Source of the DNA: Candidatus Magasanikiibacteriota bacterium
GTDB taxonomy: Bacteria > Patescibacteriota > Patescibacteriia > Magasanikbacterales > GWA2-37-8
Assembly (NCBI GenBank): GCA_041666745.1
Contig: JBAYGI010000005.1
Span: 7,748 to 71,747 of the forward strand
Length of the DNA stretch: 64,000 nucleotides
Direction of reading: 5' to 3'
Under the pieces are notes generated by a model. That model ran no database searches. It had not been told where the DNA came from and saw only the letters and a program-made list of their open reading frames with translations. This document shows, piece by piece, positions 1 through 64,000 of this stretch. Within the stretch, counting starts at the first letter, position 1; each line of letters starts with the position of its first letter. The translations under genes were made by a program, and so were the position numbers.

Positions 1-371
1 CCAACTATTATAAACCCAACTAACCCTACAGCTAAATAGCCAAAAGGTTTTTTATAATTGAAGTCAATTTTTTTAATAATAAATCCGGCCAACAGTCCCA
101 AAACTATCAGACTCACAACCAATAAATATGGAAACGATTCCAAAAAAGCAAAGACTCCACTATTGCCAAAACTCAAATATGCCAAATTATCCGATGCTTT
201 CAGATAAAATAAAACCAGATTGAAAAATAAAACCGCCAATAACACGGTTAGTACCAAAGCACTACGCAGTCCCAATTTTTCAGCTAAAAAAATATATTTG
301 GAACGTAATTGTACTCGCCCGCTTTTGATCTCCGCCATGACTTTTTTTTCAATTTGATTTTTATCAGTCAT
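1..371 (-). CDS. membrane protein encoded downstream of an ECF sigma factor (putative anti-sigma factor), C-terminus beyond window
   Basis: Minus-strand ORF starts at ATG 371..369, 1 nt after the sigma gene stop (373-375), and runs off the window. Translation is MTDKNQIEKKVMAEIKSG... followed by hydrophobic helices. The architecture parallels the partner of the second sigma gene at 50149..50541. Confidence 0.4.
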   Translation of the reverse strand, partial: MTDKNQIEKKVMAEIKSGRVQLRSKYIFLAEKLGLRSALVLTVLLAVLFFNLVLFYLKASDNLAYLSFGNSGVFAFLESFPYLLVVSLIVLGLLAGFIIKKIDFNYKKPFGYLAVGLVGFIIV

Positions 372-372
372 A

Positions 373-936
373 TTATTTCTTTTCTAAAAATTCTTTTAAG
401 GCGTTTTTGCCTCGCATGATAAGCGTGCCTACGGTATTGATGGGGATATGCAAAATGTCACTGATTTCTTCGTAAGATTTTTGTTCAAAAAAATATAATA
501 TTATCGGCTCACGATATTTTTCTTTCAAAAACGCGACCCCTTTTTCAATTTTGATTTTGGCGAAACCAATATCCGTATTTTTTTTCAAATCAATTTTTTC
601 ATCCACTATATCCAACTCATGCTCATCCAAAGAAATTTGTCCTCGGTTATTTTTTTTGATATGGTTGATGGCCTGATTATGGGCTATCCTATAAATCCAA
701 GCGGAAAACTTTCTCTCAATATCAAAATCGTATAAATTTTGGTAAGTCCTAATAAAAACTTCTTGAAGGACATCTTCAAGCTCATCTGGATTTTTAATAA
801 ATTTACGTAAATAGTGAGTCAGTTTCAACTGGTAACGCCTGATTATCTCAGCGTATTTTTCCTTATCATGCTCTCTGACTTCCACTACCAGCTGTTCGTC
901 GGTAAATTGATCAAGAGTCATATAACTATAATACAA
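373..936 (-). CDS. ECF-type RNA polymerase sigma-70 family factor
   Basis: 187 aa. Sigma-70 region 2 (…FIRTYQNLYDFD…FSAWIYRIAHNQAINHIKK) and region 4 HTH (…SYEEISDILHIPINTVGTLIMRGKNALKEFL). Confidence 0.8.
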   Translation of the reverse strand: MYYSYMTLDQFTDEQLVVEVREHDKEKYAEIIRRYQLKLTHYLRKFIKNPDELEDVLQEVFIRTYQNLYDFDIERKFSAWIYRIAHNQAINHIKKNNRGQISLDEHELDIVDEKIDLKKNTDIGFAKIKIEKGVAFLKEKYREPIILYFFEQKSYEEISDILHIPINTVGTLIMRGKNALKEFLEKK

Positions 937-988
937 GCGAAGAGTTTTTTTATTTCAAAATATCTCGATAGAATCGAGATATATTTTG

Positions 989-1059
989 TTCCGAGGCTTG
1001 GAATCGAACCAAGATAGACAGCTTCAAAGGCTGTTGTCCTACCTTTAGACGACCTCGGA
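989..1059 (-). tRNA. tRNA-Gln (anticodon UUG)
   Basis: Reverse complement folds as a cloverleaf: acceptor TCCGAGG/CCTCGGA with the U1:A72 typical of bacterial tRNA-Gln, anticodon loop CTTTGAA, T-loop TTCGATT. No encoded CCA. Confidence 0.7.
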
Positions 1060-1968
1060 TCATACGCGGAGTTGGCGACGCATGGCCAAACCGCTAGATA
1101 ATGTCGTGAGAATCAGTACACAAATAAACTGAACCCCAAACACATACAGGATATTCGAATTGTAGTAATTTGTCAAGGAGAAACCGTCGGTAAAAATTAC
1201 TGACAAATATGGGTCGATAAAACTCAAAGCAAAATAAAGTAGGACTACAGAAACTATCAAGCTTAAAATAGAAAAAATAAGAGATTCCACTAAATACGGC
1301 CCGCGAATAAACCAATTGCTTGCACCGACCAAACGTTTGATTCCAATCTCGGATTTTTGAGTATGAATAGCACTACGAACTGTATTGAACACTATCAAGA
1401 AAGATATACCGGCAAATAATAATACCAATCCAGCTACCGCCTTTTCGGTACGGCTGGTGATGTTTTGAATTTTTTCAATCGCACTTTCGTGTTCATCAAA
1501 ACTCTTTGCCTCGATCAGGTGTGAGTATTCGGGCACGCTCAACGCTTTGATAATTTTTTTATAATCCCCAGGTTCTTTGGTTTTAATCACCATGGTGGGA
1601 CCAAAGGGATTTTTGTCCAATTCAGACAGCGCGTCCAAAATATCTTTGCTTTGACTGTGTCTTTGTTTGAAAGAGTCCAGCACCTCGTCTGCATTTTGCA
1701 CCTTTACATTTACCACTTCCGGAAAAGCATTTACATATTTATTTATTTCCGCCACATTTTTTTCTCCGGCATCAGCACTGAAATATACACTAACATTTAC
1801 CTGATCCTTTATGAGATTGACCGCTTCTTTTGTGATAATTTTTACACACCAAAGAGCGTTGACTGACAAAAGCATCAAAATTAAAATCAAAACGGTCATA
1901 AAAGATAAACCGAAATTTCTCCAAATATCTTGCAAAGCAAATTTTAATATTCTTCCAATAAATATCAT
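1060..1968 (-). CDS. ftsX: cell division ABC transporter permease FtsX
   Basis: 302 aa with FtsX-like topology. Sits immediately downstream of the ftsE ATPase, as in the conserved ftsEX arrangement. Confidence 0.8.
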   Translation of the reverse strand: MIFIGRILKFALQDIWRNFGLSFMTVLILILMLLSVNALWCVKIITKEAVNLIKDQVNVSVYFSADAGEKNVAEINKYVNAFPEVVNVKVQNADEVLDSFKQRHSQSKDILDALSELDKNPFGPTMVIKTKEPGDYKKIIKALSVPEYSHLIEAKSFDEHESAIEKIQNITSRTEKAVAGLVLLFAGISFLIVFNTVRSAIHTQKSEIGIKRLVGASNWFIRGPYLVESLIFSILSLIVSVVLLYFALSFIDPYLSVIFTDGFSLTNYYNSNILYVFGVQFICVLILTTLSSGLAMRRQLRV

Positions 1969-1969
1969 A

Positions 1970-2650
1970 TTACAAAATATATTTTCCGGCCTCTTGATCC
2001 AATGTCAAATGGCCGTCGTGCAAAGTAATCACACGGCGACGCAAGGCATTGACCACTTCACGATTGTGAGTTAACAAAACAATTGTAGTTCCGAATTCAT
2101 TGATTTTTTTTAAAATCTGAATAATTTCCTCGGCATTGATAGTGTCTAGATTCCCAGTCGGCTCATCAGCTACTATAATTTTTGGTCTGTGCGCCAATGA
2201 TCGAGCGATAGCGACACGCTGTTGCTCACCACCAGATAATTGCATTGGATAACGTTTGTGACGATCAGACAAACCAACGATTTCCAACAATTGTGGTACC
2301 ACTTGCACGATACGGTGTTTCTTTTCGCCGGCTACTTCCAGAGCAAATGATACATTTTCATAAACAGTTTTTTGTGGTAACAGTTTATAATCCTGAAAAA
2401 TCATACCAATCTGACGGCGCAAAAAAGGAATCTCATTTTTTTTGATATTGGTGATATCCCAATCACCTATTTTGATTCGTCCTTTGGTAGGATTTTCTTC
2501 GGCAATCAAAAGCTTGGTAAAGGTGGTTTTACCACTACCGCTTTGACCGATAATCGAAACAAACTCACCGGCTTTGATATGTAAACTGATATCACGCAAG
2601 GCGACTGAATTTGCTGAATATATTTTTGTAATACCTTCAACTGTAATCAT
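1970..2650 (-). CDS. ftsE: cell division ABC ATPase FtsE
   Basis: Walker [13 protein letters not shown] signature [15 protein letters not shown], Walker [12 protein letters not shown]. 226 aa. Confidence 0.85.
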
Positions 2651-2701
2651 AAAGATTGATATATTATAACACAGTTTTCAAATAATCAAAAATCTAGATA
2701 T

Positions 2702-2777
2702 TGGAGCCATCTTCGGGAATCGAACCCGAGACCTTCTCGTTACGAGTGAGATGCTCTACCAACTGAGCTAAGATGGC
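2702..2777 (-). tRNA. tRNA-Thr (anticodon CGU), CCA encoded
   Basis: Reverse complement is GCCATCTTAGCTCAGTTGGTAGAGCATCTCACTCGTAACGAGAAGGTCTCGGGTTCGATTCCCGAAGATGGCTCCA. Anticodon loop CTCGTAA. Confidence 0.8.
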
Positions 2778-2791
2778 GTGATATTACATCG

Positions 2792-2862
2792 AGCGGGATA
2801 CGGGAATCGAACCCGCATCTTAGCCTTGGGAAGGCCACATACTACCACTGTACTAATCCCGC
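2792..2862 (-). tRNA. tRNA-Gly (anticodon CCC)
   Basis: Reverse complement is GCGGGATTAGTACAGTGGTAGTATGTGGCCTTCCCAAGGCTAAGATGCGGGTTCGATTCCCGTATCCCGCT, closely resembling canonical bacterial tRNA-Gly(CCC). No encoded CCA. Confidence 0.8.
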
Positions 2863-2865
2863 AAC

Positions 2866-2898
2866 AAAATGAGGGCTTGTTGCGCCCTCATTTTTATT
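2866..2898 (-). terminator. rho-independent terminator after the PPIase gene
   Basis: On the minus strand: AAAAATGAGGGCGCAACAAGCCCTCATTTTGTT (GAGGGC/GCCCTC stem followed by a U-run). Confidence 0.5.
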
Positions 2899-2902
2899 CA
2901 AC

Positions 2903-3949
2903 TTATTTATTTAGATCTAGAAACGGATTGTGTACCTTTGCATACAATTTGAAGGTGGCAGTTTTTGCCAACTGATCCAAAAATGTTTCCGGGGTTAAGA
3001 AACGGAACAATATATGACGTGCGTGCACTTTTTCCGCTGAAACAGTTTTGCCTTTGGCGTCTTTTGTTTTTTCGATTTTTCTTTCTTCCAATTTTATAAT
3101 GTGATAACCATATTCAGTTTGCACCAAATCCTGAGTGATTTCACTCGCCTTGAGCGCATATACCGCTTTTTCAAATTCCGGCACCATATCCCCTTTTCCA
3201 AACCAACCCAGATCACCGCCGTTGGCTTTGGTACCATCCTCACCGTATATTTTGGCTTCTTCAGCAAAATCTTTACCGGCTTTTATTTCATTTAGCACTG
3301 TCAACGCTTTATTGCGAATTTCTTCCTGAGCTTTTTGGTCACCTTGAATTTTTTCTCCGATTTTTTGTTGTAAAATAAAATTCTTAATTACTTTTTCTTC
3401 ATACTGTGCATAAGTCCAACCATAGCGTTGTTGGATTTCTTTTTCAACTTCCGTCATATCTTTAAACTGTTTCAACAAACTGGCTTTTAGATCTTCTATA
3501 TCTTTCGCTTCTACTTGTACACCGTATTTTATGGCCGCCTCTTTTACTAAAATATTATTGGCCAAACGCCACAAAACTTGATCCGACATTTGTTCGGCGG
3601 TCAAACCGGCAGCGTTACCTTGATTGGCTTTGTCGAAAGCAACCAACTTTTGAATTGCATGCACATCATCGACATAATTCGAATATAATATACTTTCGCC
3701 GTTGACCTTCAATACCGGTAGACACAAAATTCTGGCGACTGTCACGGTAAATTTATCGGTTGCCGCTTTTGCGTATACACGATAAATACCAACTCCGGTG
3801 GAAATTACGATTGCCGCTACCAAAATAGAAACCAAACCGGTTACAAACATTTTCATGTTTTTATTTTCGTCTGATGACTTATGTGTAGCCGAAACCGGCT
3901 CCTCCGCCACTGTTTTTTGTTGTTCCTCCTGAGGAATATTTTGTTCCAT
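2903..3949 (-). CDS. PpiC/parvulin-type peptidyl-prolyl isomerase (PrsA/SurA-like), membrane anchored
   Basis: N-terminal TM helix. C-terminal parvulin domain: …HARHILF…GGDLGWFGKGDMVPEFEKAVYAL…. Confidence 0.7.
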   Translation of the reverse strand: MEQNIPQEEQQKTVAEEPVSATHKSSDENKNMKMFVTGLVSILVAAIVISTGVGIYRVYAKAATDKFTVTVARILCLPVLKVNGESILYSNYVDDVHAIQKLVAFDKANQGNAAGLTAEQMSDQVLWRLANNILVKEAAIKYGVQVEAKDIEDLKASLLKQFKDMTEVEKEIQQRYGWTYAQYEEKVIKNFILQQKIGEKIQGDQKAQEEIRNKALTVLNEIKAGKDFAEEAKIYGEDGTKANGGDLGWFGKGDMVPEFEKAVYALKASEITQDLVQTEYGYHIIKLEERKIEKTKDAKGKTVSAEKVHARHILFRFLTPETFLDQLAKTATFKLYAKVHNPFLDLNK

Positions 3950-3957
3950 AGAATTAA

Positions 3958-4371
3958 TTAATTATTATTTTTAAAAAAGAAAAATTTAAACCACTTTATT
4001 GGATTTTTAACATTAGACCATTTTACCAAATTCGGTTCCGGTTGTCCAATATCGTTTTTTGATGAACCACTGGGTATTACTGCCATTTTTTCCCCCGGTT
4101 TTAATAAATTTAGCTCTGTACGGGCTTTTTCTTCCACAAAAGCTTGGGATTGGACATGTTTAAAAATCTCCATTGTCTCCAATTTTTTGGCTTCCAAATT
4201 ACCAACTTCTTCATGTAGTGTATTGATCTCACTACGAACTTTATACTCTTGATAATACGCCCGAATGTACGAAAAAATCAATAGCACCGCCAAGCCAAAC
4301 AAAACCAGTAAAAACCAGCGCGAATAAAAAACATTTTTCCAATTTCCATTTTTCGATTCTGCCATAATCAA
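3958..4371 (-). CDS. septum formation initiator FtsB/DivIC-like protein
   Basis: 137 aa with an N-terminal TM helix followed by a coiled coil (EINTLHEEVGNLEAKKLETMEIFKHVQ…). Confidence 0.5.
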   Translation of the reverse strand: MIMAESKNGNWKNVFYSRWFLLVLFGLAVLLIFSYIRAYYQEYKVRSEINTLHEEVGNLEAKKLETMEIFKHVQSQAFVEEKARTELNLLKPGEKMAVIPSGSSKNDIGQPEPNLVKWSNVKNPIKWFKFFFFKNNN

Positions 4372-4388
4372 ATTATACCACTTTTTTA

Positions 4389-5021
4389 TTATTCTTCAAT
4401 TTCTTGGTCGATTAACTTTAATTGTTCCTCAGTTAAATCGTGAATTTCACACAACTGCGCCTCATCTAAATCTGGAATTATATTTACAAATGCTTTATAT
4501 ACAGAATCCTGATCACGTAAATTTTTATTATTAACAAAATTATTTTTATGTTCCAGAATCAGATCCAAAATTCTTTGTGGATATTTAACCTGATTTAATT
4601 CCAATGACGCTTGTTCGTCATCAGTTTCAATCGTAACTGAACCGTAATTTAAAATATTTGGAAGAAAACCTTTTCTGCGAACATACACATCCACAATATC
4701 ATTGAAATGTATTACGGATAAATATTCGTCGAACCAACCGACACGATTGACATTTATCAAGCGCTCTGTGGTAATAATTGAAAAATTTTTATTATTAAAA
4801 TACCAAGTGCGAAAAATAATAAATAAACCGACAAACATCGCCAGTCCGTACAGTACATATCCCCAAGCACCTTGAGAAAACAACCAAAACATAAAAAATG
4901 AAGCACCGCTCAAAAATGCAAAGCCAAATAAGTATAACCAAAAATAAGTAAAGAAGAAAGCTTTAACAATCAAAATTATTTCTTCATTTTGTCTTAAATT
5001 AATTTTTTTGGCTAGCGACAT
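4389..5021 (-). CDS. hypothetical membrane protein (two TM helices plus a cytoplasmic PH-like domain)
   Basis: 210 aa with two N-terminal hydrophobic helices. No recognisable catalytic motif. Confidence 0.35.
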   Translation of the reverse strand: MSLAKKINLRQNEEIILIVKAFFFTYFWLYLFGFAFLSGASFFMFWLFSQGAWGYVLYGLAMFVGLFIIFRTWYFNNKNFSIITTERLINVNRVGWFDEYLSVIHFNDIVDVYVRRKGFLPNILNYGSVTIETDDEQASLELNQVKYPQRILDLILEHKNNFVNNKNLRDQDSVYKAFVNIIPDLDEAQLCEIHDLTEEQLKLIDQEIEE

Positions 5022-6306
5022 AATGTTCTAAAATTTCTCTAGCGGCGGTACGATCATCCCAAGGAATTTTTTCTCCGTTGGCAATAGCGATATACGGCTC
5101 AGTTCCTTTGGCGGTAAGCACAACCACATCTCCGGATTTTGCCAAACTAAAAGCTTTTTGAATACCTTTGAAACGATCAATCACTACAAATAAATCCTGT
5201 CCTTCTTTTTTTCCGGACAATACCGCGCCTTGAGCCAACATCTGAGCAATCTGCATCGGGTCTTCATCAAAACAATTTACATCCGAAATCACAATATAAT
5301 CACAAAGTTTGCCGGCGATCTCCCCCATTTTCGAACGCTTGGCAACATCTCGCCCACCACCATCAGAACCGATCAAAGCGATTATTTTGCCTTTGGAAAT
5401 TTTTCTTAAAGTTGTAAACAGTTCGGTCAAACTCATTGGTTCGTGAGCGTAATCCACAACTACTTTAAAATCTTGTCCCGCGTTGATAAACTCCATGCGT
5501 CCATCTATTTTCGCAATTTCTTTCAAACCGTTTGCTATTTTTTCTTCGGAAATATTTTGAGTTTTGCCGACCGCTATGGCGGCCAAGGCATTGTAAGCAT
5601 TGAAATCACCGACCAAATTTATATGATAATTTTTGTTATCCACTTTGAAACGCACCCCCAGCTCATCTGAAGACAAAATTTCTCCTTGTAAAACCTGTGA
5701 AACATTTGGGTTGGTTTTGGCATGCAAACTATAACCCACTTTTTTATCCGCCCAATATTTTAAATAAAATTCAGCGTTTTCATCATCTAAATTTACCGCG
5801 ATAACTTTTTCAATTTTTTTATCATTTAAAATTTTGTGAGAATATTTTTTTAGAGCAGAAAATAATTTGCCTTTGTCCGCTTTGAGATTTTCAAAACCTC
5901 CGTGGCGTTCACTATGTTCGGTACCCAAATTTGTAAAAACAGCGACGTCGTAATGCAAACCATAATGACGATATTGCAAAATCCCTTCAGACGATGTTTC
6001 CACTACCGCATACTGACAACCGGCTTCTACCATCTCCGCAAGCATTTTTTGAATTTGCCCCAAACCAAGCATGGTCATTTTTTTATCATTGAGCCAACGT
6101 TTTTCACCGATTTGAAACTCAACCGTCGACATCAAACCGACTTTGTACCCACCGGCTTTCAATACTTCGGCAATAAATTTGCAGGTGGTGGATTTCCCTT
6201 TCGTGCCTGTAACTCCCACTACGATTAATTTACGCGCTGGGCGACAATAGTACCAATATGCCACCAAAGCAATTATTAGATGTTTTAGATTTTTGATTTT
6301 TTGCAT
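4999..6306 (-). CDS. Mur ligase family protein (no N-terminal domain; MurT/FolC/CapB-like architecture)
   Basis: P-loop VVGVTGTKGKSTT at residue ~30 and a Mur-ligase central/C-terminal region with DYAHEP. 435 aa. Confidence 0.65.
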   Translation of the reverse strand: MQKIKNLKHLIIALVAYWYYCRPARKLIVVGVTGTKGKSTTCKFIAEVLKAGGYKVGLMSTVEFQIGEKRWLNDKKMTMLGLGQIQKMLAEMVEAGCQYAVVETSSEGILQYRHYGLHYDVAVFTNLGTEHSERHGGFENLKADKGKLFSALKKYSHKILNDKKIEKVIAVNLDDENAEFYLKYWADKKVGYSLHAKTNPNVSQVLQGEILSSDELGVRFKVDNKNYHINLVGDFNAYNALAAIAVGKTQNISEEKIANGLKEIAKIDGRMEFINAGQDFKVVVDYAHEPMSLTELFTTLRKISKGKIIALIGSDGGGRDVAKRSKMGEIAGKLCDYIVISDVNCFDEDPMQIAQMLAQGAVLSGKKEGQDLFVVIDRFKGIQKAFSLAKSGDVVVLTAKGTEPYIAIANGEKIPWDDRTAAREILEHYVASQKN

Positions 6307-6317
6307 AAAGCCCGATT

Positions 6318-6890
6318 TTAGTTTCTAATGGTAACTTCATAAACCACCTGCTCCAATTTTTGCAACGCTTGTTTGGCTTGATCAAATTTATTGCGATGAT
6401 AACCGGTCAAATCCATATCCATCAATTCACCAATAATCTCTTCAGCGTATTCGTAACATTTTTTTGTTAGATCAAAATTACGAGCAGTGGCCGCCCGAAT
6501 CGCATAACGACACAGCTCACCCGGTACATCACACAGACCGCTGATAAAAGCATCGGAATCCACCTCCACTACTTTTATTTTACCAACCGGTTTTTCGTGC
6601 ACATAGCTATTGAACAACACCGCTTCGACATATTCTTCCAAAGCGGCTTTGTAAGACCCCTCACCAAACAAGCGTCTGTCTGCCTTGAATTTTTTATTCA
6701 TTTCCAAAAGCAAGCCCTCAGCCAACTTCAGTCTTTCGCTACCACCTTCTTTATCATCGCGCTGGAGAGCAAAAATGGCCTTCTTAGCGTGTTGTTGAGC
6801 GTCACCTGACATCTTTATAACCTCACGTCTTTTTTGAGCATAGCTCAACAAATCTGACCTCACCGATTGAATATATTTCTTATCTAACAT
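6318..6890 (-). CDS. hypothetical alpha-helical protein
   Basis: 190-aa ORF with good coding periodicity. No diagnostic motif recognised. Confidence 0.4.
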   Translation of the reverse strand: MLDKKYIQSVRSDLLSYAQKRREVIKMSGDAQQHAKKAIFALQRDDKEGGSERLKLAEGLLLEMNKKFKADRRLFGEGSYKAALEEYVEAVLFNSYVHEKPVGKIKVVEVDSDAFISGLCDVPGELCRYAIRAATARNFDLTKKCYEYAEEIIGELMDMDLTGYHRNKFDQAKQALQKLEQVVYEVTIRN

Positions 6891-7009
6891 AAATTATCCA
6901 CTTTAAAAGTTAAGGGCACTTGATTTTTTATTGATTTTATTATATCATTCTTTTTGTTGTTTTGTCTATGCAAAATATACCCTCCTTCGCCAAGGCTATG
7001 GCGGGCAAA

Positions 7010-7082
7010 ATGGGCCGGTAGCTCAGCTGGTAGAGCAGATCCCTTTTAAGGATAAGGTCCCGGGTTCGAGCCCCGGCCGGCC
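7010..7082 (+). tRNA. tRNA-Lys (anticodon UUU)
   Basis: GGGCCGGTAGCTCAGCTGGTAGAGCAGATCCCTTTTAAGGATAAGGTCCCGGGTTCGAGCCCCGGCCGGCCCA. Anticodon loop CTTTTAA. No encoded CCA. Confidence 0.8.
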
Positions 7083-7130
7083 CACTAGAAAAAATACTCC
7101 AACTTGTTGGGGTATTTTTGTATATAATTA

Positions 7131-7263
7131 CGGCCGGGGCTCGAACAAAGGGGTGGTGGGGAAAGTATTTCCCCACATTGCTGAGGAAGGCTTGTGGAAA
7201 CCCGAAGGTTTCCGCAGGAGGATCCGCCGACAGGCGGAGACGACGTTCGCGCCCCGGCCGGCC
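7131..7263. other. structured GC-rich element bounded by an inverted copy and a direct copy of the tRNA-Lys 3' end
   Basis: 7131-7146 (CGGCCGGGGCTCGAAC) is the reverse complement of the tRNA T-arm/acceptor 3' half. 7246-7263 (GCGCCCCGGCCGGCCCAC) directly repeats tRNA 7066-7083. The interior carries GC hairpins (GTGGGGAAAGTATTTCCCCAC, GGAAACCCGAAGGTTTCC, CCGCCGACAGGCGG) in an AT-rich genome. Confidence 0.35.
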
Positions 7264-7316
7264 CACAAAGCAAAAACCCTCCGATTTGATTCGAAGGGTT
7301 TTTCTTTTTTATCTCT

Positions 7317-9314
7317 TTATTTCTCCGGACCAACATGCACACCTATTTTTGCCCCACCGGAAATTGATTTTCCAAAATATGTCAATTCCACATAAGGCGC
7401 ATCTTTTTTGAGGGTGTATTTCTTTTTTATATCAAGCTTCAAAGCTATGTTGGTACTTTTGGCGCCAGTCATTTTCAACCAAACATAGTTGTTGTTATAT
7501 TTAGTAACTTTAAATTGAAAAGCTACTCCACTATAAATAAATGATTTGTTGGTGCAAATAGTATAAACACCATCTACCCCTTTTTCATCAGTACAACTTT
7601 CACTGTATGAATCCTGCAAAGAAGTATTGGAATCTACTTTGAACAACGCCCTACCTTCGGCTCCGACACCAATATAAGTTATAGTCAAATATTTTCCCGG
7701 CTTATTGACAACATAGAAAGTTTCCGGAGTATTTAAAACCAAGTCTGCATCTTCTTCACTCAAGCCTGCGAGCTCTACATTGGCTTCCTCACCATCATTG
7801 CTAATCACTTTTATTTTTGTTCCACTCCAATAGTGATCAATAGCAAAACCATTACAAATCAAAACATTACTATTTCCAGATTTTATATCACTACAAGCTG
7901 GCAAAGGTTTGGTGGTTGGAGAGGAAGTGGCGGTAGTGGCGTAGGAAAAATTTACATAATCAGACCACTGGCCGGTAAAGCCATTTGGAAACATTGGTAA
8001 AACTCTAACTTTAAATTGACCGTCTCCCCATAATGGCGCAGTTTGCAAAGTGTTGGAATAAGTTTTCCATTTCATAACCGCTGACCACAATGGTTGAGAA
8101 CATTTTTCACAAGCTACTTCTACTTGATATTGGTTGGCATTATCTACTTTTTTCCAAATTAAATCCACAATTCGTGGGTAGTTTGTAAGAATAGAACCAT
8201 TGTCTGGTGAAGTAATTGTGGTTTTGGCCATTTCATCAACCCACGGAGTTTTGTTATCATCACTTTTTGGTTTAGCCAAGCAAGTTCCATCCGCACAACC
8301 ATATGGACATTTGTACCACTGAGTATGAACATAATTTTTACCACTGGCAGAACTGCAATGTGTTTCAGCTATAAAATTTCCTGACACTTTATTTTTATCA
8401 CCAATATATATACCACAAGAATCAGGATACACATCATAAGCTCCGGTTAATTCATCGTTACCGGTAGCGATACCAAAAACATTGTAATTTAATTTGTCGG
8501 TTTCTGTACATTTGGCATTTGGAGTAGCAACTGGTTTAATTTTGCACGCTCCTTTAAAACAACCATAATCGCATTTGTACCACTGGTCATGAACTTTGCC
8601 ATAAGAACAATTTTTTTCATCAATATAAGCACCCTCGGATTTTCCTGAATCCCCAACATAATTTCCACAACTATCTTCAAAAGTACCTTTGGATAAACCA
8701 TTTTCTGATTGACCGGTGGCGTTACCAAATACATTGTAATCCAAGCCTTTATCACTTTCACTACAAGCTGGAGTTTCGACGGGAGTTGGAGCCGTCATTT
8801 TTAAACAAGCGCCATTTTCACAACCGTTTTCACATTTATACCACTGGGTATGCACATAGCCATTGGAACAATTACGTTCAGCTATATATGAGCCTTTTTC
8901 TTTATTTAAATCACCTACACTGGCACCACAACTATCATTTACTGTAGCTATCGAAGTTGAACCCTCAATAATACCAGTCGCCCAACTGGAAGTGTAATAA
9001 TCTAATCCACTATCGCCTTCCGTACAACTAATTTTGGTGGCGGTTGCAGAGTCATCACAAGGTTTCCAATTTACATAATATTCAGTATCTGAAGTACATT
9101 TCATGGTATAAAACTGATAACCATACTCGGTTTTTCGACAAGCGGTCGTCAAAACATAAGTAGAATTATCTCTTGTTATCTGAATATCGTTGCCAACTTG
9201 TACACATTTGGTCACAGCTACTGGATTCCCACCAACATCTGGCAAAGCATACGTAGCCACTGGCACTGCCAACAAAAAGGCAAATACCACTAACGAAAGA
9301 AAAATTTTCTTCAT
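7317..9314 (-). CDS. secreted protein with three tandem Cys-rich modules
   Basis: Signal peptide MKKIFLSLVVFAFLLAVPVATYA. Three approximately 95-aa repeats each ending WYKC(E/D/P)xGCxxGxC(L/K)…. Confidence 0.6.
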   Translation of the reverse strand: MKKIFLSLVVFAFLLAVPVATYALPDVGGNPVAVTKCVQVGNDIQITRDNSTYVLTTACRKTEYGYQFYTMKCTSDTEYYVNWKPCDDSATATKISCTEGDSGLDYYTSSWATGIIEGSTSIATVNDSCGASVGDLNKEKGSYIAERNCSNGYVHTQWYKCENGCENGACLKMTAPTPVETPACSESDKGLDYNVFGNATGQSENGLSKGTFEDSCGNYVGDSGKSEGAYIDEKNCSYGKVHDQWYKCDYGCFKGACKIKPVATPNAKCTETDKLNYNVFGIATGNDELTGAYDVYPDSCGIYIGDKNKVSGNFIAETHCSSASGKNYVHTQWYKCPYGCADGTCLAKPKSDDNKTPWVDEMAKTTITSPDNGSILTNYPRIVDLIWKKVDNANQYQVEVACEKCSQPLWSAVMKWKTYSNTLQTAPLWGDGQFKVRVLPMFPNGFTGQWSDYVNFSYATTATSSPTTKPLPACSDIKSGNSNVLICNGFAIDHYWSGTKIKVISNDGEEANVELAGLSEEDADLVLNTPETFYVVNKPGKYLTITYIGVGAEGRALFKVDSNTSLQDSYSESCTDEKGVDGVYTICTNKSFIYSGVAFQFKVTKYNNNYVWLKMTGAKSTNIALKLDIKKKYTLKKDAPYVELTYFGKSISGGAKIGVHVGPEK

Positions 9315-9348
9315 AATTAGTTTAGATTATTAATAAATTATATTTTTA

Positions 9349-10431
9349 TTATAGCACACGACCTACCAACCGATCAATCGTACCAGTGATTTCTTCCGGT
9401 TTGGCTATTGGCATTACATTTGTTATTTTTTTACCCAATCTTCTTTTTTCGATATCATCGGCCAACAACTCTTTGATCAGTTTGGCTAAATAATTTCCAT
9501 CGGCTGTACGCTCATCAACAAAAATAGCCGCTTTTTCATCCGCGATAAATTTTACATTATCATATTGATGACCGGGTTTCGGGATTAAAATAGCCGGTTT
9601 GGACAAAGCCGCAATCTCACTAATCGATCCAAAACCACCGCGTGAAATTATGACATCAGCAATCGCATAGGCATCGGCCATTTCGTCGGTAAAAAATTGG
9701 TAGTGATGATAAAAATCAAAAAATTTTGAAGCGTGATCGACTAATTCCTGAGTCCGTTCTTTGCCTGAAAGATGAATTATTTCACAAACTCCTTGAAGGT
9801 GCGAAATGGATTCCACCACCAACTGATTTATTCTAAAAGATCCGGTACCGCCACCCATCGCGAAAATTACCGGCAAATCCGAATGAATATTGAATCTTTT
9901 TTTGGCACACTCTTTATCTCCTTGTAAAATTTGGGAACGAACCGGGTTGCCCAGCCAGACGGTTTTGTCTTGATTGAACTCGGGTAGATTTTTTTTCAAA
10001 GCTACCGTAATCGTATCAGCAAATGGAGCCATCAGTTTGTTCGCCAAACCAATTTGCCAGTCTTGTTGGTGAATCCATTGTGGAATACCGAGCAATGCCC
10101 CCGCCCAATGCAAAGGCACACTCACAAATCCACCGGCAGAAATCAAAAGATCCGGCTTTTCTTTCATTAAAAAAAAGAATGATTGAAAAAATCCAATCAC
10201 CACTAAAAAAATATCAAAAATATTCCAAATGGAAAAATATCGGCGCCATTTTCCGGAAGTCAACGCAACAAATCTAATTTGATTTTTTTCAACAAATTCT
10301 TTTTCAAGACCATTTTTGGTACCAACCCAAACAAATTCAGTATCCAGATATTTTTGAGCATAAACCTCCGCCACCGCAAGTAACGGCGTCACCGGCCCCA
10401 ACGTTCCCCCACCAGAAAAAATAATTTTCAT
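9349..10431 (-). CDS. murG: undecaprenyldiphospho-muramoylpentapeptide beta-N-acetylglucosaminyltransferase MurG
   Basis: N-terminal MKIIFSGGGTLGPVTPLLAVA Gly-rich loop and GT28 C-terminal domain. 360 aa. Confidence 0.85.
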   Translation of the reverse strand: MKIIFSGGGTLGPVTPLLAVAEVYAQKYLDTEFVWVGTKNGLEKEFVEKNQIRFVALTSGKWRRYFSIWNIFDIFLVVIGFFQSFFFLMKEKPDLLISAGGFVSVPLHWAGALLGIPQWIHQQDWQIGLANKLMAPFADTITVALKKNLPEFNQDKTVWLGNPVRSQILQGDKECAKKRFNIHSDLPVIFAMGGGTGSFRINQLVVESISHLQGVCEIIHLSGKERTQELVDHASKFFDFYHHYQFFTDEMADAYAIADVIISRGGFGSISEIAALSKPAILIPKPGHQYDNVKFIADEKAAIFVDERTADGNYLAKLIKELLADDIEKRRLGKKITNVMPIAKPEEITGTIDRLVGRVL

Positions 10432-10451
10432 AAATATTAAAGAGAGAGGAA

Positions 10452-10537
10452 GAATCCCAGTCGGTTATTTTTTGCGGGTTATGAGCCGAGGCTCATCCTT
10501 TCGACCTCGCGGTCGAAAAAAGCAAAAAAATAACCGA
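10452..10537. repeat. 20-bp inverted repeat enclosing two GC hairpins (complex terminator or structured element between rpoD and murG)
   Basis: ATCCCAGTCGGTTATTTTTT … AAAAAAATAACCGACTGGGAT flank GAGCCGAGGCTC and CGACCTCGCGGTCG hairpins. Confidence 0.4.
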
Positions 10538-10552
10538 CTGGGATGATAAAAA

Positions 10553-11905
10553 CTAGTAATCCTTTAGTTTAGAGATAAGATCAGAATGTTGAATTTTTTC
10601 CAGTGCTTTTGCTTCAATCTGACGAATACGTTCACGCGTCACCCCAAATTCCTGACCCACTTCCTCCAAGGTATGCGTAACCCCATCCCCCAATCCAAAC
10701 CTCATTTCCAAGATTTTCTGCTCACGTGGAGACAAAGATTTGATTGCCTCTTTGACATAGTCACGCAACAATTGCAAACCGGCCGCACGATCCGGTGAAA
10801 CATTTTTGACATCTTCAATAAAATCACCGAGTTGAGTATCTTCATCATCATCACCAACAGAAACATCAAGCGATACAGTATCCTGCGAAATTTTTATAAT
10901 ATGATTAATTTTTTCCACTTCTTCACCCATTTCAGCTGCTAATTCTTCCGGGGTAGGATCACGTCCCAAATCCTGAGTAAGACGACGCTGTACTTGTTGA
11001 AAACGATTGATTGTTTCCACCATATGCACCGGAATACGAATAGTGCGCGACTGATCAGCCAAAGCACGAGTGATCGCCTGACGAATCCACCAAGTAGCAT
11101 AAGTAGAAAATTTGTAGCCTTTGCGATGATCAAATTTTTTCACCGCTCTAAACAAACCGATATTTCCTTCTTGAATCAAATCTAACAGAGACAGGCTTTT
11201 ACCAACAAATTTTTTGGCAATCGAAACTACCAAACGCAAGTTGGCCTCAATGATTTTTCGCTCGGCCGCTTTGTCTCCGCGTTCTTTTCGTTTGGCCAAA
11301 GATACTTCTTGTTCGCCAGTCAATAGTGGAATTTTTCCAATTTCACGCAAATACATTTGGATTGAGTCCGAAGAAATTTCTCCCAAATCAAAAGGCACAT
11401 CCATATCCGGCTGTTCACCTTGAAACTCTTTCAAAACTTCTTGATTTTGTTGTTTGACTCCCAAAATACTTTGATTGGACTCCACCACACTGACACCATT
11501 TCTTTCGATCGCATCCAAAAAACCTTCATAGAGATCCAGATACAACTCCGGTCGCTTCATCAGCCCCAACATTTCCACGTCGGTAATAAAACCACGATGT
11601 CTACCTTTGTTTATCAATCTATAAAGATCATCGTTGGTTGGTTCAACTTCCGGTTCTGCTTCTGCAACCAGCGCTGTTCTTTTTTGTAAAAATTTTCCTT
11701 TTTTAAAAGGTTTTTCTTTTGGTAATTTAAAAATTTTCTTGCCGGCTATTTTGGGCGCTGGTTTACCAACCGTTTTATGCGCCACTTTTTTGATCACCAC
11801 TTCCTTTTTTTTAAACAACTTAACAACCGATTTTTTAATTGGTTTGATGTGAACAATTTTTTTTACTAATATTTTTTTCTTCGGTTGTTTTACCTTTTTT
11901 TGCAT
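10553..11905 (-). CDS. rpoD: primary RNA polymerase sigma factor RpoD
   Basis: 450 aa. Lys-rich N-terminus and regions 1.2-4 (…[41 protein letters not shown]…). Immediately downstream of dnaG, as in the classic dnaG-rpoD operon. Confidence 0.9.
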
Positions 11906-11920
11906 AAAATCTATAACTAA

Positions 11921-14866
11921 TTAAATACTTTGAAGTTCGATTAATAATTTTTCCATCTGTTGTTTGTCCGGATTTTTTTCAGCTGAAACCAACGCTAATT
12001 CTTGACCGATTTGTTTTCTTCTTTTTTTTGACCATTCATCTTTTATTTGCACTATCAATTCGGCCAACTCATCTTTAATCGAATCTTCTTCAATATTTTC
12101 CACCTGAATTTGGGCGATCATTTTTAAATTCTCAAAATCATCTTTGGATTCTGATTCATCAAAAAAACTTCGCCAAACTTCAACAGTATTGGCTTGGTTA
12201 GTATTATAATGTTTTTTTATGATTTCGTAAAGGTGTCCATAAAAACTCCCCTGCCAGCAACCGTCTTTTAAACCTGACCACAAAGAATTGATATATTGCG
12301 GAGAAAAAATCAAAATCATCAAAAATCTTTTTAACAACATGTCCAATCTATCCAAATCCGCCGCGCTTTTACTGTTTTCTTTATCTTTATTCTCTAGATT
12401 ATTTTTTTTGTTTTTGTCAAAACGTTTTATGTCATCTCTCAACACCGACGTGTCCGTACCCAATCTTCCCGCCAACTCTTTTAACCAGTAGTCTCTTTCG
12501 ACTGCAAACGGGATTAAATTGATAATCGGCAAAAGTTCATTGGCAATTTTTTGCTTGGCTTTTGGTTCAGAAGTATTTTTATTTAAAAAAGCCATTTCGA
12601 AAAACCAATGTAATACATCATCGGAATTTTTTACCGCCAAAAACCATACCTCCGGATTTTGTTTCAAACATTCATCGGCATCTTTTCCTTTTCCTTCCGG
12701 AATACGAATCGCTTTCACATTCAATCCCTCACCTAGAGCGATATCTATTCCGCGCTTCGCCGCTGCCACTCCGGCCGAATCACCGTCAAACGCCATGGCG
12801 ATATTGTTGGAATAGCGTTTGAGTAATTTTATTTGTTCTAGAGATAGAGCCGTACCGGAAGATGCCACCACATTTTTCATCCCCGCCTGATGACAAGCGA
12901 TCACATCCATTTGCCCCTCTACTAATACAACCAGATCCTGTGCTTTTATTTCAGTTTTGGCTTTGTCCAAACCATAGATCACTCGCGACTTGTCATAAAC
13001 CAAAGTTTGCGGTGTGTTTACATATTTTCCGCCACTATTTTCGGTCTCTACCAAAACTCGTCCGGTAAAACCAACTACATTTCCATGCACATCCCAAATC
13101 GGAAACATTATTCGTCCGCGGAAACGATCGTAAAATCCTTGTCCGGCGCGCGCCACATCTTTTTTTATTACCAAACCGGCCGCCACCAAATCATCGACTC
13201 CGATTCCTTTTTTTAAAAAATATTTTGTTAATAAATCCCACTGATCCGGGATAAAACCAATTTGCCATTTTTCGATTGTTTCTTTTTTCAAACCACGTTT
13301 TTCCAAATATTCACGCGCACCTTTGGCACCTTCCATCTCAGTCAAAATATGATGAAAAAAATAAGCCGCCTTTTGGTTGATTTCCAAAATGCGATTTTTT
13401 TGACTTTTATCTATTTCACTTCGATAGTTATCTATTTTTACCCCGGCGCGATCAGCCAATAATTTCAAAGTTTCAGGAAAATCCAGCCCCTCCATCTCTT
13501 GTACAAAAGAAAAAATATCTCCACCTTTTCCGCAATTACTAACTGCAAAATTCTCGGTCAAATACGAATGATCTTGTGATACGGTCAGATTAAAAACTGG
13601 CCCTTCAAAACTAGAACTTGTAATTTTTTTAATCGGATAGATAACAAACTTAGTCTCGCCATCCACCAGCCAATCCGTATATTTCGCTTGGACATCCTCG
13701 TACCACATTACATGGTATGACTTTTTATGATGGACTCCACGCTTATCCGTTTTTTCTTGATGTTGAAAAATACTAGGGATAATATTCAATCTCAACAATA
13801 TTTCCTTTAGTTGAAAAACTAAACTGTGTGATATCGTACTAACACTCCTATAATCAGGTCTTGATTTTTTACCACCTTTACTATTATGTCCGTCCCCTCG
13901 AAATATAGCTTCCAACAATATCCTTTGTTTACTAAAAGGCAGATACTCCCAACCATAAGGGATATGTTTATTGGCCGCGCCTTTGCCACATAAATTTTCA
14001 AAAATATTTGCTAAATTTGAATTACAACATGTTATTTCCAATCCAGTTTTTTTACCAGAACGTTTATGAATTGAAGCATTAATATTAAAAATGTTTTTAC
14101 ATAATTCAACAATATCCTGTGCGAATACCGGTTCATGACTGCCAACACTAAATCTTATATATCCACGATGATTACTACCTTCGGCTATCCAATAACCCAC
14201 TAATTTCAAAAAATCTTCGTTAATTTTTATATATTTAGGTAGCGCAAAAATCTTTTTGCCGACATTTTTTTTACCACGATTAAGATAATCAAAAAGTTTA
14301 ATTCTATTAATTTTAATTACTTTATCAACGACAGGATACAATAAATAATCATTCAATTTTAATTCGCCAGCGGAAATTTCTTCTATTTTATAACCTCTAA
14401 AAAATTTATGCGGGCAATTTTGTTTGCATTGTTTTTGGCACAATCTAGTCGCTCTTGATTTCTGTATACAATTCTTAGTTCTAACACAAAACACTTTGTG
14501 ATCATTTGTAATTTTTACTGGCATGTTTGATTTACGAATATATATTTGTCTTAACCCTCCCGAATAATTTCTAATCAGAGCACGAACAACATTGCATAAC
14601 TGTCCTTTGTGAGTATAAACAGAATCACCCACTTTAATATCCTCTATTTTGGTATGTCCACATTTAGTACGAATGAATGTTCCTGCCGGAAAACAACCAA
14701 AACATTTCCAAATTTGCTTTTCGGAATTGACCATGAAAGACGGCGTTTTTTCCTTGTGAAAAGGACACGGCGCTTTCCAATAAATGCCAGCTTTTTTGAG
14801 TGGCACATATTCTTGGATGGTCTGCACAATGTCAAGTTTTTCTTTGATGAGTTGAGTATCAGCCAT
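11921..14866 (-). CDS. dnaG: DNA primase DnaG with an in-frame intein
   Basis: Zn-ribbon CPFHKEKTPSF…KCFG, then the intein, then CGKGGDIFSFV. Primase/TOPRIM motifs follow (…VLVEGQMDVIA…AFDGDSAG…). 981 aa against about 590 aa for an intein-free DnaG. Confidence 0.85.
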   Translation of the reverse strand: MADTQLIKEKLDIVQTIQEYVPLKKAGIYWKAPCPFHKEKTPSFMVNSEKQIWKCFGCFPAGTFIRTKCGHTKIEDIKVGDSVYTHKGQLCNVVRALIRNYSGGLRQIYIRKSNMPVKITNDHKVFCVRTKNCIQKSRATRLCQKQCKQNCPHKFFRGYKIEEISAGELKLNDYLLYPVVDKVIKINRIKLFDYLNRGKKNVGKKIFALPKYIKINEDFLKLVGYWIAEGSNHRGYIRFSVGSHEPVFAQDIVELCKNIFNINASIHKRSGKKTGLEITCCNSNLANIFENLCGKGAANKHIPYGWEYLPFSKQRILLEAIFRGDGHNSKGGKKSRPDYRSVSTISHSLVFQLKEILLRLNIIPSIFQHQEKTDKRGVHHKKSYHVMWYEDVQAKYTDWLVDGETKFVIYPIKKITSSSFEGPVFNLTVSQDHSYLTENFAVSNCGKGGDIFSFVQEMEGLDFPETLKLLADRAGVKIDNYRSEIDKSQKNRILEINQKAAYFFHHILTEMEGAKGAREYLEKRGLKKETIEKWQIGFIPDQWDLLTKYFLKKGIGVDDLVAAGLVIKKDVARAGQGFYDRFRGRIMFPIWDVHGNVVGFTGRVLVETENSGGKYVNTPQTLVYDKSRVIYGLDKAKTEIKAQDLVVLVEGQMDVIACHQAGMKNVVASSGTALSLEQIKLLKRYSNNIAMAFDGDSAGVAAAKRGIDIALGEGLNVKAIRIPEGKGKDADECLKQNPEVWFLAVKNSDDVLHWFFEMAFLNKNTSEPKAKQKIANELLPIINLIPFAVERDYWLKELAGRLGTDTSVLRDDIKRFDKNKKNNLENKDKENSKSAADLDRLDMLLKRFLMILIFSPQYINSLWSGLKDGCWQGSFYGHLYEIIKKHYNTNQANTVEVWRSFFDESESKDDFENLKMIAQIQVENIEEDSIKDELAELIVQIKDEWSKKRRKQIGQELALVSAEKNPDKQQMEKLLIELQSI
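13535..14695 (-). mobile_element. intein (387 aa) with LAGLIDADG homing endonuclease, inserted in the DnaG zinc-finger CFG|CG site
   Basis: The intein begins CFPAGTFIRT… (Cys1) and ends …NFAVSN, followed by a +1 Cys. Two LAGLIDADG-like motifs are present (LVGYWIAEGSNHRGYI and LLEAIFRGDGH). The exteins rejoin as …WKCFGCGKGGD…, the canonical DnaG sequence. Confidence 0.7.
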
Positions 14867-15056
14867 ATACCATTAATTTAACACTGTTTACTATAAAAAA
14901 CAAGAGCAGGTCCAAACCAAAAACGAACGCTTAAATACTTGACAAAAGTGAGAAAAAATGATAGGTTTGGCCCATCCTCAGACGAGTGTTTGGAGGAAGT
15001 TCTGCATACCAACGCAGAATCTAGTTCCCTGACAATTCACAAGGCAGGAAAAATAC

Positions 15057-15554
15057 ATGCTTCCCAGTTTTCACTTGACCGACCTGTTCTTTTGGGTCGG
15101 ATTTCTTTTCCTTTTGCTCTTCGCGGGATACCATCTCATCATCTCCTGGCTTCGACGAGTGGATTCTTTCTCGAAGATCCAGGGAGACGTGAGTGTTGAA
15201 CGGACAATCCGTCACTTCCTGCGACCGGCCATCCTGACACTCCTAGCTATCACTGCGCTCATTTGCGTCACCATCGGCCAGGGCTCGCAGGCGAGCACGC
15301 AGAACGCCTCGCTCAATCCCGAGATGAAGGTCCGCGACGACTTCGTCAAGGCACAACAGGAGGAAGCCAAGACGGTGACCCCCAAGACTGTGCCAGCGAT
15401 GGAAGCCGAACGGAAACAGGTGGAGGAGACAAAGCGCAAACAGGCGGAGGAAGATGCGCGACGTCGCCAGGAACAGTCCGGCGAGGCGCTCAAGAACTTC
15501 CGCCAGCGAGTCATGGAGCGTGGCATCAATCCAACGGACATCACCACACCGTAG
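15057..15554 (+). CDS. membrane protein (two TM helices plus charged C-terminal tail) in GC-rich island
   Basis: 165 aa with GC3-rich codon usage (island about 60% GC against about 35% in the flanks). Two hydrophobic helices and a Glu/Lys/Arg/Gln-rich tail. Confidence 0.55.
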   Translation: MLPSFHLTDLFFWVGFLFLLLFAGYHLIISWLRRVDSFSKIQGDVSVERTIRHFLRPAILTLLAITALICVTIGQGSQASTQNASLNPEMKVRDDFVKAQQEEAKTVTPKTVPAMEAERKQVEETKRKQAEEDARRRQEQSGEALKNFRQRVMERGINPTDITTP

Positions 15555-15605
15555 CACAGAGCTTCGGTTCGGGTTTCCGTTTTTCAAGACAAGAGGAGAA
15601 TTCAG

Positions 15606-16655
15606 ATGAAGAGCTTTTCGATTCGCGCCGCAATCGCACTGATGGCGGCAATCACTCTCTCCACCCTCGCCGGCTGTGAGGGCTGTACCGGACGGGTTCC
15701 GGGCGGCTACGTCGGCATGGTCATGACCCCGAGCGGGTTTAACGGGGACATCCTTGCTCCCGGCAATCACTCCTGCTACGGCAAAGACAGGATGTACCTG
15801 CTCGAAGTGAGCGACACCCAGAAGGCCGTCGAGATCAACCAGTTGACCACCGACAAGATCAACTTCAAGGCGTCCATCGGAGTGCTTTTCTCGGTGGATC
15901 GTGGCAACAAGCAGGCGATCAAAGACGCGTTCGACAACCTCACGGCGGTGCAAACGGCCGACGCGAAGGTGTTCGTAATCTCCGCCGAGTATCTTTTCAA
16001 GACCTACGTCATGGCGATTGCGGACGAGCAGGGAAGAAAAGTATATTCAAGATACGAATCTTCAGAGGTGGTGTCCAACCGCTCGAAGATTGTCGAGGAG
16101 GTCCGAACCGGAGTCGTGACGGCCTTCCAGAACGGCCTAGTCAAGATCAAGCAGGTCACGGTCAACAACGATGACTTTCCGCACGACGTGAATATGTCTT
16201 GGGAGGCGCGTGCCAGGAAGATCATCGACACCGAGACCGAAAAGGCCGAGCAAACCCGACAACTGATCATCAAGAACAATGAGTTGGCGCTGGAGACACT
16301 CAATTACCAGATCGACTTGGTCAAGGCGGCGAACGTCGCCGACTCGAACAAGATCATCGGCTCGTCCATCACGCCCGAGTATCTGGCATACCAACAGATC
16401 AAGGTCATGGGCGACGCGGCCAAGGGTCCGAACAACTGGGGATTCATCCCCTTCACGGACTATGCCAACGGCAAGGTCAACGGTGGCCCGGCCGACCGCC
16501 TGACAAGCAAAGGTCTGGTCGACGCCGAGCTGATCAAGAGGATTCAGGATGCGCGCCAGAAAGGCGCCGACGCCAAAGCCCAACAGGACAAGGCCAAGGC
16601 ACCCACGGCACCGCCTCCCGCCGATCCTCCGGCGGCCGCTCCTGCCACTCCGTAG
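15606..16655 (+). CDS. SPFH/band-7 domain lipoprotein with Pro/Ala-rich C-terminal tail, in GC-rich island
   Basis: Strong SD AGGAGA. Signal peptide with lipobox LAGC. SPFH-like core. C-terminal …APTAPPPADPPAAAPATP. High GC3. Confidence 0.6.
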   Translation: MKSFSIRAAIALMAAITLSTLAGCEGCTGRVPGGYVGMVMTPSGFNGDILAPGNHSCYGKDRMYLLEVSDTQKAVEINQLTTDKINFKASIGVLFSVDRGNKQAIKDAFDNLTAVQTADAKVFVISAEYLFKTYVMAIADEQGRKVYSRYESSEVVSNRSKIVEEVRTGVVTAFQNGLVKIKQVTVNNDDFPHDVNMSWEARARKIIDTETEKAEQTRQLIIKNNELALETLNYQIDLVKAANVADSNKIIGSSITPEYLAYQQIKVMGDAAKGPNNWGFIPFTDYANGKVNGGPADRLTSKGLVDAELIKRIQDARQKGADAKAQQDKAKAPTAPPPADPPAAAPATP

Positions 16656-16782
16656 ATACTACACTCACCCTCGCCAGCTATCAGGCGTAAGATAGCCGAC
16701 GAAGCTCTTTCCCACCAATACGCCCGGTGACGCGTAAGCGTTCCGGTTCATCCGCCCTGTGCATTTTGTTGGCACGGGGCAA

Positions 16783-16825
16783 TCACAAAAGACACCATTT
16801 CAAATGATGTCTTTTGTTTTTATTT
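16783..16825 (+). terminator. rho-independent terminator closing the GC-rich island
   Basis: AAAAGACACCATTTCAAATGATGTCTTTTGTTTTTATTT. Confidence 0.45.
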
Positions 16826-17082
16826 ATAATTTTATTTTTTTCTGTTTATAACCCTCTAAAATTTTCTGAATTTGTTTTTTGAATTCAGGTAAATCGCTTT
16901 TTACGGTTTTCCAAACTACGAGATCATCTATTTGAAAATATTCATGTATCATTTTATCTCTCATAGTCTTGTGTCTTGCCGGATAATAAAAACTTTTCTT
17001 TGTTTAAATCGGCCACATAACTTTCCACCGCCTCAATGCTTTCAAAAATGTGTTCTAAATAAATTACAGGGTCTTTGCGCAT
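16824..17082 (-). pseudogene. HEPN/DUF86 (HepT-like) toxin gene remnant, internally deleted and frameshifted
   Basis: The N-terminal fragment MRKDPVIYLEHIFESIEAVESYV… ends in a stop after 42 codons. In the +1 frame …TMRDKMIHEYFQIDDLVVWKTVKSDLPEFKKQI… carries the conserved R-x4-HxY and C-terminal DUF86 signature. Its start codon lies 1 nt after the MNT stop. Confidence 0.5.
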
Positions 17083-17083
17083 A

Positions 17084-17386
17084 TTAAAATACTCGCACTA
17101 AATCTTTGTTAATATACGGTTTTAATTTTTTATCCACCGAACGAAAAGTAATCACATCAAATTTACGGCCAACTTTTTCTTCCAAAGAATTTTTTAAATT
17201 TACAAAAGCAAATAGGCCAACTTCTTTTTTGAAATCCACCAATAAATCTACGTCACTGTTTTTTCTTTCTTCTCCACGCGCGAACGAACCAAAAATAGAC
17301 GCCCTTTTTACTTGGTGCTTTTTTAAAATCGGAATTATGGATTTTTTTATTTTTTGGCAGGTTGTCATATGTTTGTATATTACCAT
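17084..17386 (-). CDS. MNT-type nucleotidyltransferase (antitoxin of HEPN/MNT module)
   Basis: 100 aa with the minimal nucleotidyltransferase motif GSFARGEERKNSDVDLLVDF. Confidence 0.7.
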   Translation of the reverse strand: MVIYKHMTTCQKIKKSIIPILKKHQVKRASIFGSFARGEERKNSDVDLLVDFKKEVGLFAFVNLKNSLEEKVGRKFDVITFRSVDKKLKPYINKDLVRVF

Positions 17387-17412
17387 ACCAAAACAGATGT
17401 GTCTATATTTTT

Positions 17413-18660
17413 TTATTCTCTACGCAATGCCTCAATCGGATTCAAATTCGCCGCTTTTTTGGCGGGATAAATTCCGAAGAGCAAACCGACAAAAGCGGAA
17501 AAACCCAATGACAATAAAATGGATGAAATTGGTATGGAATACACCCAAGAAAAATTATAATAGATTGCAATCCAATATACTAAAAGAGCTAATATCGCGC
17601 CCAAAGCAACTCCAACTACTCCGCCTAACAATGTCAAAGTAATCGCCTCGCTTAAAAACTGAAACAAAATATCTTTATTTTTCGCGCCTATCGCTTTGCG
17701 CAAACCGATTTCAAAAGTACGCTCGGAAACCGAAACATACATAATATTCATAATTCCCACCCCACCGACTAACAAAGAAACACAAACCAAAGCAACTAAT
17801 AAAAAGGTCAGACCATTGATTACACCGGACAACATATTCATCGCTTCTTCCATTGTGTTTACCGCAAAATCATCTTTATTTGGATCAGTTATATCATGAT
17901 TGGCGCGAATTATTTCTTCCAAATCGGTAACGGTATTTTTTATTTCATTTTTATCTTTGGCGCGCATAATAATCTCACGCACATAATCTATTCCCAAAAT
18001 TCTTTTCTGCATTGTTTTGGTTGGAATATACATCACATTGTCCATATCCATTCCAAAAATCGCGCCCCGTTTGGCGGCAATACCAACTATTTTGAATGGT
18101 TTTCCTTTTATATATACTGATTTTCCAACCGCGTCATCCTCTCCAAACAATGCGTCTTTGGTAACAGCGCCGATCACCGCCACTTGTGACAAAGAATTTT
18201 CTTCATCTTCGGTAAATAATCTGCCGGCAGATAAATTAAAAACTTCCACCTCTTGTAAATTTGCGCCTTCACCCCAGAGTAATGTGGTTTTGGTTGCTTG
18301 ATTGTATTTCACCACCGCTTGACCAATTACCATACCATACGCGGCGGCGATATTTGGATGTTTTCGAACATCATCAATATCCTTATCTTTTAAAGAAGTG
18401 ATAGTGATACCGGTAGATTGTCCCATCGCATTTTCATTGGAAGTTTTTTTTGTTGAAGGAACTTTTGTTTCAATAGTTATTGTATTGGGAGAATAAATTT
18501 CCAGTTGACCCAATACCAACTTGTCCAAACCTTTTCCAGCGGCCATAATGGTAATAACAACCGCGATTCCAATAGCAATACCAAGCACAGTCAAAAGAGT
18601 GCGTGTTTTTTGCGCTTTTAAAGATGATATAGCGAGTTGTAAATTTGTTTTTAAAAACAT
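17413..18660 (-). CDS. MacB-like ABC transporter permease (FtsX domain with large periplasmic domain)
   Basis: 415 aa with N-terminal TM, a periplasmic core of about 200 aa, and three C-terminal TM helices ending …IYPAKKAANLNPIEALRRE. Confidence 0.75.
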   Translation of the reverse strand: MFLKTNLQLAISSLKAQKTRTLLTVLGIAIGIAVVITIMAAGKGLDKLVLGQLEIYSPNTITIETKVPSTKKTSNENAMGQSTGITITSLKDKDIDDVRKHPNIAAAYGMVIGQAVVKYNQATKTTLLWGEGANLQEVEVFNLSAGRLFTEDEENSLSQVAVIGAVTKDALFGEDDAVGKSVYIKGKPFKIVGIAAKRGAIFGMDMDNVMYIPTKTMQKRILGIDYVREIIMRAKDKNEIKNTVTDLEEIIRANHDITDPNKDDFAVNTMEEAMNMLSGVINGLTFLLVALVCVSLLVGGVGIMNIMYVSVSERTFEIGLRKAIGAKNKDILFQFLSEAITLTLLGGVVGVALGAILALLVYWIAIYYNFSWVYSIPISSILLSLGFSAFVGLLFGIYPAKKAANLNPIEALRRE

Positions 18661-18663
18661 ATT

Positions 18664-19899
18664 TTATTCATAACGCAACGCTTCAATCGGATCCAATTGG
18701 CTGGCGCGTCGCGCCGGTACAATACCAAAGATCAAACCAATACCGACAGATACAACACACCCTACCACAATCGCCGAAATAGAAATCGCAAAATCCCAAT
18801 CATATCCCATATTCTGCGCCACTTTGGCCACAATATACGAAATTAAAATTCCTAAAATAATTCCGATAATTCCACCGATAAAAGTAATCCCAATGGATTC
18901 AATTAAAAACTGCTGAACGATATGACGATTTTTCGCGCCCAAGGCCTTTCGCAAACCAATCTCACGCGTGCGTTCTTGCACAGCCGCCAACATTATATTC
19001 ATAATCCCCACACCACCGACCAACAATGCAATAGAAGCCACGGCGGCGAGGAAAAATTTTAGAGCATTGGTAATTTTCGTAATTGCATCCAAACTTTGCG
19101 CCATAGAACGAACCGAAAAATCATCGTCTTCCGGCCGATCTATTTTGTGTCGTTCACGCAAAATCACATTTGCCTGATCCATCGCGTCATCTATATGATC
19201 GGCACTATCCACTTTCAAACGAGCAAAAGAAATATAATCAATACCCAACAAAAGTTTTTGCGCTGTGGTTATGGGAACAAAAATTTGATTATCCTGATTT
19301 TGCATACCGGAAGATCCGCGCGCGGCCATCACGCCGATAATATTAAAAGAAGTTTTTTTGATTTTTATTTGTTGGCCGATTGGATCTTGATCATCAAATA
19401 AATCTTTTGCGGTTTGACTGGCTAACACCGCTACTCGCGCGGAACCTTTGTCTTCATCATCGGTAAAAAAACGACCACTGGCGACTTTGGCGTCTTCTAC
19501 TTCCGGCAACGCCGCGTTCACACCAACAAAAGTGGTGTCGGTTTTTTGATCACCCCACACAACAGTATCTGTACCTTTTACATATCCGGTTGCCGCAATA
19601 AAATGTGGATATTCTTTGAGCAGTGCTTCAATATCATCTTCTTTCAACGAGGTGATAAGCACACCCATCACCGAAGCGGGCGGGCCTTTTTCGTCGGATT
19701 TTCCCGGAAGCACGCCAATTAAATTTGAGCCCAAACTTTTTACTTGATTGATAATCAAGCTCTGCGCGCCGGCACCGACCGACATCACGATAATCACGGC
19801 CATCACGCCGATAATAATCCCAAGCATCGTCAAAAACGACCGTATTTTATTACGACCGATTATGTGCCAGACGCTATGGATGTTTTCGGCGAGGTTCAT
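18664..19899 (-). CDS. MacB-like ABC transporter permease, paralog
   Basis: 411 aa with the same architecture. C-terminus …IVPARRASQLDPIEALRYE. Confidence 0.75.
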   Translation of the reverse strand: MNLAENIHSVWHIIGRNKIRSFLTMLGIIIGVMAVIIVMSVGAGAQSLIINQVKSLGSNLIGVLPGKSDEKGPPASVMGVLITSLKEDDIEALLKEYPHFIAATGYVKGTDTVVWGDQKTDTTFVGVNAALPEVEDAKVASGRFFTDDEDKGSARVAVLASQTAKDLFDDQDPIGQQIKIKKTSFNIIGVMAARGSSGMQNQDNQIFVPITTAQKLLLGIDYISFARLKVDSADHIDDAMDQANVILRERHKIDRPEDDDFSVRSMAQSLDAITKITNALKFFLAAVASIALLVGGVGIMNIMLAAVQERTREIGLRKALGAKNRHIVQQFLIESIGITFIGGIIGIILGILISYIVAKVAQNMGYDWDFAISISAIVVGCVVSVGIGLIFGIVPARRASQLDPIEALRYE

Positions 19900-19903
19900 G
19901 TAA

Positions 19904-20626
19904 TTATTTTATTAGATCCTCGGCGCCGTCGGCCATTAGGCGGTCTTTAACTTTTTCGTCACTGCTTATTTCTCCGTCTTTTATTCGCAAAATTCTTTTG
20001 GCGTGATCGGCGGTGTATTTTTCGTGTGTTACCAAAATTATAGTATGACCTTCTTTATTTAATTTTTGCAAAATTTTCATTACTTGCAAACCGGATTTAC
20101 TGTCTAAATTTCCGGTTGGTTCATCGGCAAAAATTACCGAGGGATTATTCACCAATGCGCGCGCGATTGCTACGCGCTGTTTTTCACCACCAGATAATTG
20201 GTTTGGTTGATAATTTTCACGATGTGATAATCCTACCGCGGCCAGCGCTTCTTTGGCGCGCTTGCGACGATCCTTGGCAGAAACATTGGAATATACCAAA
20301 GGCAATTCCACATTTTCCAAAACTGTGGTGCGAGGTAAAAGATGAAATGCTTGAAATACAAAACCAACTTCACTCCCGCGCATATCGGCCAACTCATCAT
20401 CGCTTAAAGTACTGACATCACGGCCATTAAAAACAAATTTTCCACAGCTGTGCTTATCCAAAAAACCCAAAATATGCATTAGGGTAGATTTGCCGGAACC
20501 AGACGGTCCCATTATCGCCACGAATTCCCCTTTTTCTATTGTGAAATTCAAATGATGCAAGACTTTGGTGGTCAAGTCCTCATTAACATAATCTTTACAA
20601 AGATCTGTTATTTCTATTAATGCCAT
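19904..20626 (-). CDS. ABC transporter ATP-binding protein (MacB/LolD family)
   Basis: Walker [10 protein letters not shown], signature [15 protein letters not shown], Walker [12 protein letters not shown]. Confidence 0.85.
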
Positions 20627-20627
20627 A

Positions 20628-22229
20628 TTATTTTGCGTTTGGATCTTTGATGCTTAAAATAACATCTTGGCCTTCTGTTAGACCTTCCACAATTTCTACT
20701 TTTCCATCATCAGCTTTCAAACCAATTTTTACTTCTACATCTTTTTCTTTTCCATTCTCCAAAACTTTTACATATTTGCCACTGTTTGTGCGTAAAGTTC
20801 TAAATGGAATATATAATACACTTTGTCGAGTTGCGCCTTTTACTATCACATTGGCAGTCATACCCGGTTTAACTTCTTTGTCGGTTTTATCCAAAGATAC
20901 CGTCACTTTGTAATACACTACATCTTGAATTTCTGTTGAAGCTAATTCAATTTGAGTAATTTTTCCGGTAAATTTCACATCATTACCAAAAGCGTCCAAA
21001 GTTATACCAGTAGTATCACCAACTTTTATTTTTGAAACATCGGTTTCTGGAATATCCACTTTTATCTGATAATTTGGCGCCAACACATTCATAATAATAT
21101 CTGCCGAAGTAACATTCTCACCAATTTTTTTATTTATTTTTGTCATTACTCCATCTATCGGTGATCGCACAGTGGCTTTATCACGATTGGCAATAGCCTG
21201 TGTCAAAGCGGCACGATATGATGCAATATCCACTTCACGCGGAGGGTTTTTGGCGTCATTTAAAGCAGATTGAGCTTTGTTTACTATTGCCTGATAAGAC
21301 ACATAACTATTTCGCGCGGTAATAATCGCATGTGCTTCATCGACAATGGTCGCATACTTCGTAGACAAAGTTGTGCGTGTAGTTTGAATACTGGTTTTCA
21401 TCGCATCTAGAGCTGTTTGGGTTAGAGTGCCGGAAGGTGGGGTCTTGTCCAGAACACCGGAAACATAAAACAAACAATCTTTCATCGCCAACATCGCTTC
21501 CTCTGATTTTTCAACCGCCTTATCGATATCCGTGTGTGAAGAATTCTTGGTGATAGAGTTCGCTACCGTGTCAAAATCAGTTTTAATTTGTTTGGCTACC
21601 AAATATTGACTTTTTGCCGGATTCAAATAACTATAATCATAAATTGATAAATAACTTTCAAAACTATCGTTAGCAAAACTATTATCAATTCCCAAAACGT
21701 TATCCGCCGCGGTTAGCGATGTGGATAATACAATTTGTACAGACTGCAAACTAACCACCAAATCATCATAGGCATTTTGAACCAATTTACTATCTTCAAT
21801 ACCATCACCGGTTCCCTTAGCTTGCATCAAATCATTTTTGGCTTTCTCTAGAGCAGACTGTAATTGCGCAATATATTCAGGTGTATTTCCGGCGAGTTGT
21901 TTGTTTAAATTGGCGTTTGCTTGCTCCACTGCCGCATTCAAATCCGCCGCTCTCAAATTCGCCAACACCTGTCCGGCTCTGACAGTTTGACCTTCTTTGG
22001 CGTATAAATTCTGAATAATACCGGAAATTTCAAACCTCAAAGGCAAGTCCTGCGCTGATTCGATTTTTCCTGTTGCATCAATGGTTTGAATCAGATCACC
22101 ACGCGTTACTTTGACAGTCTCATACACCGGTGGCGCGTTCTTTTTTTGGTATTGACTATATCCAAAATATCCGGCGATGGCGATTATCACCAGAATAAAA
22201 TAAAAACTTTTTCTCTTGAATATACTCAT
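20628..22229 (-). CDS. HlyD/MacA-family periplasmic adaptor with long coiled coil
   Basis: 533 aa. N-terminal TM, a long alpha-helical hairpin region, and C-terminal beta-barrel/lipoyl-like segments. Confidence 0.65.
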   Translation of the reverse strand: MSIFKRKSFYFILVIIAIAGYFGYSQYQKKNAPPVYETVKVTRGDLIQTIDATGKIESAQDLPLRFEISGIIQNLYAKEGQTVRAGQVLANLRAADLNAAVEQANANLNKQLAGNTPEYIAQLQSALEKAKNDLMQAKGTGDGIEDSKLVQNAYDDLVVSLQSVQIVLSTSLTAADNVLGIDNSFANDSFESYLSIYDYSYLNPAKSQYLVAKQIKTDFDTVANSITKNSSHTDIDKAVEKSEEAMLAMKDCLFYVSGVLDKTPPSGTLTQTALDAMKTSIQTTRTTLSTKYATIVDEAHAIITARNSYVSYQAIVNKAQSALNDAKNPPREVDIASYRAALTQAIANRDKATVRSPIDGVMTKINKKIGENVTSADIIMNVLAPNYQIKVDIPETDVSKIKVGDTTGITLDAFGNDVKFTGKITQIELASTEIQDVVYYKVTVSLDKTDKEVKPGMTANVIVKGATRQSVLYIPFRTLRTNSGKYVKVLENGKEKDVEVKIGLKADDGKVEIVEGLTEGQDVILSIKDPNAK

Positions 22230-22239
22230 ATATATTATA

Positions 22240-23694
22240 TTAATTTTTTTCCCAAGGTTGGGCGGAATTTAAAAATTTATCTTTAATTTTAAAAAAATAT
22301 TCTTTGGCTTCACTGTAATCATTTTTTATTTTTCCATCCAAAATCGCTTCCTCAATCGCTTCTTTTATTTTACCAATAGTTGGCCCGGATTTCAACCCAC
22401 ATGCTTTCATAATTTCGTCTCCTCTAAACGGTGACTGAAAAGCTCGTAGTTTATCGCGCTCCAACACTTGGGCAATCCGTTCTTCGAGGTGGTCGTAATT
22501 TTTTAAACGTTTTTCTTTTTTATTTGGATTGCCGGTCGTAATATCACTACGCCCCAAAATTAACAAGTCGTCAATTTCATCTCCCAAGCTCACTATCAAA
22601 CGCCGAACGGCTGAATCGGTAATACCTTCATCCATCAGGCTTATCGGCTGTTGATGCCAACGTACCAGTTTGGCCAAGTAAGCGGTTTTATCATTGGCAA
22701 TGCGCAATCGTTTACACAATTTTATAACAATTTTTTCTCCAAAAAATTCATGGGCGTGAAATGTCCAACCAATACCGCTGGCAAATCTCTTGGTTTTTGG
22801 TTTTCCAATATCGTGAAACAAACCGGCCAAACGCAACCAAATATTTTCACTGCGCAAGGCAATATTGTCCACTACTTTAAAAGTGTGGATTAAATTATTT
22901 TTGTGTTGATGTCCAAAAACTTCTTCTACTCCATCGAGAGCGACCACTTCCGGTAAAATAATATCCAACAATCCGGTTTGAAACATTAAAACCAAACACA
23001 CCGACGGAGTTTTGACCGCCAACATTTTCAATAATTCTTCCTGAACACGCTCAGCGGAAATTATTTTCAAACGCTCACAGTTTTTGTGAATTGATTCCAA
23101 AGTTTTTTTATCAATTCCAAATTCCAACTGACCGGCGAAACGAATAGCTCGCAACATTCGTAGTGGATCGTCGCTAAATGTAATATCTGGATCTAGCGGA
23201 GTACAAAGAATTTTATTTTGTAAATCTTTTTGTCCATTGAACGGATCAACTATTTGACTAATTATTTTTTTGACAGATGGCTTCAATAATCCCGCAAACG
23301 CCAAGACCGGCACGGCCATCGCGTTGACCGTAAAGTCACGTCGAGATAAATCATTTTCCAAAGTAGCGGTTTGAACTTTTGGTTTACGCGAAGTAGCTTC
23401 GTAATTTTCTGATCTCGCTCCGGCAAATTCTACGACTGTTTGTTTTTCACCCTCTCCCAACACATATCTGGCGGTATCAAAATCTGGAAATTCCACCAAA
23501 CTGCCCGACATTTTCATAAAAACATCAAATTTTTTGGCGAATTCCAAACCACTGCCAACTACCACAAAATCTATATCCTTTTTTTGTTCTCTTCCCAAAA
23601 TATAATCACGCACAAAACCACCAACCGCATAAACCGGTGTTTTTTCTTTTTTGGAACAGGTGTTGATTTTCTTTATAATTTTAAATACTTCCAT
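22240..23694 (-). CDS. cca: tRNA nucleotidyltransferase (CCA-adding enzyme) with HD domain
   Basis: PolyA-polymerase head motif GGFVRDYILGREQKKDIDFVV plus a C-terminal HD (…HDIGK…) region. Confidence 0.7.
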   Translation of the reverse strand: MEVFKIIKKINTCSKKEKTPVYAVGGFVRDYILGREQKKDIDFVVVGSGLEFAKKFDVFMKMSGSLVEFPDFDTARYVLGEGEKQTVVEFAGARSENYEATSRKPKVQTATLENDLSRRDFTVNAMAVPVLAFAGLLKPSVKKIISQIVDPFNGQKDLQNKILCTPLDPDITFSDDPLRMLRAIRFAGQLEFGIDKKTLESIHKNCERLKIISAERVQEELLKMLAVKTPSVCLVLMFQTGLLDIILPEVVALDGVEEVFGHQHKNNLIHTFKVVDNIALRSENIWLRLAGLFHDIGKPKTKRFASGIGWTFHAHEFFGEKIVIKLCKRLRIANDKTAYLAKLVRWHQQPISLMDEGITDSAVRRLIVSLGDEIDDLLILGRSDITTGNPNKKEKRLKNYDHLEERIAQVLERDKLRAFQSPFRGDEIMKACGLKSGPTIGKIKEAIEEAILDGKIKNDYSEAKEYFFKIKDKFLNSAQPWEKN

Positions 23695-23700
23695 AATTGA

Positions 23701-24735
23701 CTAAACTGATTTGTTACGACCAGAACGCTTTTCTGCGGTTTCTTCGGTAATCAATTTTTCTTTAAGCAATTGTTTGATAGAATTTTCCATACTCACCATA
23801 CCATCTTTGGATCCGGTTTGAATGGAAGATTTAATTTGATTGGTACTGTTTTCTTTGATCAAATTGGCCACACCCGAAGTGTTGACCAAAATTTCTCTGG
23901 CCGGAACACGACCACCATCTGTGGATGGCAATAACTGCTGAGCGACCACTACTTTCAAAACTGCGGATAATTGAATCAAAATTTGTTTTTGTTTTGATCC
24001 CTCAAACACATCGACAATACGCTCCACCGCTTCAGCCGCACTACTAGTATGTAGTGTAGATAACACCAAATGCCCGGTCTCCGCGGCGGTCAAAACTGTA
24101 GCGATGGTTTCCGGATCACGCATTTCACCAACCAAAATCACATTTGGATCCTGACGCAAAACGTGTTTTAGAGCGTTAGCAAAAGAATTTGTATCGGTAC
24201 CAACTTCACGCTGTTCAATTAAACATTTTTTATCTTCAAACAAAAATTCGATTGGGTCTTCGATTGTGACGATATGCGCTTTACGATTTTTATTTATTTC
24301 TTCAACGATAGATGCTAGGGTGGTAGATTTTCCACAACCGGTCGGGCCAGTTACCAAAACCAAACCATCCAACATGTTGGATACTTCTTTTAAAATCGGT
24401 TCAAAACGTAAATCTTCCGGGCTGGGAATAACAGCCGGAATCAAACGCGCGCTCAACCCGATAACATCTTCTTGGCGATGCAAATTCACACGAAAACGCA
24501 CTTCGTCTTGTTCGTAACTAAAATCCAATTCTTTTTCTTCTTCAAAACGATCTTTTTGTTCTTTATTGATTAATTCTTCAAAAACAGATACCTCCAATTC
24601 TTTGGCATTGAGTGGTTTTTGGTCTATTTCTTTTAATTCGCCTTCTACTCGAATCATCGGCAGTTCATTGCCAACCAAATGCAAGTCTGACGCTTCTTCT
24701 TTTATTGCTTCTTTAAAGTATTGTTTAATACTCAT
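23701..24735 (-). CDS. pilT: type IV pilus retraction ATPase PilT
   Basis: 344 aa. Walker A GPTGCGKSTT with PilT-type Asp box and His box. Confidence 0.85.
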   Translation of the reverse strand: MSIKQYFKEAIKEEASDLHLVGNELPMIRVEGELKEIDQKPLNAKELEVSVFEELINKEQKDRFEEEKELDFSYEQDEVRFRVNLHRQEDVIGLSARLIPAVIPSPEDLRFEPILKEVSNMLDGLVLVTGPTGCGKSTTLASIVEEINKNRKAHIVTIEDPIEFLFEDKKCLIEQREVGTDTNSFANALKHVLRQDPNVILVGEMRDPETIATVLTAAETGHLVLSTLHTSSAAEAVERIVDVFEGSKQKQILIQLSAVLKVVVAQQLLPSTDGGRVPAREILVNTSGVANLIKENSTNQIKSSIQTGSKDGMVSMENSIKQLLKEKLITEETAEKRSGRNKSV

Positions 24736-24878
24736 AAAAATAAAATAATAACTAAAAATAGCTTAATCCGCTAAATTAAGTATATCATTAAAATTAAAAC
24801 TTGAAAAGCGCAAAAAAGTGTGCTACGCTGAGGTTGACAACCCGCCGTCGCTCCTTCGGAGCTATGGCGAGGCGAGGA

Positions 24879-24951
24879 CGGGCTGTAGCGCAGTTGGTAG
24901 CGCGCGTGGTTCGGGACCACGAGGTCGCAGGTTCAAATCCTGTCAGCCCGA
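24879..24951 (+). tRNA. tRNA-Pro (anticodon CGG)
   Basis: CGGGCTGTAGCGCAGTTGGTAGCGCGCGTGGTTCGGGACCACGAGGTCGCAGGTTCAAATCCTGTCAGCCCGA with C1:G72. Putative promoter TTGAAA-17-TACGCT at 24801-24829. Confidence 0.8.
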
Positions 24952-26409
24952 CAATTCGGCAAAAGAGCAGTTTTTGGAGACCTCTGCCATACTTTGGTAG
25001 GGGTCTTTTAGTTTAAAACTAGCCAAAGTTTTGTTTTCAATAGTAAGGTTCCAAAGTATATTTCCGAGCACATTACGTTTTCTCAAATCATCACGTTGTT
25101 CAAATTCTTTTTTGGCTCTACTGGCGGTTAAAAACTTGTTTTTCGTAAGTTCCAAAGTAGTTTCACTGTTAAAATGTTTTTGTTGTAATGTTTTAAGTTG
25201 GCTTTCAGTAGCGGTAACTTCGTTGTTCAATGATTGTATTTTTGCGTTGTAGAGGTCTTCGGATACGTTACCGGCCAAATAGCTGTCCACGAGCTTGGAT
25301 TGCTTCTCACGGGCAAGCGTAAGCTGTTTGGTGAGATTCTGTAAGGCGGTTTCGGTATAGGTTTTGTCGTGTCCTAACTCTTCCTTTTTAGCTAAATACA
25401 TTATTTCGATTATTTCCTCGTCAAATTCAATATCGCTAAATATTTTAGACATGATATTATCGACACTTTCCGAGCGTAGGTATTTTTTGTGCTGTTCACA
25501 GTTGCCTTTGCCATTAGTGCAGTAATAATAATCGTGGCCTTTTTTGTTGGTAGCGGTTAAGGCACAACCGCAGACATGGCAGTTCATTAAACCACGATGT
25601 AGAAAATTGTGGGTTTGCTTCCGGCTTTTGTTTTTGCCATTGATAATGCTTTGAACATTATCAAAAAGTTCTTGACCGACAATCGAGGTGTGAGTGCCAA
25701 CAAAATATTTTCCGTTCTGCACAACAAAACCGCAATGTACCGGATTAGTAAGCGCGCGATGTAAAACGCTTTTGTGGACTTTGTAACCGCCGAGCGTTCG
25801 CAAACCTTTGTCGTACATGACATTTACTAAATCCTTTATGCTGTAATTTCCTGTTTCGTAAAGATTAAACATTTCCACTATGTTCGGTGCCCGAACCGGA
25901 TCAGGATAAATAATCTTGTTGGCTTTATCATTTAAATATCCAAACGGGGCTTTTGTCGGCCAACCGCCTTTTTCTATTTTCGTTCGTATTCCTCTTTTTA
26001 CGTTCGTGCTTAAATCGTCAACATATTTTTTGGCAATACCAAAATCTAAACTCATGAAAAATTTATCGTCCGAGATATTTTTGTAAATCTTTTCAAAAGT
26101 TCGAATTTCCACAATTAGTTTTCTGTCCATGAACCAAGATAATTGGCCACCGTCCAAAGCGTTGCGAGCGAGGCGGTCTAATTTCCAAACGTATAAAACA
26201 CATTGGCCACGTTTTTCAATATAGGCCATTACTTCTTTGAAAACTGGACGACCCGGAGCTTTGGCCGACATACTTTCGCTAAATATCTTGTCAAAAACAA
26301 TACCGTCCCGTTCAGCAAGGCGTTTCATTTCGTTTGTTTGTGATTCAATTGATAAAACTTGTCGATCCTCGGATTCAGTGGATTTGCGACAATAAGCGAT
26401 GTATTTCAT
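24943..26409 (-). CDS. large serine recombinase (integrase)
   Basis: N-terminal resolvase catalytic domain (MKYIAYCRKSTESEDRQVLSIESQ), recombinase domain, Cys-rich zinc ribbon, coiled coil. The 3' end overlaps the tRNA-Pro 3' end by 9 nt. Confidence 0.8.
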   Translation of the reverse strand: MKYIAYCRKSTESEDRQVLSIESQTNEMKRLAERDGIVFDKIFSESMSAKAPGRPVFKEVMAYIEKRGQCVLYVWKLDRLARNALDGGQLSWFMDRKLIVEIRTFEKIYKNISDDKFFMSLDFGIAKKYVDDLSTNVKRGIRTKIEKGGWPTKAPFGYLNDKANKIIYPDPVRAPNIVEMFNLYETGNYSIKDLVNVMYDKGLRTLGGYKVHKSVLHRALTNPVHCGFVVQNGKYFVGTHTSIVGQELFDNVQSIINGKNKSRKQTHNFLHRGLMNCHVCGCALTATNKKGHDYYYCTNGKGNCEQHKKYLRSESVDNIMSKIFSDIEFDEEIIEIMYLAKKEELGHDKTYTETALQNLTKQLTLAREKQSKLVDSYLAGNVSEDLYNAKIQSLNNEVTATESQLKTLQQKHFNSETTLELTKNKFLTASRAKKEFEQRDDLRKRNVLGNILWNLTIENKTLASFKLKDPYQSMAEVSKNCSFAELSG

Positions 26410-26429
26410 AACAAGAAAAATTAAGATTG

Positions 26430-27239
26430 TTACTGAGGCTTATTTAACACCAAATCAAACAGCCATGCAAGTGCTTTCGGATCGTTCCTAACGTCGTAAG
26501 TTGTTCTTGTTATTTTTCCACAATGTTTGTTATCAAAACTCACCGTGTTAATTTTCGTTTCTTCCGGCAACAATTCCACCACTAAACTAACCAAATCTTT
26601 ATCATACAAAACCGTCCAGCGTTTCAATCCCTTACTGGCAAAATATTTCTTTCGACCTTTTAATCTTCCGTCTTTCAAATTCTTTGTCATATACTTTACC
26701 ATATACCGGCCAAGGTCTTTTACATTTCGTACCGACTTCACGTTAATATTTCCATGTCGCCATATTCGTTTTATTTCGTCATACACTTTTTCAATAAATG
26801 GCAGATTGAAAAACAAAACATGATAGTGAATTACACCCTCTCTTGTTTTGTCTTGAAACTCCGTAACGGCGATGTAATGCAAAAAGTGTTTTTTTGAACC
26901 GCCAACAAAATAGTTAAGGCGTTGCATAGCGACCTTAAAAAAACTACTGGCAATATCCAAATCACGAATATCGTCCTCAAAAGTGAATGTAACAAAAATG
27001 GGCAGGTACGATGTGCCGTTTGCTTTTAACCATTTATGAGCGTTGGAATTTACAAGACGACGGACAGCCGACTTTGCACGATTGGCCGAGCTAATTTCGT
27101 TTTCTTCCGGCGTGGTCAAAGGGTGTCCGGTTGAAGTGTGTTTTTTACGATTGTCGGGGCCATACTTGATTGGCTGTTCCATAAAATCATATTCGACGAT
27201 ATGACCGGCAATCGTTATTTTCTGATTAGTAAATTGCAT
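26430..27239 (-). CDS. rolling-circle replication initiator (HUH Rep, phiX174 gpA/plasmid Rep-like)
   Basis: Motif I PIFVTFTFED, motif II HUH VIHYHVLFF, and motif III with two catalytic Tyr GRYMVKYMTK (YxxKY). Confidence 0.65.
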   Translation of the reverse strand: MQFTNQKITIAGHIVEYDFMEQPIKYGPDNRKKHTSTGHPLTTPEENEISSANRAKSAVRRLVNSNAHKWLKANGTSYLPIFVTFTFEDDIRDLDIASSFFKVAMQRLNYFVGGSKKHFLHYIAVTEFQDKTREGVIHYHVLFFNLPFIEKVYDEIKRIWRHGNINVKSVRNVKDLGRYMVKYMTKNLKDGRLKGRKKYFASKGLKRWTVLYDKDLVSLVVELLPEETKINTVSFDNKHCGKITRTTYDVRNDPKALAWLFDLVLNKPQ

Positions 27240-27269
27240 ATATTTTTCGGCGTAAGTGTTGTTTTAATA

Positions 27270-27400
27270 GAAATAACAGTGAGTGAACGGCGAACCGACG
27301 AGCGAACGAGTGAGCGACGACGAAAGCCTTAATCGGCAAAGCCGGTTTCCACAGGTCGCAATCGGGCAATTATTGCGACCCGTGGAAAGTCAATTAAAGT
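27270..27400. repeat. iteron-like GC-rich direct repeats plus a 16-bp imperfect inverted repeat (putative double-strand origin or recombination site)
   Basis: GAGTGAACGGCGAACCGACGAGCGAACGAGTGAGCGACGACG (degenerate GAG(Y)GAACG units), then TTCCACAGGTCGCAAT…ATTGCGACCCGTGGAA. Confidence 0.4.
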
Positions 27401-27691
27401 GGTGCTGACCGGTCTGGTGGTGGTTCATTGTCCCAGAACAAACCAAAAAGTTCCGCATAGGAATGCAGATATTGATTGGCCTGTTCAATAGTGATAGTTT
27501 TCTTTAAACGGTTTAAAAAATACAGTTGCAGGCGTTCGATGAGTTGTGGACTAAAATCTATGAGCATAGAAAATATTGAGGTTCTATGCCCTTTGTGGAC
27601 GAAATTTCGCTGTGAAACAAAAAAATCCCTTTGTTCTCACGAATCAAAGGGATTTTTTATGTTTACACCAGCCGAGAATTTTCCCGCCTCA

Positions 27692-28732
27692 TCAAACAGG
27701 CTTTAGAAATTCTCTTGATATTTTTGTTGTGTCGTAGATGTTCCGGTCTTTCCAATCATCTCGAAATTCCGGATCGGGTAATAACTTTATTTTTATCCTA
27801 TATTCCATATTTTCTTTGTCAGTTTCATAAAATGGGTCATCGGTAATTTGGAAATAGTCTTTGAGGTGTTGAGTGAGTGTTTGTTTTTGCTTTTTGCGTT
27901 TGGCTTTATCGGTGCCGGACAAGCGAGTGAGTGGAAAAACGCCGTTGCCGAGAGCGAGTAAGTTTAATAACTCCCAGCTTAATTTTGGTTTGGTTTCGTT
28001 GGGTTTGCGTTTGTCGGCAAAGCCCATTTGCTCGTGATTGGCGATGTATTCTTTGGTTTTATGTTTTATTCGCACTTCGTATTGGCTCCGAAAAGCAATT
28101 TCTAAATCTTCCCATTTACTATCCGGTGTTAAGCCAAGTTGTTTGACGGCCTCGGTTGGTTCTTTGGTAGTGGTGATGTTCGGCGATACCTCGTATTCTG
28201 CCAGCAAATTCATGAGCCGATGATGAAATTCATATACAGCACTTTTAATTGAAAACTGGAAACGGTATGACCCTCGCTCTATTCTGTTTTTAATGACTTC
28301 AATTTTCTTTTTAAACGGGATACGCAATATTAAGATTTGGTATGGTGTTTTAGAGAAAGCCAAACCCCAAGTGTCCAATTTCATTTTGTCTTCCTCGTGG
28401 TTTAGATTTTCGATTGGATTGTAAACAAAGCCGATTAAATATTCGTATTGTGCCCATAAGTGAAAGTGGTCAAAGTTGGACATTTGCAATGCAACCATTT
28501 CGTCTGATAGTTTTTGTTTTTCTAAATCCACCATGAAATGATACCAGCGTTTGTTTTCTTCAAAGATTAAGTCCTGTATGAGTGGGGTGGCCTCAACAAA
28601 TGCCATGTAGTCGTAAATTTTGGGAAAATCTACCACAAACACAATATTACCGTCCTTGTTTTTTGTTTCGGTGTAGGTAAGCGAAAAACGACGGTCGAGT
28701 TCTTGTTTGATTGTAGAAGTTGCGGTATTCAT
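27692..28732 (-). CDS. hypothetical protein (possibly cargo of the integrated element)
   Basis: 346-aa ORF with no recognisable motifs. Sits between the putative origin and trmB. Confidence 0.35.
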   Translation of the reverse strand: MNTATSTIKQELDRRFSLTYTETKNKDGNIVFVVDFPKIYDYMAFVEATPLIQDLIFEENKRWYHFMVDLEKQKLSDEMVALQMSNFDHFHLWAQYEYLIGFVYNPIENLNHEEDKMKLDTWGLAFSKTPYQILILRIPFKKKIEVIKNRIERGSYRFQFSIKSAVYEFHHRLMNLLAEYEVSPNITTTKEPTEAVKQLGLTPDSKWEDLEIAFRSQYEVRIKHKTKEYIANHEQMGFADKRKPNETKPKLSWELLNLLALGNGVFPLTRLSGTDKAKRKKQKQTLTQHLKDYFQITDDPFYETDKENMEYRIKIKLLPDPEFRDDWKDRNIYDTTKISREFLKPV

Positions 28733-28780
28733 ACCGCTATATTTTGGACGAAAAAGACGTAAAAGTCAAAGTTGACGAAT

Positions 28781-29584
28781 TTATACAGTCCTTAAGAATT
28801 TATCTGTAAGTTGTGGTTGAGCTTTGATTGGTTTTGATAATGGCCAAATCACTTCAAATTGTGTTTTTATCAAATCAACAAAATCGCGACTGTGAATAAC
28901 AAAACCAAAGCTCTCGGCACGAGAGGAAATAAACGCCACCTTGTCAGCATAAAGCCAATAACTCATATTCCACGTCATACTCTTTGGTGCTAAACGTAAT
29001 TCTCGCAAATGACCCTTACCCACCCCTAAAAACGGATGAGTTTTGAAATCTACTGCTTTGTCTCTCGGCCAAATTCCTCTAATTGAAATGCCTTGCTTTA
29101 TTCGTCTTCGGTTTAAATCCTCTAAATATTCTTTTCCTAAAATCTCAACCATTTCGCTAATTGGCCACATAGTTAAAGTTTCAATATCTTTGTACCACAA
29201 CATATCTTTTAAAACCTGCTTGATACCGGCCACGCCCGAATAGAATTTTATCTTTGGTTCCAAGGCTTTTGTTTTTGAAATTAAGTTTGGCAGTAAGTCG
29301 CTAATCGCTTGGTCGTTTTTCTTTAGATTCTCGATCCTTGAACGGACTAAATGCTGTAAATTTTTTACATCATCAACACTAAATAACTTTTTATTTTCTT
29401 CCTCTTTTTCAATTACCAAACCGCTGTTAATCAATACTTTTAAGCCATCATAAACAGTCGGGCGAGGTAGGTTAAGGTTTTCAGCCAATTGGCGAGCCGA
29501 GGAAAAGCCAGATTCTAAAAGACGGTCATAAATCCTTACACTATTGTCCGAAAACCCAATTTCTTTAAGTATTTTTTCTATCAT
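28781..29584 (-). CDS. TrmB-family transcriptional regulator
   Basis: N-terminal wHTH MIEKILKEIGFSDNSVRIYDRLLESGFSSARQLAENLNLPRPTVYDGLKVL. 267 aa. Divergent from the ABC transporter operon. Confidence 0.6.
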   Translation of the reverse strand: MIEKILKEIGFSDNSVRIYDRLLESGFSSARQLAENLNLPRPTVYDGLKVLINSGLVIEKEEENKKLFSVDDVKNLQHLVRSRIENLKKNDQAISDLLPNLISKTKALEPKIKFYSGVAGIKQVLKDMLWYKDIETLTMWPISEMVEILGKEYLEDLNRRRIKQGISIRGIWPRDKAVDFKTHPFLGVGKGHLRELRLAPKSMTWNMSYWLYADKVAFISSRAESFGFVIHSRDFVDLIKTQFEVIWPLSKPIKAQPQLTDKFLRTV

Positions 29585-29692
29585 ACTAAATTATGTTAGT
29601 TATCCTATTTGTCGGCTGTCGACGACAGTTTTACAAGTTGATGATATAGCACTATACTTTATTTGTCAAATTTAAGTATTTAACTAATTTTT

Positions 29693-30757
29693 ATGAAGAA
29701 AAAAATAGTCGTTGGTGTTATAGCATTAGTCGTAATTTCACTTGTTGCAATTTTAATATCAAAAAGTGCAACTAACAATGTAAGAAAGGCAGAACTAACA
29801 CCAATCCGCATTGGTTGGCAAACCTCTTGGGCACCACAGACGCAAATTGCCGAAGTTTTAAAGCATACCAATATTTTAGAAAAGAATGGTTTGGTTGGAG
29901 ATTTTAAAGGGTTTAACTATGGCGGACCATTGTCAGAAGCGGCCGTTGCCGGCCAAGTTGACGTTTTATTTATGGGTGACTTCCCAGCTATAAATTTAAT
30001 TTCTAAAACAGACAAATTCACTATCGTGGCGCGTTTAATGGATTTTAGAAATGGCATTATTGTTCCAGCTAGTTCCACCATACAATCTCTTGCCGATTTG
30101 AGGGGCAAAGTAATCTCCATTCCTTTTGGTTCCTCGCCTCATCTCCATACCTTAAATTTCATCAAAGAAAATGGTTTTGATCCGACCAAAGATTTTCAAT
30201 TGAAAAATTTAGATATTTTAGAGCAAACAAACGTCATTCAAAAAGGATCGTTAGCAAAATGGGACGGCGTTGACGCATTTGTCACTTGGGATCCAACTAT
30301 GGCTATATTTGAGGATAGTGGCAAGGCGAGGGTTTTAAAAAGATTCTCTCCAGTAGGTGTCGTTGTAATGTCCAATGATTATATTAGTCGGCATTCGGCA
30401 GCAGCCAAAGATTTTTTGAAGGCTTTCATTGAGGATTATTACTATTATGCGAAGAACCAACAGCAGGCCAACCAATGGTTTATTGATGAAACTAAATTTT
30501 CCGGTTCACAATCAGTGATAGATAAAATGTCTTCGTTAGAAAAAAATCTCTTGGCAAAAGAAATTAAAGACGTTGATGTTGGTCTTTACGATTCCCACAT
30601 TAAAACTTTACAAGCCATAGCTGATGAGGCGGAAGCAAATAAATTGATCACTAAAGCTCCGATCATATCTCAAAAAATAAATTTACAATTTCTTGATGAG
30701 GCTAAAAAAGAAATTGGTCAATCAAATTTTGATCTCAATAGTGTAAATATCAAATGA
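29693..30757 (+). CDS. ABC transporter substrate-binding protein, NMT1/SsuA/TauA family
   Basis: N-terminal TM/signal anchor and a periplasmic SBP fold. First gene of a three-gene NitT/TauT-type operon. Confidence 0.65.
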   Translation: MKKKIVVGVIALVVISLVAILISKSATNNVRKAELTPIRIGWQTSWAPQTQIAEVLKHTNILEKNGLVGDFKGFNYGGPLSEAAVAGQVDVLFMGDFPAINLISKTDKFTIVARLMDFRNGIIVPASSTIQSLADLRGKVISIPFGSSPHLHTLNFIKENGFDPTKDFQLKNLDILEQTNVIQKGSLAKWDGVDAFVTWDPTMAIFEDSGKARVLKRFSPVGVVVMSNDYISRHSAAAKDFLKAFIEDYYYYAKNQQQANQWFIDETKFSGSQSVIDKMSSLEKNLLAKEIKDVDVGLYDSHIKTLQAIADEAEANKLITKAPIISQKINLQFLDEAKKEIGQSNFDLNSVNIK

Positions 30758-31503
30758 AGCCAATAATATTAAAAATAATATTACCAATAACTACAATTCT
30801 GGTGTGGCATATATTTTCTGTAAGCGGTATGAACGCGTCGGAAATTTTGCCCGGGCCTGCCAAAGTAATATCAGCCATATTGACATTGTTTACTCAAGAA
30901 TCAGTTTTAACCGATGTAATAGTAAGCTTAAAGCATGTAGCTATTGGTTTTGCCCTAGCCACCCTTGGCGGTGTAATTGTGGGCATATTATCCGGTTACT
31001 CAAAAACTATAAAAATGATTATCGGTCCAATCTTGGAATTTCTGCGACCAATACCGCCTATAAGTTGGATTCCGTTATCAATTTTATGGTTTGGTATTGG
31101 TGATAACCCTGCTTACTTTTTGGTTTTCTTAGGTGCATTTTTCCCGATAATGAGTAATGTTTATTTTGGCGTTATATCAGTTGAAGAAAATCATAAACGT
31201 GCCGCCCTAAGCTTGGGTGCTGGAAAAAAAGAACATCTATTCGACATAATATTGCCTGCGGCTCTACCGTCTATTTTTACAGGATTAAAAACAGGTCTGG
31301 GTATTAGTTGGTTTATGGTTATTACTGCCGAACTGGTTGGTTCACAATCGGGGCTAGGCTACATGATACAGCTAAACAGGCTTTTGCTCCGAACCGATCG
31401 AGTAATCGGAGGAATGGTGATAATTGGCGTTTTGGGTTATCTCATGAGCAAGATAATGACGTATTCGGAACGCAAACTAATACCGTGGCGAGTTACTGTC
31501 TAG
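30754..31503 (+). CDS. ABC transporter permease (NitT/TauT family)
   Basis: 249 aa with six TM helices and an EAA-like loop. Start overlaps the SBP stop by 4 nt. Confidence 0.8.
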   Translation: MKPIILKIILPITTILVWHIFSVSGMNASEILPGPAKVISAILTLFTQESVLTDVIVSLKHVAIGFALATLGGVIVGILSGYSKTIKMIIGPILEFLRPIPPISWIPLSILWFGIGDNPAYFLVFLGAFFPIMSNVYFGVISVEENHKRAALSLGAGKKEHLFDIILPAALPSIFTGLKTGLGISWFMVITAELVGSQSGLGYMIQLNRLLLRTDRVIGGMVIIGVLGYLMSKIMTYSERKLIPWRVTV

Positions 31504-31509
31504 TTTGAT

Positions 31510-32274
31510 ATGGCTAAAATAATTCTTGATAATGTTTCAAAAAGATTTGTTGATAAAAGCAAACAGTCAATCCAATCTCTCAATAATTTATCTTTTGAAA
31601 TTGACGAATCGGAAATAGTCTGTATTTTGGGGCCTTCGGGGTGTGGAAAAACAACCCTGATAAATATGCTGGCCGGTTATATTTTCCCTGATGACGGTAA
31701 TATCTTGCATAATGACGAACGAATAAATGGGCCAAGTGCCGAGAGAGCAGTGGTTTTTCAAGATCACGCTCTTTTTTCATGGAAGACCGTCAGGGGAAAT
31801 ATTGATTTTGGGCTTAAATGTAAAAAAATTGATAAGGTAAAAAGGACAGAAATTATCAACGAATATATAAGCAAATTCAATCTTCACGGATTTGATAAAC
31901 ATTTTCCACATCAATTGTCTGGCGGTATGAAACAAAGGGTCGGATTAGCTCGTGCTTTGGCCATAAAACCGGAGGTATTGCTTATGGATGAACCATTTAG
32001 TTCTTTGGACGAACAAACGAGAGAATTTTTACAAGAAGATCTGTTGCGAATCCATAGCGATATTAAGCCGACGATTGTTTTAGTAACGCACAACATTGAA
32101 GAAGCTATTTTTCTTGCCGACAAAATTATTGTATTAACCAAAAGACCCGGTACCATAAAAACAATTATTAAAGTGCCTTTTAACAGGCCTCGCCAATACG
32201 AAATTAGAAACTGCACTGATTTTCTACAATTTCGACAAAGTATTTGGAAAATTATACGAGAAGAGATAAGATAG
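31510..32274 (+). CDS. ABC transporter ATP-binding protein (NitT/TauT family)
   Basis: Walker A GPSGCGKTT, signature LSGGMKQRVGLARAL, Walker B LLMDEPFSSLD. Confidence 0.85.
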   Translation: MAKIILDNVSKRFVDKSKQSIQSLNNLSFEIDESEIVCILGPSGCGKTTLINMLAGYIFPDDGNILHNDERINGPSAERAVVFQDHALFSWKTVRGNIDFGLKCKKIDKVKRTEIINEYISKFNLHGFDKHFPHQLSGGMKQRVGLARALAIKPEVLLMDEPFSSLDEQTREFLQEDLLRIHSDIKPTIVLVTHNIEEAIFLADKIIVLTKRPGTIKTIIKVPFNRPRQYEIRNCTDFLQFRQSIWKIIREEIR

Positions 32275-32399
32275 ACAAAAAATTAAGTTATTGGTATACT
32301 ATCCACCATAAATTGGTGTTGGACTAAATACGTTCCAACTTCGTCCCACAACCCCGACATCGGTCGCCATAGCCTTGGCGAAGGCGACCCCTCAACTCT

Positions 32400-33278
32400 C
32401 TATCTACCCCCTGTTTTTACAGCGGGTTTTTTAGTTCTCTCTTCAATCATCTTCAAATACATCACACTATTTTTTTTGTAAATACTAGACAGTCTAGAAG
32501 CAGACTCGAATTCTGACTTTGCTTTTGAAAAATTATTCGCAGAAAAATATGCTATCGCCAATTCAAAATGCAGATCAGGTTCTTTGTCTAAAATCAGTTT
32601 AAGGTGTTCCAAAGTAGATGTAGCAAAATCTATATCCCCTTCTCGCCTAGCAATCAAGGCACTATAATATATCCCTGGCAAATTTGTCGGATCATCTTGT
32701 AAAAATTTTTGCGCCATCGTCTTGGCTATAGCCAAACTGCTTTCGGTGGTTTTTTCATCTCCCAAAATAAAAGAATTATCCGCTAAAATTATAAAAACAC
32801 GCAGAGCGCTACGGGTGGTTTCATAATCGTTTGGGGTATTTTTCAAAACTTCCAAATAATTTTCCGCCGCCTCTTTTTCTATCCCCTCCATATACGGGAT
32901 TAAAAAGTCACAAATTTTTGCAACGGCCAAATAATTTAAATAATTTTTGGGATTTAATTCTTTGGCCTTGCGGTAATCTACCAATGCTATAGCGGACGTC
33001 TTTTGAAATTCTATTGCTTGCGCGTCGGATAAATTTTTGTTTTCACTAATCATTTGACGCATTTTTTTAAACAACACATCTCCGGATCGACGATAAAAAT
33101 TTTCATCTTTTTTAACTTCTAAATTTGTGACCGATTGTTTCAATTTGGAATCTTGTTTTGAAAAATAAATAAAAGTTCCTGCCAAAATAAAAATCAATAC
33201 CAACAACAAACAAAAAATAATAATTTTTTTCTTTTCAAATTTTAAAGTGAGAATATTTTTTGTTTTCCGTCGATACAT
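32400..33278 (-). CDS. TPR-repeat membrane-anchored protein
   Basis: N-terminal TM helix followed by TPR-like helical repeats. 292 aa. Confidence 0.5.
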   Translation of the reverse strand: MYRRKTKNILTLKFEKKKIIIFCLLLVLIFILAGTFIYFSKQDSKLKQSVTNLEVKKDENFYRRSGDVLFKKMRQMISENKNLSDAQAIEFQKTSAIALVDYRKAKELNPKNYLNYLAVAKICDFLIPYMEGIEKEAAENYLEVLKNTPNDYETTRSALRVFIILADNSFILGDEKTTESSLAIAKTMAQKFLQDDPTNLPGIYYSALIARREGDIDFATSTLEHLKLILDKEPDLHFELAIAYFSANNFSKAKSEFESASRLSSIYKKNSVMYLKMIEERTKKPAVKTGGR

Positions 33279-33299
33279 ATTTTGAAATTAATAAAATAA

Positions 33300-36200
33300 T
33301 TATGGTGTAGTGATAATTTCGGTAGCTGGTGGCACAGTCTCCGTTGGTGGTGTTTCAGCAGGAGGGGTTGTAGGGATACTTTCGACAGGAGGAGTTTCGG
33401 TTGTGATAACCGTAACTGGCTCAGTAGAAGTAGGTGCCCCTGTATCCACTATTGGCTCTGTTGAGCCAACAACAACATCACCTGACACAATATTTCCACC
33501 ATCTGTACTGCCCACAGCCGGTGCCACTACCTGATTTTTCTGTAACAAATCTTGCAACTGAGCTTCGGTAACACAAGTATTTCCAATGCACAATTCATTG
33601 GTGTGAATCTTTTCCGCAAAAAATTCTTTCACTTGCAAAAACCCGTCTTTAATAATCATTCCTAACTTACTCAAAGCATATTTTACAGTAATAGAAAATT
33701 TATCCAAAACTGTCGGAGTGCTAGTGCTGGTGGTACTGGTAACTAGTGTTTCAGGAATATCTTCCTCGGTCAAATCACCAATCGACCAATGTGGATTAAC
33801 AAAAATCTCAACTGTTCCGGTTGTGACAGTATCACCATTTGAAGACAAAGAAGTCAACGCAAAACCGATAACTCTGCCAGGTTCTTTTGCTTTTGTGGCA
33901 AAACCGGCAACGTTGGAAGCAGTGATTCCATCGCCGACATTAATTGTACCACTGGTAATGACAACATTCACAGGCACACGTCCGGCCAAAGCAACCAAAC
34001 GCGAAAATGTCGCGTCAGAATCATCTGAATTCAATCCTGACCCACCCAATATCATACCTGGGGCGGTGGAGATAACACCGATTGATTTATCACTTGATAA
34101 TTCAGAACATTTTTCTACAAAATAAACGCCCGTTGACGAACTATTTTTTGTACAAACTACATCACCGGCAACCGGACAAGAATTATTTTCCGCACAGCTT
34201 GGATCCACCGGATATGTTTCGGCCAAATCCAAAGTGGTTGTACCGGTTATAAACGAAGTGGCTTTAATGTATCCATTTACTCCAAGCCCGGCACCAGAAG
34301 CACCACCGGCATCGATGACCATTTTGTAACCAGTGACGTTGGTGGTGGTGTTCACTAAAATCGAACCAACAAAAGTAGTAGAAACTACATTCAAATTTTG
34401 AGACCAAACATTCTTCCAACGATAACTCGAAGTACCTAAATCATAAATAGAATCTGTTTCCGGAATTATGTCGTGTGTGGTAACTTTATTTAAACTAGTA
34501 TCACCGGTAACTTTCAGCGAAATCAAATTTTGATCATCACCAATTTTCAAAACATGATCAGTGTCATTGACAGATAATGCGCGGTAAATTGTATTGTTCC
34601 AACCAATGTTTACAAACACAGTAATAGACCCAACTGATGCGCCGGAATAACTTTCCATGGCGATACCAACAGTTGGTCCTTCGGCGGTTGCTTTCATAGC
34701 AACACCTGGAACATCCGAAGAAGTCAATTTGTCGCCTACCACAATCGCGCCATTCACAGTAGAAACTTTGGTCGGCACACGACCAGCCAAAGCCACTTTT
34801 CGCACACCAGCATTATCTTCCAAATTTCCAAAATCACCACCACCAAGCAACAACCCAGGATCAGTAGATACTATACCAATTACAGTATTGTCATACAAAT
34901 TAGAACATTTTTTTACTCCGGAATTCAAAGATGAATCCGAACAAACCAAATCACCTGCATTCGGACAACTTCCGTTGGCATAACAATTGGAATTTATCGG
35001 ATATGTCTCGGCGATATCTAATGTTGAAGAGCCGGTTATCAATGAAGTCGCATTAATCACCCCGCGCACTCCAATCCCATATCCTGTATCCGAACCAGAA
35101 TCTATAATCAATTTATACGCCGTAGCGCCCATATATGACGATGTGTTGATCAATACTTTACCGTCAGATTTCACTAAAAGTATATTTGCGGTTGAAGAAT
35201 TACTAACTTGAAAAATAGTTTCATAAGCTGCGTCAGTATATAATTGCAACCTTGCTGTGGGAGTGGTAGTCCCTATACCAACTTTACCACCTGAAGGAAC
35301 GATACCTAATAAACCTCCACTTGATACTGTAAAGGAAGAATAATTAGCCGAATCATAATTCAAACGAAGCTGTTCGGTTGTACTTAATACTTGCAGTTGG
35401 GAAGCTGGGGTTGATGTGCCTATACCAACTTTACCATTCATATTTATCCTCATCCTCTCAGACCAATCAGTAGTTTGATCAGACACTCCATTTGTGAAAA
35501 AAGCCAAACCAGATCTAAAATAATCTCCTTCTGCAGTTTGCAATATACCAGCAGATTTTTTCGTATATCCATTTCCATAACCTGTTTTCCATATTAAACC
35601 ACCACCAAAAGCAGTTCCAGTACCTGTTCCTGATGGGCCATTATTTATGCCGAACCTAACAGAGCTTGTATCAGTAAGACCTGTAGTAGCAAAATCAAGT
35701 TTTTCACTTGGTACAGCAGTGCCGGTACCAATACCAACATTGCCAGCATTAGAAATAATCATTCTCAGTGTTTCACCTGATCCAGTTATAAATCTAATAA
35801 CACCTTCTGTGCTTGCAGGGCTGGATGGACTACCAGCGGCAAAAAACAGATTGCCTCTTTGGTTTACAGTTGCACTATATGTATTACCACGCCCGCCGAA
35901 ATATGGACCATTTGCATTACTAAATGTTGGTGTCGCGCCAAACATATATCCACCAGTCATATCAGAACCACTCAAATATACCATGTTTGTGTCATAACTA
36001 TTCGAAGCAGCTGCTCCTAATTGTATATTGCCCTCTCCAGAACTATTGCCACCCGTCAGCTTCAAAGATGAGCCATTAGCAAAAGTAGTCGCAACAGAAT
36101 TTGCAGGAGTAATGGTCAAAGCACCGTCTGATCCTACAGAAAAATCCGTGTAGTTGGCGGCAGAACCGTCTGAATCGTTGTAGGTAAGTCGCAAATCAGC

Positions 36201-37589
36201 ACCGGTGGCGGAATTTATTTCTAATGCTTTGCCCGGTCCGGTGGTGCCAATACCTACATTTCTTGTACTATTTACCATATACAATGTTGGCGCAGTAAAA
36301 GTAATCGCCGAATCTGCATCGCCAGTAGCTGCTTGATAAAAAGAAATATCACCGTTAGAATCTCTATAATTTACAAGAGAAACATAATCTGCCGCAAGAC
36401 GTTTCCATCCACTGCTATTATATATATTATGACCCATGATAGAACCGCCAGCAATATCAAATACTAAACCGTATGCGGCACTCGCGCCGTCTAATTGTAA
36501 AGTTGATTTTGGTGTGATAGTACCAATTCCAATTTTACCGTCTCCTTTTATCGTCAAGCGAGCTGTGCTGTTGTATCCTGCATTATACAAAGAACCAAAC
36601 ACCATATCTACTGTTGTCCCATTATATCGCGTATCTATTTGACCAGTAATATTAGAGCTATCGCGCCAAGTAATAGCTTTTTGTGCGCCGTTGGCATTAT
36701 ATCCTGTTCTAAAATTTAAAATCTCACTATTTGCGGATGTTGTACCAGCATCTGTAATCTGAAATTTCGTAGTAGTACCTGTATTTGAAGGGGCAAGAGT
36801 AAGTGCTCCATTACTACCCACAGTGAAAGAAGAATAATTAGACGCGTCATAATTCAATCTCAGCTGTTCTGTAGTTGCTAAAACCCCCAACTTTGCCGAC
36901 GGTGTTGTCGTACCAATGCCTACATTACCTCCTGTAGTCGCAAAAGTCGCGCCGTATGGGAAAGTAGAAGTGGCCGAACCGTAAATCGTGGTGGTGGCTG
37001 TGCCATTTCCTACGCTAATTCCTGTGCCTGCGCCGGATTGTAATATGTTCAAGGCCGGTGAAGCGGAATTGGCAGTAATGGACAAAATATTACTAAATGT
37101 CCAAGTCGCTGTGATTGTTTCGTTTGTTGCCAACTTTGCATAAGAGGAAGAAGCTAACCCGCCAAGTTTACCTGCCTCAAATGCCGATGGCACTGTGCCA
37201 AGTTTTTTGCGAGGCAATAATGTTTCCATCGTCGTTGTGCTATTGTCACTCACCTGCATTTCAAGATACAAATCTTGATTGAAATTTACACTGTCTAAAT
37301 TCGCCACTGAACCAAGTAATACACTAAATAATCCATTGGTCACTTGCACTTGGTTGGTGCTGGTGCGCGTTTCTGTCCATAGTACCGAACTACAGCCATC
37401 ATCCGCGCACAATTGGAATTGCATGTTGTACACACCATCAGCTACCGCCGCGTCACTGTTATTAGTCAGCTTACCTTGGTAGTTTATTTGAGGGTTATAA
37501 GTGGTGGCTTTGGAAACGCCAAACATAGCCAAAGAGATCGTGGCTATTATGAGCACTATTGCTACTTTCCCAAACCGCCAATTGTACAT
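33300..37589 (-). CDS. giant Gly/Thr/Ser-rich surface protein with internal repeats (the ORF track extends to 37682; the likely start is the Met before the TM helix)
   Basis: N-terminal TM VAIVLIIATISLAMFG. Three copies of TTEQLRLNYDASNYSSFTV(G/S)S-like units. Two copies of an approximately 90-aa Cys-containing module (…LDIAETYPINSNCYANGSCPNAGDLVC… and …LDLAETYPVDPSCAENNSCPVAGDVVC…). Pro/Thr-rich C-terminus. Confidence 0.6.
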   Translation of the reverse strand: MYNWRFGKVAIVLIIATISLAMFGVSKATTYNPQINYQGKLTNNSDAAVADGVYNMQFQLCADDGCSSVLWTETRTSTNQVQVTNGLFSVLLGSVANLDSVNFNQDLYLEMQVSDNSTTTMETLLPRKKLGTVPSAFEAGKLGGLASSSYAKLATNETITATWTFSNILSITANSASPALNILQSGAGTGISVGNGTATTTIYGSATSTFPYGATFATTGGNVGIGTTTPSAKLGVLATTEQLRLNYDASNYSSFTVGSNGALTLAPSNTGTTTKFQITDAGTTSANSEILNFRTGYNANGAQKAITWRDSSNITGQIDTRYNGTTVDMVFGSLYNAGYNSTARLTIKGDGKIGIGTITPKSTLQLDGASAAYGLVFDIAGGSIMGHNIYNSSGWKRLAADYVSLVNYRDSNGDISFYQAATGDADSAITFTAPTLYMVNSTRNVGIGTTGPGKALEINSATGADLRLTYNDSDGSAANYTDFSVGSDGALTITPANSVATTFANGSSLKLTGGNSSGEGNIQLGAAASNSYDTNMVYLSGSDMTGGYMFGATPTFSNANGPYFGGRGNTYSATVNQRGNLFFAAGSPSSPASTEGVIRFITGSGETLRMIISNAGNVGIGTGTAVPSEKLDFATTGLTDTSSVRFGINNGPSGTGTGTAFGGGLIWKTGYGNGYTKKSAGILQTAEGDYFRSGLAFFTNGVSDQTTDWSERMRINMNGKVGIGTSTPASQLQVLSTTEQLRLNYDSANYSSFTVSSGGLLGIVPSGGKVGIGTTTPTARLQLYTDAAYETIFQVSNSSTANILLVKSDGKVLINTSSYMGATAYKLIIDSGSDTGYGIGVRGVINATSLITGSSTLDIAETYPINSNCYANGSCPNAGDLVCSDSSLNSGVKKCSNLYDNTVIGIVSTDPGLLLGGGDFGNLEDNAGVRKVALAGRVPTKVSTVNGAIVVGDKLTSSDVPGVAMKATAEGPTVGIAMESYSGASVGSITVFVNIGWNNTIYRALSVNDTDHVLKIGDDQNLISLKVTGDTSLNKVTTHDIIPETDSIYDLGTSSYRWKNVWSQNLNVVSTTFVGSILVNTTTNVTGYKMVIDAGGASGAGLGVNGYIKATSFITGTTTLDLAETYPVDPSCAENNSCPVAGDVVCTKNSSSTGVYFVEKCSELSSDKSIGVISTAPGMILGGSGLNSDDSDATFSRLVALAGRVPVNVVITSGTINVGDGITASNVAGFATKAKEPGRVIGFALTSLSSNGDTVTTGTVEIFVNPHWSIGDLTEEDIPETLVTSTTSTSTPTVLDKFSITVKYALSKLGMIIKDGFLQVKEFFAEKIHTNELCIGNTCVTEAQLQDLLQKNQVVAPAVGSTDGGNIVSGDVVVGSTEPIVDTGAPTSTEPVTVITTETPPVESIPTTPPAETPPTETVPPATEIITTP

Positions 37590-37596
37590 AACCTGT

Positions 37597-38052
37597 TTAC
37601 GGTCTTGTTGAGGATGCCGTAAAACCCGAAGAAACCTCTGACGAGTGTTCAGAATAAATGGTATTAAGCTGAAACGCGCCAAAGTTGAGATCTTTTTTAG
37701 AGGTAAAATCTTCTTTGGTTGTAGAGAATTTGGCTACATATAAGTAAAAAATTAATAATAAAATAATTAAAAAACCGGCCACAATAAGACCGGCTGGTTT
37801 GTTTTTTAAATTTTGTTGTTTTGAAGACACTACTACGAGCTTATCGTCACCCAATTTTTTGACCATGAACATCCGCAAGTCCGACTCCCTCACACACCAA
37901 TTTCTACCCAATCGCTCGCCGTGTAATTTACTACCACGAATTAGAGAACTCAAATAGTCCTGGTGATAACCAGAAATACGGGAGGCCTCTTTTAAAGAAA
38001 TAAGCCCACTCATATAGTATATTTTACCCATATCGTCTATCCGAGATCTCAT
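37597..38052 (-). CDS. small membrane protein with N-terminal HTH-like segment
   Basis: 151 aa. MerR/excisionase-like N-terminal helix-turn-helix (…LISLKEASRISGYHQDYLSSLIRGSKL…) and one TM helix. Confidence 0.35.
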   Translation of the reverse strand: MRSRIDDMGKIYYMSGLISLKEASRISGYHQDYLSSLIRGSKLHGERLGRNWCVRESDLRMFMVKKLGDDKLVVVSSKQQNLKNKPAGLIVAGFLIILLLIFYLYVAKFSTTKEDFTSKKDLNFGAFQLNTIYSEHSSEVSSGFTASSTRP

Positions 38053-38151
38053 ATCGGATATCCGATGTTAATAATATAAACATATTATAACACAAAAAAG
38101 CATTCCGAAGAATGCTTTTGCTCTAAAAATAAAAAAATGTGTGGATAACTA

Positions 38152-39342
38152 TTATTTTTTTCGTCGACGCTTACTCAAGAGACGTAAAATCAAAAATAAA
38201 ATTATCATAATCGACGACACCCACTGCCAAAAATATTTTTGCGCCACTGTTTTTTTAACGACACCGATCGCGGTAGATAATATTGGTGCTTTGGGTATTT
38301 GTGGAACTATTTCAGTTTGAGGAGAAACCAACACCGCTTTAGAATTAATTAAACCCTCAACACTCCCAATCATCAAGTTGTTGTTATTTAAAAAAGAAAA
38401 AATGGCTTTGATACTACCATCTACACAAAAAGCTGGTAAACCCACTACATGAGCCAAAATATCCTGATCATTTTTCAGCAAAAAAGTCTGTATTTGCCCT
38501 TTATTATCCAAAGTCACTATTACGGTTTTGGTGCCTTTGGGGATTTTTTTGTTGTCCAAATAAATATTGATCGGTAAATTATTCAAAACATCCACCTTTT
38601 TGTTATCTTCTGAAACAAAATTCTGACCATTTTGTTCAAAAATAAAATCACTAAACTCCACCGGTCGCCCCTTTGGTGGCTGTATTACTTTTGGAACACT
38701 CAATTCAGGTGTTTTTTCAATCGGTTTTACTTCTAGTTTTTTAATTTGATCCATCTCCGGTGATTGCGGAAGAGCCGAAACACTGGCTCCGGAAGAAAAA
38801 ACATTGCCGGTATTGTAAACAAAAACAGTATAAAAATACCTGACTCCATTTTTTAAACCTATATCCGCGTATTCAAAAGTATTTTTGCCAATCTCTAAAC
38901 CGACACCTTGATACAACAACCCACCGACGTCAACATTGGTTGGGAAAAAAACAGTTGACCGACGAATCATTATACCGCCGTAATCTATCAAATCTACCGG
39001 CTTCGTCCAGCGCAATACTACCTGTTTGTCCCCTGCTTGCGCTGATAGATTGTCCACATTTAAAACTATCACTACTACCGGTTTTTGTGTCACAGGAATT
39101 CCAGTGCCTCCACTGCTTGGAGCGACTACAGGGGTTACCGGTGGTGTGGTAGTGGCGACTGGGCAGTCCGCTGGACAAACCGTAGTATTTTCACCACTTT
39201 CACAAACGCCATTATTATTACAACTGGATACTAATAGATTTATGTCTATGTTTTTGCTACTATTGGTGGCCGAAACAAAAATAGGCCTAAAAAGTATGCC
39301 ATCAAAAAATAGAATAATTAAAAAAACTTTTGAACCACGCAT
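38152..39342 (-). CDS. cell-surface protein with C-terminal TM anchor and basic tail
   Basis: Signal peptide, Thr/Pro-rich linker, an FN3-like segment, and a C-terminal TM followed by KRRRKK. Confidence 0.45.
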   Translation of the reverse strand: MRGSKVFLIILFFDGILFRPIFVSATNSSKNIDINLLVSSCNNNGVCESGENTTVCPADCPVATTTPPVTPVVAPSSGGTGIPVTQKPVVVIVLNVDNLSAQAGDKQVVLRWTKPVDLIDYGGIMIRRSTVFFPTNVDVGGLLYQGVGLEIGKNTFEYADIGLKNGVRYFYTVFVYNTGNVFSSGASVSALPQSPEMDQIKKLEVKPIEKTPELSVPKVIQPPKGRPVEFSDFIFEQNGQNFVSEDNKKVDVLNNLPINIYLDNKKIPKGTKTVIVTLDNKGQIQTFLLKNDQDILAHVVGLPAFCVDGSIKAIFSFLNNNNLMIGSVEGLINSKAVLVSPQTEIVPQIPKAPILSTAIGVVKKTVAQKYFWQWVSSIMIILFLILRLLSKRRRKK

Positions 39343-39344
39343 GT

Positions 39345-40103
39345 TTAATTGGATGTTCCGGTTATTACAATTGTGGCGGTATATTCACCGCTTTGTTGAA
39401 CATTTTGAGAGCCGGATTTTGCTTTTACTTTTATTGTGGTCGTAGCGACCGTCGGATCGTTTGAGCTGTCCGATGAGCTAACCTGTTCGTCGGTAGTCAA
39501 AAAATAATCCCAACATTTGTCTGCCGTGTCACTACCACCACTTTGGTTGCAAATACTGCCATTATCTAAATATTTCTGAACCAAATCCGCCCCTTCCGGT
39601 GTAAAACCGAAAGCTGATGAAGTTTCAGCCGAGCTCCATGTAAAATCTGAATTTACCCCAGCCGGATAATTTGGAAACGAACTTGATGCGGATTTTAATG
39701 CCGGATCAGTAGTGGATTTTATTTTCAAAGAATAACCCGCAGAATTATTGGTCAAAACACCGACTGCCAATGAACCGTTTGATTCTCCACCAGTTAAACC
39801 GCCAATACTTGATAAAACAACCGGACTACCACTTACCGACATTGTTAAAAAAGTACTTTGATCCATTTGCTGATAGCCCGCTCGCAATTTAAAATTTGTA
39901 CTAGTCGCTGAACCGCTGGCAATTTCACCCATCGTATCCTCTATTTTGTAATTTGTAGAAGTTCCTATCCCTCCAGCATTATTTACAGAATCAAACTGTA
40001 CACGATAGTTGGTACTGGACATCACATACGCAAAAACCGGCTGAGAAAATATCGCGGCTAATACTACCAACAAAATGAAGTATTTTAGGGAAAACTTTTT
40101 CAT
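39345..40103 (-). CDS. secreted beta-rich surface protein (paralog of 41150..41800)
   Basis: Signal peptide. Shared blocks GLTGGESNGS…YSLKIKSTTDPALKS…SSFPNY… and a C-terminal GEYTATIVITGTSN. Confidence 0.5.
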   Translation of the reverse strand: MKKFSLKYFILLVVLAAIFSQPVFAYVMSSTNYRVQFDSVNNAGGIGTSTNYKIEDTMGEIASGSATSTNFKLRAGYQQMDQSTFLTMSVSGSPVVLSSIGGLTGGESNGSLAVGVLTNNSAGYSLKIKSTTDPALKSASSSFPNYPAGVNSDFTWSSAETSSAFGFTPEGADLVQKYLDNGSICNQSGGSDTADKCWDYFLTTDEQVSSSDSSNDPTVATTTIKVKAKSGSQNVQQSGEYTATIVITGTSN

Positions 40104-40108
40104 ACTGT

Positions 40109-41086
40109 TTATTCTTGGTCTTTCCTTTTGATTTCAAAGTTTTCCTTAAACCAACCGTGAAGAAGTTTTAATAGACCAATCAAAATTAGGAATCCGGCAA
40201 CAATCGCAGTTACTACTTTCCATGGCAAAATCCAAAAATATACTGTTTTTGTATCTATAACATCTTGATACCCTCTATTCATCTGCAAAACTGCTTTATA
40301 AAACCCAAACATGAATTTCCTTTCTACCAGATAGTCTTTTTGACGTACCGATCCGGGCATTACAAAATATGGATTGACAACTTGTTCTTCTATTTTTGTG
40401 CCCAAACTATTGTAAACAGTCAAAATACCGTACGGATTTAAATATATATTACCGGTATTTTCGTATAAAGATTTGAATGGAATCTGTGGATCGGAATAAA
40501 ACTTGGCACTGGCATAAAAATCTTGCAATTGACCACTGGTTTTGATTTCCCCATTGACTCTCACAAAAAACAATGAAGCCAATCTAGAAATAACAGTGAT
40601 GTTTCCAGCCACCACTTCTGAACCAACCGCATTTGTAGTAGTTGCCGGCCTGGTAGTTACTATAACCGCACCATACAAACCACTAGGTTGGGCATCGCGC
40701 GGTATTTCGATTTTAATAGGAATAGTAATACGCTGGCCATGTTGCAAAGTAAATTCCGCTATTTCCGGATGTAAAAAATCTCGCAAAGAATAAGGGCCCT
40801 TTTCTGACCCCAATAACACCAATGGTTCTAGTGGATTTCTTGATCCAGCAAAGTCCTCTATTTCTATTTTGAAAGACATGTCTTGACCATAACGATTGGT
40901 CACTATTAAATTTTTTGCCGCCGAACCCCCCGGATCAAGTGATAGCTCTGTTTTTCCCGGACCGATTACATAATCACCAGCAACTGGCGTTGTTACTAAA
41001 TTTTCTATTTGTATAGCCAAAACTGGACGCGCAAAAAAACAGGCAAATATAAAAATAGCTAAAAAGATGATTTTTTTACAAAACAT
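40109..41086 (-). CDS. surface protein with C-terminal TM anchor (DUF916/DUF3324-like topology)
   Basis: Signal peptide, a beta-rich ectodomain, and a C-terminal TM followed by a KENFEIKRKDQE tail. Confidence 0.45.
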   Translation of the reverse strand: MFCKKIIFLAIFIFACFFARPVLAIQIENLVTTPVAGDYVIGPGKTELSLDPGGSAAKNLIVTNRYGQDMSFKIEIEDFAGSRNPLEPLVLLGSEKGPYSLRDFLHPEIAEFTLQHGQRITIPIKIEIPRDAQPSGLYGAVIVTTRPATTTNAVGSEVVAGNITVISRLASLFFVRVNGEIKTSGQLQDFYASAKFYSDPQIPFKSLYENTGNIYLNPYGILTVYNSLGTKIEEQVVNPYFVMPGSVRQKDYLVERKFMFGFYKAVLQMNRGYQDVIDTKTVYFWILPWKVVTAIVAGFLILIGLLKLLHGWFKENFEIKRKDQE

Positions 41087-41149
41087 ACATTAAATAAAAA
41101 CTACCTTTTGTATATAGATAGTTTATCATCATTATAGAAAAATTGCAAA

Positions 41150-41800
41150 TTAAAGTGTAGCTGCTGTGATTGTTATGGTAGCGGAATAACTACCGGATGG
41201 TTGACCCTTTGCATTGCCCACTTCTGCCTTATATCGAACAGTAGTGGTAACACCACTAACAGTGGTTTGAATACTTTTGGATGCTATTTGTGTCGCATTT
41301 GTACCGTCAAAACCTACAAAACAATGATCAAGTCCGATCACTGAACCAGGTGCGCCACAAGCACTAGCACCATCATTTTTAAACGCAGCCACAACATCGG
41401 TAGAAGTAACTGAAAAACCAAATTTTGCTTCAGCAGCGGCCACAGTCCAAGAGTAATCGGGAGTAGAGGTGGCAATATAATTAGCAAAAGAACTGTGTCC
41501 GTCAGCAGTCATGAGGGCTGGCGACGTTGTTGGAGTAAGAGTAAGAGTATAGCCATTGTAATTATTAGTTTTTACATTGCAATCCACATCGGCAGTTGCA
41601 GAGCCACCGGTTAAACCAGCTATGGTGCCTAAATTAGCCGTAGCGACCGGACAAGCTAATGATAATTCATCTGATACCGTCAAAGATACTGTGGTAGTAG
41701 AAACAGAAGAAGTAGCCAAAACCACATCAGCCTCCAAAGCCGCAAAAATCCCGTAGCTTAACAAGATTGCGATAACTGATAAAAACAAAACCTTTTTCAT
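41150..41800 (-). CDS. secreted beta-rich surface protein (paralog of 39345..40103)
   Basis: Signal peptide, GLTGGSATADVDCNVKTNNYNGYTLTLTPTTSPALMT…SSFANY…, and a C-terminal GSYSATITITAATL. Confidence 0.5.
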   Translation of the reverse strand: MKKVLFLSVIAILLSYGIFAALEADVVLATSSVSTTTVSLTVSDELSLACPVATANLGTIAGLTGGSATADVDCNVKTNNYNGYTLTLTPTTSPALMTADGHSSFANYIATSTPDYSWTVAAAEAKFGFSVTSTDVVAAFKNDGASACGAPGSVIGLDHCFVGFDGTNATQIASKSIQTTVSGVTTTVRYKAEVGNAKGQPSGSYSATITITAATL

Positions 41801-41874
41801 ATAAATACATTATACCACATATTCGATATTCTGTGATCAATACACAGGTGGATAATATGTGGATAAGAATATTT

Positions 41875-43503
41875 TTATTTCAAAGTCGCTTTAATTAGCC
41901 CGACAAATAGTGGGTGCGGATGTGTTGGGCGCGATTTTAATTCCGGATGAAACTGTGTTCCTACAAAAAATGGATGATTTTTTAATTCCACAATTTCTAC
42001 GAGATCTTTTTCTTTGTTAATACCAACCACCTTTAAACCGGCCTTATCCATCATTTCACGATATGCGTTGTTGAATTCATAGCGATGGCGATGGCGCTCG
42101 CTAATTTCTTTTATACCATACAATTTGGCTGTTTTACTGTCTGTTTCAAGTGAACAATCATAAGCCCCCAAACGCATTGTGCCACCATACCTGTTTTTAC
42201 TGACATTTTGAGCTTGCTGTTTGTTGATATGAATAATCAAATTTTTAGTTTTAGGATTTACTTCTATGGTATGCGCATCTTTTAAGCCCAATACATGGCG
42301 AGCGAATTCTACTGATGCCAATTGCATTCCATAGCACAAACCAAGATATGGCAAATTGTTTTCACGAGCAAATTGAATCGCCAATATTATACCTTCGATA
42401 CCGCGAGTACCAAATCCACCCGGGACAATCAAAGCATCATAATTGGACAGTTCCTTCAGTTTTTTTGCGTCTTTTTCATAATCTTCTGAATCAATCCACG
42501 CCATCTCTGCTTCCGCGCCCAAACTCCACGCCGCATGTTTTACCGCTTGAATTACTGAAATATATGAATCTGCCAAAGTAAAATCACCGGTAGCAAAGTA
42601 TTTACCAACGACAGCGACTTTGACTTTCTTTTTGGCTGACTTCATTTTGGTAATAAACTGATCCCATTCAGTGCTTTTGTGTCCTTTATCTAACTTAATT
42701 TTTAATCTCTTGGCCAACAAATGACCAAATTTTTGTTTTTCCAAAACTTCCGGTATATCATAAATACTCTCCACATCCGGGGCAGACACTACGTCTTCTT
42801 TTGATTGCATCCAACAAAAGAAAGCCAATTTTTCACGTCTAGGCTGATCCAATTCATGTTGACCGCGAGCCACAATGAAATCCGGTTGAATTCCACAATT
42901 ATTTAAAGTACGAGCGGCGTGTTGAGTTGGTTTGGTTTTCATTTCACCCAAATGAGAGGGTACCGGTAAATAACTCACTAGCACAAAAGCCACATCGTTT
43001 GGATTGTCCAATTTCATCATGCGAGCGGCGTCCAAAAACAAAATATTTTCATACTCACCTACTGTCCCGCCAATTTCGACTACCATAATATCCGCTTTGG
43101 TTTTTTCTGACGCGGCTTTGATACGAGCAATAATTTCCATTGGAATATGTGGCACTACCTGAACACAACGTCCTTTGTAACCCATATTGCGTTCTTTTTC
43201 AATCACACTAAGATAAACACGCCCAGTAGTCATATAGTTGGTGGAATACAAGTTGGTATCCAAAAATCTCTCATAATTACCGAGATCCTGATCGGTTTCA
43301 TCACCATCTTCAGTCACAAACACTTCACCGTGCTCGACCGGATTCATCGTGCCGGCATCTACATTGATATATGGATCAATTTTAATCGCTGAAACATTAA
43401 ATCCATAATTTTTAAAAATACGACCAATCGAAGCGGCGGTAATACCCTTGCCCACACCACTCAAAACACCTCCAATAATGAAAATATACTTTGTTTTACG
43501 CAT
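41875..43503 (-). CDS. pyrG: CTP synthase PyrG
   Basis: N-terminal KYIFIIGGVLSGVGKGI and a C-terminal glutamine amidotransferase domain. 542 aa. Confidence 0.9.
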   Translation of the reverse strand: MRKTKYIFIIGGVLSGVGKGITAASIGRIFKNYGFNVSAIKIDPYINVDAGTMNPVEHGEVFVTEDGDETDQDLGNYERFLDTNLYSTNYMTTGRVYLSVIEKERNMGYKGRCVQVVPHIPMEIIARIKAASEKTKADIMVVEIGGTVGEYENILFLDAARMMKLDNPNDVAFVLVSYLPVPSHLGEMKTKPTQHAARTLNNCGIQPDFIVARGQHELDQPRREKLAFFCWMQSKEDVVSAPDVESIYDIPEVLEKQKFGHLLAKRLKIKLDKGHKSTEWDQFITKMKSAKKKVKVAVVGKYFATGDFTLADSYISVIQAVKHAAWSLGAEAEMAWIDSEDYEKDAKKLKELSNYDALIVPGGFGTRGIEGIILAIQFARENNLPYLGLCYGMQLASVEFARHVLGLKDAHTIEVNPKTKNLIIHINKQQAQNVSKNRYGGTMRLGAYDCSLETDSKTAKLYGIKEISERHRHRYEFNNAYREMMDKAGLKVVGINKEKDLVEIVELKNHPFFVGTQFHPELKSRPTHPHPLFVGLIKATLK

Positions 43504-43539
43504 AAAACATTAGTTATTTATAATTAAATATTTAAAAGA

Positions 43540-43572
43540 AAAAATATAAACAAACTAAAAACGGACAGTGAT
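43540..43572 (-). terminator. bidirectional hairpin terminator after rplI
   Basis: AAAACGGACAGTGATACGTCCGTTTTTT. Confidence 0.45.
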
Positions 43573-43583
43573 ACGTCCGTTTT

Positions 43584-44030
43584 TTAGAGGGTTTCAACCC
43601 TGACCATGATCTGGGCCTCTAGACCGTGGTTTAACTTTACTTTTACTTTGTATTCTCCGGATTTTTTAATGTTTAAATTTTCAATCCGATTTTTTTCAAT
43701 TTTGAAACCACGTTTGTGGAGCTCCTGGGCTAGCCGCTGGGATCCTATCGAAGCGTATAAAATACCGGCCTCGCTCGCCTTTTCTTTGACTACAATCTCT
43801 ACTCCATCTAGACGTCCGGCCAAAGACTGCAATTCCTTCAACTCTTTCTCGGCTGATTTGACTTCTTTGTGCTTACGTTCGCTTAATTCTTTAATATTTT
43901 TTTCTAGGGCATGTACCGCTAGGTGCTTCGGGAACAAAAAATTGCGAGCATATCCTTCGCTTACTTCCGTGATTTCGTCTGCTTTCCCTACCCCTTTTAC
44001 ATCCTGTAATAAAACAACTTTCATAGCCAT
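43584..44030 (-). CDS. rplI: 50S ribosomal protein L9
   Basis: MAMKVVLLQDVKGVGKADEITEVSEGYARNFLFPKHLA. Confidence 0.8.
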   Translation of the reverse strand: MAMKVVLLQDVKGVGKADEITEVSEGYARNFLFPKHLAVHALEKNIKELSERKHKEVKSAEKELKELQSLAGRLDGVEIVVKEKASEAGILYASIGSQRLAQELHKRGFKIEKNRIENLNIKKSGEYKVKVKLNHGLEAQIMVRVETL

Positions 44031-44089
44031 CTTGCTTTTTCCTCTAAATTACGCTAGTATTATATCACTAATGAATTAAAACTGCAATT

Positions 44090-44974
44090 ATGACAAAAGT
44101 TAAACACATTGAAGAAAAACCGCTATTCAAATCCGGCTTTATCACCATGGTTGGCCGTTCCAATAGTGGCAAGTCCACTTTACTCAATACCTTGATTGGA
44201 ACTAAGATTGCGGCTGTAACTCACAAGCCACAAACTACCAGAGATATTATACACGGAGTATTGAATACTGTGCAAGGGCAGGCCATTTTTATTGACACCC
44301 CTGGTATTCTAAAAGAACGACACAATCCATTGGCCGGCAAACTTACTGAACGCGCGCAAGAAGCTCTAAAAGAAATTGATGAGATTTTGTATGTCGTAGA
44401 TCCAACCAAAGCAATCGGCGCGGAGGAAAGATTTATTTTATCTATTCTACGAAAATTGGAAGTTCCAAAAATTTTGGTACTCAACAAATGTGATCTTCCG
44501 GAAACAGAAAAATTATATTTGGAAGATTACAAACAATTATCCAATGAGTTTGATGCTACTTTTGAATTGTCAGCTCTTTTGAATCGCCATATTCAACCAT
44601 TGGTAGAAAAAGTATTTGAACTTTTACCGGAAGGAATACCGATGTATGAAGGTGATCAAATTACGAATATTGGCAAAGGAAAATGGGTAGCGGAAGTTAT
44701 TCGTGAAAAAATATTATTGGCTTTACGCAAAGAAGTACCATATAGCATAAATGTAGAGGTACGAAACATTGAAGAGAAGCCGGACATAATTGTAATCGAA
44801 GCGGTGATTTTGACTTCTGATGCCAGATACAAAAAAATGATTATTGGTGCCGGTGGAAGGGCAATAAAAGAAATAGGGATTGCGGCGCGCAAAGAATTGA
44901 CGACGGCTTTGAACAAAAAAATATATTTGGAATTGGAAGTGGAAACTGACAGACATTGGGAAGAACGCGCTTAA
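44090..44974 (+). CDS. era: GTPase Era
   Basis: G1 GRSNSGKST, G3 DTPG, G4 NKCD, and a C-terminal KH domain. Confidence 0.85.
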   Translation: MTKVKHIEEKPLFKSGFITMVGRSNSGKSTLLNTLIGTKIAAVTHKPQTTRDIIHGVLNTVQGQAIFIDTPGILKERHNPLAGKLTERAQEALKEIDEILYVVDPTKAIGAEERFILSILRKLEVPKILVLNKCDLPETEKLYLEDYKQLSNEFDATFELSALLNRHIQPLVEKVFELLPEGIPMYEGDQITNIGKGKWVAEVIREKILLALRKEVPYSINVEVRNIEEKPDIIVIEAVILTSDARYKKMIIGAGGRAIKEIGIAARKELTTALNKKIYLELEVETDRHWEERA

Positions 44975-44977
44975 CTT

Positions 44978-46285
44978 TTATTTTATAGTTGCTACTGGTT
45001 TTACTACGACTGGTTTTTTGTTTAAAACTTCCAAAGCTTTTTTAACCATCACATCCTCACCTATTTTTTCTTTGGACCAGTCCTCTTTTACTTCAATATC
45101 TGGTTTGATGCCTTGTTCGTTTATGTTTTTATTATTTGGGGTATACCATAGGGCGACGGTAATTTTTAATGATGATCCATCGGATAAATTTTCATACTCC
45201 TGTACCGATCCTTTACCGAAAGTTTTTGTACCGACTATGGTGGCTTTGTTGTGATCCTGCAAGGCACCAGCCAAGATTTCTGACGCGGAAGCCGAACCTT
45301 CATTTACCAAAACAACTGTCTTGATATTTTGTAATGGATGATCGCCGTATGTTTCGTGATTGTTGATATCGCCATTGCTATATTTTTCAGTGACAATTTT
45401 TCCATCAACTACCCATTTGCTAGCTACGTCTACGGCTGAATCCAGATAGCCTCCCGGATTATTTCTCAAATCAATAATCAATTTACTGATTTTTTTAGTT
45501 TGAATTTGTTTGATGTATTTTTCAAATTCAGGCAGAGTGTTTTGATTGAATTGCATAATGCGCAGATATGCAACATTTTTATTTTTTATCGAAAACATTA
45601 CGGATGGAATATTAATTTTCTCACGAATAATAGAAATTTCTTTGGTCTTGGTAAAACCATTGCGCATAATAGTCAAAACCACCGGTGTGCCGGCTTGACC
45701 GCGAATTTTTTGTACCGCTATCCCGGCATCCATACCAATGGTGATTGTTTTATCGATCGCATAAATTTTATCACCCGGCAACAATCCCGCTTTATCCGCC
45801 GGAGTACCCGGTAACGGGGCGATGACTACCAGCTCATTATTTTTAACCCCAACTTCCGCGCCTATACCGCTAAATTCACCATCTAAACTTTTATTAAATT
45901 CTTCAGCGGCTTTGGGTGGAAAATAAACAGTGTATGGATCCCCCACTCCCGCCGCCAATCCCTGCATCGCGCCATAAAAAAGATCTGAGTCCTTTACCGG
46001 TTGTTTGGCATATTTAGTTTTTACTTTTTGCCAAACTTCCCAAAACTGATTAAATTCAACATCTTTGGTTAAACTTTTATCGGTTGTAAAATTAATAATA
46101 TTTGTGCTCCAATCGCTATTTTCCGCCGCATTGGTTATTGGTCTTTTGATTGCCAAAAATTGACCGGCTAAAATTCCAAAACCAAACAATACCACCGCCA
46201 TGATTACACTAAAATATATACCCGCGTATTTACGAGCACGCGCTTTGGTTGGAGTGAGATTTTCTGCTTGCATATTTTTATTCAT
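44978..46285 (-). CDS. S41 family C-terminal processing peptidase (CtpA)
   Basis: TM anchor, PDZ domain, and S41 catalytic region VLVNEGSASASEILAGALQD. Confidence 0.8.
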   Translation of the reverse strand: MNKNMQAENLTPTKARARKYAGIYFSVIMAVVLFGFGILAGQFLAIKRPITNAAENSDWSTNIINFTTDKSLTKDVEFNQFWEVWQKVKTKYAKQPVKDSDLFYGAMQGLAAGVGDPYTVYFPPKAAEEFNKSLDGEFSGIGAEVGVKNNELVVIAPLPGTPADKAGLLPGDKIYAIDKTITIGMDAGIAVQKIRGQAGTPVVLTIMRNGFTKTKEISIIREKINIPSVMFSIKNKNVAYLRIMQFNQNTLPEFEKYIKQIQTKKISKLIIDLRNNPGGYLDSAVDVASKWVVDGKIVTEKYSNGDINNHETYGDHPLQNIKTVVLVNEGSASASEILAGALQDHNKATIVGTKTFGKGSVQEYENLSDGSSLKITVALWYTPNNKNINEQGIKPDIEVKEDWSKEKIGEDVMVKKALEVLNKKPVVVKPVATIK

Positions 46286-47582
46286 TGATAATTTTAATAT
46301 CCGCGCCTACGGAATTTAAAGTTTGATATAAATTTTCATAACCACGCTCGATCGCATAAGTATTTCTCAATACTGATTTACCGCTAGCCGCCAACATACA
46401 AATCAGGATATTGACCGCTGGCCGCAAAGCCGGTGGACAAATCACTTCATTGGCAATAAACTTCGTCGGACCTTCCACCCACAAACGATGCGCATCAAGC
46501 AAAGTTACATTAGCGCCAAGTTTTTGTAATTCCAACGCCAGGACAGCACGGTTTTCATAAGCCCAGTCATGAACCAAGGTACGCCCCTGCGCCTGTGTTA
46601 AAATCGGGATAAATAATGGCAAGTTGTCAATATTTAAACCCGGAAAAGGTCGCCCATAAATTTTATCTGACAAGGCCGATAGCACGCTTGGAATAATTTC
46701 GATATCTACCAAAGTAAATTTATCATTTTTGGATTTTCTTTCATTTTTTAGTTTATACTTTTGCCCCATCACTTCCAATTTGCATAATTCCAATTCCAAA
46801 AATTCCAATGGGCAACTTTTGATTGTAATGTTTGATCCGGTGGTAATAGCAACCGCAACATATGTCATGGCTACTATTGGATCCGGCATGATCGGATAAT
46901 TTTTTACCGGTTTTAATTGTTTTGTGCCATCTATTTCCAAAGTAGTTGTACTGATGCCTTTGATTTTGGCTCCGGCTTTGTTTAAAAAATAACACAGATC
47001 CTGAACCATATAATTGGCTGAGGCCATTTTGATGATGGTTTTTCCTTGAGCCAAAACGGCGGCCATGATAGTGTTTTCCGTAGTGGTATCTCCTGATTCA
47101 TACATTACAATTTTCGCGCCTTTCAACGGAGAGTTTTTTACAACGTAAAAACAATCTTTTGAAGCTACTTGCACGCCCAATTTTTCCAAAGCATACCAAT
47201 GTGGTCGAACTGTGCGTTCACCCAAATGACATCCGCCGGATTTTGGAATTTTGTATGATTTTACACGAGCCGCCAATGCTCCCCATAAAAAAATCGAGGC
47301 GCGTGTTTTTTGTGAAGCATTGGGATCTATTTTTTCCAAATTCAAATCACCCGATGCGTCCACTTCCAGCTTTCCTTTGCCAAGCCATTTTATTTTAACA
47401 CCGATACTTTGTAACAATTCAATAATTCTCTTGACTTCTTCGATTTCCGGCATATCCACCAAAGTCGTTTTACCTAAAATTGAAACACAAGCACACAAAA
47501 TAGCCACGGCCGAATTTTTGGCTGACTGATTTTCGATAGTACCCCGCAATTTTTTACCACCGTTTATTATTAGATAGGACAT
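46278..47582 (-). CDS. murA: UDP-N-acetylglucosamine 1-carboxyvinyltransferase MurA
   Basis: MSYLIINGGKKLRGTIENQSAKNSAVAILCA… with the EPSP-synthase fold. 434 aa. Confidence 0.85.
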   Translation of the reverse strand: MSYLIINGGKKLRGTIENQSAKNSAVAILCACVSILGKTTLVDMPEIEEVKRIIELLQSIGVKIKWLGKGKLEVDASGDLNLEKIDPNASQKTRASIFLWGALAARVKSYKIPKSGGCHLGERTVRPHWYALEKLGVQVASKDCFYVVKNSPLKGAKIVMYESGDTTTENTIMAAVLAQGKTIIKMASANYMVQDLCYFLNKAGAKIKGISTTTLEIDGTKQLKPVKNYPIMPDPIVAMTYVAVAITTGSNITIKSCPLEFLELELCKLEVMGQKYKLKNERKSKNDKFTLVDIEIIPSVLSALSDKIYGRPFPGLNIDNLPLFIPILTQAQGRTLVHDWAYENRAVLALELQKLGANVTLLDAHRLWVEGPTKFIANEVICPPALRPAVNILICMLAASGKSVLRNTYAIERGYENLYQTLNSVGADIKIINE

Positions 47583-47682
47583 AGCTTACGCCTTTATTTT
47601 TTTATCATTTTATACTATACTACAAATAATAAAATTTTGCAAACTCAAATTTTAGTTAATTCTGGCTTAAATAACGATATAT

Positions 47683-49032
47683 ATGGAATATCCCGGAACA
47701 AATTTTACTCGCCCTTGGAGATTGGCTTTCCTAGCCTTTTTTATTGTTGCTTTTCTGATTTTTTCCCCACTTTTGATTTTATATACCTCCGGCTACCGTT
47801 ATGATTTTACCAATGGCATTATTCAAGAAACCGGAGCAATCAGTATCGACGTCCTACCCAAAAACACCACGGCTTATCTAAACGATGCCAAGTTAAATAT
47901 TAAAATCCCCATTCGATTAAAAAACTTAGCGAGAGGTAAATATAAAATCAAATTAACCGCCGATGGATTTTATGATTGGGAAAAAGAAGTTATAGTGGAA
48001 AACAAACAAACAGTATACATCAAAGAAATCAAGCTGATTCAAAAGTCAAAACCGCAAAAAATTTCTGATAACAAAATCGACAAGCTATATCTTGCCGGTA
48101 GTGATAATTTTATTATTTACAAAACCATTGATAACCCAACGGTATTTTGGTTGAGAGATTTAAACCAAAACAGTGAAGCGCCGATTGTTCGAGGAACTGC
48201 CGGAAAAAATTATCAAGTAAGTTGGTCAAATTCGAAAAATAATTTCGCGATGATTTCCAGTGATGATCTGTCGGAGATATATGTGATTGATGCCGATAAG
48301 CCCGAACTAATGTGGAATTTGGCTAAGGAAGAAAAAAATAAAATTACAAAAATTCAATGGGGTAATTCTCCTCAGTTGGAAATATTTTATTCTACCAAAA
48401 ATCAACTATCAATTATAAGCGCAACCAATAAACAAAAAACAACTATCGGCAAAAATATTTTTATAGATTGGTTTGTGGAAAATGATCAAATTTGGACACT
48501 GCAAAATTCTTCATCGACCGATCAAATCGATATTACCAAAGATACTTTTGGTTTTTCTAAAATCCTAAATCAGCTAAGCGGCATTTCAAATAATAACAAA
48601 GAAATAGTTTGGCAGATTGTCAGCGCAAAAGATGACCTCATTTTATTAAAAAAATCCGGCCTGTCAGACATGATATTATTCAACCATGATAAACAATTTT
48701 CCATCGTCGGTGACAAATTCCTACCTTCCAATTTCAATAACTGGTGGATAATTTGGACACCTTGGGAAATAACCACCTACAGCCAAGGTGAGGATCCATT
48801 TTTATTAAACCGCTCCGGTGAACAATTGCAAAAAGTAATCGTGCTGGATGAATACAACACTTTGGGTTTGATCTGGGCGGACAAAATGACCGCACTTTTC
48901 CCATATTATTTTGTTAGTCACAATTTAATAAACAATAAGATCAACGATGCGGTAGCTGATAGCGAAAAAAGAGAACTGTATTTCAGCGCAAACATCGACA
49001 ACCAAGATGGTTTGTGGAAAATAAAACATTAA
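47683..49032 (+). CDS. hypothetical membrane-anchored protein (PEGA-like N-terminal domain plus beta-rich region)
   Basis: 449 aa with one N-terminal TM. No catalytic motifs. Confidence 0.35.
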   Translation: MEYPGTNFTRPWRLAFLAFFIVAFLIFSPLLILYTSGYRYDFTNGIIQETGAISIDVLPKNTTAYLNDAKLNIKIPIRLKNLARGKYKIKLTADGFYDWEKEVIVENKQTVYIKEIKLIQKSKPQKISDNKIDKLYLAGSDNFIIYKTIDNPTVFWLRDLNQNSEAPIVRGTAGKNYQVSWSNSKNNFAMISSDDLSEIYVIDADKPELMWNLAKEEKNKITKIQWGNSPQLEIFYSTKNQLSIISATNKQKTTIGKNIFIDWFVENDQIWTLQNSSSTDQIDITKDTFGFSKILNQLSGISNNNKEIVWQIVSAKDDLILLKKSGLSDMILFNHDKQFSIVGDKFLPSNFNNWWIIWTPWEITTYSQGEDPFLLNRSGEQLQKVIVLDEYNTLGLIWADKMTALFPYYFVSHNLINNKINDAVADSEKRELYFSANIDNQDGLWKIKH

Positions 49033-49038
49033 AAAAAT

Positions 49039-49437
49039 ATGAAACTAACTACTTTTACAGATGGCGGAGCGCGTGGCAACCCGGGACCGGCAGCAACCGG
49101 CGTGGTAATAAAAGATGAAAATAATCTTACCTTGGACGCCTACGGTGAATACCTTGGGGAACAAACAAATAATTTCGCCGAGTATTCCGCTTTGATCTCC
49201 GCGTTAAAACGAGCCAAAGAATTGGGTGCTACCGAAGTGGAATGCGTTTTGGATAGCGAATTGGTTACCAAACAAATGCAAGGTTTTTATAAAGTGCGCG
49301 AACCCGGTCTACAGAAATTATTCATTCAGGCATACAATGCGGCGGCACAATTCAAAAAAGTAAAATATCGACACACGATGCGAGAAAACAACAAAGAAGC
49401 GGATGCTCAAGTAAATAAAATATTGGATAATCAATAA
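49039..49437 (+). CDS. ribonuclease H
   Basis: TDGGARGNPGPAATGVV…NNFAEYSALISALKRA…, the RNase H catalytic DEDD-type fold. 132 aa. Confidence 0.7.
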   Translation: MKLTTFTDGGARGNPGPAATGVVIKDENNLTLDAYGEYLGEQTNNFAEYSALISALKRAKELGATEVECVLDSELVTKQMQGFYKVREPGLQKLFIQAYNAAAQFKKVKYRHTMRENNKEADAQVNKILDNQ

Positions 49438-49486
49438 TAAAAAAATACCACAGTTCAAATCTGTGGTATTTTATTTACTGTTGTTC

Positions 49487-50125
49487 TTATTGATTGGTAC
49501 TGGTACTAACAGGGGCTGGAATGGTGGTTGTGGCGGAAATAGCACTTTGCATTTTATCTACTGCGGCTTTTTTGGCGGCGACATACACATCTTCGGCTGC
49601 CTTCTTTGAAGCATTCAACTTATCCAGCGCTGCTTTCTTGGCTACTTTAAAAACTTCTTTTGCAGCAGTTTTTTCTGCAGTTGTTTTCGCAGAAATCAAA
49701 GCTGTTTTTAAATTTGCGTTAGCGACAGCCAAAGCGGCATTATATTCTTTTTTTGCAATATTTATAGCTACATCTTTTGCTTTTTTGGCCGCATTAAAAG
49801 CGGCGTTCTTGATTTTGGTTGCTTCATTTTTTGCTTTTATTTTCGCGACTAATTCATCTTTTTTTGCTTTTAACCTATCTGCCAAATTCTTTTTTTCGAT
49901 TTTCAATTTTTCTATTTGAGCTTTTTTTTCAGCATTAACTTTTTCTATCGCTTCTTTTTTTTCTGTTTTAATTTGAACTACTTTGCCTTTTGCGTCTTTC
50001 TTTACTTCTTTGATAGAAGTCTGAATATTCTTCAAATTTGTAGTAGTGATATTTTCTTGAGCGAGAGCTGGTACGGCTGACAATATTAAACCGGCAATAA
50101 TTAATGTATATAATTTTTTTTGCAT
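49487..50125 (-). CDS. secreted Lys/Ala-rich coiled-coil protein
   Basis: Signal peptide and low-complexity KAKxxEAxK repeats. Confidence 0.35.
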   Translation of the reverse strand: MQKKLYTLIIAGLILSAVPALAQENITTTNLKNIQTSIKEVKKDAKGKVVQIKTEKKEAIEKVNAEKKAQIEKLKIEKKNLADRLKAKKDELVAKIKAKNEATKIKNAAFNAAKKAKDVAINIAKKEYNAALAVANANLKTALISAKTTAEKTAAKEVFKVAKKAALDKLNASKKAAEDVYVAAKKAAVDKMQSAISATTTIPAPVSTSTNQ

Positions 50126-50148
50126 ATGATTAATAACTATTTTAAAAA

Positions 50149-50541
50149 TTAATTTTTGTTAAATTTCTCGACCTTTGAGAAAAGAACCCTCCGATATTTT
50201 AATATAATAATAAAAATAAATATAAATAAAATTATGGCTGTGACCGCAAACGCGAATTGATACCAAGGAATAAATTCTGCTAGCTCGCTATAAAAATCTG
50301 TAATTAAAGAAAAATCTATTTTGATACTATCTATAAATTCGGATAAAAATGTCCACCCTTGATCGGCCAATAATTCTGTATAAAACAAATATCCAAAAAT
50401 CAACGCGCTAAATAAAAATCCACAAAACAATCCAATTAAATAATATTTTCGCTTCGCAACTTTCACAGCTTTCATAATCTCTTGGTGCATTTTGCTAGAA
50501 ACCGCTTTTTCATCATTTAAATTTTGAAACATTTCATTCAT
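50149..50541 (-). CDS. membrane protein downstream of an ECF sigma factor (putative anti-sigma factor)
   Basis: 130 aa with a short cytoplasmic N-terminus and two TM helices. Overlaps the sigma gene stop by 4 nt. Confidence 0.4.
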   Translation of the reverse strand: MNEMFQNLNDEKAVSSKMHQEIMKAVKVAKRKYYLIGLFCGFLFSALIFGYLFYTELLADQGWTFLSEFIDSIKIDFSLITDFYSELAEFIPWYQFAFAVTAIILFIFIFIIILKYRRVLFSKVEKFNKN

Positions 50542-51086
50542 AAAATATCTCCTATATATTTTTGTAATTCGATTTTAGCTCGACGTAAATTTGTTTTGAC
50601 AGTATTAATCGAAATTTTTAAAACTCCGGCGATGTCGTCGTAAGTTAGCTGGTCGCGATAATACAGAAGTAAAATATTCTGATATGCCGGCTTTACTTTT
50701 TGTAATATCCTTTCTACCAAGTCTTTGTCCTCTATCTTCTTATACGACCAACTTTCATCAATTGTTTCAAATGGATTTTCTGGGTCATCTACTATATATA
50801 ACTCCGTGCTTTTTTTGGCTTTTCTTAGTCAATCATAAACCGTGTTGGTGGCCACCGTATAAACCCAAGTTCTAAATTTATACTGTGGATCAAAAGTTTT
50901 GATGGCCCTAAAAATCTTGATAAATGTTTCCTGCGTCAAATCCTCAGCATTTTCTTTGTGTTGAATAAAACGAAAAATATGCCCAAAAACCGGCTTTTCA
51001 TACAAAAACAAGAGCTGTTCAAATGCTTTGATATCCCCTGCTTGGGCGCGAGCGATAATTTCACTTTCCGAAATATTTTCTACCAT
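50538..51086 (-). pseudogene. ECF sigma-70 family factor interrupted by an in-frame TGA (codon 50829-50831)
   Basis: The region 2 ORF (…IFRFIQHKENAEDLTQETFIKIFRAIKTFDPQYKFRTWVYTVATNTVYD*) and the region 4 ORF (…AYQNILLLYYRDQLTYDDIAGVLKISINTVKTNLRRAKIEL) are in the same frame, separated only by a TGA. Confidence 0.5.
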
Positions 51087-51218
51087 ATATATTTCATATA
51101 AACTCCTCGGCTCGGAAAAGCAAAATATTTTGCTTTTCTCTCGCCTTCGTCGTTTATAAAAAGCATACCATTTTTGATATGCTTTTTCAACTTGTGATTT
51201 AACACTATTTAATCCGGA

Positions 51219-52313
51219 TCAAATTTCACTCTTTAAATCTTCCAATTTTTTACGAGCTTCGCGTGAAACTTTTTTTGGCACACGAATTTTTATTTTTACA
51301 AAATGATCGGCGCGAGTTGTTCTGCCCAAATGAGAAATTCCGTGTCCTTTCATTTTTATCAGCTGACCGGATTCTATTCCTTCGGGAATTGTCAAAGTAA
51401 CCGGACCGTCGATTGTTTCCACTTCTATTTTGTCACCAAGCACCGCTTGAGTAAAATTGATTTCGTTTTCAGTATATACATCAAAACCTTCACGATGAAA
51501 ATATTTGTTTGGTTTGATATGCGCGCGCACATAAAGATCACCACTTTGACCACCGTGCGGAGCGGCCTCACCATACCCCGACAACCGCAAAGATTCGCCG
51601 GTATTTATCCCAGCCGGAATTTTTACTTTGAGATCACTGGATTTGGCTACGATGCCATCACCACCACAATGTTTGCATTTTTTGCTTGGCCGTTCTCCCC
51701 TGCCCTGACAGGTCGGACAGGTCACGATAGCTTGCATCGTCCCCAAAAAAGTTCTTTGATTTTGCGCGACTTGTCCTTGTCCGCCACAGGTGTTGCATTT
51801 TTCCATTTTACTTCCCGGTTCACCACCGTTTCCACCACAAACATCACAAGCACTTTGTTTGCGCAAATGAATTTCTTTTTCAATACCAAAAGCCGCTTCT
51901 TTAAAATCTAATTCGACATCGACCTGGATATCACTGCCACGCTCTTGTCTGGAACTACGAGATCGTCCTCCTCCGAAAATATTTCCAAAGATATCACCGA
52001 GATCTTCACCACCAAAATCAAACTGAAAACCGCCACCTTGACCACCACGAGCCTGGCGCATAAAATCTTCCCAACTGGCACCACCACCAAAACCGCCTTG
52101 TTGTTCGAAATCCGAACCAAACTGATCGTATTTAGTACGTTTGTCAGTATCGTTAAGCACCTGATAAGCCTCATTCACCTCCTTGAATTTCTTTTCGTCA
52201 CCACCCGGACGATCCGGATGGTATTGCATGGCGGCTTTTTTGAAAGCTTTTTTGATCTCATCGGTGGTGGCATTTTTTTCTATGCCTAATATTTTGTAAT
52301 AATCTTTGGACAT
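51219..52313 (-). CDS. dnaJ: chaperone DnaJ
   Basis: J-domain with HPD, a G/F region, and four CxxCxGxG zinc-finger repeats. Confidence 0.9.
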   Translation of the reverse strand: MSKDYYKILGIEKNATTDEIKKAFKKAAMQYHPDRPGGDEKKFKEVNEAYQVLNDTDKRTKYDQFGSDFEQQGGFGGGASWEDFMRQARGGQGGGFQFDFGGEDLGDIFGNIFGGGRSRSSRQERGSDIQVDVELDFKEAAFGIEKEIHLRKQSACDVCGGNGGEPGSKMEKCNTCGGQGQVAQNQRTFLGTMQAIVTCPTCQGRGERPSKKCKHCGGDGIVAKSSDLKVKIPAGINTGESLRLSGYGEAAPHGGQSGDLYVRAHIKPNKYFHREGFDVYTENEINFTQAVLGDKIEVETIDGPVTLTIPEGIESGQLIKMKGHGISHLGRTTRADHFVKIKIRVPKKVSREARKKLEDLKSEI

Positions 52314-52316
52314 AAT

Positions 52317-52622
52317 TTATCTGCGATCTATATTTCCTTCACCGGTAATATTTTCTCTAACAAAATTATCAAATTCGGCAATTTGTTCCGGTGTGTGTTT
52401 TTTATCTTCACCCTCCCAAACATTTTTTGAATCTGTTACAATTGAGTTAATCAATATTTTTTTCTGGTCTTCACTGTCTAAATACATGTCGCCATACTCC
52501 AAAAACATACAACGACCACATATGGTATGTGAAAAACCTTCGCCTTCTATTTCCATATCTTTTTTAAATGTTCTTCCACATGTACCACATTGCACAATAG
52601 TCATATAATTTACTTTAAGCAC
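52317..52622 (-). CDS. small zinc-ribbon protein
   Basis: CGTCG…CGRC pairs. 101 aa. Sits between dnaK and dnaJ. Confidence 0.4.
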   Translation of the reverse strand: MLKVNYMTIVQCGTCGRTFKKDMEIEGEGFSHTICGRCMFLEYGDMYLDSEDQKKILINSIVTDSKNVWEGEDKKHTPEQIAEFDNFVRENITGEGNIDRR

Positions 52623-52665
52623 AGAATTAAATTTCTGACTCCTAGATTATACCACTTTAAAACAA

Positions 52666-54582
52666 TTATTTCACTACTTCACCTTCAATTGGGCCTTTGT
52701 CATCTGTCGGTGCACCACCAGCCGGGTTTTCGCCTTGTGGAGCGTTGTCAGTTTTATTTTTGGCGTCCGTCTGTTCCTTCTGATACATTTTCATACCAAC
52801 CGCTTGAGCGGCTTTGGAAAGTTCTTCAGCGGTTTTTTTGATTGCTTCGACATCATCTTTATCTTTTACTTCTTTGACCGCTTTCAAAGTTTCTTCCACT
52901 TTGGATTTTTCTTCGGCGGTAATTTCTATTTTCTTTTCTTCCACATCTTTCATCATTTTTTCGGTAGTGTAAATCATCGAATCGGCAATATTGCGAGCTT
53001 CGATTAATTCTTGTTTTTTCTTATCTTCATCGGCATGCAACTCCGCTTCTTTTTTCATCTTTTCGATTTCTTCTTTACTCAAACCGGAAGATGATTCGAT
53101 ACGAATACTTTGTTCTTTGTTGGTACCTTTGTCTTTGGCCTTTACATTCAAAATACCATTGGCATCAATATCAAAAGTAACTTCCACCTGAGGAATACCG
53201 CGTGGCGCCATTGGAATACCATCCAAAATAAAGCGACCCAAAGATTTGTTGTCAGCGGCCATTGGACGCTCCCCTTGCAAAACATGAATTTCTACACTTG
53301 GTTGGTTGTCTGCGGCAGTAGAAAATGTTTGAGATTTGGAAGTTGGAATAGTAGTATTGCGTTCGATCAACTTAGTCATCACCGAACCCATAGTTTCGAT
53401 ACCAAAGGAAAGTGGTGTTACATCGAGCAACAACACATCTTTGACGTCACCTTTGAGCACACCACCTTGCACGGCTGCGCCCACGGCTACTACTTCATCC
53501 GGATTCACATTAATATTTGGTTTTTTACCAAAGAATTTTTCTACCATTTGTAATACCAACGGCATGCGAGTCATACCACCGACCATTACTACTTCATTGA
53601 GATCGCCAACTTTTAATTTGGCATCTTCGAGTGCTTTTTTTACCGGCTCCAAAGTTTTTTCCACCAAAGCGCCAACCAATTCTTCCAATTTGGAACGGGT
53701 TAGTTTCATTACCAAATGTTTTGGGCCATTGGCATCGGAAGTAATAAACGGCTGGTTGATTTCACTTTCTTGAGCGGTGGACAATTCGATTTTGGCTTTT
53801 TCGGCCGCTTCCTTAATACGTTGTAAAGACAACGGGTCATTGCCCAAATCAATACCTTGATCTTTTTTAAATTCATCCAAAATCCAACGAATAATCACTT
53901 GATCAAAATCATCACCACCAAGATGAGTATCTCCATTGGTGGAAAGCACCTGAACATTATCCGGCGCAACTTCGAGAATAGAGATATCAAAAGTACCGCC
54001 ACCCAAATCATAGACAGCGATTTTTTGTTCAGTCTTTTTATCAAAACCATAAGCCAAAGCGGCGGCGGTTGGTTCATTCACTATGCGCAATACTTTCAAA
54101 CCGGCAATTTCACCGGCGTCTTTGGTCGCCTGACGTTGAGAGTCGTTGAAATAAGCTGGCACGGTAATTACCGCTTCAGTAATTTTTTCACCCAAACGTT
54201 CTTCGGCATCCGCTTTCATTTTTTGCAAAATCATCGCTGAAATTTCCTGCGGACTATATTCTTTTCCTTGTAATATCACTTTCACGCCTTCGCCGGCTTT
54301 GACGATTTTGTATGGCATGAGTTTGAGATCTCGTTGTACTTCTTCGTCATTCCAACTGCGACCGATAAGACGCTTGATGGAAAACAAAGTGTTTTCCGGA
54401 TTAGTTACCGCCTGACGTTTTGCCAACTGACCAACCAAACGTTCGCCACTTTTTGAAATAGCCACGATGGATGGAGTAGTGCGAGCGCCTTCTTTATTTT
54501 CCAATACCTTTGGCTGACCACCTTCGATGATGGACATACAACTATTGGTTGTGCCGAGATCGATTCCTAATACTTTGGACAT
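52666..54582 (-). CDS. dnaK: chaperone DnaK (Hsp70)
   Basis: [16 protein letters not shown], the Hsp70 signatures. 638 aa. Confidence 0.95.
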
Positions 54583-54600
54583 ATATGTATATTCTTACCT

Positions 54601-54624
54601 GTCATTCCCACGAAAGTGGGAATC
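54601..54624. repeat. palindromic repeat element copy (GTCATTCCCACGAAAGTGGGAATC)
   Basis: 8-bp stem with GAAA loop, 19 nt upstream of the dnaK start. Confidence 0.7.
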
Positions 54625-54655
54625 CCAGAGTTATTAATTTATTTTATTTTTTATT

Positions 54656-54679
54656 GTCATTCCCGCGAAAGCGGGAATC
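54656..54679. repeat. palindromic repeat element copy (GTCATTCCCGCGAAAGCGGGAATC)
   Basis: Consensus copy in the dnaK 5' region. Confidence 0.7.
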
Positions 54680-54995
54680 TGCGATTATTGATTACTTAAA
54701 AATCAAATTCTTTTTTTCTGCCTTGAGCTTGATCTAACCAGCTGTTTTTGTAACCAATCTTATATCCTTCTTTGTAAACCAAATACATGATAAAAACGAT
54801 ACCAACTAATTTTAATGTCAATTCCATATATAAAAATAATTTAAATTTATTCATCATTTGGATTAATTTTTCTTTTAATTCGCCACACATCGTTTTGCAA
54901 ACCAATTATTCTACTTTTAATATCTACCACAAAATAGATCATTACGACTAATAAAACTGAAAGAATTAATAATAAAATATTTGTCATATATAAAA

Positions 54996-55352
54996 TTAAT
55001 TTAAATTTAAAATATAATTTTTATCAGAGACACCACCATCTTGCTTCGCCTTATCAAATCTATTAAATTCCAAAAAATGTTTTATTTCCATTAAAACATG
55101 GATAAACAATTCCCAATGCATACCAACATTAACATTGATTTGTTTTATCTTTTTTACGCAAAAATGAATATTATGAATTTTAGTTCCATGAACATCAACT
55201 ACTAAAATATATTCCCAATAACCCATTTTATTTTCAATTTCATGTATCAAAGTACAATTAATTTTATAATTATTAAATAAATAAACATACTTGCCTTTTA
55301 TAGAGGAACTCGCTGGGGATGTTATTAAATTAAAATCTTCATTTTGACTCAT
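54996..55352 (-). CDS. hypothetical protein in AT-rich insertion
   Basis: 118-aa ORF in a very AT-rich (<30% GC) block. Confidence 0.3.
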   Translation of the reverse strand: MSQNEDFNLITSPASSSIKGKYVYLFNNYKINCTLIHEIENKMGYWEYILVVDVHGTKIHNIHFCVKKIKQINVNVGMHWELFIHVLMEIKHFLEFNRFDKAKQDGGVSDKNYILNLN

Positions 55353-55358
55353 AAATTT

Positions 55359-56003
55359 TTAATTATTTTGCTTCAAAATATTCTGCATTTTATTACTAAA
55401 ACTAAAACATGTGATACCTAATAGCGAAAAAATAGATAAAACTAACAAAATTCCACTAGGTATATTGAACCCTCCGACAAATAATAAATGTAATAAAACC
55501 ACAAATATTAACAGTACGCAAGCCAAAGAAATTATCATGAGCATAGCTATTCTAAAATCTGTGTCGCTTCTAATTATATTAATATTAATTAAAATAAAAG
55601 CCAAAATAGCGGTAAAAATACCCATAATTTCTATAAAATTGATTTGTAAATTTTTGCTTTTTTCATCTATTTTTTTATCTATTTGATTTAAAAAATCTGT
55701 TTGCTCAATCTTTAATTTATTTACATCAAGAATCAATGGCGTTATTTCTTTCTGTATTATATCTCTTGTGTGTTCGTCAGCATATGTTCCTTTGTCGCTG
55801 TCTGATAATTTTGTAAAAACACATTCACCGGTTGCTGTGCATTTTAAACCATAATTTGGATTTGTAACATTAGACAGACTATATGAAGATGGTGTTGTAA
55901 TAGATGAAAATTCTATTCCTTTTGTAGTATCATTAGATTTACAACCAGCACCCATTAACATAACTACTACTACTACTAATACTGTAAAAATTTTTAATTT
56001 CAT
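55359..56003 (-). CDS. lipoprotein with two C-terminal TM helices
   Basis: Lipobox LMGAGC, a central coiled-coil-like region, and two TM helices. 214 aa. Confidence 0.45.
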   Translation of the reverse strand: MKLKIFTVLVVVVVMLMGAGCKSNDTTKGIEFSSITTPSSYSLSNVTNPNYGLKCTATGECVFTKLSDSDKGTYADEHTRDIIQKEITPLILDVNKLKIEQTDFLNQIDKKIDEKSKNLQINFIEIMGIFTAILAFILININIIRSDTDFRIAMLMIISLACVLLIFVVLLHLLFVGGFNIPSGILLVLSIFSLLGITCFSFSNKMQNILKQNN

Positions 56004-56009
56004 AAAAAA

Positions 56010-56561
56010 TTAAATTTTAATTTTTTCCAAACATTTTTTATATAATTCTTTTCCAATTTCTTTCGCTCTGTCCATCATCCGATTATACATATACTCAATT
56101 TTGAACTTTCCATTTTCTTTACCGTGATTTACTAAATATGGATCAAAATTGGAGTCAAAAAATGATAAACTATCTGCGTCCATTAAATAATTCGCATCCT
56201 CATCGCCACCCACCTCGTGTTTTTCCACCAATGTTTTTACCAGTTGAATAAACTTTTCATCAAAATTATACTTTTTTAATAATTCAGCAATAATTCTACC
56301 ACTTTCGTTTGCGTGCGCTTGTTTATATTCTTCATAATTAGAATATTTATCTCCCCACTGCCCTTCATTTATTCTGTTGGCACCATGAAAACCTCGCTCA
56401 ATATCGTGACCCAAAGCGGCGATTTGCAGGGCTTCGTCTGCGTCGGGTTTTAATTTCAACAACCATTTCAGAGTTGTTTGTGAGTGTTGTGCGTCAGTTT
56501 TAATAACCGAGTTAGTCATCAACCGTTCTATCTCCTTTTTTATTTCTTCAAAATTATTCAT
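56010..56561 (-). CDS. HD-domain phosphohydrolase-like protein
   Basis: H…ALGHDIER…D motif arrangement. 183 aa. Confidence 0.5.
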   Translation of the reverse strand: MNNFEEIKKEIERLMTNSVIKTDAQHSQTTLKWLLKLKPDADEALQIAALGHDIERGFHGANRINEGQWGDKYSNYEEYKQAHANESGRIIAELLKKYNFDEKFIQLVKTLVEKHEVGGDEDANYLMDADSLSFFDSNFDPYLVNHGKENGKFKIEYMYNRMMDRAKEIGKELYKKCLEKIKI

Positions 56562-56655
56562 ATTGCAATTTTTGTATTTTATGATATATTACATTCATCA
56601 CGATGAGAGGTTACCCGAAGGGTTCTGTCCCTAGGCTATACCTCTTTTTTTTGTT

Positions 56656-56700
56656 GTCATTCCCGCACCCGCTTCGCGAGTATAAACTCCAGCGGGGATC
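56656..56700. repeat. palindromic repeat element, expanded variant
   Basis: GTCATTCCCGC-[ACCCGCTTCGCGAGTATAAACTCCAGC]-GGGGATC, with a 27-nt insertion in the loop. Confidence 0.5.
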
Positions 56701-56707
56701 TTTTTAT

Positions 56708-56998
56708 TTAAAATGGTTTTAACGTTGGATAAAGATCGTTCCACTCTGGATTATCTTTTTCTATCAATTCTGTTTTCCATTTTCTATTCCACTTTTTAAT
56801 TTGTTTTTCTCTGGTTATGGCATTTCTTACATCGTCATATTGTTCGTAATAAACTAAATTGTGAATGTGATATTTTTGGGTGAAACCTTCTATTGTCTCT
56901 TGTTTGTGTTCGTGGATTCTTCTTAATAGATTATTTGTCACACCTACATACAATACGCCATTTTTCTGGTTGGATAATATGTAGATGTAATAAGTCAT
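56708..56998 (-). CDS. standalone GIY-YIG nuclease family protein
   Basis: MTYYIYILSNQKNGVLYVGVTNNLLRRIHEHKQ carries the GIY…YVG and R/E/N motif arrangement. 96 aa. Confidence 0.75.
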   Translation of the reverse strand: MTYYIYILSNQKNGVLYVGVTNNLLRRIHEHKQETIEGFTQKYHIHNLVYYEQYDDVRNAITREKQIKKWNRKWKTELIEKDNPEWNDLYPTLKPF

Positions 56999-57010
56999 AG
57001 CCCCCTCTTA

Positions 57011-57125
57011 GATCCCCGTTTTCACGGGGATGACAATTGATTAGATTCCCATTTACATGGGAATGACAATGTTTATTAGATTCCCGCTTTCGCGGGAATG
57101 ACACAATTTTATTTATTAGAATGAC
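57011..57125. repeat. tandem cluster of three and a half palindromic repeat copies (reverse orientation) upstream of the GIY-YIG gene
   Basis: GATCCCCGTTTTCACGGGGATGAC (57011-57034), GATTCCCATTTACATGGGAATGAC (57044-57067), GATTCCCGCTTTCGCGGGAATGAC (57079-57102), and partial GAATGAC (57119-57125). Stem positions covary. Confidence 0.7.
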
Positions 57126-57139
57126 AAATTAAAAATAAA

Positions 57140-57574
57140 TTATTTTGTCTTTTTTGTAATTTTTATTTCTACTTTTTTTGGTTCGGCTGTTTTGGTTTTT
57201 GGACAAGTGATTTTCAGTATTCCATCTTCAAAACTAGCTTCTACATCATTTTCCAATACCACTGTCGGCAAAGCTATCTGACGGTAAAAAGCACCACTGC
57301 GAACTTCTTTGCGATAATAATTTTTTTCTTCAATCTCATGTTCTTTGTGATTTTCACCTTGTAAAGTGAGCACACCGTTTTCTACACTCACTTTCACGTC
57401 TTCCGGGTTGAATCCGGCCAAAGGTGTTTCCACCACCACCGCCTTATCTGTTTCATAAACATCCACCGCCGGTGTAAAAGCTTTCATGGTTGAATTTACG
57501 GCCGGCAGACGATTGAAAGCTTCGTCTACTTGATCAAATGGATCCCACATTGGAGACCAACGAATTAATGACAT
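57140..57574 (-). CDS. Hsp20/alpha-crystallin small heat-shock protein
   Basis: 144 aa with the alpha-crystallin domain (…AFTPAVDVYETDKAVVVETPLAGFNPEDVKVSVENGVLTLQGE…). Confidence 0.8.
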   Translation of the reverse strand: MSLIRWSPMWDPFDQVDEAFNRLPAVNSTMKAFTPAVDVYETDKAVVVETPLAGFNPEDVKVSVENGVLTLQGENHKEHEIEEKNYYRKEVRSGAFYRQIALPTVVLENDVEASFEDGILKITCPKTKTAEPKKVEIKITKKTK

Positions 57575-57607
57575 ATATATTTTTTATTAATTGATTTAAT
57601 TTAAATG

Positions 57608-57631
57608 GATTCCCGCTTTCGCGGGAATGAC
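57608..57631. repeat. palindromic repeat element copy in the hsp20 5' region
   Basis: GATTCCCGCTTTCGCGGGAATGAC. Confidence 0.7.
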
Positions 57632-57633
57632 AA

Positions 57634-58203
57634 TCACTTCGTGATTATCACTTTTGCTACTTTTACTATTTTATTTCCCATTTTATAACCTCCAGACACC
57701 TCTTTGATTATTTCGCCAGTTTCTTTTCCTTCCATTTCCTCCTCGCCTACACTTTCGTGCATAGCGGGATCAAATTTTTCACCAACTGTTTTTATTTCTT
57801 CAATACCATGACTTTTCAAAACATCTCCAAACTGTTTCATGATATATCCGATACCATCTGTCCAACTTTTTATTTGTTTGTGTTCTTCGTTGTCTGGTTG
57901 TAAAACCGGGTGGTGGAAAAAAGCGGTTTTGAAATTTTCATATACTGGAATAAAATCCTCCAAAATCATCACTTTACTCATTTGCGCCCATTCACCGCGA
58001 CGCTCACTGGTTTCTTTTTGTAAATTTTTGTAATCCGCCAAAGCGCGTTGCCAATCTTTTTTATATTCTTCCGCTTTGTTGTTATTTTCTTCGCAATTTT
58101 TACATTTCTTATTAAAAAACTTTGATTTTTCTTTTATATCTTCGCTCGGAATGACAACTTCTTCGTCTGGTTTTTCTTCTAATGGTTTTTGATCATCACT
58201 CAT
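57634..58203 (-). CDS. grpE: nucleotide exchange factor GrpE
   Basis: N-terminal coiled coil and C-terminal GrpE beta-domain. 189 aa. Confidence 0.8.
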   Translation of the reverse strand: MSDDQKPLEEKPDEEVVIPSEDIKEKSKFFNKKCKNCEENNNKAEEYKKDWQRALADYKNLQKETSERRGEWAQMSKVMILEDFIPVYENFKTAFFHHPVLQPDNEEHKQIKSWTDGIGYIMKQFGDVLKSHGIEEIKTVGEKFDPAMHESVGEEEMEGKETGEIIKEVSGGYKMGNKIVKVAKVIITK

Positions 58204-58204
58204 A

Positions 58205-58885
58205 TTATTTTGTTAAAATAGTTTTTACCATTTCTAAAAGTGTATAATTGCGTTTGTAGTTGGTGCGTAATGGAGATAATAAAGTAACCAGACTGTTGCC
58301 AAATTTAAACGACGTGGCAGACAGCATACTTCCAAACGGATGTTCGTCACCAATAAAAATTTTTATTTCTTCAGATACTAAATTATAAAATTCCGGAATA
58401 CAATCTTCACATCGATCAAACACCTGTGAAATATCCCCTACCACACCAAGCTCTACAAATTCCGGCTTGGAAAATAAATTGGATAATCCGGTGTAATAAA
58501 TAGAATTTGGTGAAAAAGCAAAAATCACTGTTTCTTGAGTAATCACCGCCAACGATTTTGATAAATTTTTCTGAGCCTGAATTTTGTCTTCCAGAGCAAA
58601 AAAACTTTCCAAAGCATCTGCTTCTTTTTTGTTAATTTTTAATTTATCCCATTCTATTTTTTCCAAATAATATTTATAACCCTTTTCGGTAGGAATACGA
58701 CCGGCACTGGTATGAGGATGAGTAAGATAACCCACTTCCTCAAGCTCGCGAAGTTCATTGCGTACAGTAGCTTCACTCAAATCCAGCTCGGCATCCGATA
58801 CCAAAAACTTAGACCCGATTGGTTGGGCGGTATCAATGTATTTTTCAATAACCAAGGTGAGTAGTTGTTCTTGACGAGGGTTCAT
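58205..58885 (-). CDS. hrcA: heat-inducible transcription repressor HrcA (start revised to ATG 58885; the track ORF extends to a TTG at 58927 that lies inside the promoter spacer)
   Basis: MNPRQEQLLTLVIEKYIDTAQPIGSKFL…, the HrcA N-terminal wHTH. The CIRCE operator sits immediately upstream. Confidence 0.8.
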   Translation of the reverse strand: MNPRQEQLLTLVIEKYIDTAQPIGSKFLVSDAELDLSEATVRNELRELEEVGYLTHPHTSAGRIPTEKGYKYYLEKIEWDKLKINKKEADALESFFALEDKIQAQKNLSKSLAVITQETVIFAFSPNSIYYTGLSNLFSKPEFVELGVVGDISQVFDRCEDCIPEFYNLVSEEIKIFIGDEHPFGSMLSATSFKFGNSLVTLLSPLRTNYKRNYTLLEMVKTILTK

Positions 58886-58886
58886 A

Positions 58887-58940
58887 TTAGCACTCAAACT
58901 ATACGAGTGATAATATACCACCCCCAAAATTAGCTGTCAA
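58887..58940 (-). promoter_or_regulatory. sigma-70-type promoter (TTGACA-17-TATATT) overlapped by a CIRCE inverted repeat
   Basis: On the minus strand: TTGACAgctaattttgggggtggTATATTATCACTCgtatagtttGAGTGCTAA. The CIRCE consensus TTAGCACTC-N9-GAGTGCTAA is matched with one mismatch. Confidence 0.6.
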
Positions 58941-58949
58941 GGGTAAAAA

Positions 58950-59278
58950 CTTATCCACACGCGTTCGGGCTGGACTATTGCTAAAAATCCCAAACCATGC
59001 TTTAATATGGCCTATCTGCGACTGGAATGAATGGAGGCTCACAAGTGTCCAACCTAGACGCTTTTGCGCTTATGGAGCGGTACCACTTTGTCCGGCGGCA
59101 CCATGACAGAACGCGCAAGACTCTAGGTTATACTGGAGTACAACGATTCTTACCCAGTAGACAGATCCTGGACGGTTCCATGTTACTTCACGCGTCTGTC
59201 AGGCGCGAAAAAGTACGGGGACCGTCCAGGCCCCCATACTAAAATCAAAATACCAACTAAATTAGTTGGTATTTTTTT
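58950..59278 (+). ncRNA. candidate structured RNA or foreign fragment: about 300-nt block of about 52% GC ending in a hairpin terminator
   Basis: GC content is well above the flanks. Multiple GC helices (e.g. GGACGGTTCC…GGGGACCGTCC). Terminator ACCAACTAAATTAGTTGGTATTTTTTT at 59248-59278. The only ORF (59027..59242) looks spurious. Confidence 0.3.
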
Positions 59279-59280
59279 TA

Positions 59281-59304
59281 GATCCCCGTTTTCACGGGGA
59301 TGAC
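59281..59304. repeat. palindromic repeat element copy plus two 3' partial copies (59318-59326, 59340-59348)
   Basis: GATCCCCGTTTTCACGGGGATGAC, then GGGAATGAC and GGGGATGAC fragments. Confidence 0.65.
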
Positions 59305-59353
59305 AATTCTTTATGTTGGGAATGACATTTCTTTATTTTGGGGATGACATTTG

Positions 59354-59923
59354 TTATTTTATCGTCTGAACTTCATGTAAAAGTACATTTTCTACATATA
59401 TACCACGGGCATAAAAGATCCGTTCTAATTCGTTTTTTAGCTCCATTTCTACCGCATCACGTTTGGTGCTAGTGATTTCCTGTAAAGCAAATTTGCTAAA
59501 TACCATACGCACCCGACTACGAATGGTTGGACGGATAATCTTGGCTACAAAATCTTCGCCAATCTGTTGCCAAATCGAAGGAATCTGGTGAACATCCAAA
59601 CGCAACAATATTGTCCCCTCTACTGCCACACGTAGACCATCTTGAGTCAAGGCGGCAATTGGAATATCCCCCAAAGCCTTTTCATTTTCAACACCAAACT
59701 GGCGACTGATAGTATATTCCAAAGTTTGAACATTAAACAACTTGGCCTTTTGCCAAAACGGAATTTTGAGATGTAGTCCAGGGGTCAGTACTTTTTTCAA
59801 TACTCCCCGTCCCAGATCATAAACACAGGCCACATAACCGGGTGGAACCGAAATAAAAAACCCCTTCAAAACATCATCCATTACAAATGAATACATCAAT
59901 TTGTCCAAAGAATCTCCAGCCAT
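59354..59923 (-). CDS. SPFH/band-7 domain protein
   Basis: 189 aa. …PGYVACVYDLGRGVLKKVLTPGLHLKIPFWQKAKLFNVQTLEY…, an SPFH core without an obvious TM. Confidence 0.55.
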   Translation of the reverse strand: MAGDSLDKLMYSFVMDDVLKGFFISVPPGYVACVYDLGRGVLKKVLTPGLHLKIPFWQKAKLFNVQTLEYTISRQFGVENEKALGDIPIAALTQDGLRVAVEGTILLRLDVHQIPSIWQQIGEDFVAKIIRPTIRSRVRMVFSKFALQEITSTKRDAVEMELKNELERIFYARGIYVENVLLHEVQTIK

Positions 59924-59933
59924 ATATAAATAA

Positions 59934-60632
59934 TTAGTTTTTACTTTTTCTAAACGGTAAAGTTAATAGATGAATTATATCGGAAAATAGCATAGAAGTC
60001 AAAATAAACAACGACTTCACCATCGGCAATACCCACAAGATACCAAAAGTAAACAAGGGGAAAACAAACAAAAATACCACCTGACTGGATTGCCATTTTT
60101 TCTGACCACGATTTTCCAAAATAATAGAAAAAAATAAATAAATCGCTGTTATACCGGACCAAACCCAATCGTGTAATTTACCAATTTCAAAACCATAAAA
60201 AAGTGTATTTACTTTCCCAGGAAAATCTATCCATGAATACAATATCTTGGCCATTTTTTCACCGGTGATACCACGCACAAATACCTGATAAAGCAAAACC
60301 AACACCAACAACTGAATAAGCAGGGTGAGGGTTTTTGCCCAAGGAGAAATACGATTCTTTTTCATTATTTTGCGAATTTCTTCTTGTTGAGCGACATGAT
60401 CATGGCGAAAAGCTTTGGCGGCCAGCGTAGCTTCGGCTTCGGCTTTTTCTTGTTTGCTACTATTGCTTTCAGAAATAATGGTGAGAGGTAACAAAACAAT
60501 ACGCAAAAAAACAGTCAGCCAAACTACCGCCCAACCCAAATTGTGGTCAGTGAGATTGCTATAAATCCAAATCAAAGCGTTAAACAACGGTATCAGCAGA
60601 TATTGGTTCCAAATTAGTGAGAGTATTGCCAT
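59934..60632 (-). CDS. YidC/Oxa1-family membrane insertase (short form)
   Basis: …GWAVVWLTVFLRIVLLPLTI…, the conserved YidC TM2 LLPLT motif, followed by a charged loop and further TM helices. 232 aa. Confidence 0.5.
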   Translation of the reverse strand: MAILSLIWNQYLLIPLFNALIWIYSNLTDHNLGWAVVWLTVFLRIVLLPLTIISESNSSKQEKAEAEATLAAKAFRHDHVAQQEEIRKIMKKNRISPWAKTLTLLIQLLVLVLLYQVFVRGITGEKMAKILYSWIDFPGKVNTLFYGFEIGKLHDWVWSGITAIYLFFSIILENRGQKKWQSSQVVFLFVFPLFTFGILWVLPMVKSLFILTSMLFSDIIHLLTLPFRKSKN

Positions 60633-60724
60633 AGTTATTAAATATATAATAGCACAAATTCAGTTTATAGGCAACAAAAAAACCGCCCTCCACTAGGGAA
60701 AGACGGTTTTAAAAATTTTGGGCT

Positions 60725-61483
60725 TTAAACTACTCTCGGCTGTTCGCTCTGCACAAACTTCTTGATATCTGAAATAGTGCTCATCATTTGAGCTGGAAAT
60801 ATAATAGTGGAATTTTTCTCAACACTAATCTCTGCCATTGTTTGTAAGTTTCTTAGCTGTAAAGCTATTGGGTGAGCCGCTATAATATCCGCGGCATCAG
60901 CCAATTTTTGAGCAGATAAAAATTCACCTTCGGCGGCGATAATTTTGGCGCGCTTTTCTCGTTCCGCTTCGGCCTGTTTGGCCATTGCTCTTTGCATACT
61001 CTCTGGCAGTTCGATATCTTTTATCTCTACTACTGATACCAAAACTCCCCAAGCTTCAGTATGAGCATCCAACACAGCTGCAATTTCTTTGTTGATAGCT
61101 TCACGTTCACTCAAAATTTCATCCAATTGAAAACGTCCGACAATATTTCGCACTGATGTTTGCGCGATTTGGTTGATTGCTGACATCACATTTTCAATAG
61201 CCACAATACTTTTCACTCCATCGACTACTTTGTAATAGGCTACCGCGGATACATCTACTGACACATTATCCTTGGTAATAATTTTTTGTGGTGAAATTGG
61301 CAAAGTTATAACTCGAAAATCCACTTTGCGAACTTGGTCAATAAATGGAATAACCCAATTTAGACCCGGCTCTTTGGTGGTGATGATCTTTCCCAAACGA
61401 AATACTACTCCTTTTTCGTATTGTTGAATAATACGCAATCCGGCCAAGATTATGGCCACTACTACGGCTATTGCTTGATACAT
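60725..61483 (-). CDS. stomatin-like SPFH/band-7 membrane protein
   Basis: N-terminal TM plus the SPFH domain (…[12 protein letters not shown]…[33 protein letters not shown]…). Confidence 0.75.
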
Positions 61484-61597
61484 AGATGTAGATAAATTAA
61501 ATAACTTAATGATTCTAGCCTACGCCAGAGTGGTTGTTTTGTCAAAGGACACATTGACTAAACCGCTTTTTTCTGGTATAATCGGCTTTTGAAACTA

Positions 61598-61621
61598 GAT
61601 TCCCGCCTTCGCGGGAATGAC
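61598..61621. repeat. palindromic repeat element copy in the 5' leader of the ABC-F gene
   Basis: GATTCCCGCCTTCGCGGGAATGAC, between an extended -10 TGGTATAAT (61573-61581) and the start codon at 61633. Confidence 0.65.
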
Positions 61622-61632
61622 ATGATAAAAAT

Positions 61633-63093
61633 ATGGATCACGGCGATGTCATTGTCCGTTTTGACAATGTAACATTTTATTATGATGAAAATAAAACACT
61701 TTTAGAAGAAGCGAGTTTTTCGGTGCGTGAAAATGCCAAAATTACTATCATGGGACAAAATGGCGCCGGCAAAAGTACAATTTTCAAAATGATTACCGGC
61801 GAACTAAAACCGATAAGTGGCCATGTTCATCTGGGTTTAGGCGCGACTATCGCTATCGCCACCCAAGTAATGAAACAAGAAAATTTGGAAAAAACTATAG
61901 AAGAATTTTTTTCGGCGGCGTTTGATAAAAAAATGTACGATCTACCAAAACGCATCAAAGATGTTTTGGCCGTTGTTCACATGGATGCACCACTCAATAA
62001 AAAAATAAAAAAATATTCAGGTGGACAACAAGCTCGTTTGCTCTTGGCGTACGCGTTGATTCAACAACCGGATATTTTATTACTTGATGAACCGACCAAC
62101 AATTTGGATGTCGATGGTATTTGTCATCTCACAAAATTTTTAATGGAATATCCAAAAACTTGTTTAGTAATTTCCCACGATGCCAATTTTTTAAATGCTT
62201 TTACTGAAGGAATTTTGTATTTAGATTCTTATACCAAAAAAGTAGAACAATACGTTGGCGACTATTATGTAGCGCTCGAAGAAATAGAAGCCCAGATCGA
62301 ACGCGAACGCGCCAAAAATGCTCAACTGCAAAGAAGTATTCAAGATAGAAAAGATAAAATAAATTTCTTTTCCCACAAAGGTGGCAAGATGCGTGCCTTG
62401 GCCAGCAAACTGCGCGATCAGGTGGAAGAAGCCGAAGAAAATATGGTCGAGGAACGTCGAGAAGACAAAACTATTACAGAATTTAATATCCCCACTCAAA
62501 CTGAAATTGTTGGTCCGGTAGTGGAAATAAATTCAGTCGGTGTAATGATCAACTACGAACCGGTACGTAAAAAATTGTTATCCCCGGTTTCTTTACGCAA
62601 AAAACAAAAATTATTAATTAGTGGCCCAAACGGAATCGGAAAAAGCACACTATTGCGAGCGCTGGCCAGCAACAAAGAAGCTGGGGCGACAATCAGCAAA
62701 GATGTGAAAATCGGATATTATCGCCAAGATTTTTCCGGTCTAGATTTTGACAAAACCGGTTATCAGGCATTAGCGGATATGATGGATGATCCTTGGAATC
62801 AAGAAATTTATGCCACGGCCTCTAGATTTTTATTGTCTTCTGATATTTTAAAAAATAAAATCGGTTCATTGTCTGAAGGACAAAAAGGTTTACTTTGTTA
62901 CGCTCAATTTGTTTTGCAAAAACCCGGACTGTTGATCATGGACGAACCTACCAACCACATCAACTTCCGCCACTTGCCAATCATCGCCAAAGCACTGGAT
63001 GAATTTGAGGGGGCGGTAATTTTGGTCAGTCACGCTTATGAATTTGTTGATCAAATCAAAATCGATCAAACTCTAGATCTTAGTTTGTTGTAA
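61633..63093 (+). CDS. ABC-F family ATPase (two ABC domains, no TM)
   Basis: Two Walker A sites (GQNGAGKST; GPNGIGKST) and two signature motifs (SGGQQARL; SEGQKGLL). 486 aa. Confidence 0.85.
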   Translation: MDHGDVIVRFDNVTFYYDENKTLLEEASFSVRENAKITIMGQNGAGKSTIFKMITGELKPISGHVHLGLGATIAIATQVMKQENLEKTIEEFFSAAFDKKMYDLPKRIKDVLAVVHMDAPLNKKIKKYSGGQQARLLLAYALIQQPDILLLDEPTNNLDVDGICHLTKFLMEYPKTCLVISHDANFLNAFTEGILYLDSYTKKVEQYVGDYYVALEEIEAQIERERAKNAQLQRSIQDRKDKINFFSHKGGKMRALASKLRDQVEEAEENMVEERREDKTITEFNIPTQTEIVGPVVEINSVGVMINYEPVRKKLLSPVSLRKKQKLLISGPNGIGKSTLLRALASNKEAGATISKDVKIGYYRQDFSGLDFDKTGYQALADMMDDPWNQEIYATASRFLLSSDILKNKIGSLSEGQKGLLCYAQFVLQKPGLLIMDEPTNHINFRHLPIIAKALDEFEGAVILVSHAYEFVDQIKIDQTLDLSLL

Positions 63094-63163
63094 AATCACA
63101 TCCGGCTTTTACTAAATTCAAAAAAGGTGTTAAAATATAGCCAATAAATTTTAACACCTTTTT

Positions 63164-63643
63164 ATGTTACAAAAAATTCGCGGATTTTTTCTTCGTTTCG
63201 TAGATATAAAAAAATCGCTCAAAATCGCGATCATAATCATCGGGCTGATTGGTTTGACCGACGCCTCATATCTGACCTATACCCATTTCAGCAACAACAA
63301 AATCAATTGCTTTACCGAAACTCAAAAAGTGAATTCCTGCCAGGTGGTAGCCGATAGCGCTTATTCCACTATACTTGGCGTCCCTATTTCTTTGATCGGC
63401 ATGTGTTTTTATTTGGTGGTTATCGCTATTGGAGCAATCAGTTTTCAAAAAGATTTTACTTTTTTGTTAAATCTTTTATTGCCATTTTCAATCATCGCCG
63501 TGTTGTTCAGTATGCGACTTATTTATTTACAAGTTTATATCATTGGCTACATCTGTTATTACTGCCTACTATCCGCCGCTTTATCCTGTACTCTGTTGGG
63601 CATCTCTTGGAAAATTTATAATAAAATCAGTGTTCCAAACTAA
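63164..63643 (+). CDS. VKOR-family (vitamin K epoxide reductase-like) thiol oxidoreductase
   Basis: Four or five TM helices. Loop Cys pair C…C (NCFTETQKVNSC) and TM CxxC (ICYYC). Confidence 0.55.
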   Translation: MLQKIRGFFLRFVDIKKSLKIAIIIIGLIGLTDASYLTYTHFSNNKINCFTETQKVNSCQVVADSAYSTILGVPISLIGMCFYLVVIAIGAISFQKDFTFLLNLLLPFSIIAVLFSMRLIYLQVYIIGYICYYCLLSAALSCTLLGISWKIYNKISVPN

Positions 63644-64000
63644 ACCTTCTTTTGAGCGCACTCGCGCTTGGGAATTTTTTCAGTGATCTTGGAAACAAGT
63701 TTGTATTTTTCGCAATACTCCATTACCGCTTCAAGAAAAATATTACCATATTTGGACAGTTTGATATCTCCAAATCCGGAAATTTTTCGCACTTCTTCCA
63801 TTGTTTGTGGTAAATATGTCGCCAACTCCAACAAGGTAGCATCAGAAAAAATAAGATAGGCCGGCACATTTTCTTTTTGCGCGATATCAATACGCACCAG
63901 TTTGAGTTTGAGAAACAAAGCTTTTTCATAGGGCAGATCAGACAAAGCCACCTCCGCTTTGTCCACCATTTTAACTAGAAAAACTTTTTCTTTTCCCGAA
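63640..64000 (-). CDS. C-terminal HRDC domain of a RecQ-like helicase (gene continues beyond window end)
   Basis: …VPAYLIFSDATLLELATYLPQTMEEVRKISGFGDIKLSKYGNIFLEAV… matches the HRDC domain. The reading frame stays open through the window edge. Confidence 0.5.
   Translation of the reverse strand, partial: SGKEKVFLVKMVDKAEVALSDLPYEKALFLKLKLVRIDIAQKENVPAYLIFSDATLLELATYLPQTMEEVRKISGFGDIKLSKYGNIFLEAVMEYCEKYKLVSKITEKIPKRECAQKKV

Follow-up and report, generated by a model that had tools for sequence, protein, structure and literature searches.

A hairpin repeat family near heat-shock genes of a Magasanikbacteria contig corresponds to the Ssn-related motif and probably has a GIY-YIG nuclease as its partner

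Introduction

SsnA is a 94-residue single-domain GIY-YIG nuclease that binds and cuts its recognition motif as single-stranded DNA (ssDNA) only (Chenal et al., Nat Commun 2025, PMC11893778). Four homologs have been characterised, those of Neisseria meningitidis, N. elongata, N. wadsworthii, and Wolbachia (PMC11893778). The Neisseria Transformation Sequence (NTS) has the core GTCATTCCCGCGMAVGCGGGAATC and contains dRS3 (Chenal et al. 2025, PMC11893778). The characterised SsnA binds the hairpin only on the ssDNA strand reading GTCAT...GGRATC and cleaves a few nucleotides to the 5' side of the motif, with no action on double-stranded DNA or RNA; the Neisseria enzyme does not bind the RNA form, and its activity is lost when the stem sequence is changed with pairing kept (PMC11893778). 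The catalytic mutants of N. meningitidis SsnA are those of Y6, Y17, and E64 (PMC11893778). The ssnA gene is typically flanked by Ssn-related motifs (SRMs), which are present on both sides in 42% of the homologs, and Rickettsia is named among the SRM-rich genera (PMC11893778).

Here, we analysed a 64-kb stretch of DNA, hereafter the window, from an uncultivated member of Magasanikbacteria (Patescibacteria), a group absent from PMC11893778. A preliminary description of the window had reported a family of palindromic repeats concentrated around heat-shock genes. The SRM/SsnA element itself is already known; its occurrence in Patescibacteria is first noted here.

Results

The window contains nine full copies of the hairpin repeat (eight canonical 24-mers and one long-loop copy) and three partial copies. 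All of them are intergenic, in a window that is about 92% coding, and lie within positions 54601–61621. The preliminary description had given the same number of partial copies but at least ten full ones. A pattern search allowing up to three mismatches found five matches against 0.00 expected from shuffles, confirming that the family is real, and the tally of eight canonical copies comes from scans looser than this search. No copy was found in the other 57 kb of the window, which includes positions 1–54600, or in the 3 kb past the window end; the available data for the host genome, which has a GC content of approximately 38%, are one 80-kb contig. The spacing between copies is irregular (9 nt to 2.3 kb), with both orientations and with genes between them. 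A CRISPR array, which would have regular direct repeats with unique spacers of ~30 nt, was rejected on these grounds, as it had been earlier.

The stems occur as CCCGC/GCGGG, CCCAC/GTGGG, CCCCG(T)/(A)CGGGG, and CCCAT/ATGGG, that is, with all four of the compensatory variants listed previously. In a wider sample, 96% of the cells were paired and changes on both sides were observed in all eight stem pairs, a level of covariation that none of 500 shuffles reached. When folded as ssDNA, the hairpins showed energies of −6.6 to −9 kcal/mol (z about −4). The repeats are a dispersed, oriented hairpin family selected for pairing, and the earlier claim of selection on the hairpin holds. Position −1 is T in all nine full copies, and the 3' flank is Y in 9/9 followed by R in 7/9, with no conservation of the final G.

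Two plus-strand copies found by the pattern search are located near dnaK: copy A (54601–54624), which has a CCCAC/GTGGG stem, is 19 nt upstream of the dnaK start and inverted relative to dnaK, and copy B (54656–54679) is the consensus 24-mer and fits the published SRM pattern. Copy C (56656–56700, plus strand) is inverted relative to a GIY-YIG gene (56708–56998, minus strand) and lies 8 nt past its stop codon. Its 8-bp stem includes one G-T pair and its loop carries an insert of 25–27 nt. In the minimum free energy fold the 3' arm pairs preferentially with an internal CCCGC, and on this folding model the insert may derive from part of another copy. Three copies on the minus strand, which is the strand of the gene, lie upstream of it: copy D (GTCATCCCCGTGAAAACGGGGATC, 57011–57034), 13 nt from the ATG; copy E (GTCATTCCCATGTAAATGGGAATC, 57044–57067), found by the looser scans, with a DNA hairpin of −6.6 kcal/mol; and copy F (57079–57102), the consensus 24-mer with no mismatches, which fits the NTS core pattern. 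A weak remnant of a 5' half copy (TTGTCATTCT, 57118–57127, minus strand) was read in the sequence. Copy G (57608–57631, minus strand; pattern search) is between the grpE stop and the hsp20 start. Copy H (59281–59304, minus strand; looser scans) is the same variant as D and lies just 3' of the band7 gene, with two stacked 5' half copies (TGTCATYCCC + AAMATAAAGAAW; 59318–59327 and 59340–59349, minus strand; 22-nt period) upstream of it. Copy I (61598–61621, minus strand; one mismatch) has a GAAG loop and occupies the divergent hflK/ABC-F region, where a promoter-like TTGACT-17-TGgTATAAT (61554–61582) puts it inside the predicted ABC-F 5' leader. The placement relative to dnaK, hsp20, ABC-F, and the GIY-YIG gene and the existence of the long-loop copy had been correctly described. 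A partial match at 58147–58156 within the grpE coding sequence looks like chance; separately, at the locus L138, grpE itself contains an in-frame SRM.

Comparison of sequences identifies the 24-base repeat as NTS/SRM, the motif whose recognition by SsnA has already been published. The core, i.e. the NTS minus its outermost bases, has four exact matches in the window, and the other five full copies differ from it by paired stem changes or the loop insert only. The degenerate SRM pattern HGTCWYN(0-2)YYVSBRHN(0-5)WNVSBRGN(0-2)RNCYNB gave three matches in the window, whereas 100 dinucleotide shuffles averaged 0.07. The full 28-nt Neisseria NTS CGTCATTCCCGCGMAVGCGGGAATCYRG, with a 5' C and a 3' YRG, gave none in the window. 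Because the full NTS is unmatched, position −1 is T instead of C, and the final G is variable, the copies are SRMs rather than strict Neisseria NTS. The window copies share with NTS/SRM the oriented hairpin with a conserved 5' GTC and 3' C and the intergenic, clustered location. In contrast, only a few copies were seen here (on the 80-kb contig), and these are restricted to the surroundings of the gene. The dRS3 pattern ATTCCC-N8-GGGAAT fits six copies (A, B, E, F, G, and I), but not D and H (ATCCCC...GGGGAT) or C.

The GIY-YIG gene at 56708–56998 likely encodes the protein partner of the repeats. The 96-residue single-domain product matched the Pfam GIY-YIG model over residues 3–75 (E = 7e-16), the sole other match being the overlapping T5orf172 model, and NCBIfam gave only a sub-threshold match to the N-terminus of intron endonucleases. 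Y6, Y17, R27, and E64 show no variation across 104 homologs, and the numbers of Y6, Y17, and E64 coincide with those of the catalytic residues of SsnA. An NCBI entry, 'GIY-YIG nuclease family protein [Candidatus Magasanikbacteria bacterium]', is 100% identical to the protein; none of the 120 homolog matches listed was from Neisseria. The nearest solved structures are UPF0213 proteins, at E values of only 0.004–0.014. We provisionally assign the protein to the SsnA family from its size and domain content, the numbering of its catalytic residues, and its context. As in the published systems, a gene for a protein of ~95 residues has the motif on either side.

Three forward SRMs are located 13–81 nt upstream of the window ssnA-like gene, and one inverted SRM 8 nt downstream. 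The same geometry, a forward SRM 10–35 nt upstream and an inverted SRM 6–35 nt downstream of an ssnA homolog, was found in 10 of 11 loci compared, which come from very different bacteria and two viral contigs. In the preliminary description, the GIY-YIG gene had been placed correctly next to the repeats but regarded as a mere neighbour; the SRM-ssnA-SRM architecture and the identity of the motif with NTS/SRM argue against the latter view. In the window cassette, copy D is the left end, followed by the Shine-Dalgarno (SD) leader of the gene (56999–57010), and copy C is the right end. The cassette shows nucleotide homology to that of the locus L123 (80% over 332 nt), which begins at AATT|GTCAT, 4 nt before the upstream SRM (copy D), continues through the SD leader and the coding sequence, and ends at the stop codon. 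The flanks of the two cassettes are unrelated and the genomic contexts differ. These boundaries indicate that the repeat belongs to a unit that moves with the GIY-YIG gene.

In related Magasanikbacteria loci, the order hrcA-grpE-hsp20-dnaK is kept and the hairpins are mostly absent. Empty and filled sites could be compared at dnaK, grpE-hsp20, and band7, where the flanking proteins of the relatives are 75–99% identical. The site of copy A is filled in the window and in L132 and empty in L131, L136, L137, and L141, and the inserted unit is approximately 30 nt (GTCATTCCCACGAAAGTGGGAATCCCAGAG). The grpE-hsp20 spacer, the site of copy G, is empty in seven related loci. Copy H is absent from L131, whose Band7 protein is 99.5% identical; copy H and the two stacked half copies together form a single ~66-nt insertion relative to L131. 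Such stacking of a half copy and a full SRM was seen again in L049, L089, L121, and L132. The alignments argue that the copies are recent insertions of ~30 nt (~24–30 nt) and not heat-shock regulators.

The preliminary description had allowed for a cis-regulatory role of the hairpins as RNA, for example as a thermosensor or a binding site for a protein, in the 5' leaders of dnaK, hsp20, and ABC-F. The stems covary, the distance to the downstream gene is 19–75 nt at dnaK and 34 nt at hsp20, and one copy falls within the predicted ABC-F leader. However, the orientation relative to the downstream gene varies (inverted at dnaK and ABC-F, forward at hsp20), and the hairpin is missing from the orthologous dnaK and hsp20 leaders of L131 and L133–L137 and from the band7 intergenic regions of close relatives; in L137, dnaK follows hsp20 by 85 nt with no hairpin between them. 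An RNA thermometer or conserved leader element was rejected because neither position nor orientation is conserved in the orthologous leaders. The same 24-mer also occurs in unrelated contexts in about 15 phyla, and the failure of Neisseria SsnA to bind RNA speaks against an RNA function as well. The conserved TTGACA-17-TATATT promoter and CIRCE operator at 58887–58940, a single CIRCE/HrcA promoter at hrcA, account for the heat-shock control of the operon. The repeat itself does not resemble the CIRCE operator (TTAGCACTC-N9-GAGTGCTAA), the only one of which in the window is the separate site 58887–58913. We therefore consider a regulatory RNA role improbable; incidental effects of the hairpins on mRNA stability or translation are possible.

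At least 120 genome stretches, belonging to about 15 phyla, carry the exact 24-mer, as do 109 viral-contig stretches. Among the matches listed, the carriers include six lineages of Patescibacteria, Rickettsia (one genome), Povalibacter, and Devosia.

Discussion

We consider it highly probable that the repeats are SRMs serving as recognition sites of the SsnA-type GIY-YIG nuclease encoded at 56708–56998. By analogy with the characterised SsnA homologs, the window protein would bind the hairpin as ssDNA only and cut 5' of the motif. The gene lies here in the usual cassette of a forward SRM, the SD leader, ssnA, and an inverted SRM. Solo SRMs have spread as insertions of ~24–30 nt into intergenic DNA that is AT-rich and no more than a few kb from the cassette; comparison with relatives shows the insertions, whereas the mechanism of spreading is our inference. 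The nuclease and the hairpin repeats would then persist together, like a pair of the REP/RAYT type. The likely effect is cleavage of motif-bearing ssDNA, such as incoming transforming DNA and replication or repair intermediates; recombination near the flanked genes would thereby be modulated. Given the stem requirement of the Neisseria enzyme, the variants D, E, and H may be poor SsnA substrates; alternatively, the specificity of the local enzyme may be broader. The proximity to heat-shock genes is a matter of an insertion hot spot between hsp20 and dnaK and not of their regulation.

The repeats have the anatomy of REP elements (short GC-rich hairpins with a conserved 5' tail, intergenic, clustered, and in both orientations), as noted in the preliminary description, and the genome view is limited to 80 kb. 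They might thus be classical REP/REPIN sequences moved by a RAYT of the IS200/IS605 type (Y1) encoded elsewhere, with the GIY-YIG gene as a bystander. A Pfam search of about 60 ORFs in the window detected neither a Y1 nor an IS110 transposase, in line with the earlier statement that the window has no RAYT or IS200 gene. The repeats flank the GIY-YIG gene with one and the same geometry at 10 of 11 independent loci; this, the membership of the repeat in a unit moving with that gene, and the published biochemistry tying exactly this motif to SsnA make the RAYT reading very unlikely. The parallel with REP/REPIN and RAYT nevertheless includes a small hairpin whose short 5' tail is conserved and which is presumably recognised as ssDNA by a nuclease, a nuclease gene between inverted copies, and solo copies accumulating between genes, whereas the enzyme is of the GIY-YIG and not the HUH/Y1 type. 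SsnA-type GIY-YIG enzymes are not known to have strand-transfer chemistry.

A comparably slight chance attaches to the proposal that the repeats serve a filamentous phage or an IS110/Piv-type recombinase as attachment or target sites, a role reported for dRS3 in Neisseria. Six copies fit dRS3, and the window has an integrated element (24943–27239) that encodes both a serine recombinase and a Rep of the rolling-circle type. That element, however, adjoins tRNA-Pro 27 kb away with no SRM near it, the window has no IS110/Piv gene, and any use by a phage would be secondary, leaving the origin of the repeats unexplained. Besides the shared pattern, the locus resembles minimal mobile element sites in that the block between the repeats, hsp20 to dnaK, varies in gene content from one relative to another. 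It differs from the dRS3/NIME arrangement of Neisseria in having no RS intervening repeats, Correia elements, or associated Nf prophage, and in belonging to a ~38% GC genome of another phylum.

A local duplication or assembly artefact, suggested by the fact that the copies on the contig all fall within a 7-kb region around ssnA, is already refuted and scarcely credible: the independent JGI contig L002 reproduces five window copies exactly, L132, which comes from another metagenome, has copy A as well, the differences among the copies are compensatory and their flanks unrelated, and the motif is found worldwide. The preliminary description had made confinement to the locus a test of its proposal, and the copies are indeed confined on the 80-kb contig, yet the exact 24-mer spans about 15 phyla.

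With the repeats regarded as SRMs, two further likenesses can be noted. Rickettsia palindromic elements (RPEs) are also short palindromic insertions able to land in frame inside genes; they are about 100–150 bp, and the ~30-nt unit of the window is much shorter. The consensus of the Rfam family RF02748 FtrB (Francisella sRNA B) contains GuCauuCcCGCGuAGGCGgGaauC, and three window copies gave weak, sub-threshold FtrB matches (25–30 bits against a gathering score of 66), in which the hairpin alone, and not the remainder of the 115-nt model, was matched. FtrB most likely contains a copy of the same repeat.

Hairpin repeats in the heat-shock region

The 24-mer GTCATTCCCGCGAAAGCGGGAATC and close variants of it recur in the window. 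A pattern search with the 24-mer allowing up to three mismatches returned five matches against 0.00 expected, and looser scans brought the set to nine full copies (eight canonical and one with a long loop) and three partial ones (two stacked 5′ halves and one short remnant), confirming the repeat family at the positions reported in the preliminary description. The whole set is confined to 54601–61621; no copy was found in the first 54.6 kb of the window or in the 3 kb beyond its end on the source contig (80 kb, metagenomic, ENA ERZ27249449). All of the copies are intergenic, in a window that is ~92% coding. Six lie on the minus strand and three on the plus strand, a bias too weak for interpretation. 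We considered whether a partial match inside grpE (58147–58156) is a decayed in-frame insertion but rejected this reading, as the relatives encode similar residues with no trace of an insertion; the match is probably due to chance. The minus-strand genes of the region encode HflK-like, YidC, Band7, HrcA, GrpE, Hsp20, the 96-aa GIY-YIG, DUF4202/HD, and DnaK proteins and three unknown ORFs, and the ABC-F gene is on the plus strand.

As single-stranded DNA, the copies form hairpins with an 8-bp stem and a 4-nt loop (−6.6 to −9 kcal/mol), and every stem variant in the window is compensatory. Covariation was sampled by searching with one part of the motif fixed and the remainder free. Watson-Crick pairing was observed in 72 of the 78 free inner pairs (26 non-seed variants). 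In a formal count, 96% of the cells were paired, all eight pairs had changed on both sides, and none of 500 shuffles scored as high; 17 GC-rich chance matches to the inner-anchored pattern had been removed from the alignment (A1), and their removal slightly biases these figures towards pairing. The stem covariation claimed in the preliminary description is thus real, and its inference of selection on hairpin structure is correct. No hairpin qualifies as an intrinsic terminator when the transcribed strand is scored.

Half copies of the 5′ side (GTCATYCCC plus ~8–14 unrelated nucleotides) form a stack immediately before a full copy in the window (59318–59349), and the same arrangement recurs in several phyla (stretches L049 1578–1623, L089 805–851, L121 2465–2504, and L132 870–912). 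These stacked halves may be a footprint of how copies arise.

Assignment to the SsnA/SRM system

The motif core, domain content, catalytic residues, and layout led us to assign the hairpins to a known system, SsnA/SRM, published in 2025. The Neisseria Transformation Sequence (NTS), defined as CGTCATTCCCGCGMAVGCGGGAATCYRG, includes the classical dRS3 repeat and is bound by SsnA, a 94-aa single-domain GIY-YIG protein (cd10448), which cleaves a few nucleotides 5′ of the motif (Chenal et al. 2025, PMC11893778). SsnA acts only on the forward strand of ssDNA, neither dsDNA nor RNA being a target, and in N. meningitidis the system reduces transformation by NTS-bearing DNA (PMC11893778). The ssnA homologs of many bacteria are flanked by related motifs, termed Ssn-related motifs (SRMs; PMC11893778).

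Four of the window copies are exact matches to the NTS core, and the degenerate SRM pattern of PMC11893778 has three matches in the window against 0.07 expected. The full 28-nt Neisseria NTS has no match among the window copies, since all nine carry T at position −1. The 96-aa protein (56708–56998, minus strand), a putative SsnA homolog, contains GIY-YIG as its only domain. Its residues Y6, Y17, and E64, which carry the same numbers as those mutated in Neisseria SsnA, are invariant across 104 homologs. The protein is identical to an NCBI entry from a Candidatus Magasanikbacteria MAG (Patescibacteria/CPR), and its best 120 homologs are all environmental; neither NCBIfam nor a sequence search of the PDB yielded an informative match. 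What is new here is the presence of SsnA/SRM with an identical 24-nt core in Patescibacteria (CPR), a phylum not mentioned in PMC11893778.

Rfam at gathering thresholds detected only tRNAs, and at E ≤ 1 it added only weak FtrB and RAGATH-12 matches, which are caused by the hairpin itself. The sub-threshold FtrB (Francisella sRNA B) matches are at 57575–57651, 57032–57127, and 61553–61641. Since the FtrB consensus contains the SRM hairpin, an SRM copy may be part of the FtrB transcript.

The preliminary description had also allowed, from the placement of hairpins in the 5′ leaders of dnaK, hsp20, and ABC-F, for a role as cis-regulatory RNA hairpins such as thermosensors or protein-binding sites. 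This reading fails because the orientation of the hairpins relative to the genes is inconsistent, the orthologous leaders lack hairpins, and a separate promoter with CIRCE is conserved in all relatives: upstream of hrcA (58887–58940), a TTGACA-17-TATATT promoter overlaps with the window's single CIRCE operator, TTAGCACTC-N9-GAGTGATAA. The striking pattern receives an ordinary explanation, SsnA/SRM hairpins rather than a new heat-shock regulator. Readings of the repeats as RAYT or IS110 elements or as an artefact are weakly supported or refuted; Pfam scans of ~60 ORFs across the window revealed no Y1/RAYT or IS110 transposase.

Cassette layout in other genomes

The closest homologs of the window protein share its cassette layout in differing genomic contexts. 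In P0003 (86% identical), ssnA and orf55 lie between a forward and an inverted SRM, flanked by queF and dnaK; in P0004 (83%), ssnA and orf150 are enclosed in the same way between Sua5 and RsmA, with groESL 2.5 kb away; and in P0007 (74%), the two SRMs enclose ssnA alone and have a compensatory ATTCCTGC/GCAGGAAT stem. Among 11 ssnA-like loci, which include those of Cloacimonadota, Peribacteria, Anaerolineales, Proteobacteria, and a viral contig, 10 have the nearest upstream SRM on the strand of the gene, 10–35 nt before the start, and the nearest downstream SRM inverted, 6–35 nt beyond the gene end. The nucleotide homology between the window and L123, another stretch with the cassette (80% over 332 nt), starts 4 nt outside the upstream hairpin, continues through the conserved SD leader and the CDS, and ends at the stop codon. 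These limits indicate that the upstream hairpin is part of the unit travelling with ssnA.

Homologous membrane proteins of ~150 aa (43% identity, E = 1e-39) are encoded in L123 (10307–10759), inside the ssnA cassette, and in L132 (12754–13218), each gene being directly followed by an inverted SRM. Because L132 has no ssnA, its membrane protein may be cassette cargo or a remnant. The cassette lies a few kb from a chaperone operon in two contexts, groESL (L123 5495–7456) and hrcA-grpE-hsp20-dnaK (window 52666–58927, and L276). This proximity in two lineages could be a coincidence or reflect a preference for highly transcribed DNA.

Empty and filled sites in relatives

A metagenome scan with GrpE provided eight related loci (GrpE 74–84% identical, Band7 up to 99.5%). 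The order yidC-band7-hrcA-grpE-hsp20-dnaK is kept in all eight, and most of them have neither SRM nor ssnA. The hsp20-dnaK junction has no cargo in L137, where dnaK begins 85 nt after hsp20; it holds yhhQ-queF in L131, yhhQ-queF with an NYN-domain gene and a membrane ORF in L132, an unrelated 144-aa ORF in L136, queF-ssnA in L276, and ssnA, DUF4202, and three ORFs in the window (54583–57139). The different cargo in each relative identifies the junction as a variable insertion hot spot, resembling the "minimal mobile element" sites of Neisseria. The window cargo is bracketed by forward SRMs at the hsp20 side and inverted SRMs at the dnaK side.

Three sites were compared at single-nucleotide resolution. 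At the site upstream of dnaK, the sequence is aataa|agtaa in L131 and L137, and the window and L132 have ~30 extra nucleotides there, GTCATTCCCACGAAAGTGGGAATCCCAGAG. Only the window has a filled grpE-hsp20 spacer, and relative to L131 it carries ~66 inserted nucleotides 3′ of band7, comprising one full and two half copies. At the copy between hflK and the ABC-F gene (61598–61621), the intergenic regions of the window and L132 are not alignable. Parsimony indicates that the SRMs at the three compared sites were inserted recently in the window's lineage, the one that also has ssnA at this locus, and the comparison with relatives shows that SRMs and the cassette are insertionally polymorphic. Insertion of SRMs in ~30-nt units and movement of the cassette with its upstream hairpin, which were only hypothesised in PMC11893778, are thus seen among metagenomic relatives; this comparative evidence is new but incremental.

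In the more distant relative L138, the coding sequence of grpE contains an in-frame SRM (GTCATTCCCGCGAAGGCGGGAATC, 389–411), translated as ...HCHSREGGNPD... within a variable loop, similar to the in-frame palindromic insertions of Rickettsia.

Distribution of the repeat

Among GTDB species-representative genomes, at least 120 stretches carry the exact 24-mer. The listed matches span ~15 phylum-level groups, including Paceibacteria, Parcubacteria, Saccharibacteria, Peribacteria, Falkowbacteria, and Sungiibacteriota, as well as Rickettsia, Povalibacter, and Devosia, which are among the SRM-rich genera of PMC11893778. Six of the 120 listed 8-kb stretches also contain an SsnA homolog. A further 109 stretches with the exact 24-mer, some with three or four copies, came from viral or proviral contigs of IMG/VR, and in two of these (e.g., L189) a gene for an SsnA homolog is flanked by SRMs in the usual arrangement.

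Possible mechanism and mobility

Four SsnA homologs recognize the ssDNA hairpin strand-specifically and cleave just 5′ of it (PMC11893778). The window enzyme would be expected to have the same activity, given its conserved catalytic residues and the identical core motif. The predicted cuts on the two strands of the cassette would fall just outside its two hairpins, the upstream one at the position where the L123 homology begins. These positions fit an IS-like unit, short of proof.

CPR bacteria are believed to rely on taking up DNA. A nuclease of theirs that is ssDNA-specific and motif-directed would be a candidate controller of which incoming DNA recombines, and our best-supported guess, by analogy, is that the system controls recombination of incoming or exposed ssDNA. 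A bolder proposal, which we consider rather unlikely, is that the SRM-ssnA-inverted SRM unit (~0.4 kb) is an autonomous mobile element and the solo ~30-nt SRMs are its non-autonomous derivatives, both being moved, directly or via repair, by SsnA cuts in ssDNA just outside the hairpins. Consistent with this proposal, homology sets in at the outer limit of the upstream hairpin, the cassette occupies different contexts among relatives that are 83–86% identical, the insertions in the window's lineage are fresh, and stacked 5′ half copies recur upstream of full ones. If true, this would be the smallest nuclease-plus-repeat mobile system known, active in reduced CPR genomes and driven by a GIY-YIG enzyme in place of a transposase.

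Other features of the window

A GC-rich non-coding stretch of ~330 nt (58935–59278) separates the band7 terminator from the hrcA promoter and ends in a bidirectional terminator hairpin (59247–59275). It is conserved with paired changes in L131, is absent from L134–L136, and had no Rfam match even at E ≤ 1. The stretch may be an unclassified RNA gene, since indels between the window and L131 break its 71-aa ORF (59027–59242).

A tRNA-Pro gene is immediately followed by a large serine recombinase (24943–26409) and a rolling-circle Rep of the ORF2/G2P type (26430–27239). The region (24879–27239) is probably an integrated ssDNA-replicating element, and it contains no SRM. The DnaG primase gene (11921–14866, 981 aa in total) is broken by an intein with Hint/intein-splicing and LAGLIDADG domains. 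Finally, 6318–6890 encodes a Translin-family protein (Pfam E = 1e-19), a family unusual in bacteria.

Follow-up and report, generated by a model that had tools for sequence, protein, structure and literature searches.

A probable structured non-coding RNA gene beside hrcA in Candidatus Magasanikbacteria

The described RNAs that most resemble the one considered here are the protein-sequestering rods, among them 6S RNA (RF00013), the RsaE/RoxS-type C-rich sRNAs of low-GC bacteria, and the Leu operon leader (RF00512). 6S RNA is near-universal and forms a single rod whose large central bubble imitates an open promoter and is bound by the RNA polymerase holoenzyme; such RNAs are notoriously difficult to detect from sequence. 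The RsaE/RoxS-type sRNAs are intergenic units that combine an unpaired C-rich stretch with an intrinsic terminator and lie divergent from a regulator, and small RNA genes divergent from a regulator gene are further familiar from oxyS/oxyR, gcvB/gcvA and sgrS/sgrR. The leader of the Leu operon presents a long hairpin, a short spacer and a terminator. The reduced genomes of the CPR have scant space for non-functional DNA, and to our knowledge almost nothing is known of CPR non-coding RNAs except rRNA, tRNA and introns.

Within the 64,000-nt stretch of DNA analysed here (the window), the interval ~59014-59279 on the + strand is probably a stand-alone gene for a highly structured non-coding RNA of ~265 nt, divergent from hrcA and convergent with a Band_7 gene. 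The RNA matches no described family and very probably represents a new structured small RNA of some Magasanikbacteria. It is accessory and not housekeeping, because it is absent at the same locus in close relatives. The initial annotation of the window had offered two identities for this block, a candidate stable RNA or a foreign fragment. The former is borne out by compensatory pair changes at the same locus in two other lineages, by a promoter-like block and a terminator, and by the lack of coding; the latter fares poorly, as set out below.

Relation to described RNA families

How does the RNA compare with its nearest counterparts? Like 6S RNA and other protein-sequestering rods, it has a rod, here of ~155 nt, with paired ends and with asymmetric loops conserved between sequence-variable helices. 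However, its loops are small, 7 by 9 nt, whereas 6S RNA has the large central bubble; the rod is followed by a 64-nt hairpin, a tail and a terminator that are no part of it; Rfam gives the RNA no score; and its occurrence is patchy, not near-universal. With the RsaE/RoxS-type sRNAs it shares the intergenic position, the unpaired C-rich stretch, the intrinsic terminator and the orientation relative to a regulator gene. Unlike them, it is far more structured and two to three times longer, its invariant sequence lies chiefly in internal loops and a bulged hairpin, it has no sequence or covariance-model similarity to them, and no candidate target was found among 61 start regions. The Leu operon leader is the sole Rfam model that recurs in all three homologs of the RNA, at 24.5-28.5 bits against a gathering score of 50. 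Its match covers the 3′ hairpin and the terminator and is one of generic shape only, since the locus has neither a leader peptide nor a same-strand downstream gene, the next genes being convergent. A riboswitch or attenuator leader was likewise rejected because the genes 3′ of the terminator (59354-61483) are all on the opposite strand.

An Rfam scan at gathering thresholds, which the initial annotation had recommended, returned no family in the window or in five related loci, and permissive scans of the three homologs gave only terminator-driven or generic-shape hits. The same annotation had failed to recognize RNase P, tmRNA or SRP RNA by eye, and no such model comes near threshold in the three homologs. 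For RNase P RNA, none of them gives a hit at E≤10, and a GGAAAG-type CR-I is lacking; when the P4 helix between CR-I (GAGGAAAGUCC) and CR-IV/V (ACAGAA..GGCUUA) was sought, GACAGAAC was present, but its partner lies ~45 nt off in a nested hairpin. ARAGORN found no tmRNA in the window and Rfam gave no tmRNA hit; SRP RNA gave no Rfam hit, and each of the three homologs has a different apical loop on its rod; the 6S covariance model gave no hit at E≤10. A highly divergent housekeeping RNA of one of these four kinds, missed by Rfam in Patescibacteria, would have the fitting size, the rod-like 5′ domain with conserved loops and the high GC content observed here. We nevertheless regard such an identity as extremely improbable, considering not only these negative searches but also the nested topology, which lacks a P4-type long-range pseudoknot, a tRNA-like end and a GNRA-capped domain IV, the variable apical loop, the absence of the RNA from the same locus in close relatives, and the lack of a true copy in 185,579 species genomes searched with a 19-nt motif from the variable domain.

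Several further candidates were rejected. For a guide or scaffold RNA (ωRNA, tracrRNA, bridge RNA or TIGR array), no effector gene (TnpB, IscB, Cas, IS110 recombinase or Tas) adjoins the block, the RNA is not repeated within the window, and Rfam yields neither HEARO nor any other family. For a group I intron in a tRNA, an idea taken from PMC13011429, neither tRNA halves nor an Rfam hit to an intron were found. Sequence inspection dismissed a TIGR array or box C/D-like element; a K-turn at the base of P5 is precluded by extra unpaired nucleotides on both strands; and a CsrA sponge is disfavoured as the GGA motifs are not kept in the homolog at locus L032.

Composition, anatomy and folding of the locus

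The GC-rich block is real. Its GC content is 47.7% across 58950-59278, 50.8% at 58950-59246, which omits the AT-rich terminator, and 53.6% in the structured core (59014-59233), against 36-38% in the flanks and 38.4% in the entire window; the excess of 13-17 points over background compares with the ~17 first claimed. In the GC profile of the window, 297-nt segments as GC-rich as the block amount to 2.7% and are confined to four places. The five tRNAs of the window have 49-64% GC, a range that includes the block; such a composition is what a folded RNA would be expected to show in a genome rich in AT. The fourth place at this GC level, 51520-51847, lies inside a 364-aa ORF (51219-52313, - strand) and is probably merely a GC-rich coding stretch.

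The genes around the block encode an ABC transporter, Band_7, YidC, Band_7, HrcA, GrpE and Hsp20, and Pfam confirms both immediate neighbours, hrcA and the SPFH (Band_7) gene, between which the block had been placed (Table 1). The hrcA promoter is near consensus, with -35 TTGACA at 58940-58935 and -10 TATATT at 58917-58912 in the promoter scan, and a CIRCE operator, TTAGCACTC-N9-GAGTGATAA, can be read from the sequence below it at 58887-58913. The position of this control region puts the block upstream of the hrcA transcription unit and divergent from it. No second CIRCE was seen within the putative promoter of the RNA on inspection.

Intergenic gaps of this heat-shock cluster contain a family of REP-like palindromic repeats (TTAGATYCCCGYTTTCRCGGGRATGACA). 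The palindromic-repeat copy that had been noticed right after the block belongs to it; this copy, 3′ of the RNA terminator, is also found in L032 and is absent from the homologous locus L007. A small stand-alone protein of 96 aa with a GIY-YIG / T5orf172 nuclease domain is encoded downstream of hsp20 (56708-56998, - strand), adjoining the triple repeat, and its gene is missing from the L007 and L002 arrangements.

Table 1. Coordinates of the RNA gene, its parts and its neighbours in the window, with nucleotide identities to the homologous loci L032 and L007
Feature	Position	Strand	Description and basis	Identity to L032	Identity to L007
HrcA gene	58205-58885	-	Pfam HrcA and winged-helix domain	91% (third codon positions 80%)	82.7% (third codon positions 64%)
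hrcA control region, outside the RNA	58887-58940	-	Promoter scan; invariant in relatives		
Promoter-like block	58978-59008	+	TTGCTA 58978-58983, 17-nt spacer, TGcTTTAAT / TAATAT 58998-59008		
5′ domain	59014-59166	+	Irregular rod closed by the 5′ end of the transcript; MFE folds of three homologs		
P1	59014-59018 / 59162-59166	+			
P1b	59021-59025 / 59154-59158	+			
Conserved internal loop	between P1b and P2		GGAAUG opposite CU(U)ACCC		
P2	59029-59032 / 59146-59149	+	Variable stretch between P2 and P3		
Central part of 5′ domain	59035-59150	+	Fast-diverging (mosaic); identity comparisons	39%	58%
P3	59051-59058 / 59122-59129	+			
P4	59062-59069 / 59113-59120	+			
Second conserved loop	between P4 and P5		YUAUGKA opposite RUGACAGA(A)C		
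P5	59077-59084 / 59097-59104	+	Apical hairpin		
3′ hairpin	59167-59230	+	64 nt, bulged A and U, apical pentaloop; UUCCAUGUUACU ... AAAGUACGGG	96%	75%
C-rich tail	59231-59246	+	CCCCCAUACUAAAAUC; single-stranded, unpaired in every MFE and consensus fold	100%	90%
Intrinsic terminator	59247-59279	+	13-bp stem (59247-59275), 3-nt loop, U8; terminator scan	96%	60%
REP-like copies	57004-57103 (three in tandem), 57601-57632, 59274-59305; half-copies 59318-59355				
Band_7/SPFH gene	59354-59923	-	Pfam		

At the 5′ border, CATGCTTTAAT in the promoter-like block is identical in all three homologs, each of which has a TTG 17 nt upstream, and the spacer around the block is only 40-65% identical. From this conservation we infer a putative independent promoter with a start at ~59010-59016. 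The consensus promoter scan did not call the block, its -10 element being imperfect: TTTAAT lacks the A at position 2. The extent first proposed for the feature, 58950-59278, needs trimming: its first 50-60 nt (58950-59012) are poorly conserved spacer and candidate promoter and lie outside the RNA. At the opposite end, the strong intrinsic terminator that had been pointed out was recovered by the terminator scan, stem and T-run alike. It is bidirectional, serving the convergent Band_7 gene as well, and its stem covaries in L007 (ACCAAC/GUUGGU to CCCGGC/GUCGGG).

Between these signals lie the 5′ rod, the 3′ hairpin and the C-rich tail. The first bases of the transcript, AUCUG, pair with CAGAU immediately 5′ of the 3′ hairpin and so close the rod, whose P5 apical loop varies in sequence and length among all three homologs. 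The 3′ hairpin is the module with the highest sequence conservation: of its 27 consensus pairs, 19 are invariant and two are changed on both sides, 96% of the cells are paired, and three G·U pairs are conserved. The conserved 3′ module follows the pattern TTCCATGTTACT-N(20-30)-AAAGTACGGG...CCCATACTAAAA, and CCCAUACUAAAA in the C-rich tail is invariant. Part of the tail, CCCCAUACU, is able to pair with AGUACGGGG in the 3′ strand of the hairpin (59213-59241, + strand), displacing the 5′ strand of the hairpin; the same pairing is possible in L007, where A-U replaces G-C at one position. The pairing may reflect an alternative conformation or be coincidental; the long hairpin is far more stable. 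An H-type pseudoknot in which the tail would engage the hairpin's 3′ strand was rejected as sterically implausible.

The many short GC helices that had been remarked upon in the block exceed chance. For 59012-59282 on the + strand the MFE z-score is -9.2, and none of 200 shuffles is as stable; the homologs in L032 and L007 score -6.9 and -6.3, again with no shuffle as stable. RNAalifold on the three homologs gives 75 pairs, 14 of them changed on both sides, and standard pairs fill 90.2% of the pair cells, against 30-45% when partners are slid by 1-3 columns. The 14 double-sided changes compare with 5.9±1.8 in shuffles (0 of 500 reach 14) and 0-5 in the slid controls, statistics that are weak inasmuch as they come from three distinct sequences of one narrow clade, which also supplied the consensus structure. 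Because MAFFT misregisters P2 and P5 in the row of the window, the tool counts understate these two helices. Direct reading of the sequences shows compensation in each of several helices: P1b changes from CUGG/CCAG to CCGG/CCGG (U-A to C-G); P2 from GAAU/AUUC to GAGC/GCUC (A-U to G-C and U-A to C-G); P3 from AACCUAGA/UCUAGGUU to AGCCUAGG/CCUUGGGCU (two A-U to G-C); and a single position of P5 is U-A, G-C and C-G across the three lineages. P3 and P4 are imperfect in L007, where they contain mismatches.

Considering that the terminator works both ways, that the - strand also folds stably (z = -5.6), and that a different structured element of relatives in the same gap seems to lie on that strand, the block could instead be a cis element of the - strand, either a 3′ UTR or terminator region of Band_7 or a leader or insulator of the hrcA operon, with no independent RNA. 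We judge this highly improbable. On the - strand the block would lie downstream of the Band_7 terminator and upstream of the hrcA promoter, and the relatives whose gap is 66 bp do without such an element. Read on the - strand, the 22 G·U cells of the + strand would turn into A·C mismatches, against 7 A·C cells conversely, which favours the + strand. The - strand fold is poorly defined, with a centroid of -75 against an MFE of -126 kcal/mol, and it is on the + strand that the terminator stands directly 3′ of the conserved tail.

The block had been described as having no credible ORF, and the comparison agrees. The longest ORF (59027-59242, 71 aa) has no relative in a protein search; the homologs differ by indels of 1, 3 and 4 nt, which break every reading frame; and the ORFs that start at the conserved AUG have 71, 26 and 24 codons in the three homologs, in different frames.

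Homologs, distribution and the mosaic central domain

Comparison with relatives, also among the checks suggested at the outset, covered eleven HrcA relatives of 75-93% identity, with the neighbourhoods of their hrcA genes; the closest named relatives are Magasanikbacteria MAGs, and the HrcA protein of the window is itself found on ENA contig ERZ27249449:k141_294892. Homologous blocks occupy the same Band_7|hrcA gap in two further lineages, represented by L032 (HrcA 93% identical) and by L007, L008, L009 and L029 (HrcA 85%), the last four being mutually identical over 1,700 nt. The promoter-like block, the 5′ rod, the near-invariant 3′ hairpin, the C-rich tail and the terminator are common to all three homologs. 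The carriers so far are three groundwater Candidatus Magasanikbacteria lineages, the window included, a lower bound and not a distribution. The majority of close relatives do not carry the RNA here; among the neighbourhoods compared, it is absent from the Band_7|hrcA gap of L002/L003, L013 and L023. The gap of L023 measures 66 bp, as does that of one further contig, too short for the RNA, and the remaining relatives have another upstream gene and gaps of ~80-140 bp. Carriers and non-carriers are interleaved in the HrcA tree.

Another structured element, of ~100 nt, occupies this Band_7|hrcA gap at L013:2795-2905 and L002:1985-2100 (also in L003). Its long outer stem is entirely different between the two lineages yet still paired; its core, on the hrcA/Band_7 strand, has the conserved hairpins CGCCC-GCGA-GGGCG and GAGC-UUCG-GCUC; and it is flanked by A and T runs and matches no Rfam family. 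In close relatives, then, the gap holds the 265-nt RNA, the ~100-nt element, or nothing.

Searches of larger collections were made with short motifs. The 19-nt motif GCTTTTGCNCTTATGGAGCG, from the variable central domain, gave seven hits in 185,579 species genomes, all by chance; GACAGAN{0,1}CGCGCAAGACTCT recovered from metagenome contigs L029, identical to L007, and five chance hits in high-GC coding DNA. Both motifs fall in the variable central domain and are absent from L032, so that these scans say little about the true distribution of the family. Four pattern scans of viral contigs gave either no hit or, in one case, 29 chance matches within coding DNA of phages, blastn of the block against phages and plasmids gave no match, and nhmmer with a three-sequence profile against the window and all loci found no paralog and no second copy in the 64-kb window.

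The identities in Table 1 change abruptly along the gene. Between the window and L032, 40-nt segments of the central domain are 30-56% identical, with drop and recovery each completed within ~20 nt at the two ends. L007, though more distant, has exact central blocks of 11, 12 and 16 nt in common with the window, and shared blocks there reach 23 nt. Despite its divergence, the central domain of L032 retains P3, P5 and the loop motifs. By these identities, the L032 central domain is more diverged than neutral sites allow, and the simplest reading is that the middle of the gene was replaced by recombination from a more distant allele; if so, more divergent copies of the RNA exist elsewhere. Targeted hypervariation of the central domain is less likely: no second copy of it, as a DGR template repeat would provide, was found in the 64-kb window, and the flanks contain no reverse transcriptase gene. 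Divergence that is bounded and faster than neutral is unusual for a small RNA and, if upheld, would point to recombination among alleles or to diversifying selection.

It is conceivable, though very improbable, that the RNA is modular, with a constant frame (the 5′ closing stems, the two invariant loops, the 3′ hairpin and the tail) around an exchangeable central cassette that diversified faster than neutral and acts as a specificity determinant, for instance for a nucleic acid or a variable partner. Were this true, the RNA would be a new programmable or polymorphic kind in episymbiotic Patescibacteria, and the second, unrelated RNA in the same gap would make the site an intergenic “RNA cassette” locus.

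The sharp mosaic borders, the patchy presence in close relatives and the REP-like repeats that adjoin the RNA in the window and in L032 could also suggest that the block, now without function, was left behind or carried along by a mobile or foreign element, for example as the decayed guide or scaffold RNA that once served a transposon or a defence system, or as DNA from the source of the GC island at 15-16.8 kb with which the initial annotation had associated it. This is very improbable. The RNA is syntenic and vertically placed, occupying the same position with intact candidate promoter and terminator in three lineages; its helices are maintained by compensatory changes; and the 3′ module is better conserved than the third codon positions of hrcA, a sign of purifying selection. 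The ±3 kb around the RNA contain no gene for a transposase, a reverse transcriptase, Cas, TnpB or IscB; phage, plasmid and viral collections give no match; and the window holds no second copy. The GC island itself is ordinary coding DNA with a gene for an SPFH protein.

That island (14991-16868) has 51-56% GC against 38% for the genome. It contains a gene (15606-16655, + strand) for a 349-aa SPFH/Band_7-family protein whose tail is rich in Ala and Pro, and upstream of this gene a 165-aa ORF without a match in Pfam. The island may have been acquired horizontally or be an assembly chimera, and it is unrelated to the RNA.

Candidate modes of action and other features of the window

The gene has the terminator, the candidate promoter, the lack of coding and the two further homologs that generically mark a trans-encoded sRNA, and fixed loop sequences stand amid its changing helices: GGAAUG/CUUACCC, YUAUGKA/RUGACAGA(A)C and the bulged 3′ hairpin. 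The presence of invariant loops and a bulged hairpin within helices conserved for pairing only resembles what is seen in protein-binding or ribonucleoprotein RNAs. Considering this pattern, it is possible, and we suggest it with low confidence, that the RNA acts in trans as a ribonucleoprotein or a regulatory RNA. A protein partner would then bind the surface formed by the invariant loops together with the 3′ hairpin, the rod would be a spacer under structural constraint alone, and the central rod would have been exchanged by recombination between divergent alleles, implying a pool of this RNA beyond the three copies. No gene for a partner protein is evident near the RNA.

Alternatively, the same gene may encode a base-pairing sRNA in which the C-rich tail (CCCAUACUAAAA), perhaps together with the CUUACCC loop, provides mRNA seeds and the body merely stabilises the transcript. 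The tail is single-stranded, adjoins the terminator and is 90-100% conserved, and the gene is divergent from that of a transcription factor. We consider this unlikely, however, because ~200 nt of conserved architecture with invariant loops go far beyond what a seed carrier needs, and because a duplex scan of the tail and loops against the 61 start regions in the window found no target better than shuffled seeds. Nor is control by HrcA evident, since the CIRCE operator lies ~65 nt upstream of the -35 element of the RNA. The adjacent hrcA-grpE-hsp20 operon may hint at a heat-shock link.

A 265-nt RNA that preserves its fold and a handful of invariant loops beside a heat-shock regulator and is patchy among relatives is a testable candidate for lineage-specific regulation or ribonucleoprotein biology in this uncultivated group. 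If neither more homologs nor transcripts emerge, it would be a minor orphan sRNA.

Another GC-rich element of the window, 7125-7300 on the + strand, lies right behind tRNA-Lys (7012-7084). It is closed by a 15-bp stem formed from an inverted (7131-7146) and a direct (~7245-7265) copy of the tRNA-Lys 3′ end (GCCCCGGCCGGCCCA), encloses three hairpins, and is followed by a terminator of its own; its z-score is -6.9, and Rfam does not match it. The element may be the relic of an integration site or a further structured RNA that is unannotated. Elsewhere, the ORF for DnaG primase (11921-14866, - strand, 981 aa) appears, from its translation, to contain an intein-like insert running from “...KCFG/CFPAGTF...” to “...FAVSN/CGKGGD”.
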